DNA from: Bigelowiella natans nucleomorph | Taxonomy: Eukaryota; Protista; Cercozoa | DNA length: 32,000 nucleotides | Assembly: GCA_000002455.1 (NCBI GenBank) | Contig: DQ158857.1 | Span: forward strand, 102,145-134,144 | Direction of reading: 5' to 3' | In this document: positions 1 to 32,000 of the stretch, one piece after another | Layout of the letters: the number at the start of each line of letters is the position of its first letter | How positions within the stretch are numbered: the first letter of the stretch is position 1 | Position numbers and translations under genes: made by a program | Notes under the pieces: model-generated | Database searches by the model: none | The model's input: the letters and a program-made list of their open reading frames with translations, nothing else | Told to the model about the DNA's origin: nothing

Positions 1-879
1 ACTTATTTAAAAAAATACCCTAAACACCTAAACTCTAAATGTATATTACAAGCTCTTACTGTCTTAGGTAATTACGATACTTTATTCATACCAGAAAACA
101 ATACTGATAACAAAACTAAGCTAAATAAAAATATCCTAAGAATAAATAGAACCTTTATGGCTGGAACCTACGGAATTTTTAAGAACATCCATAAGAGAAG
201 TATGTATGATAATTATAATTTTGTTAAAACTAACTATTTCCATCTTGTATTAGATTATCAGAACTTATTAAGAAATAAAACTTTGGAAAAAAGATTATAC
301 CTTGACTATAATGTTTCATATAATTATTTTTTTCTCAACTATTTTAAGATTTTAGTCAAAAGTTCTAATTCGACTTCCAGCTTATATTCACTAGCTCTTA
401 TCACTTTCGTATTGTTTAAAAAATACAAAATTTTATGGCATTTGCCATTAAAAAATTATTTGTTTTTTCGAATGAAATATTTAGAATACAGTGGTTTCGA
501 ACTAGACGAAATTTCAAATCCTGATTATTACTGTTTTGACAAGTTTATTAGGAATAGTATTAACGCAAGGGATAAGTCTATCGTAAATTATTATTTATCA
601 AAAGAAACTATCACCATAATTTTAAAAATAAGTTTGGTTCTTTTCTATGTCAGTAAAAGAAAAAATAGATCTTTAAGATATCTTTTAGCATTTATTAATA
701 TTAGTAGCAATTCGAATGTAAAACTAAGTAATATAACGAATAGTCGAAAAAAATTATTATATCTCCTAAATGTGTATTTTAGAAAAATAAATAAAAAAAA
801 TATCAATAGAATAAAATCTATCATAAAAGTATTAAATCTCAGCAAAGAAGAAACTAAGTATATTTTAAGTAATAAATAA
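1..879 (+). CDS. Hypothetical protein, 5'-truncated by window edge
   Basis: Frame 1 is open from position 1 (TYLKKYPKHLNSK...) through the 157..879 ORF to TAA at 879; no recognisable motif. Confidence 0.6.
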   Translation, partial: TYLKKYPKHLNSKCILQALTVLGNYDTLFIPENNTDNKTKLNKNILRINRTFMAGTYGIFKNIHKRSMYDNYNFVKTNYFHLVLDYQNLLRNKTLEKRLYLDYNVSYNYFFLNYFKILVKSSNSTSSLYSLALITFVLFKKYKILWHLPLKNYLFFRMKYLEYSGFELDEISNPDYYCFDKFIRNSINARDKSIVNYYLSKETITIILKISLVLFYVSKRKNRSLRYLLAFINISSNSNVKLSNITNSRKKLLYLLNVYFRKINKKNINRIKSIIKVLNLSKEETKYILSNK

Positions 880-1062
880 ATATTTTTTAATTATACATAA
901 CGATTAAAGTATAAATATGAACGCAAAGAAAACCTATTAAAAAACCTTCTCTTTCCAGTACTAATAACAGCAATCAATTGGTGTAATTTCAATATTCATA
1001 AAAATGGTAATCTATAGTGGCACAAATTTTATTAACTACATTTTAATTTTGATTAAACTATT

Positions 1063-3762
1063 ATGATAATGAAAATAAAAAGTGTTTCAAAGCTAAATCT
1101 TCATGGAACAATAAATGAAAGATATATAAGAGCAAAAAATAAAAATATTCAGAAGAATATTAAATATAATCTAAAAAAAAATCATATTTCAATGCTTTGG
1201 AATAAAAACTATTCTATCGTAAATGACAGAAGTACCATATGCCATGTAACAATAGATCCTAGTAAATTCAGCGAAGATTTAACAAATATTTTAGCACTAG
1301 CACAAATGGAAGCTGCTGCTAGAAGTACTTTCAAAATCACAGGACCTTTTATACTACTTGGCATTTTAATGGCTCGTGGTAGCACAACAGGTTATGCTAT
1401 GCTCAAAACTTGGAAAGTAAATTACTTGAAGGCAAGAATAGAAGCCGATAAGATAAGATCAGATTTGACCAATCTATTTGGAGAGTTACCCGAAACATAT
1501 AGTTTTGATGATGAGGCTCATCGTATTCTGGATTATGCAGAAAGATACGCAAACTTTTTCGGATTGGTACAAATTGAAACTATACATGTTGTCATGGCAA
1601 TGTTTAGATATAAAAGAAGTAACGCATATAGAATTATTGAAACAATAACACCAAATTTTGAATCATTGGAAGAAATAGTAGATAATATAAGGCCTAACAT
1701 CTCTTTAAAAAGAGACAGTAAAGGATTTATTTATCAAGCACAAAAATCAGAACTACCTGAATTAGACCCTGAATCTGAAGATATTATTGATACATTTGGA
1801 GTAGATTTAACCGAGAAAGCCGAATTCGGCGAAGGAGATCCAGTTATAGGAAGAAAAAAAGAAATTGATAGATTGATCAGAGTCCTTGCAAGAAAGTCTA
1901 AAAATAATCCTTGCTTAGTTGGTGACCCAGGAGTAGGTAAAACAGCCATTGCCGAAGGTCTTGCTTATAGAATATGGAATGACGAAGTTCCAGAATTTTT
2001 AAAAAATAAAAGGATCATCAATTTGGAGCTAACTAAAATTGTTGCTGGATCCAAATATCGAGGTGATTTCGAGTCCAGAATTTTATCAATAATAGAAATG
2101 GCTAGATTCGAAGATAGTGTTATTTTATTTATTGACGAAATCCATACAATAATGGGGGCCGGATCCAGTGAAGGTACATTAGATGCAGCTAATATGCTCA
2201 AACCTCCTCTTTCTAGAGGTGAAATATCATTGATCGGTGCAACTACTGAAGAGGAATTTAGAAAATATATAAAAGCTGATGGAGCGCTAGAAAGAAGATT
2301 CCAAGCTGTTAAAGTACCAGAACCTACAATATCAGAAGCCATTCAAATACTACACGGAATTAAAAAAAATTTCGGAAATTATCATGGAGTAGTTTATAGT
2401 GATGAAGCAATAGAAGCTTGTGTAAAATTTTCTAAACAATACATCTCCGATAAATTTTTACCTGATAAAGCCATTGATTTATTGGATGAATCAGGAGCAT
2501 TCGTAAAAATGAAAGAAGGATATGCAATAAAAAATATAGAAGATTATACATTCTTAATAAAATCATACAGGGAAACTAAGAAAGCTGTGGTTGAAAAAGA
2601 TATTCAAAAGTTAAAAGCAACACTCATTACAGAGATCAAAGCACTAAAAAAAGTCGAACAGGTACTACAAAAAATAAAACTTAGCCAAGAAGCAATAAAA
2701 AGAGATATAAACAATATCAGAGTAGTAAAAGTTCCTGACGTAGAGACTGTGATCGAAGAAATGACCGGAGTTAAAATAAAAGAAGTATCCAAATCAGAAT
2801 CTGAAAATCTATTAAACCTTGAGTCAATCTTACATAAAAGCGTAATTGGACAAGAGGAGGCTGTTACAGCTGTATCCAAAGCAATGAGAAAATCAAGAGT
2901 TGGATTAAGAGATCCTAAAAGACCTATTGCTTCTTTCATTTTTGCTGGCCCTACTGGGGTAGGAAAAACAGAACTTGCCAAAACTCTATCTAGAGTTTAC
3001 TTTGATTCTGAAGATGCAATGATTCGATTTGATATGAGTGATTTTGCTGAAAAGCATAATGTATCTAAATTAATAGGATCACCTCCGGGCTATATAGGGT
3101 ATTCAGACGGCGGCCAATTGACAGAAGCTGTTAGAAAAACTCCTCACTCATTGGTACTTTTCGATGAACTAGAAAAGGCTCATCCAGATGTTTATCTACC
3201 TTTATTACAAGTTCTTGATGATGGTAGGTTAGCAGATTCTAAAGGAAAAATAGTAGATTTTAAAAATACAATAATTATACTAACATCAAATTTAGGTGCT
3301 AAAGAAGTAGAAGCTCGAAGAAAAGCGATCAAACAGTCATCTGAAACTGAGGATATATCAGAAAAAGAATCTTTTTCAATTTACAATGCCGCTATAGCAG
3401 AGTACTTTAGGCCAGAATTTCTAAACAGAATCGACGAAATTATTATATTTAAACGTTTAACTCAATCACAAGTCTATGAAATTTTTGCTATATTCATGAA
3501 CTCTGTAAAACATCGAGCAGCAAAGCTCGGTATTACAATCCAAGAAACAGAAAGATTGAGACAACTAGTTACAGAAGCAGGATATACGCCAGCTTTTGGT
3601 GCTAGACCTCTAAAAAGAACTATATCAAGATTGATAGAAAGTCCATTATCAGAAATGATTTTATCAAATGAAGTTGTTTCAGGAGATACTGTTTTATTAG
3701 ATTACTACAATAAGAAAGTAACTTTCATAAAAGTCGATAAGAGCATTCTTAAATTTGATTAA
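1063..3762 (+). CDS. clpC: ClpC/Hsp93 AAA+ chaperone, probably plastid-targeted; no intron needed
   Basis: 899-aa ORF with two AAA modules (GDPGVGKT/LFIDEIH; GPTGVGKT/LFDELEK), KLIGSPPGYIGY, GARPLKR, a short middle coiled coil and a K/N-rich N-terminal extension resembling a transit peptide. Confidence 0.92.
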   Translation: MIMKIKSVSKLNLHGTINERYIRAKNKNIQKNIKYNLKKNHISMLWNKNYSIVNDRSTICHVTIDPSKFSEDLTNILALAQMEAAARSTFKITGPFILLGILMARGSTTGYAMLKTWKVNYLKARIEADKIRSDLTNLFGELPETYSFDDEAHRILDYAERYANFFGLVQIETIHVVMAMFRYKRSNAYRIIETITPNFESLEEIVDNIRPNISLKRDSKGFIYQAQKSELPELDPESEDIIDTFGVDLTEKAEFGEGDPVIGRKKEIDRLIRVLARKSKNNPCLVGDPGVGKTAIAEGLAYRIWNDEVPEFLKNKRIINLELTKIVAGSKYRGDFESRILSIIEMARFEDSVILFIDEIHTIMGAGSSEGTLDAANMLKPPLSRGEISLIGATTEEEFRKYIKADGALERRFQAVKVPEPTISEAIQILHGIKKNFGNYHGVVYSDEAIEACVKFSKQYISDKFLPDKAIDLLDESGAFVKMKEGYAIKNIEDYTFLIKSYRETKKAVVEKDIQKLKATLITEIKALKKVEQVLQKIKLSQEAIKRDINNIRVVKVPDVETVIEEMTGVKIKEVSKSESENLLNLESILHKSVIGQEEAVTAVSKAMRKSRVGLRDPKRPIASFIFAGPTGVGKTELAKTLSRVYFDSEDAMIRFDMSDFAEKHNVSKLIGSPPGYIGYSDGGQLTEAVRKTPHSLVLFDELEKAHPDVYLPLLQVLDDGRLADSKGKIVDFKNTIIILTSNLGAKEVEARRKAIKQSSETEDISEKESFSIYNAAIAEYFRPEFLNRIDEIIIFKRLTQSQVYEIFAIFMNSVKHRAAKLGITIQETERLRQLVTEAGYTPAFGARPLKRTISRLIESPLSEMILSNEVVSGDTVLLDYYNKKVTFIKVDKSILKFD

Positions 3763-3842
3763 TAGTTTTGTAATGATATTTTTATTAACTTAATAATCTA
3801 GATTTTTGTTCTTCAATCCTTATATTTATTTAATTATAGTCT

Positions 3843-6200
3843 ATGGTTGACACTAAATCAGATCATATTAAAAAAGTACGATTCCTTCATAAAAAACTTC
3901 ACATTTATAAAGGCATTCCGAAATTTATACAATCATATAATTATTCTAAAAATAATTTTTCGAAACCAGAGCTTCATCGAAACAAAAGATATCAAGAAAT
4001 TTATAAGATATTAACATATCACAAAAATTGTCTTTCTCTATTAAGATTAAAAATGAAATATTTTCTAAAAAATAGTACTTTTAGTCAACAAATTTTTAGA
4101 TCAAGAAATTTAATTTTGAATGTCAATAATAACAAAAAAAAAGATGAAGAATGTAAGAACATACTTTCTGCTAACGATCTACCGGTAAAAAAAAATGAAA
4201 AAAATATAATTAAAGTTTAAAAAAGTATTAAAGATAATTAAAAATAGTGATATAATCTTAGTTATCGGAGAAACGGGTAGTGGTAAAACAACACAAATCC
4301 CACAAATAATTTACAAAAACTTTCAACACAAATTTAATAAGATTTTTTGTATGGAACCGCGTCGAATTGCAGCTATAAACGCAGCAACTAGAGTAGCAGA
4401 TGAAATGCATTTTATATTAGGTGACAAAGTAATTAAAGAAGAATAGATTGGATACAAAATTAGATATGAAAATATGACAAACAAGAATACAAACTTAAAA
4501 TTCGTTACAAATGGAATGTTCTTAAGAGAGTCAAGTATAGTCTCATACAATTTATTTAATATTTGGTATATTATAGATGAAGTACATGAAAGATCAATCG
4601 AAGTTGACATTATCTTAGGAATTACCAAATTTAAATATCAACAAGGTTGTAAAATTATCATAATGTCTGCAACTTTAGAAATTAATAAATTTTTGAGCTA
4701 CTTTAAATCCTTGACTTATATTCATATAAAAGGTATAATTTATCCTGTATTCATACAAGTTCACATAAAAATTACTTAGTGGATTAAAAAAACTAAAGAA
4801 GATGCTTTTACCATGATAATAAAAATAGTTTCAAAAATCTATCATATAAAAAAAAAAGGGCATCTTTTAATATTTTTATCGGGACAAGAAGAAATTGAGT
4901 TATTACGAAAAATTCTTCTCAACTATTTGTCCGAGGTAAAATAAAAAGTCAAAGAATAATATTAAGAATTTTATTTTACTTCCATTCTATACCCGAATTA
5001 GCCAATGTTATAAAAATATTGTTTTAAAAGATGTTAGCGACAATTTGCAAAAGTGCATTTTATCCACCAATATTGCTGAAACATCAATTACAATTAAAAA
5101 TGTTAGATTTGTCATAGATCTAGGTATACATAAAGCCAAACAATATTATCCTAATTTATTATCTTCTAGTTTACAGGTTTAATAAGAAATTAAAGCTAAA
5201 TGTCATTAGTAAGTCTTCTGCAATTCAACGAACAGGGAGAGCTGGCCGTACTCATGATGGAATTTGCTTTAGACTTTATACGAAAAGATTTTACCAGAAT
5301 ATAATGAAAATATCCCAGATTCCCGAAATAAAAAGACTGTCTTTAAACGAAGTAATCATAACAATTAAGGTTAATGTTTTTTTTAAAGAACTTAAAATTA
5401 AATAGTTTTCAATTTTTTGAAAATCCTAATTTACTTAATCTACAGAGCTCATTATATCATCTTTGGTTAATAGATCTATTAGATTCCAATGGAGATCTAA
5501 CGAAAGATGGACTATTCTCTATAGAATTAGGTATGCCTTCTGTTTTTTCTAAACTTATATTGAATTCCATCAGAATGAAATGTTCCGATAAAGTAATTTA
5601 ATATTTAATAGTGCTTAACTTTAATAGGAATTCTATCTAATTACTCTACAATAAACATAACAAAGTCTTTTCTTCTAAAAGAATTTCTTCACGAAAAGAA
5701 TCAATTTATATTGAGAGCAGAACTATTAATTAAAATGGAAGTTTTTTACAGATGGAAATTCTCTAATTTTTCAGTCAGCTGGGCTATAAAAAATGGCCAA
5801 GATTTAAAATCTTTGATGAATATTAGAAAAGTTTACTAAAAGTTATTAGATTCGAAAGCACCTAAAATACCAATTACTTAAATGTAATCTAAAACTTAAC
5901 ACTTCGATGTTTTATACTACAAGTTTGTTAAAATCCATAACTTCTATTTATTTCATGAATACATCCATTCTCGTAAAAGATAATATCTACATGACACTAA
6001 TAAGCGGTATTAGAGGATACTTCGACTCTTCAAAACAATCTATTCAAAAAGGATGTAAACCAAAATTATTATTATTCTGTGAACTACTAATAAATGATAG
6101 AATACGGTTCTTAAACACTATAGGAATAAAAATACATTGGATACTAAAATACGGGAATAAAGTATTCCGTACGAAACTTAACAATCAAAATAATTTATAA
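3843..6200 (+). CDS. DEAH-box RNA helicase (Prp2/16/22/43 family), 8 micro-introns
   Basis: Removing GT-AG introns 4215-4233, 4429-4446, 4759-4779, 4936-4954, 5177-5195, 5370-5388, 5593-5611 and 5831-5849 gives one frame with GETGSGKTTQIPQ, EPRRIAA, IDEVHER, MSAT, FLSGQEEIE, STNIAETSITI and QRTGRAGR. Confidence 0.92.
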
Positions 6201-6266
6201 TCATAAAAATATTAAGTAATAAATAAATATATTGCTTAGAAATAGTTTCTACTTAATATTCATTAT

Positions 6267-6847
6267 TCATAGGTTAAAATTAACAGGCTTCATAAAAATC
6301 GAATTTAAAAGAATTATATCGAAAGATGTTCCGTTGTTAGACGAGTATTCGTAATAGTTTTTCAGCTTACCAATCCCCAAAAATATAGAATTAAAATTAA
6401 AAATAAAAAAAATGTTAATACTTCTGTCAAAATAGGTTAGTAATGAAACGTATTTTGAGTTAATACGATTTCTAAAAATATCTTTCTTAGAAAAACAGTT
6501 TTTTAACCATAAACGATTTACAGAGAATTTTGATAGAAAATCTAAAAAAAAGAAATTAATTTTCACTTTAACTTTTGAAAAACCATAATACAGTTTTCCT
6601 AGCTTTATTCCTAGAGATAAAATTTTTGAATGAGAAAACTTTTCTTTCTTAAATTACTTCATTTATTTCAGACAATATAACTTTATTGAAAATAAAAATA
6701 TCGTTTTTTATTATTCTTAAAGTGTTCGATTTAAAAAGCAATTTAAAAAAAGTATTTAATCTTAAGCCTAATATTTTATAAAGATTTTTTACTATTAAAT
6801 GAATTTCCTATTTTTTAATACAATACTAATTTCGTCAATACTCTCAT
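6267..6847 (-). CDS. nip7: 60S ribosome biogenesis protein Nip7-like (PUA domain), 2 introns
   Basis: Introns 6808-6826 and 6639-6657 (19 nt each) join MRVLTKLE..., LSLGIKLGK, LDFLSKFSVNRLWLK and FLGIG. These resemble Nip7 MRPLTEEE, VSLGTCFGK, LDYLAPYAKYKVWIK and PLGFG. Confidence 0.7.
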
Positions 6848-6879
6848 TAATTTCTTGCTACTCAGTTAACAAATTTACA

Positions 6880-7132
6880 ATGACTACTGCTCACAGATCG
6901 ACTATTATTCCCAGTCAAAATAGTAGCTCTTCTAATATATTTACTGATTTTTATATAAAAAAGAGTCTGAGTAGAAAAGATAAAATTATAAATAAAAGAC
7001 TTATATACAAGTAAAATATTAAAATAAAGAAAGCTTAAATATCATGTAATCAATACCAAAAATATCCGTACTTTTCAGGGACATATTGCTGTAGATAGTG
7101 CTTTTAAATTTGAACAAGTATACGTAAAATAA
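6880..7132 (+). CDS. cwc15: Miniature spliceosomal Cwc15-like protein, 77 aa, 1 intron
   Basis: Starts MTTAHRST (Cwc15 MTTA[AH]RPT). The 19-nt intron 7011-7029 restores the frame, which ends KFEQVYVK* (Cwc15 C-terminus KFMEKYIK). Confidence 0.65.
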
Positions 7133-7515
7133 AAGTTTAATAACCTAAAGAAACGTCTGAGACTAGAGCTATTAAAGGTTATGGCAAGAAAAAATAAAAG
7201 TATTAATAACTAAAATCTACTCTTGAATTTGTGTCTTCATTAGATTTTATAATTAAACTAAATTTTTCACGATCTACTCTTAATTACTTAGAATTGTTTC
7301 AATATTTATAATAATCAGTTTGGCTATCGCTAATATTTATAAAAGAACCTATCATAATTAATTATAATTTAATAATCAATTTTTAATATCTATTAATAAG
7401 ATCATTGGTTCCCACTTTACTATTTTATCAATAATCTAAGAATATACTATGCAAGTTAATCAAATAAATTTACTCCTTAAAAAATTAATTACTTTAATAC
7501 AATAATTAATGCTTT

Positions 7516-10168
7516 ATGGTAACATATATAAAAGAAAACACTTCATCAAAGGTACTCTTTAAATTTAATAGCTTAAATCATTAAATAATCTACTATTCTT
7601 TATTGATAAAGTAGAAAAATAAACAATTAGATTAAAAAAAACTTAGTATATTATAAAGCTTTCAAAAATATACTTTTTTTAATTTCAGGAAACTTGATTA
7701 TTACACTTGAGCTATCACAGTCATCTTTAAGCTATACACAATCTCTAGAGTTAATAAAAATAAATAAACTAAATATTAAAAAACATCACAAGAATTTTAA
7801 TTATATCGTAGTTCAAAGCAAAATTGACTCAATTGTATATTATGTAAATACAGACCATGCAGTATTATTAGAATACAATAGAAAAAGTATTTTTTTAAAA
7901 AAAAAATCATCTGCACTGCTGTTTCTAAAAAAAAAAAAATAACCTTTTATTTGGGTTTGCAAAAGTTTCAGTTAATCAGTTTTGACCCAACAAATGGAAA
8001 AATCAATTATAGTATAAATACGAAGTAATCCATTTGAGATTAGTTCTGAAATTATAGAAATTTCGCATTCTAATAACTATAATCTGCTTATATTATTAAC
8101 AAGGAAAGGAATTTTCATAATAAATGAAAAATTTAAGGAGACTCAAGAAATTTTTACCATAAGACATCGGCATCTAGACAATAGTATTTTTCATAAAAAA
8201 CTATCGTTAAACAAAATAAAAGTTCTACAAAAAAGTATTTTATTTTTATGAAGAATATAATATTTATAATTTGTGTATAGGAACTAATCTAGGGCATCTC
8301 GTTATCCTATACTTAGATAACTTTACGAATAAAACTATTATAAAAAAATGCTTTTACGAATCCATTAGAACTTTAGATATTTTAAACAACAAATTATATT
8401 TAACTATTAGCTTCAATTTAACTTATAAAATATGGAAATTAATATCATATAGTACTGATATTAAACTAATTTCCAATATTATAAATCCTAACCGAGGCTT
8501 AATAATGACAAGGTTCAATAAACTTTTTAGATTTCTCAATAAAGAAAACACATTGATAGTTTTAGATTATAAAAACAAACTTAGAATATTAAAAGATTAT
8601 AATTTTAATTTCTGTCAATTTAAACTCCAGGTATCATAAAAATATTAAAGATTAAGTATTTCAAAGTTAGAAAAAATAAATTATTAAAAAAAATGATGCG
8701 CATTGTAATAAGTAGTTGTGCATTATGCTACTCTACGCAACATAATTATCACCGCGTCTCTTTCTTATTTGGAAAGATTCCTATACTATTTTTTATTAAT
8801 TCGTCATACAATGATGTTTTTTTTACCCTCTTAAAACAAAGTAAAACAATAATCTCAAAAAAAAAACTATTTTATGGATGTTTACATTATTCAAAATCAA
8901 GAAACTTTTTATTTCTCTGTAATAATAACCTAGAAATTTTAAAGTTTTATTATGTGAAAAAGATTTAACTGCCAGTCTTATACTTTCAGTGGTAGATTTA
9001 TATCAAAAAATATATTAAATAAACTGAAAAATACAACTCTTCCGATTTCTTTAGAATCTGACCATAGAGATCAGTCCTTATACAGTATTCACTTCGATAA
9101 AATGATAATAATATGGAATATCGAAAATTATGAATGCAGGATTATTTTAAAAGTTTTTATCGTTTAACCAGATTAATAGTTCATTAACTTTTGGATCAAT
9201 TACTACGAGACGAAAATCGCTAAATATAGCACTTGAAAATACTAGCGTTCTCGAATTAAAACAATATAAAATGCTCTTATTTAATTTCAGTGACATTGAT
9301 ATAATTATTGGAATCAAATACTTATCATCTATGAAGATTATTGTAATCTTTTCGATAGATGAAACAGTGAAAATTTACTCTTTTCGAGGTTTCTTTTTAC
9401 TAGTAAATCAATTTTAAAGTAGGAGTTATACAAAGAAGTAAATTTTTACAATAACTTTTTCTCATGGCACACGGATGTGATAAAAAAATGTTTTATCAAG
9501 AAAGTTACCCACGTATGTAACAATAATTTCGAATCGGTAAAGAAAAAAAATTACCAAAACATATCATTCATATCGAAAGAAAATAAAAAGCATTATTCTT
9601 TTTTTGAAAACTATCTCATGAAATTGTTTCAGTTCAGAGTCTATAAAAGTGATTTTCTTAATTTATTCAATAAAAGATTTATTAAAAGTATTTTAATCTT
9701 TAAAGTAAACCTAAATAGCAATGAAAGTGTATTTAATTTGTTATTTGGAATTCATAGCGCTAAAAAATTTATTAACGAAAAAAGATTTTTGTATATCAAT
9801 CAAAAAAATATAGATTATACGAAAAAGCTTCTATCAATTCTAATTATAAATAAAAATATTTTCATCAAAAATTATATTAAAGAAATATATTCGATGATTG
9901 TATTATTTTAAGTTAATAGAAAGTTAGTCAAAGCGTGACTATAAAAAAAATTAAACTTTTTCTAATTTACACTTTATTTAACATCAAGAAAAACTCAAAC
10001 TTAATTGAAATAATGATACTTTTTATGTCAATAAATTGTTATATTAAAACAATTATTAAAAATAATACTTTAATAACATACATTTGGAATACTGTAAAAA
10101 AGCTATTAAACGAGAAAATACATTTTGTTATAGGAAAACTATTATTATTAAAATGTACTATAAATTAA
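7516..10168 (+). CDS. Large multi-intron WD40-repeat protein, possibly Utp13/TBL3-like
   Basis: ATG 7516 with introns 7552-7571 and 7611-7630 leads into ORF 7694; intron 9900-9919 joins the last two ORFs. WD-like ends: TYKIWKL, FDKMIIIWNIENYEC, SIDETVKIYS. C-terminal YIWNT recalls the Utp13 WNT motif. Internal exons were not all resolved. Confidence 0.55.
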
Positions 10169-10197
10169 TTAAATAAATTATTCAAATATAGTTAAGT

Positions 10198-10629
10198 ATG
10201 AATGATCTTAATTCAAAAATACCAGGTTATTTGAAAAAAATCCCCTGGTACTCAAAGCAAGATAATAATAAAAATACACACATTTTTAAGAACTTTTATA
10301 AAACATATACTTTACCCAAATACGTAGGTACAATAAGAGAAAAATCAACAAATGATCAAAAAAATAAGAATATCAAAATAACACCCTTTTTTAATCTATT
10401 AAACCATTATACTTTTAAAAAAACCAAAGTTTATAAATCAAATAAACAACTTATAGCTTTCAGATCTTTTTTAAATGTAAAATCTCTCAATAATAATCAT
10501 TATAAAATGAGAAAATTTATCCATACCACTCCTTTAGAGAAAAAAAAAAATAAGTTACAATACAACAAAACACCACTTTTATTCATCAAGAAACTACGTT
10601 TCCTCTATGCACCTATACATAATAGCTAA
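10198..10629 (+). CDS. slu7: Truncated pre-mRNA splicing factor Slu7-like
   Basis: N-terminal DLNSKIPGYLKKIPWY matches the Slu7 motif DINPHIPQYISSxPWY; only 143 aa. Confidence 0.6.
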   Translation: MNDLNSKIPGYLKKIPWYSKQDNNKNTHIFKNFYKTYTLPKYVGTIREKSTNDQKNKNIKITPFFNLLNHYTFKKTKVYKSNKQLIAFRSFLNVKSLNNNHYKMRKFIHTTPLEKKKNKLQYNKTPLLFIKKLRFLYAPIHNS

Positions 10630-10700
10630 AAAAATCACTTTAAACAAACTTTTGAATTTAATGCTATGAACATAATTGATAAATTAAGAGTTATATCACG

Positions 10701-10772
10701 GTGGATATGGTTTAATGGATAAAACATCACATTGTGGTTGTGAAAATCCGGGTTCGATTCCCAGTATCCACA
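10701..10772 (+). tRNA. trnH: tRNA-His (GTG)
   Basis: Acceptor GTGGATA/TATCCAC plus discriminator A, anticodon arm TCACA-TTGTGGT-TGTGA, T-loop GTTCGATTC. Confidence 0.93.
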
Positions 10773-10808
10773 CTAAAACTGTTGTATAACTTAAAACCAT
10801 TAGATAAT

Positions 10809-11183
10809 ATGAATAAAAGAAAAGGTGCTGGTAATCCAAATGAAATTGTTCTTTTTATGTGTGGAGCTATGGTAATTAAAAATAAATTAGTTCTCATTTA
10901 TTTTAACAAGAATCAATGATAAATCTTCAATTAATACATCTAGAAGCTATTCTACAAAGTAAACAAAAGAAAAAAAGTCGCGATACCTTAATTAATTTAT
11001 GCAATGAAGCAATGATTCAAATACAAAGCTTATCTGGAGAACAGCCAAGCTCGACCGAAGTATACTTTTTCAATATAGTTTAATCTTAAAAAAACTAATC
11101 TATCCATTGAAAAACAGTGGACCGATTCACTTTCATGGAAAAGGTACAAAAGCGTTATTATAGATGGAAACAACAAAGAGTAA
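10809..11183 (+). CDS. Hypothetical 105-aa protein with 3 micro-introns
   Basis: Three 19-nt GT-AG introns (10872-10890, 10959-10977, 11060-11078) give one ATG-to-TAA frame, MNKRKGAGNPNEIVLFMCGAMFSFIL...IIDGNNKE. Confidence 0.7.
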
Positions 11184-11247
11184 GTAATCCAGAATGGTAT
11201 GTTTAATATTAATGCTTTCCTTTTTAATTTTTTTTTGAATTAATTAA

Positions 11248-12339
11248 ATGATAAATAATTCTTGCCATAAAGCATCTAAAAGAAATATTGGATTAATGGA
11301 ATTACAAGTCTCTTTTTACTTGATAGAAATTAGGTATCTCAGATCTAGATATTCAAAAATTAATTGATAACGGTATTTTTACTATCAATTCATTAGCAAA
11401 AGCTTCTAAGAAAGAATTATATTCTATAAAAGGACTGAATGATCGTAAAGCTGAAAAAATTTTGTCTTTAGGTAAAGATATTGACAAAAGCTAAAAAAAG
11501 GGTTCCTGTAGGATTCTCAACACTAAAAAATTATTTAAAAACAAAGAAACAGCAATTTCACATTTCTACTCTTAATAAAACGATTGATAATTTATTAGAG
11601 GGTAATCTTTAAACATTTAGGCGGTATTGAATCATCATCAGTAACTGAAATTTTCGGCGAGAGTAAAACTGGAAAAACCCAATTTTGCCATATTCTATGC
11701 GTAAGTGCAATGGTATGGATAATTTACATAGGTTGATAACTATTCTTTTGTTCAAACTAAGAAAGTCATTTATATAGACACAGAAGGTAATTTTAGACCA
11801 GAAAGGCTAATCGAAATATCTGAAAAGTACAATTTAATAATTCAAGATTTAAAATAAATTTTGATTTTTTAATAAACAATGTCTTCTATGCTAGAGCCTT
11901 CAATACTGAGCATCAATTTCAATTATTAGTAGCAGCTGCATCCATAACTGCCTTTTCAAATGTGGCTCTAATAATAGTAGATAGTTGTACGGCACTATTG
12001 CGGACAGAATATGTCGGTCGAGGTGAACTGTTTTTACGTCAAACCTTACTTGGAAAATTTCTCAGAAACATACAAAGACTTGGCGAGGAATGCAATATTG
12101 CTATTTTGCTTACAAATCAGGTCGTAACCAGTAATCTCGATGGTATGACGTTTTCGGCTGCCTCAAACCTAAAACCTATTGGAGGACATATAATGGCTCA
12201 TTATACTAATACTAGAATATGGTTAAAGAAACGAACCAGTCAATATAATGTGATGAAAGTAATATCATCATCCAAATTAAGTGAGAAAGAGGTGAAATTT
12301 ATTATCCAAAATACTGGTTTGCGTGTTGTAAGTGAATGA
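11248..12339 (+). CDS. rad51: Rad51 (RecA-family) recombinase, 5 introns
   Basis: Introns 11308-11326, 11472-11490, 11602-11620, 11713-11731, 11827-11846. Motifs [69 protein letters not shown]. Alternative ATG at 11296. Confidence 0.88.
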
Positions 12340-12379
12340 TGATTATTTAACAAATTGATTAAGTACTAAAATTAGAAAT

Positions 12380-12670
12380 ATGTATAAAATTAAATATTAT
12401 ATCAAAAAACAAAAAATGATTAATAGAAAAAACGAAGCTTTATTGAAAAATAGTTCACAAAACGATAATTTAATAATTTCGATTAAAAAGAAAAAAAAAA
12501 CCAAGAATCTTAATTTATATTTTATAAAAAATAATTTTAAAAGAAATTTGAGAAAAAGTATAATAAACAATATTCTTGACAAAGATTTCATGTTATGCAA
12601 AGATTTCAATGATTTTGGTATTTGTTCTTATGGAAACACATGTAAATTCCTGCACTGCTCAGACCGATAA
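12380..12670 (+). CDS. cwc24: Cwc24/RNF113A-like CCCH zinc-finger splicing factor lacking the RING domain
   Basis: CKDFNDFGICSYGNTCKFLH is C-x8-C-x5-C-x3-H, close to Cwc24 [20 protein letters not shown]. The stop comes 4 residues later. Confidence 0.75.
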   Translation: MYKIKYYIKKQKMINRKNEALLKNSSQNDNLIISIKKKKKTKNLNLYFIKNNFKRNLRKSIINNILDKDFMLCKDFNDFGICSYGNTCKFLHCSDR

Positions 12671-12717
12671 AATTTCTAAATTGCTGATTACTGTTATACC
12701 TGTGATTAAAATTATCA

Positions 12718-13027
12718 ATGAAAAATTACATAAAAATTTGGATCGAAGGAGAGAATTACACAATTGGTAATATTTTAGAATTTTATATAAAGAAAAAGTA
12801 AAAATATATAAAAAGTATATTAATTGAAAATGTAAGTTTCGAAATGCTACATCCACTAAAGAATATTCTATGCGCTTCAATTAAAACTAAATGTTAGCAT
12901 TATTCAAAAAGGTGACATCAATATAACTTTAATTCTAATGAAAATATTTAATTCCATTATAAGCGTGATAAGCAATATAGTAAGGGAGTTTTTAGAAAAT
13001 ATTATAACTAATAACAATTATAAGTAG
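12718..13027 (+). CDS. RNA polymerase subunit of the RPB11/AC19 family, 90 aa, 2 introns
   Basis: Introns 12798-12815 (18 nt) and 12893-12911 (19 nt). IEGENYTIGNIL and FEMLHPLKN match the family motifs EDHTLGN and YxxPHPL. RPB11 and AC19 cannot be separated by eye. Confidence 0.75.
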
Positions 13028-13035
13028 GTAATTAA

Positions 13036-16000
13036 ATGAATATTCTCAAAAACAATAGAGTACTACAATTATTAACAACATTCTTTAGAGGTAATAGCAT
13101 AATCAAACAACAAATTATATCCTTTAATGACTTTATTAGAAAAGAAAGTCAACACATAATTGACAAAATACCAAACTTAGTCATTCAAATATCTTATAAA
13201 AACTCGAATAAAATTGTGAATAGAATTCTCTTATTAAAACAACTTTATACGGAAAAACCAAGGATAATAAAAACCAGAGAACTATACAATTTAGTTGAAC
13301 CATCTTACGATGAAGGAGAATTAAATATTTCACCTAATAAGTCACGTTTAAGGAATATAACGTAACCCTTTCTTTTATAGTTATTCATCTAAAGTCAGAA
13401 TACAAGTATTCGATGAAATAACTGATAAGCATGATGCAAATTTGAAAAAAAAGGTCGTTAATAAGTCTAAAAAATTTATTTATATCGGAAAAGTTCTAAT
13501 AAATTGTTTAGTTTCCATGTATGATAAAATCAGATACTTGCTATCTTAATAATTTTTCAGAAATTAGTCTAGCTAGAAATGACGAATGCCCTTTTGACGA
13601 AGGTGGATATTTCATAATAAATGGAAATGAAAAAGTACTGGTTGCTCAAGAAAGGTTAGTAAAAAACAAAGTTTATATTTTTTCTAAAATATTTGATAAA
13701 AAGACCCGTGTAATGGCCCAATGTAGGTAACATTCTTTTTCAAAGATCATATGATTCAAGTCTTTATAATCAAGGTTATATGGTTTATCTGAAATTAGTA
13801 ACAGATAAGTCCAATAATCCAAATCAATGCTCTGAAATTACTGTAAAAATAGCTAGCTTAAGAGCAGAGATTCCTTTAGTGATCTTATTAAAATTTCTAG
13901 GCTTTAAAGTATCTTTAATCTTAATAGAATGATAAGGAAATTATTAATTCAATTTTTAAAAATAATTCTAATTCTAAAAAATTAAACATGCTGTATAACT
14001 CTTTCTTAGGAGTTACAAAGGTACAAACGATTAGTCACGCTTTAAGGTATATCGTTGATAGATCTTTTTCTAAAAGTAATAATAAAAAGCTTGACCCAGA
14101 AAAAACAGCCAGGTAGATATATTGCTCATAGGGAAATAATAGATAAAAAACTATTGCCTCATATGGGTACGTCAATAAATAGTCGGTTTAGAAAAGGACT
14201 TTTTATTTGTTACATGGCACATAGACTAATAAACACATTAAACGAAATTGAACAACCCGATGATAAAGATAGTTACAAAAATAAAAGAGTTGATATTTCT
14301 GGTCACTTATTTTCATCTCTATTTAATAATTTAATCAAACGATCTATTAAAGTTTCCCTTTTTCTAATAGGATGTAAAGAATCAATTATTGAAAAAGGTA
14401 AAAAAATCAGACGCGACTGAGTTAGAAGAGTTATTTTCTTCAAATATCCTAACGAATGGTTTTCGCTACTCTTTAGCTACAGGAAATTGGATTATTGATG
14501 GAATGCTTGATTATAAAACAGGTGTTTCACAAGTATTGAATAGGATGTCGTATTTATCCATGATTTCCCACTTGAGTAGACTGAATTCATCTTATACAAG
14601 CAACGGAAAGATACTAGATATAAGAAGAGTCCACACAAGTTACTGGGGTATTGTATGCCCTGTAGAAACCCCAGAAGGACAGACTTGTGGAATAGTAAAA
14701 AATTTTGCTTTTCTAGCACACGTAACAAATTCTCATCATATTCAAAAAAATATAATTCAATTTCTTAAGAAAATAATGATAAAAAACTCTTTTACTAAGC
14801 CGATGATTAAAACTAAAAAAGATAAACCTGATATTAGTATTTTTGTAAATGGTTCTTGGATAGGTAATACTTTCGAATACTTTTCATTAATGAAATACCT
14901 AATCACTCTACGTCGGCAAGAAATTATTCCATTCGATGTAAGTATAGTTTTTAATGAAAAAAATAAAAGAATTTTTATATGGAGCGATCCAGGAAGAATA
15001 AAAAGACCTCTATTTGTTTTGAAGAATTCTAATTCTTTTTTTAACCACTCTATTGAAAAAATAGCAAAAAAGATAAAAGATAATTTCCACAGATGGTACT
15101 TTTATATAAAGAATTCTATTGTGGAATATCTCGATACCGAAGAAATAGAAAATATTGTTATAAAGCTTAATTATTATAATAATACCGAGTTAATCGTTGA
15201 TCAAACCCAAATTTATAAAAAAATGATAAATTTTTCCGAAATTCATGCATCTTCTATCCTTGGAGTCAGTGCTTCACAGGTTCCTTTTTCTCAACACAAC
15301 CAATCACCCAGAAATACGTATCAGAGCTCTATGGGTAAGCAAGCAATAGGAATAAATTATAGTAACTTTCAATTGAGGTATGATACACAAATCAACATCT
15401 TAGAATCTAATCAAAGACCATTAGTTTTTACGATACAAAAATTATGTCTACGAGGACAAGAAATGCCCTCGGGTATCAACACTATAATGGCTATATTAAG
15501 TTATTCTGGTTTTAATCAAGAAGATTCTTTAATAATTAATCATTCAAGCGTTGAAAGAGGGTTGTTTCGTACAATTATTTATAAGACTTTTGCAGAAAGA
15601 GAGAACACAAACGTGAATGGCATTATTGAAAAAATAGAGTTAGGTATTTAATTTATTAAATAGAATCAAAGTCTTCTAACTTATTTGGACTTGACATAGA
15701 CGGAACTAGAAAAATAGAAACATTAGTAAACGGAGATGATGTTCTCATTTCAAAAACAATTAAACTTACCGGTAAAGGTGATACAAAAGTTAATACCATT
15801 CATAGCGACTTGAAATTACCATTGAACAGTCAAGGAGTAGTTGACTCCATAATGTATAGTCTTGATGAGGGTGGTTATAAAATCATAAAAGTTAGAGTAA
15901 TTCAATTTTTTATAGATTAGATCCATTAGAGAACCTGTCATTGGTGATAAATTTTCTAGTTTACATGGTCAAAAAGGGATTATCGGGTATTCCTATCGTC

Positions 16001-16688
16001 AAAGTTTACTTCCAACGACTGCTACGTCAGTAACCCCTGATTTAATAATGAATCCACATGCTATACCCTCGAGAATGACTATAGGTCATATGATAGAAAT
16101 GCTTATGTCGAAGGTATCCTCCCATAGTGGTAAATTAGGAGATGCTACTGCGTTTAGTGAGGGCAATATTGGTAAAATTATAGGGCATTTAAGCAAGTAT
16201 TTAGATTATTAAAAAGGTTTGGTATTCATCATTTTGGATTAGAAAAAATGATAAGTGGATTTAATGGAGACATTCTCCAAAAATCAATCCTAGTCGGTCC
16301 TATTTATTATCAAAGACTAAAACATATGGTAGTCGATAAGTTTTTCAGTAGATCTAGAGGACCATACGAAATATTAACCAGACAACCAGTAGAGGGTAAA
16401 ACCCGAGAGGGCGGTTTACGATTCGGTGAGATGGAAAGAGATTGCGTTTTAAGTCACGGATCATCTTTGTTTTTAAAAGAAAGACTAATGGACGAATCAG
16501 ATAAATTTCGAGTACATATATGTGAAAAAAGTGGCCTATTCTGTCCAGCTAATTTAAAAACCCAAACCTTTTGGAGTACCATTTATCACAGCAAATCTAT
16601 TTGTCAAATTTTTATTCCATATGCTTGTAAGCTTTTGTTTCAGGAATTAATAGCTATGTGCATAGCACCACGACTGGTTGTTAAATAA
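13036..16688 (+). CDS. rpb2: RNA polymerase II second-largest subunit, multi-intron
   Basis: ECPFDEGGYFIINGNEKVLVAQER, GVSQVLNR, CPVETPEGQTCGIVKN, HNQSPRNTYQSSMGKQA, GDKFSSLHGQKG, NPHAIPSRMTIG, GGLRFGEMERD and PYACKLLFQELIAM. Exons are separated by ~18-21 nt GT-AG introns. Confidence 0.95.
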
Positions 16689-16734
16689 TTAATCTAATAA
16701 GGTTATAACAATTGAAAATATTTGACCTAAATTA

Positions 16735-18121
16735 ATGTTCAAGTCTCTAAGAAGCGGTATTTGGAAAAACACAGAAGTAAGAAAATCATCTATAGGACCA
16801 AATTTTAAAAGCAGCTGTAATGAAATACGGTCTAAATCAATGGGATAGAATATCTTCGCTATTAATTAATAAAACCGCCAAACAATGTAAAAGTAGATGG
16901 TTTTTTTACTTAAATCCCAAGATAAATCGAAAAGGTTGGACATTTGACGAAGACGAAAGGTTAATATATCTTGCGTTTATTTTGCCATCGCAGTGGAATA
17001 CTATTGCACCTTTGATTGGTAGAACAACAGATCAGTGCTTCGATAGATTCCAAAAACTAATGTAAGAAAAAAATTATAGTAATATCAAAACAAATAACAC
17101 TGTTACAAAGTCCATTAATTTAGACCCAAGAGAATCAATTTTAAAAGATTTTAATACTAACCTAGAAACCAAGATTGCCGTCAAGGACAACATAATCAAT
17201 GATTACGAAATGCAAAATATATTAGTCGAAGCTAGAGCTCGTTTAGCTAATACTAAAGGTACACTTTTAAGTCCTAGGAAAGAAGGCTATCAGAAAAGCC
17301 AAAAGTCTAAACAATTATTTTTCAAACTTCATCCAAGCAGAAAAAGTATCTTCAAGTTTACTAAGTGTAAAAGCTTCTGATACTAGAAGTAAAACCTTAT
17401 TTACTTACTATGATAATTTACCCAACAAAAATCAAAAAATTAATTTACGGATAAAGTTCGCATTAATAAAATAAGGCAATTGATAAAAGCAACTTACAAA
17501 TCAAGACCAAGAAATACTCGAAATATTAAAAAACTTAACAAAAATAGTAATTTAATAAATATATTGATGTCCATTGATTCTAGTAATATTACTAATCTCT
17601 CAACTAATAAACTAAGATGCTTTTCAAATATTAATAGGAAATCAAATCTTCAACTTCACGCATTACCATCAACTAAATTTGTAAACATTACTTCTTCAAA
17701 ATACCGTCAATTCACAATGAACGGAAACATCAGTTTGTTTCAAAGAAAAAAAAGTTTACTGGTAAAAAAACCTTTCCCGATTAACAAAGTAGTACAAAAG
17801 AGTTTAAAAAACATGGATTTTTCACTCAGAATTCGAAAAAATAATATTATTTTACGAAAATTAGAAAAATTTCCTTTTTTTATAAGGTTGCAAAATTATT
17901 TTAATAAAACCTATCATTGCAACAAATATTATGATAAAATATCTATTCAAAGACAGGAAGCTCTTCATCAGAACGTTAACCAAACAGTTACTCGGTTAAT
18001 AAATGCTTTTTCTCATGATGAGGTATCTAGTAATAACCAAACTACATACTCAATATCATTAAATAAAGAACTACATCGAAGGAACTTGAAATCGCTTAAC
18101 ACGTTAAATAAAAAAAAATAG
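16735..18121 (+). CDS. cdc5: Myb-domain splicing factor Cdc5/Cef1
   Basis: GIWKNTE|DQILKAAVMKYGLNQWDRISSLL (intron 16777-16795), KTAKQCKSRW, PSQWNTIAPLIGRT, NLETK, EARARLANTKG|KKAIRK. The C-terminal half is divergent. Confidence 0.9.
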
Positions 18122-18479
18122 GGAACTTTTTACAATTGTAATTGTAAGAAATTTATTTTCCACTTTATTATTTAGCATCTTACGAATAAAAAATAATATA
18201 GAACATAAGACTTTTCACTCTTTTTACGAAGTTTTTTATCCATTTTTAAAAAACCAAATAACTTTTAAAATTCAAAGGTTCGTTAAATTACTTTTCTTAT
18301 TTAATACTGTTTCCAGACTATCAAATTTAGAAATACACAAAATTAATAAATTTAGCAAGTATTTTAATCAATATTATATAAATTATATTGAAAATAAAAA
18401 TTATGATTTGTATAAATCATAATTGTTCTTCCTTTGCTCTTAATTAAAATAACTTAATCAATTTATGATAAAGAAACAA

Positions 18480-18810
18480 TTAATCAATTCTTAGAGATTT
18501 GTTTTCCGTTTTTAAAAATTTTATCAAAAGTCTTTTATAAAATAACCTTACTTTTGTTTAACTATTTTATGATGTATTTCCTTACCATAGATCCTAGATA
18601 ATCGGGGTTTCTTATTACTCGTCTATAAATGAAAAATAAACCGGTATGTCTTTATTCGTATATTTGCACTTGTTAGAGGTTCTTAGCTTTTTTATATATT
18701 TTGCTACATACTTTCCACCTAAAACTGATCAAAATACTTGGACTCTTTTTTATAATAAATTTATTACTATTCGTTTTGTACGTTTTTCTTTTTTTTAAAG
18801 TTATTCTCAT
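18480..18810 (-). CDS. rpl34: 60S ribosomal protein L34 (eL34), 90 aa, 3 introns
   Basis: Introns 18719-18737, 18623-18641, 18532-18551. MRITLKKRKTYKTNSNK...KSPSGKYVAKYIKK...LSRIYG resembles eL34 RLTYRRRLSYNTASNK...TPG...VSRAYG. Absent from the ORF track. Confidence 0.8.
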
Positions 18811-18855
18811 TAAATCAAAAGTAGTTTAAAAGTTACCATATCCGTTTAGTATATA

Positions 18856-19484
18856 ATGGAAGAAACCATCAACTTAATCAAAACAAATACTAAAACCATG
18901 AAAGGCGGAGCCTTCCCAGAATGCCACTTAATTCAAAACTTATTTATCAAATTCTTTGTGTTAAATAATAGAACTCATTCCCACATAGTATCTCGAAGTT
19001 TTAACTTAAAAAATAGATAAAAGTATCGAGTATAAAATAAAACAGTTATACAATAATAGACTTTTACTAAAGGAAACCAAAATTATGATTAATAAAAATT
19101 TAGCAAATAATTTTGGTAATCTTCACATGGATAAAAAATTCCAAAAGTATATAAAATTTACTCATTGTGTATAAAAATTATTAACAGGGATCTACTCGCA
19201 TCATCAAGTTAATCTCAAAGCAAAAAGATGTTTTACATTATTTTCAAAAAGATAAAATAAAAAAACACTTATTGTATTCAATGTCACAACAAACCAACCA
19301 GAAGAATAAAGTAGAGAATAAAAAAAAATCATTGGCTATTCCCAAGGCCATATCAAATTGGAAAAACCCAAGAGGTTTTAGTATTCCATTACATCATCGA
19401 AACAATGCATTGAACGAAGTAAAAATAAATTTAAACCAAAAATTCATATATCTTTCCAACGTTATTGATTTATTAGATAAATAA
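18856..19484 (+). CDS. prp45: Prp45/SNW1 (SKIP) splicing factor, shortened (~196 aa), 2 introns
   Basis: GGAFPECHLIQ, YIKFT...RIIKLISKQKD and IPKAISNWKNPRGFSIPL are SNW1 signatures. Confidence 0.88.
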
Positions 19485-19494
19485 TAAATGATTA

Positions 19495-19626
19495 GCAAGG
19501 CCGAATTCCTTAATTGGTAAAGCCTTAGTAAAAATTGAGACGAGATTCTTTGAATCTCATAGCAACGGTTAAGTTGCTAAGAACAGATACTACACTTGAT
19601 CTTAGCCAAAAGGCCGAGATAGGTAG
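19495..19626 (-). ncRNA. U2: U2 spliceosomal snRNA, shortened
   Basis: The minus strand reads TCTCGGCCTTTTGGCTAAGATCAAGTGTAGTATCTGTTCTT (conserved U2 5' half with the branch-recognition GTAGTA). Then stem IIa TAGCAAC/GTTGCTA, stem IIb GAGATTC/GAATCTC, Sm-like AATTTTTA and one 3' stem. Ends are approximate. Confidence 0.95.
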
Positions 19627-19712
19627 TTAAGACTCGATTTTTTTTATATAACTATATATTTTAAATTTTTAATATTTAGTTAATTATTGATACTTTATAC
19701 TTACTTCTATTC

Positions 19713-20049
19713 ATGTCTATGAAAGACAAGAAAAATATATCGTTAAAAAGTAACAAAGATAAAAGAAGAAAAGGTTCTTCTACAGTAATTAGATAGATTC
19801 AACAAGTCTTCTTTTAAAAATACTTTAAATATTCCACTATTTTTACGATCTATGAAACAAACAGCTAAGTATTCTAAAACCTACAAATCATCCCACTCTT
19901 TTCCATCTTGTTTTTTTCAAATTGCTAAAAAGAAATTTAATGGAGTAAAAATTATAAAAAACTTACTTTCATTCAAAGTTAACTATAATCGCAAAAATAG
20001 AAACAAGAACTCTTTAAATAAAAAAGTAATAGTCTGTTATAAAGATTAA
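19713..20049 (+). CDS. Basic 105-aa protein, possibly Fcf2-like rRNA processing factor, 1 intron
   Basis: The 19-nt intron 19774-19792 joins ATG 19713 to ORF 19852. FPSCFFQIA and NRKNRNKNSL weakly recall Fcf2 FPKYFQVG and TKKERKxTL. Confidence 0.5.
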
Positions 20050-20079
20050 TTTTAAATATTTTAGCACTTATTTAAGTTC

Positions 20080-20523
20080 TTAAAATATAAAATCAGAACT
20101 AATATTGAAATCATAAAAAATTATTTCATTATAAAAAGACTGCAATTCAACGTTCAAAAAATTAGTTGTGATAATTTCTAGATTCTCCTCATGTGGCCAT
20201 GTTTGACGATTATAGAAATTATGATCATAAAAAGTTGAAGAAAATAGCAGTGTCTCATTTCTTTCTTGTAAAATATTTTGTTTAACAAATTCCTCATTAA
20301 ATTGCTTAATTTTGTTTTTTTTACTAATAATATATTTTGTAAGAAACAGTTCCTCAGGTAGCTTACATTTCTTTGTTTTTAAATAAAGTTTTATAAATTT
20401 ATGTTTATCGTTATTTAAATTATAGCTGCTATTTTCCAGCTTTTTAAAAAAGAATGTTGTATTTTTTTTTTGAATTGGTGAGGCAAGATTTGGATTCTTA
20501 GGGCATTGTTTTATTTTTAACAT
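20080..20523 (-). CDS. Hypothetical protein, 147 aa
   Basis: Uninterrupted ATG-TAA ORF that fills the gap between its neighbours; no confident motif. Confidence 0.6.
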   Translation of the reverse strand: MLKIKQCPKNPNLASPIQKKNTTFFFKKLENSSYNLNNDKHKFIKLYLKTKKCKLPEELFLTKYIISKKNKIKQFNEEFVKQNILQERNETLLFSSTFYDHNFYNRQTWPHEENLEIITTNFLNVELQSFYNEIIFYDFNISSDFIF

Positions 20524-20576
20524 TAATTTTCTACTAAATTATAATTAGTTTATAGTAATATCTTTTGCCATCTTTC

Positions 20577-21857
20577 ATGGAAATTTTCATAGATCTGCTG
20601 TCGGGAATAGCAGTTTTTAAAGTAAAGAAATCAAAAGGACAAGTTTAACAAAAAACATTAGATTAAGATTCTTTGTAAAAAACTTGTTCTATTCAAAAAT
20701 ATGAGATCTAAAATCAAATACAATATTTTATCACGAATTTCTCAAAAAGATTTGTTAAAAAAATACGATAACTTTCTTTATCCGTATTCACGTTCTCATA
20801 AAAATATAATAATTACATTATGTCATTTCATATCGTCTTTAAAAATACAATTTTTTAAAGATTCTAACTTCAACTTGTTATGTATATAATTTTAGATTAC
20901 AAATACTAATAGTTTATCGTTTTATTAAAAAAAATATCACTTCCCTATTCAGGTTCTTTTTTCAGTCACAGCTCTCATATTGTAAAAATTGGCTTTTATA
21001 ATTATTTCCACAACAACAGTAACTATTCTAATTATATCTATTCTCCATTTAAAGTAGCAAACAACCAACTTAGGTGAATTCCACAATAGTAAATTCATTA
21101 TCTATTTATACTTCTTTGTCAAATTGCATACAAATGGTAAAAACCAAGGTAAAATCGATATTTACTTTATTAAACAAAAATACTTCTTTAGAAAAATATA
21201 AAAAAAATTTACTTATAGTTTGTGAAATCATTATAGATACTTTTCTTAAAAAGAAATTCAAGATTTTATAAGGAATATCTTAGGAATTTCGTAAATAACA
21301 CTATTGATAAGAATAATATATTATTTCATAATGCAAAAACAGCTGAAAATTCATCCATCTTAAATTGGATAAGAATTTTATCAAAAGTTATAAAATTTTA
21401 TTTAGTATAAAAAATTGACAAAAATTCATGCAATAATTAACAATATAATAAATAAACAATTAAAAAATATTGCACCTAATGTAATAATTTTAATCGGAAT
21501 GAAAAACACATCGATATTGCTCAAAAAAACTGGAAGTCTATACCAACTCTCTAAATTATACTCTTCGACCATCCAAAATATGTGTAAAAATTTTACACAA
21601 ACTTTAACGTATTATAGACAAAATTTAAAGTAACACTATCTTTATGAGTAATGGCTTTGAATCCAACAAATCATCTAGAGAAATAAATAAAATCTTGAGA
21701 ACACTCGCTTGTAAATTACTAATAAGTGCCAGATTAGATAATTTTCAGATCAAAGCTGATTTTTCTTTTAGCATTATTAGCAGGGGAATAGTTAAAAACT
21801 AAAAAATAGATTGAAGCAAAAATAGAAGATTTAGAAAGAAAGAAAAATCATTTATAA
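20577..21857 (+). CDS. Box C/D snoRNP protein Nop58/Nop56 (Nop domain), multi-intron
   Basis: N-terminal MEIFIDLLSGIAVFKV. Nop domain IAPNVIILIG...GSLYQLSKLYSSTIQ and RTLACKLLISARLD. After intron 21791-21809 comes IEAKIEDLE, which is more Nop58-like. Prp31 is less likely given the N-terminus. Confidence 0.75.
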
Positions 21858-21916
21858 TTGATAAAATAATACTACATTTAAAGTTATTTTATTAAAGCAT
21901 TGCTTTTTGTTTTATT

Positions 21917-22653
21917 TTAATATAGGGCTGTAGGTATAGGAATACTTGCACCTCTTTTTGTTTCTTCAATATGTTTTTGATGCTCTTTTTCATCTACTTT
22001 ATAATCAGGGGGTATTAATGATGGCGCAGCGATAAAATCAACATCATTATTTCTAAGGTATAAATTCTTAACTTCAACAATCTTCTCATTAAATACAAAA
22101 AAGGTTTTTCATAATTATAATTTTTCCTTGCCGAAATTTCCATGTATTGAGAACCATATTTTCTAATAATTATAAATTAACCTTCTAAACTGCATCACTC
22201 TTTCTTCTTCATCTTTTTTATCTAATAAATCATATTTATTTCCTACAATAGCTATAGGTATGTTAAAACAAATTCTATTATATTAATAAAACCTTGAGAC
22301 ATCTCTATACCACACTGGTATATTTTTATAGGTAGAACGAAAGCTTAAATCGAACATTACTATTGCACAATCTGAGCCAACATAATAACCATCTCTCAAA
22401 CCTCCAAACTTCTCTTGACCAGCGGTGTCCCAACAACCAAAAACAACTTTGCCTTTATTGGTTGTAAAGTCTAGAAAATACACAGCACAACCTACAGTAG
22501 CTATTAAATTTATTAAAACGCTTATATTTTAAGGTATATTCTCCTGTTTTATGCCTTTTAACAAAAGTTGTTTTTCCTTTTTATTAAAATTTTACCTGAA
22601 CCTCCATCTCCTACTAAAATTAGTTTAAAAGAGAATTCTTTATTGCTATTCAT
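21917..22653 (-). CDS. ran: Ran GTPase, about 5 introns
   Basis: [12 protein letters not shown]|[30 protein letters not shown] and [15 protein letters not shown]. Introns include 22577-22595 and 22501-22519. Confidence 0.95.
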
Positions 22654-22948
22654 AAATATTCTTGATACCTAATACTTATAATGATTGCACAAGATCATAT
22701 AAATAACTCCTTTGTTATAATTAGCGATCTGATTATACCTTAATTAGTATAACAGGAAATAAAAATTTGAAAGATCGACAAATCAAGGTAAAATATCTCT
22801 AACTTTAGATTTAAAGTTTTCTAACGAGTGCCAAAAACTACTCTTCAACTAATTATAAACTAAATCATCATTGGAATAAGAATCTAGTTATATTAAATAT
22901 AGTTGATAATAATATATAATAAAAATTGACCTAATAAATGATTATAAA

Positions 22949-23251
22949 ATGCCTCGTATACCGGATAAACTTGTTTATGAATTTGGTAAAAGACTTATAT
23001 GCCCAATTATAGGGTCTATAGCTGCCGGTATTGCAGCTTTGTATAAATACATAATATATGATGCGTATGATACCGCAAAAGAAAACAATAAAATTTTAAA
23101 GATAAATGATTATAAAGAAAAGAGAGAAACCCTGAATATTGTATGGGACTTCATCGTCGCAAACATCAATATGTTGATCACTATTGTATCTAGTTCCATA
23201 GGCTTATTCCTTGTCAGTATCTCATACATAAAGTTATATAGATATTTGTAA
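22949..23251 (+). CDS. Hypothetical 100-aa protein with two hydrophobic segments
   Basis: Intronless ATG-TAA ORF with hydrophobic stretches LICPIIGSIAAGIAALY and MLITIVSSSIGLFLVSISYI. Confidence 0.6.
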   Translation: MPRIPDKLVYEFGKRLICPIIGSIAAGIAALYKYIIYDAYDTAKENNKILKINDYKEKRETLNIVWDFIVANINMLITIVSSSIGLFLVSISYIKLYRYL

Positions 23252-23641
23252 CCATGGCTCTTCATACTACAAGACTCTTATGTAAGTCGATAATTACTTT
23301 ATCATATGTAACATTTAATTAAAAATTATATTATACACCTATATTTCTTGATACATGCACAGATAGCTCGCCCTTATATATACGCCGCTCCCTAGTATCT
23401 TACAAAAAAAACCCAAGCATGAAGGTACAAACTAGAGGACAAAACAAATCCTTATCAGATAAATACACAACACCTAAAGTTTCCATCCAGTATCGAAAAC
23501 GATATGATCCTTTATGAAAATAGACACCGTTTCGCCAGAAAATCAATTATAGGGTAATCCAACGACAAGATGAGGTTGCACTTGACACACCAGGCTTTCC
23601 AAAAAGATGCACGAAACAAACCCAAATGACCAAGAAGTTTT

Positions 23642-23914
23642 CTTAGCAAGGAAGAGATCGATCAGATCATTGAAGATGCCCAGAAGTATTCAGGTGAGGA
23701 TAAGGCCGAAAAGGAATTTGTCGAGATTAAAAATAACGCCGAGGCTCTCATTTACGAAGCTCAGAGGAAGCTACAAGAAGACAGCGAACTTGCAAAATCT
23801 GAGAAAGCTTCACAGATACAGTCTACCATCGATGCCCTGCGATCCGGTCTGAACAGTAAAGACAGGTCTGCCATAACCCAACTCATGAGTGAACTACAAA
23901 CTCTACTTCAATAA
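23642..23914 (+). pseudogene. dnaK: dnaK (plastid-type Hsp70) 3' fragment in the subtelomeric repeat
   Basis: Startless frame LSKEEIDQIIEDAQKYSGEDKAEKEFVEIKNNAEALIYEAQRKL...LLQ* matches the DnaK lid domain; an in-frame TGA lies just upstream. Partial dnaK copies are a known part of B. natans nucleomorph terminal repeats. Confidence 0.85.
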
Positions 23915-24639
23915 TAACCATGGCCTTACAGAAGGTCGCTCGCTATTATATTTGACAAGACTTTACTAATTAAAGCCTATAATTAACTTTTTTTTGTTTT
24001 AGGATTATTCACTTAATATTTACCTTACTCCCTTTTTCTAACCACCGTATAGAGATGAGTGCATGTACATTCAAAGAGCACCTTCAGACACGGTGGTAAA
24101 AAAACCTCAATGTTTCACATGACTCTTACTAGAACATACCTGGACGATCTGTGACCACAGGAGAAGCTATTTCTCTACAAGACGTAGGGGTGCACACCCC
24201 TACTCCTACTTTGCGTTTACAGGACTCCTCTGTCTCTCTTATCAACTGAAGTTTGGAGGTGCTTGATATAGAAATAGTCTCCTCCTTTTGGATGTATCTC
24301 AAGAAAGCCAAAGACATCTCAAAAAATGCTCCGAATCAAATTCAAGGAATGCAACCCAGGTTGGCTTATTAATCAAGGTAATTGAGATAGTGCATGACAT
24401 CAATGGGCGACTCTCTACAGATTCATCGAACGTTCAAGAGGACTGTTAAAAGTTGAGATACTCTAGTAGCGACGCAAATTTATGTAAGCGAGGCTGAAAT
24501 AACATCAAGAGATGCTAACCCAAGAGGATATATGATTAAAAGCCTTAAACGAGATAATGCCTGAAAGTAAGGTAACGAAAAGACTACAACTAAGAATAGT
24601 AAGAAGCAGAATTTTTGTATACTTGCATCCTTATTCCGG

Positions 24640-25035
24640 AGGACCTAGTGAACCGGGGGTAGGCCTGCACGGATCACGCGTTTGCACTCTCTCGCTTCCA
24701 GCACCCCGTTCCTCTTTAGCACGGTCGTCTACAGTGGGTCCTTGGCGGAGGTCTTGCCCCAGAATGATCTGAGGCTCGGGCGCGTCAGTTCTGTGCCCTC
24801 TAAGGGGTACATAAGGCCTTCTTCCTCCGCTTCGCGCAGAGGCTTGTCTTGGCCGGCCGCGTTCCTCTCGCCTGGCCGTGTCTCTGGCAAGGGTTCTGGC
24901 TTGAGAGGCTGTCAGCCATTACCCCACGGATGTAGCCTCGCGCCATCGACGGCTCCATCGAGCGCGTTACCAAGTATCCGATCGAACCGTTCCTCTCGTA
25001 CTAAGCTCCATTACCATCACACCGGCCCCTCACAA

Positions 25036-25090
<55 letters not shown>

Positions 25091-25125
25091 GTCTGTGGGT
25101 GAACAATCCAACGCTTTGTGAATCC

Positions 25126-25159
<34 letters not shown>

Positions 25160-25205
25160 AATCAAAAAGCAACGTCGCTATGAACGCTTGGCTGCCACAA
25201 ACCAA

Positions 25206-25236
<31 letters not shown>

Positions 25237-25648
25237 AGCTTCACACCCAGAAGGCTAAAGGATCGGTAGGCCATGCTTTCGCAGCTCAAGCTCCTACTGA
25301 GAGCCCGAATCAAGTCAGCTTCTACCCTTAACTACACCACACGAGAGTTCTGTCCTCGTTGAGCTGACCATAGGACACCCGCGTTGTCTTTTGACGGGTG
25401 TACCGCCCCAGCCGAACTCCCCACCTGGGGGTGTCTCTCGTGCGTAAGAAGCCAAGCAAGCGAGGAATCGCGCGGATCCTACACTTACTCGAGTATGCCT
25501 GCCGCGCACAAACCACGCCACGGGAGTGGGTCCATGCACGCTTACCATAACAAGATCAGCAGGACGATCTTGGGAGTGGTGGTATTTCAGTGACGCTCGG
25601 AAGCTCCCACCTATGCTACACCTCCTAAGTCGCCCAACAACCCCAGGA

Positions 25649-25683
<35 letters not shown>

Positions 25684-25690
25684 GTTTCTC

Positions 25691-25724
<34 letters not shown>

Positions 25725-25795
25725 GGGTAGGTAGGGACAGTAGGAATCTCGTTGCTCCATTCATGCACGTCACTAATTAGATGACGAGGCATTTA

Positions 25796-25836
<41 letters not shown>

Positions 25837-28195
25837 TGCTTCGTCGAATCTCTCCGTCTTGACAGTCTGAGCACTGGGCAGGATTCACATTGCGTCAACA
25901 TCCGCGGGGACCATCGCAATGCTGTGTTTTTAGTAGACAGTCGGATTCCCTTGGTCCGCGCCAGTTTCAATTGAGTCAACCTCCCCCAGGTATCAGTATC
26001 GTTCCTCGGTGACCCCTGACACGACACCCGCCACACAAAGACCGTCCATTAGTATACAGACACACATCCTTGGATCGGGGAGTTGCACCCGCTGTGGGAT
26101 GTGTATAGATCTCGTATTTTGTGTAGGCCGTCGGGTCTCCGCCACGCGAAACTTCACTGCGCACTTCCGCAGCGATACCCAGGGGGGTAACGATCGAAGC
26201 CAATCCTTATCCCGAAGTTACAGATCTAATTTGCCGAATTCCCTTACCTACCTTTCTCTATCGACTAGAGGCTGCTCACCTTGGAGACCTGATGCGGTTA
26301 TGGGTACGACCTTGGGAGGTGCATCCTTGTCGCTCCCTCGCATTTTCATGGGCCCGCCCTGATGCACCGGACCCCGTGTTTCGAACAGGGCTGTGCCGCT
26401 TGTGGAGCCCCTTCTCCAGTTGACCCTGCTCCAAGCCCCCACAAGCATCAAGAGGAGTAGAGACCTCCTCCCGGGATCAAGGCGAGCGTCTGCGAGCTCG
26501 CTTGCGTTGCCGCCTTCGGATCCCTCCAAGGTAAGGGAATATTAACCCTTTTCCCTTTCGATGAGGATGCTACGGCGCTACCCTAATCCTTAGGATCGAC
26601 TCACCCGCGGCCAAACGCTGTTCCCGCGGAACCCTTCTCCACTTCAGTCTTCAAAGTTCTCATTTGAATATTCGCTACTCCCACCAAGATCTGCACTAGG
26701 CGCCGCTCCACCGAGGCTTACGCCATGGCTTCGAAGCAACACCCACGCCCTCCTACCCGTGAGAGCAACGTTCGCGCTCACGGTCGAGTCTAAGTCACAC
26801 GCTTGAGCGTCATCCATTTTCGGGGCCTACTGGTTCGGCAGGTGAGTTGTAACACACTCCTTAGCGGATTTCGACTTCTATGACCACCGCCCCGCTGTCA
26901 GTATCAGCTGACACCCTTCCTGGGATCTAGGTGAGCGTGTAGTTGGACACTTTAACTCGACACTCGGTTCATCCCGCATCGCCAGCTCTGCTTACCAAAA
27001 CTGGCCCACTTGAGACTCTCGGTCGCGCTTACCCCTTCATCCAAGCAAGGAGGCGCCGTGCCAATTCAGAGTTTGAGAACGAGTCGAACATCTATCCACG
27101 CCCGTCACTCGTAATCAGTCGCTTTACTTGACACACCCGATCGAGTCTCAGCTATCCTGTGAGAAACTTCGGAGGGAACCAGCTACTAGGTGGTTCGATT
27201 GGTCTTTCGCCACTAGGCCCAGGTCAGAGAAGCGATTTGCACGTCAGCACTCCTTCGGGCCTCCACCAAGCGTTAGCCAGGCTTCGCCCTGCCCAGGCCT
27301 AGATCACCACCTTTCGGGTCCTGGGAGGCCTGCTCCACCGGATCGCTCAGACGCGAAGCTCTCAAACGCATGACTGCGCACTTCCGCAGCGAGCCCGGTA
27401 TGGCTATACCGGGATGCATCAGCGGTAATAAGGCTCCGCGTATAGGGCGACCGGTCAAGGTTGGACACATGGACCGTGCCTCAGTTCGGCATGGTCCATG
27501 TGTCCAACCCCTGGTCAGGTTTCTTACGCCCGTGTGGCTCGCCGCACACTGACTCGCAGACCTGCCAGACTCCTTGGTCCGTGTTTCAAGACGGGTCATC
27601 GGAGGATGTTGGATCGATCCTCGTGATCAGGTCATGCAGGACATGCCTGACTCTGTCTCTATCTACACAGCCCCTCATCGTGTCACGAGATTCGTTTCAG
27701 ATCCGTGTCGGACCTGTCTCGTGCGATGCGCGGCTGGGATCGATCAAAGGAACTGGCTTATAACCATCCCCACATCGCACCCCCAGATGCTTCCACCCTA
27801 ATGATTTCAGGTTCTCATTTCACTCCCCTTCCGGGGTGCTCTTTCATCTTTCCCTCGCGGTACTTGTTCGCTATCGGTCTCCCGGTTGTATTTAGCCTTG
27901 GATGGGGTCTACCACCCGCTTCAGGCTGCACTCTCAAGCAACCCGACTCTCAGGAATTGGTGGATCATCCGGGCCCTGGTAAAGGGTATTGGACCCAACC
28001 CGCGCGTGACTTACGAGACTCTCACTCTCTCTGGTGGGACATTCCAGTTCCTCTTCAGACACGTGCGGGTATAGGGTTTCCCTTTAGCTAGGAATACACC
28101 CATCGGATTCACCACTCCGTTTTCCTTTTACCCTACAATGCACTAGAACCTGGCCTCCCTTGGCTCAGGTTCAATGCGCTTCGTGGTTGGGCTAC

Positions 28196-28252
<57 letters not shown>

Positions 28253-28294
28253 ATGATATGCTTAAGTTCAGCGGGTTCTCCTGCTCGTGGGTAG
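24640..28294 (-). rRNA. LSU (28S) rRNA
   Basis: Reverse complements of ACCCGCTGAACTTAAGCATATC, GACCCGTCTTGAAACACGGACC, GTAACTATGACTCTCTTAAG, ACCACAGGGATAA and GAGCTGGGTTTAGACCGTCGTGAGACAG. Ends are approximate. Confidence 0.97.
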
Positions 28295-28458
28295 GACCTC
28301 ATGCGCTCGTGGGTCGTTCAGCGACCCACAGGAAACTAGCCTCTCCCCACCGCTAGGGTAGGGTCCGGTATTTGATCCGTCCTCAAGGAGATTTGGACTC
28401 ACTTTCGGATATCGGACACGGCGCTGCAGCACACTCGTGCCACAGCGATGGCAGCTCT

Positions 28459-28636
28459 TGTCACTACTCCAGGGCATGCTCAGCCTGCTACGGCTCCACT
28501 GCTGAGCGCCAGATGCGTTCGAAGATTCAATGATTCACGAGTCCGCGGAATCCTGGTCTATGCGCGTATCATCGCATGTCGCTTTCTGCTACGTTCTTCA
28601 TCGATACGGGAGCCTAGACATCCATCACTAGGGTTT
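28459..28636 (-). rRNA. 5.8S rRNA
   Basis: Minus strand has TCGATGAAGAACGTAGC and GTGAATCATTGAATCTTCGAACGCA; located between SSU and LSU. Ends are approximate. Confidence 0.93.
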
Positions 28637-28741
28637 CTTCGTTCACACTTGGTAGGTTCACCTGCCATGCGCCTGACTGTTTCTCTTTCGTCACGTGTTT
28701 CAACCTTGACTTACGCTCGCGCGCTGGGCTCGATTTAGAAG

Positions 28742-28754
28742 CGATGATCCTTCT

Positions 28755-28796
<42 letters not shown>

Positions 28797-28881
28797 TTAG
28801 ATACTGACGGATCGAGGGAGGTCTACAACGCGAGGGTGTTACCCTGGTCGATCTCTCGCTCTCTCCAGCCGATCCATTGGC

Positions 28882-28919
<38 letters not shown>

Positions 28920-30664
28920 TTCAGCACGAGCTGATGACTCGTGCTTACTAGGCATTCCTCGTTCAAGATCAACAATTGCAATGATCTATCCCTGGCAGGG
29001 TGCGGTTTACGAGGCGCGCCAAACCTCTCGGTTCAGCCCTCATCTCATTGCTCGCACCATTGTAGCGCGCGTGCAGCCCAGAACATCTAAGGGCATCACA
29101 GACCTGCTATCGCCTCATGCCTCCCTTGGTTTCCCACCAAGCGTCCTCCTAGGATGCTCATTTCGTAATGCTCGGTCCTGGCCCATACCCGGATTGCCTT
29201 CACCAAGCTACTCCCTTCGTGGATCTTGGTTGTACCCAAGTCTACACCGGATATTCAACGTACTGAGCTCGCTAGGAGTTGAGGTCTCGCTCGTTACCGG
29301 AATTAACCTGACAAGTCAACTCACGAACTAGAAACGGCCATGCACCACCTCCCATAGAATCAAGAAAGAGCTATCAATCTGTCAATCCTCCCTATGTACG
29401 GACCTGGTAAGTTTTCCTGCGTTGAGTCAAATTAAGCCGCAAGCTCCACGCCTTGTGGTGCCCTTCCGCCAATTCCTTTAAGTTTCAGCCTTGCGACCGT
29501 ACTCCCCCCGGAACCCGAAAGCTTGTGATTTCTCATAAGGTGCTGATGGAGCTATCGAGAAGAACGTCCACCAACCCCTAGTCGGTATCGTTTACGGCTA
29601 GGACTACACACGGTGCCTAATCGTGTTCGCTCCCCTAGCTTTCGTCCACTGATCAATGAAAACATACTGGACGGATGCTTTCGCTGTTGTTCGTCCTCCA
29701 TTGGTCACCGAATTTCACCTCTAGCAATGGAATACGACCGCCCCCGACTGCTCCTATTAATCCTTCCTCCGATCCCGAGCGCTAGCGCAATCCGGGTCGG
29801 AGTCCTTGCGTTGTTATTCCATGCTATTGTGCCTAGAGTACTCCGTACTTGCTATGAACACCACAATTTCGTCAAGGTAACATGGGGCGATATCTCCGCA
29901 GGGCTACACAAGCTACCCCTTGGGGATGGTCACCCCAGTAACTCCTAGCGTCAGACGCGTTACGAGCCTTTAATTCGACTACGGACGTTTTAACCGCAAC
30001 AACACTAATATATGCTATTGGAGCTGGTATTACCGCGGCTGCTGGCACCAGTCTTGCCCTCCAATCGGTCATCACCCAACGGTTTAGATTGGATGCATTC
30101 CCTATACAAGATCACGGATCTATACTAGGGTATGTTTCGTCACTACCTCCCTGCGTCAGGATTGGGTAAGTTGCGCGCCTGCTGCCTTCCTTAGAAGTGG
30201 TAGCCGTCTCTCAGGCTCCCTCTCCGGAATCGAACGCCAATTCCCCGTTACCCGTCATTTCTTTGGTAGGCCACTACCCTACCAACGTGCAAGATGATGG
30301 GGCAGAAATTTGATTGGAGCATCGTTAGCGTTGTTCAGCTATACTAGTAGCTAAACGGCCATACGATTCGACAGTTATTATGATTCAACACGATCTCTAC
30401 ACTCAGGCTATAACTTAAGGCTGAGTGTCGAGGCTAGCGTTTATAACTAATAAATACGCCCCTCCTAATCTCCTTGACGGATGAGTTGGGGAAATTCGCA
30501 CGTATTAGCCACAGAGTTACTACGGGTATCCGAGTAGTCCATACCACCAAATANATTATAACTGGTATAATGAGCCATTCGCAGTTCACCAGTGGTTTAC
30601 ACTTAGACATGCATGGCTTAATCTTGAAGACGAGCATATAACTACTGGCAGGATCCACCAGCTA
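28742..30664 (-). rRNA. SSU (18S) rRNA
   Basis: 5' CTGGTGGATCCTGCCAGT, GTGCCAGCAGCCGCGGTAA, TTGTACACACCGCCCGTC, and 3' GTAGGTGAACCTGCAGAAGGATCA. One ambiguous N at 30554. Confidence 0.98.
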
Positions 30665-31775
30665 TCAAGTCGCATCTCCGCAAAGCGGAAACTATTCGAG
30701 AGGCGCCGTACCGGCGCCTCTCTGGTACATCATCCGATGATGCAACCCGTAGAAAAAGATAATTCTACAGGATCAATATTCAAGCATGATCCATGCTCCC
30801 TCTCGAACCAAAGCCCGCATCGCGAAAACTCTCTTAGACCTCTTTGTAAACGCTGCCTCTGAGACTCGAAACGTGACCTAGTTAGAGAGTAGGAAACCAT
30901 TGTTTTGATTTGTTTAGTTGGGGTTTCTCCTGGGAACGCATACCACTGGACGACAAGCTCGCCAAACCGAAACTCTTCTCAGCGGGAAATAGCTCACGTA
31001 TATAACAAAAAGCTTGAGTGTGGGCTAACCGTTCTTAGATGGTGACAACCCTCAAGTTGTTGATGTGGGGCTTCCACAACGTAAGAAGAGAATCTGGGGA
31101 GACAAAACTCCAGTGTGTGCTTCCCTGTGCGGATACACAGCTTTGGACGTATTCGATCAGCCGAAGACCTTTCTAATTGAAGGTCTACTAAACGTATACC
31201 TGCCAAAACCATATCGCGCGTGTTAGTTATAATTGAGTCAAAATACTCTCGCTGTAGTATTTATAGGTCGTTGAACGTGTATTATCCTACAGGACTTCGT
31301 TCAGTATCTTACAGGGATGCCGCTAGGCGCATCCACGAACCGGTTGCGGTGTTTCGGTTCTTATCCGTGAATGTTTCCGGATGTCTAATTAAGCAACAAG
31401 AGTATCAATTGAGCGTGGAACGCTACACAGGCCCTAATCTAAGGGCTAGTATAAGGTCTGGAAGCGTCCGAATTCCAAGGTATGGGCAGGAACACCGCAT
31501 CATGGGCGAGTTTCTACCAAAAACCAGAATACCGCGCTGCATACGCCGCGTACAACCAGAAGGAACTAACTCCATGCCAAATGCTCACACAAAGAGACTA
31601 ACGAACATGTTAGTGTTATGCGTGCAAACCCAAACTGACGAGTTAGAAACTATCTGCATTAAAGGTAGACAAAATATAAAAGGATGCAGATTCTACAAGG
31701 TTTAAAATTTTAATTATGTCAAGTTTAAATATTTAAAAACTAGTAACAGAGCGGCGCAAACAAACCACCACACGC
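30665..31775 (-). other. rDNA 5' ETS, presumed Pol I promoter and subtelomeric spacer
   Basis: The only DNA between the SSU 5' end and the telomere; contains hairpins such as GAGAGGCGCC-GTACC-GGCGCCTCTC (~30698-30722). Confidence 0.7.
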
Positions 31776-32000
31776 AGGGTCTAGGGTCTAGGGTCTAGGG
31801 TCTAGGGTCTAGGGTCTAGGGTCTAGGGTCTAGGGTCTAGGGTCTAGGGTCTAGGGTCTAGGGTCTAGGGTCTAGGGTCTAGGGTCTAGGGTCTAGGGTC
31901 TAGGGTCTAGGGTCTAGGGTCTAGGGTCTAGGGTCTAGGGTCTAGGGTCTAGGGTCTAGGGTCTAGGGTCTAGGGTCTAGGGTCTAGGGTCTAGGGTCTA
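31776..32000 (+). repeat. Telomere, (TCTAGGG)n
   Basis: About 32 perfect heptamer copies running to the window end, G-rich strand towards the terminus. Confidence 0.99.

What the first reader, a model, noticed from the sequence alone, without database searches (positions are those of the whole stretch)
3843..19626. Cluster of miniaturised spliceosome components serving ~19-nt introns
Seen: within 16 kb lie a DEAH helicase, Cwc15-like (77 aa), Slu7-like (143 aa), Cwc24-like (96 aa), Cdc5, Prp45 (~196 aa) and a ~132-nt U2. Known: the usual orthologues are much longer. Inference: each keeps mainly the segment that contacts the catalytic core, so together they outline a minimal activated spliceosome for introns too short to hold U1 and U2 simultaneously.
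Basis: partly seen in the sequence, partly recalled or inferred. Interest (0 to 1): 0.75.

Follow-up and report, generated by a model that had tools for sequence, protein, structure and literature searches.

The report
Trimmed splicing factors in algal nucleomorph
This stretch of the well-studied shrunken second nucleus of an alga carries four shortened splicing-protein genes and a short U2 RNA of kinds already reported there, plus two orphan genes that are likely cut-down Cwc15 and Slu7, but their closeness on the chromosome is likely chance and a link between the trimming and the 19-base introns is untested.

Summary
The window is the end of a Bigelowiella natans nucleomorph chromosome. A Prp16-like helicase (734 aa), Cdc5 (530 aa), Prp45 (196 aa), Cwc24 (96 aa) and U2 are real, and these names are in published chlorarachniophyte lists; the 130-nt U2 lacking stem-loop IV is published. 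Two lengths were wrong: the Cwc15-like protein is 98 aa when fully spliced (77 aa retains intron 2), and the Slu7-like protein is 156 aa (143 aa comes from one extra A in the reference). Neither hits Pfam or PDB. Each rests on one N-terminal motif: a Slu7 profile ranks the ORF first of 851 segments (E 0.0017), and four yeast Cwc15 residues match in register. I found neither assignment in print. Cwc24, Prp45 and Cwc15-like keep RNA-core-contacting parts; Slu7-like keeps a peripheral anchor instead. The proteins act at different stages, seven non-splicing protein genes are interleaved, and the clustering is compatible with chance (P 0.04-0.5, depending on the genome-wide count). U1 is expressed in this organism, and other lineages decouple trimming from intron size. 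Verdict: a known reduced spliceosome with two probable new, motif-only members; 'minimal spliceosome for 19-nt introns' is not shown.

The parts
3843..6200 (+). Prp16-like DEAH helicase, 734 aa, 8 introns of 18-21 nt; whole helicase core kept, about 420 N-terminal residues fewer than human PRP16
   Evidence: transcripts; human PRP16 352 bits, yeast Prp16 329, DHX16 326; NCBI: mRNA splicing factor; published intron lengths match
6267..6847 (-). nip7-like gene, about 180 aa, 2 introns (not a splicing gene; interleaved)
   Evidence: (pre-PUA_NIP7 E 0.0016, under the curated cut-off)
6880..7213 (+). Cwc15-like orphan (NCBI hypothetical protein BNATCHR2112), 98 aa; introns 7011-7029 and 7118-7135; 77 aa (stop at 7132) if intron 2 is retained
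   Evidence: identity rests on T2, T3, H5, R6 matching yeast Cwc15 residues named in a preprint
7516..10168 (+). long unidentified gene, about 818 aa by model, WD-repeat-like by eye; interleaved
   Evidence: model; only weak beta-propeller hits
10198..10669 (+). Slu7-like orphan, no intron, 156 aa in transcript-derived proteins; as written in the window it stops at 10629 (143 aa) because of the A-run at 10540-10550
10701..10772 (+). tRNA (anticodon GTG read by eye, His); interleaved
10809..11206 (+). conserved orphan, about 106 aa, 4 introns; no family; interleaved
11248..12339 (+). rad51, 331 aa, 5 introns, near full length; interleaved control
12380..12670 (+). Cwc24, 96 aa, no intron; ends 4 residues after the CCCH finger, no RING domain
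   Evidence: (yeast Cwc24 103-166, E 4.8e-5)
12718..13027 (+). rpb11, about 90 aa, 2 introns; interleaved
13036..16688 (+). rpb2, 1159 aa, 9 introns, near full length; interleaved control
16735..18422 (+). Cdc5, 530 aa, 5 introns (19, 18, 19, 20, 19 nt); Myb repeats conserved, C-terminal part divergent
   Evidence: best hit Chlamydomonas Cdc5L, 833 aa; a published gene with the same five intron lengths, matched by order and lengths
18480..18810 (-). rpl34-like gene, 90 aa, 3 introns; interleaved
   Evidence: L34e E 0.0024 on exon 1, under the curated cut-off
18856..19484 (+). Prp45/SKIP, 196 aa, introns 18998-19016 and 19169-19187; keeps SNWKN, ends near yeast residue 213 / human 294
   Evidence: (SKIP_SNW E 7e-13)
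19497..19626 (-). U2 snRNA, about 130 nt, branch-recognition GUAGUA at position 34, Sm site at 91, no stem-loop IV; ends 12 nt from the prp45 stop
   Evidence: published length 130 nt (PMC6461891)

Best explanation
These genes encode shortened parts of the already known U2-type spliceosome of the Bigelowiella nucleomorph, likely trimmed by general genome reduction down to their short anchoring motifs, and two orphan genes here are likely motif-only remnants of Cwc15 and Slu7. Shown: the genes, their spliced lengths and 18-21-nt GT-AG introns; the domains kept and lost. Inferred from yeast and human work: Cwc24's zinc finger caps the 5' splice-site GU during activation; Prp45 (SNWKN) and the Cdc5 Myb repeats brace U2/U6 and Prp8; after Prp2 action the Cwc15-like N-terminal tip threads between U2 and U6; the Prp16 core drives the C-to-C* change; the Slu7-like N-terminal motif docks on Cwc22 and Prp8 to steady the exon-ligation state. 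They would act in turn, together with the many other splicing proteins and all five snRNAs encoded elsewhere in the genome. Their neighbourhood is likely an accident of a genome in which about one gene in seven to twelve is a splicing gene.
For: Transcript contigs lack 28 of 28 introns compared (10 in the same organism; 18 in a relative). Cwc24 ends match yeast deletion data (ZF essential, RING dispensable). Prp45 ends beyond the viable yeast truncation 1-169. Slu7 profile from 61 real Slu7 ORFs ranks ORF 10198 first of 851 segments (E 0.0017, next 2.5), 0 of 5000 shuffles reach its score, and the motif is the best-kept part between the two orthologues (19 of 20 residues versus 54 of the other 136 columns). 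Cwc15-like matches T2, T3, H5, R6 in register (chance about 3e-4 over 115 orphans). End-whittling is described as general for nucleomorph proteins (PMC3514955). U2 lacks stem-loop IV also in Guillardia with 42-52-nt introns. Stentor, with 15-16-nt introns, keeps U1 proteins and only slightly shorter factors. Permutation P for the run of genes is 0.19-0.53 for 36-46 splicing genes.
Against: Splicing proteins here are cut far more than their globular neighbours (Prp45 0.29-0.52 and Cwc24 0.28-0.37 of PDB orthologues, against near-full Rpb2 and Rad51), and folded domains (RING, zinc knuckle) are gone, so the loss is selective. With only 26 splicing genes the clustering P is 0.037. Published U1 and U5 are also unusually small and were suggested to have co-evolved with the introns. 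Cwc15-like lacks P7, Q8, G14 and any Trp, and no relative of it outside this species was found. The Slu7 motif test is partly circular: the training sequences were collected with a pattern written after seeing the ORF; scaled to the whole genome and to the many families one could try, the profile E-value alone is not significant.
Confidence: 0.62

Rival explanations
1. The trimming is an adaptation to 18-21-nt introns: parts that bridge long distances or would clash on a tiny lariat were removed, leaving a compact machine in which U1 and U2 load one after the other.
For: Disproportionate and domain-level loss; Slu7 is dispensable in yeast when branch-to-3'SS distance is under about nine nucleotides, as is likely in a 19-nt intron, and most of it is gone; Prp45 lost the part that contacts SF3b and RES; no U1-specific protein is recognisable by name in the published gene list; splicing is efficient despite no visible branch point.
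Against: The Slu7 piece kept is the one needed for long distances; U1 is expressed with an intact 5' end; Cyanidioschyzon lost U1, Prp45 and Slu7 although 18 of its 38 introns have 20 or more nucleotides between branch point and 3'SS; Stentor's shorter introns go with milder trimming.
Confidence: 0.2
2. The Cwc15-like and Slu7-like ORFs are decaying or unrelated orphans; the motifs are chance look-alikes or relics with no role in splicing.
For: No hit in Pfam, NCBIfam, PDB, ESM Atlas or 1.84 billion representatives beyond self and one close relative; blocks of Slu7 more conserved than the kept motif are absent; orphans arising from degraded genes are documented in these genomes.
Against: Motifs sit at the right place (N-terminus) and in register; the Slu7 motif is nearly invariant between two species whose remaining sequence is about 40% identical; 109 of 118 metagenome matches to the pattern look like Slu7 and 5 of 5 tested carry PF11708; both genes are transcribed and the Cwc15-like one is spliced.
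Confidence: 0.13
3. The genes form a selected, co-regulated splicing cluster.
For: 6 of 13 protein genes plus U2; order slu7-like to rpb2 is kept in a relative; transcript contigs run across genes; P 0.037 if only 26 splicing genes exist.
Against: Seven unrelated protein genes and a tRNA are interleaved, two on the other strand; the relative is close (80% DNA identity); syntenic blocks between chlorarachniophytes average about 6 genes; P 0.39-0.53 with the later gene list.
Confidence: 0.05

Closest known systems
Chlorarachniophyte nucleomorph spliceosome (B. natans, L. oceanica; PMC4035089 supplement 1, PMC6461891, PMC6009652)
   Same: Same genome; cwc24, prp45, prp16 and cdc5 are listed; 130-nt U2 without stem-loop IV, short U1 and U5, 18-21-nt introns and efficient splicing are published.
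   Different: cwc15 and slu7 are not among the 43 listed names; the Cwc15-like gene is a 'hypothetical protein' in NCBI; the mapping of kept segments onto yeast deletion and structure data was not found in the papers searched.
Cwc15 / CWC15 (Pfam Cwf_Cwc_15)
   Same: Starts M-T-T-x-H-R; T2, T3 and R6 contact U6 and U2 in yeast.
   Different: 98 aa (yeast about 175, recalled); P7, Q8, G14 and the Prp8-binding Trp are missing; no Pfam hit.
Slu7 (PF11708)
   Same: N-terminal N-x2-IP-x-Y-x4-PWY motif followed by a conserved His.
   Different: 153-156 aa against 377-595 aa for the five Slu7 ORFs tested; no zinc knuckle, no RDRW block, no PF11708 domain.
Cwc24 / RNF113A
   Same: CCCH finger with the Cwc24-type flank.
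   Different: No RING; 96 aa against 259-343.
Reduced spliceosomes of Cyanidioschyzon merolae and Stentor coeruleus (PMC10158995, PMC9505925)
   Same: Loss or trimming of peripheral parts around a kept catalytic core; steric ideas for tiny introns were already proposed for Stentor.
   Different: C. merolae lacks U1, Prp45 and Slu7 altogether; in Stentor Cwc15 and Slu7 were not detected; here they appear to survive as motifs.

Membership tests
Prp16 / spliceosomal DEAH helicases | RecA1-RecA2 plus C-terminal domains, closest to Prp16 | tested here: met
   residues 105-727 align to human PRP16 523-1152; 352 bits versus 326 for DHX16 and 316 for DHX8; best-hit ranking only, no tree was built
Cdc5/Cef1 | N-terminal tandem Myb repeats closest to Cdc5 | tested here: met
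Cdc5/Cef1 | Recognisable C-terminal (Prp19-associated) region | tested here: inconclusive
   no informative Pfam or NCBIfam hit on the later exons; about 300 divergent residues are present
Prp45/SKIP | SKIP/SNW domain with SNWKN | tested here: met
Prp45/SKIP | C-terminal helix and tail contacting Prp8 RH, SF3b, RES, Prp22 | tested here: not met
   protein ends near yeast 213 / human 294; U2 gene follows 12 nt after the stop
Cwc24/RNF113 | CCCH zinc finger with Cwc24-type flank | tested here: met
   generic CCCH proteins score higher on the finger alone, yeast Cwc24 gives the longest match (query 24-95)
Cwc24/RNF113 | RING domain | tested here: not met
   stop 4 residues after the finger in window, transcript and relative
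Cwc15 | Conserved N-terminus (T2, T3, H5, R6, P7, Q8, G14) | tested here: inconclusive
   4 of 7 residues named in bioRxiv 10.64898/2026.03.20.713263 match in register
Cwc15 | Pfam Cwf_Cwc_15 domain and conserved C-terminal Trp | tested here: not met
   the 98-aa protein has no Trp
Slu7 | N-terminal NPHIP..PWY motif | tested here: met
   (with the circularity caveat)
Slu7 | Zinc knuckle and PF11708 Prp18-interacting domain | tested here: not met
U2 snRNA | Rfam RF00004 match, branch-recognition sequence, Sm site | tested here: met
   (105.7 bits, cut-off 46)
U2 snRNA | Stem-loop IV | tested here: inconclusive
   Rfam extends to 19441, but that part is the antisense of the prp45 coding end and the 3' region folds no better than shuffles (z -1.25); published RNA-seq ends U2 at 130 nt
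Spliceosome component (any of the proteins) | Physical presence in nucleomorph spliceosomes | not testable with these tools
   needs purification and mass spectrometry or cryo-EM

The most novel reading that the evidence does not exclude
The nucleomorph spliceosome has been pared to motif-sized proteins fitted to 18-21-nt introns, many still hidden among the roughly 40% orphan genes; Cwc15 survives as little more than its U2/U6-inserting tip and Slu7 as a Cwc22/Prp8 anchor with a new job, giving a natural deletion map of a spliceosome that loads U1 and U2 in turn.
Probability: 0.2. Interest if true: 0.72.

Novelty: new variant of a known kind. Interest (0 to 1): 0.38.

Why it matters
How a spliceosome removes 18-21-nt introns with no visible branch point, at over 80-90% efficiency, is stated as open in the literature (PMC6009652). 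If the two orphans are Cwc15 and Slu7 remnants, the parts list is longer than published, short-motif searches of the other orphans should find more, and the kept segments give testable yeast truncations. The rest of the finding is already known, and the gene cluster and the U1/U2 claim add nothing demonstrated.

Tried and rejected
No whole genome was held, so gene density came from papers. Sequencing-run search: no RNA holder listed on record. Contigs of four runs laid on the protein-coding span showed no splice joints and little cover in three of them; splice evidence came from JGI/MMETSP contigs instead, and the ends of U2 were not examined with reads. In one search one low-depth run lacked bases in four A-runs; one of these would break the helicase frame and one the Cwc24 frame, both contradicted by transcripts, so that run was not trusted. 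A likeness of the 77-aa form's end to the Cwc15 C-terminus (recalled) was dropped because those residues lie in the retained intron. Motif scans of viral contigs gave 4 and 61 loci, none Slu7 or Cwc15. No real Cwc15 sequence could be obtained (one search found no held record), so no Cwc15 profile test was run. PDB searches with Slu7-like, Cwc15-like and Prp45 exon 1 gave nothing relevant. Homologue searches reached only this species and one close relative, so Lotharella, Amorphochlora and cryptophyte orthologues were not compared. No structure or complex prediction was run (the Atlas model of the Slu7-like relative has pTM 0.19). Three look-ups of earlier scan findings returned nothing.
Full report
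Setting. The window has an AT-rich gene-dense left part, an rDNA operon and a TCTAGGG telomere. Window proteins map to a 134,144-nt record, the length given for B. natans nucleomorph chromosome 2 in PMC4494063 Table 1, and cluster members are named Bigelowiella natans nucleomorph proteins. This genome, its 18-21-nt introns and its snRNAs are published.

Gene models and introns. I modelled genes by removing GT-AG introns of 18-21 nt. Two transcript contigs of the same organism lack all 8 helicase introns, one nip7 intron and Cwc15-like intron 1 (10 of 10 gaps). A contig of a relative at 80% DNA identity lacks 18 further introns at the same places; it retains two introns of the 106-aa orphan. 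The 28 introns are 19 nt (22), 20 nt (3), 18 nt (2) and 21 nt (1). A published per-intron table lists genes with the same intron lengths as my helicase, rpb2, cdc5, rpl34-like and prp45 models (matched by accession for the helicase, by order and lengths for the rest). In 3843-19626 lie 13 protein genes: six splicing or splicing-like (prp16-like, cwc15-like, slu7-like, cwc24, cdc5, prp45) and seven others (nip7-like, a long orphan, a 106-aa orphan, rad51, rpb11, rpb2, rpl34-like), plus a tRNA and U2.

Secure identities. The helicase's best hit is Prp16; the whole core is there and the N-terminal extension is about 104 residues against 522 in human. Cdc5 hits Chlamydomonas Cdc5L best and is 530 aa. 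Prp45 carries SKIP/SNW and ends near yeast residue 213. Cwc24 aligns to yeast residues 103-166 and stops; it is 96 aa in a transcript and in the relative. Against PDB orthologues the length ratios are 0.60-0.69 (Prp16), 0.64-0.90 (Cdc5), 0.29-0.52 (Prp45), 0.28-0.37 (Cwc24). cwc24, prp45, prp16 and cdc5 are all in the published gene list (PMC4035089 supplement 1; two species pooled, colour coding lost). U2 is published as 130 nt lacking stem-loop IV (PMC6461891); Rfam's longer match runs into the antisense of prp45 and that region folds like shuffles.

Cwc15-like. The NCBI protein (hypothetical BNATCHR2112) is 98 aa, a JGI protein shows the same spliced end, and the intron is 83% spliced; both forms occur in contigs (2 and 2). 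No library recognises it and no relative outside the species was found. The case is its start: yeast Cwc15 T2 and T3 bond U6, R6 stacks on U2, and H5, P7, Q8, G14 and W127 are named as conserved or mutated (bioRxiv 10.64898/2026.03.20.713263). The ORF has T2, T3, H5, R6 in register and lacks the other four. Four such matches at a protein start are expected about 3e-4 times among 115 orphans (a post hoc figure). I put the identity at about 0.75.

Slu7-like. The window gives 143 aa, but the relative's protein continues in another frame after an 11-A run (score 74 against 18-22 for the other frames) and a 156-aa protein in that frame is on 8 JGI contigs: the reference has one A too many. Standard searches fail. 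A degenerate scan for N-x2-IP-x-[YF]-[ILM]-x3-PWY gave 118 metagenome loci (part of the collection scanned); 106 begin NP[HY]IP, 62 have the zinc knuckle or RDRW block in the same ORF, 9 have neither, and 5 of 5 tested carry PF11708. A profile from the 61 distinct rows among those 62 ranks this ORF first of 851 six-frame segments (E 0.0017; the relative 0.006; next 2.5); none of 5000 shuffles reaches its 12.4 bits (best 8.4). The first 20 residues are 19 of 20 identical between the two species, the rest about 40%. Caveats: the training set was picked by a pattern written after seeing the ORF, and only about 27 residues align. The knuckle and three blocks more conserved than the kept motif are absent. 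Identity about 0.75; it fails full family membership and is best called a remnant.

Do the kept parts touch the core? For Cwc24 yes: the finger contacts intron positions +1 and +2 and is essential, the RING is dispensable (PMC6821175). For Cwc15-like yes, if the identity holds, though the tip is ordered only from B* on, not in Bact. For Prp45 partly: SNWKN (U2 and Prp8 contact) is kept, but the lost tail also binds Prp8 linker and RH domains, SF3b and RES (PMC5602110). For Slu7-like no: the N-terminus binds Cwc22 and the Prp8 linker and endonuclease domains, binding is called mostly peripheral, and this is the part needed for long branch-to-3'SS distances (bioRxiv 10.1101/212811; that the motif lies in that segment is my inference from its position). 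I could not count contacts on coordinates.

Is it caused by tiny introns? Not shown. Shortening from both ends is described for nucleomorph proteins in general (PMC3514955). Guillardia U2 also lacks stem-loop IV with 42-52-nt introns. Stentor has 15-16-nt introns, all snRNAs, the U1 core proteins and only slightly shorter factors (PMC9505925). C. merolae lost U1, Prp45 and Slu7 without tiny introns (PMC10158995). B. natans expresses U1 with an intact 5'SS-binding end. In favour: trimming is much deeper than for Rpb2 and Rad51 next door, Slu7 is dispensable for short branch-to-3'SS distances, no U1-specific protein name stands in the list, and co-evolution of a short U5 with the introns has been suggested.

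Clustering. With 43 listed names plus cdc5 and the two new ones (46 of 288), some run of 13 genes holds six with P 0.52-0.53; with 36, 0.19; with 26 (the older count of 24 plus two), 0.037. The later list is pooled over two species, so the true figure lies between; a cluster is not established.

Novelty. Searches for nucleomorph with Slu7 or Cwc15 and for chlorarachniophyte spliceosomal proteins returned no paper making these two assignments; the library omits most subscription papers. What I saw: passages of PMC4494063 (no supplement held, and its gene tables may bear on novelty and synteny), PMC3514955, PMC9505925, PMC10158995, PMC6821175, PMC11833078, PMC6679479, PMC12393901 and the two preprints (their supplements not seen); passages and one section each of PMC6461891, PMC6009652, PMC5602110 and PMC8022279; rows of supplements of PMC6009652 and PMC6461891; supplement 1 of PMC4035089 in full. 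Gilson 2006, Curtis 2012 and Slamovits and Keeling 2009 were not read and are known only through these papers. Reference lengths for Cwc15, Rpb2 and Rad51 and the starting motifs are recalled.

Verdict. A known reduced spliceosome; two probable new motif-only members, two corrected lengths and one reference error; cluster and U1/U2 mechanism unsupported. Interest 0.38.

Noticed in passing
window 10540-10550: An 11-A run appears one base too long in the reference, truncating the annotated Slu7-like protein from 156 to 143 aa.
   Followed up: yes
window 7516-10168 +: Long WD-repeat-like orphan, about 818 aa by my model; the published table seems to split it into two genes, one with an intron 0% spliced, and a low-depth run lacked one A at 7927, so a second A-run error is possible.
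   Followed up: partly
window 10809-11206 +; L001 881-1240: A 106-aa, 4-intron orphan with one hydrophobic stretch is far better conserved in the relative than the Slu7-like or Cwc24 proteins, yet has no family; the published list has an orf106 shared with L. oceanica (identity not checked).
   Followed up: partly
window 16777-16795: The first intron of the gene matching cdc5 is only about 11% spliced while its other four are 82-94%; regulation or read-through from rpb2 could explain it (the relative's rpb2 contig ends at the cdc5 start). The first intron of the rpl34-like gene is also listed at 11%.
   Followed up: no
introns across window 4215-16216: Position -4 from the 3' end is A in 21 of 27 transcript-supported introns (one of 28 dropped for an off-by-one coordinate), against about 45% elsewhere (P about 0.007 after correcting for 13 positions); a hint of an A-W-AG acceptor signal.
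   Followed up: partly
window 12718-13027 +: rpb11 (90 aa, 2 introns) has no slot in the original accession series between cwc24 and rpb2 though it is in the later gene list.
   Followed up: partly
window 7214-7515: About 300 nt without an ORF model on either strand, long for this genome and partly covered by a transcript contig; no Rfam match.
   Followed up: partly
window 19713-22653: Several unidentified ORFs with 19-nt intron candidates and a 213-aa Ran-like GTPase on the minus strand (name by eye).
   Followed up: no
window 23630-23914 +: A 94-aa ORF beside the rDNA that reads like the C-terminal end of an Hsp70/DnaK (recalled likeness).
   Followed up: no
window 1057-3762 +: Intron-free ClpC-type ATPase of about 900 aa directly upstream of the helicase.
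   Followed up: no
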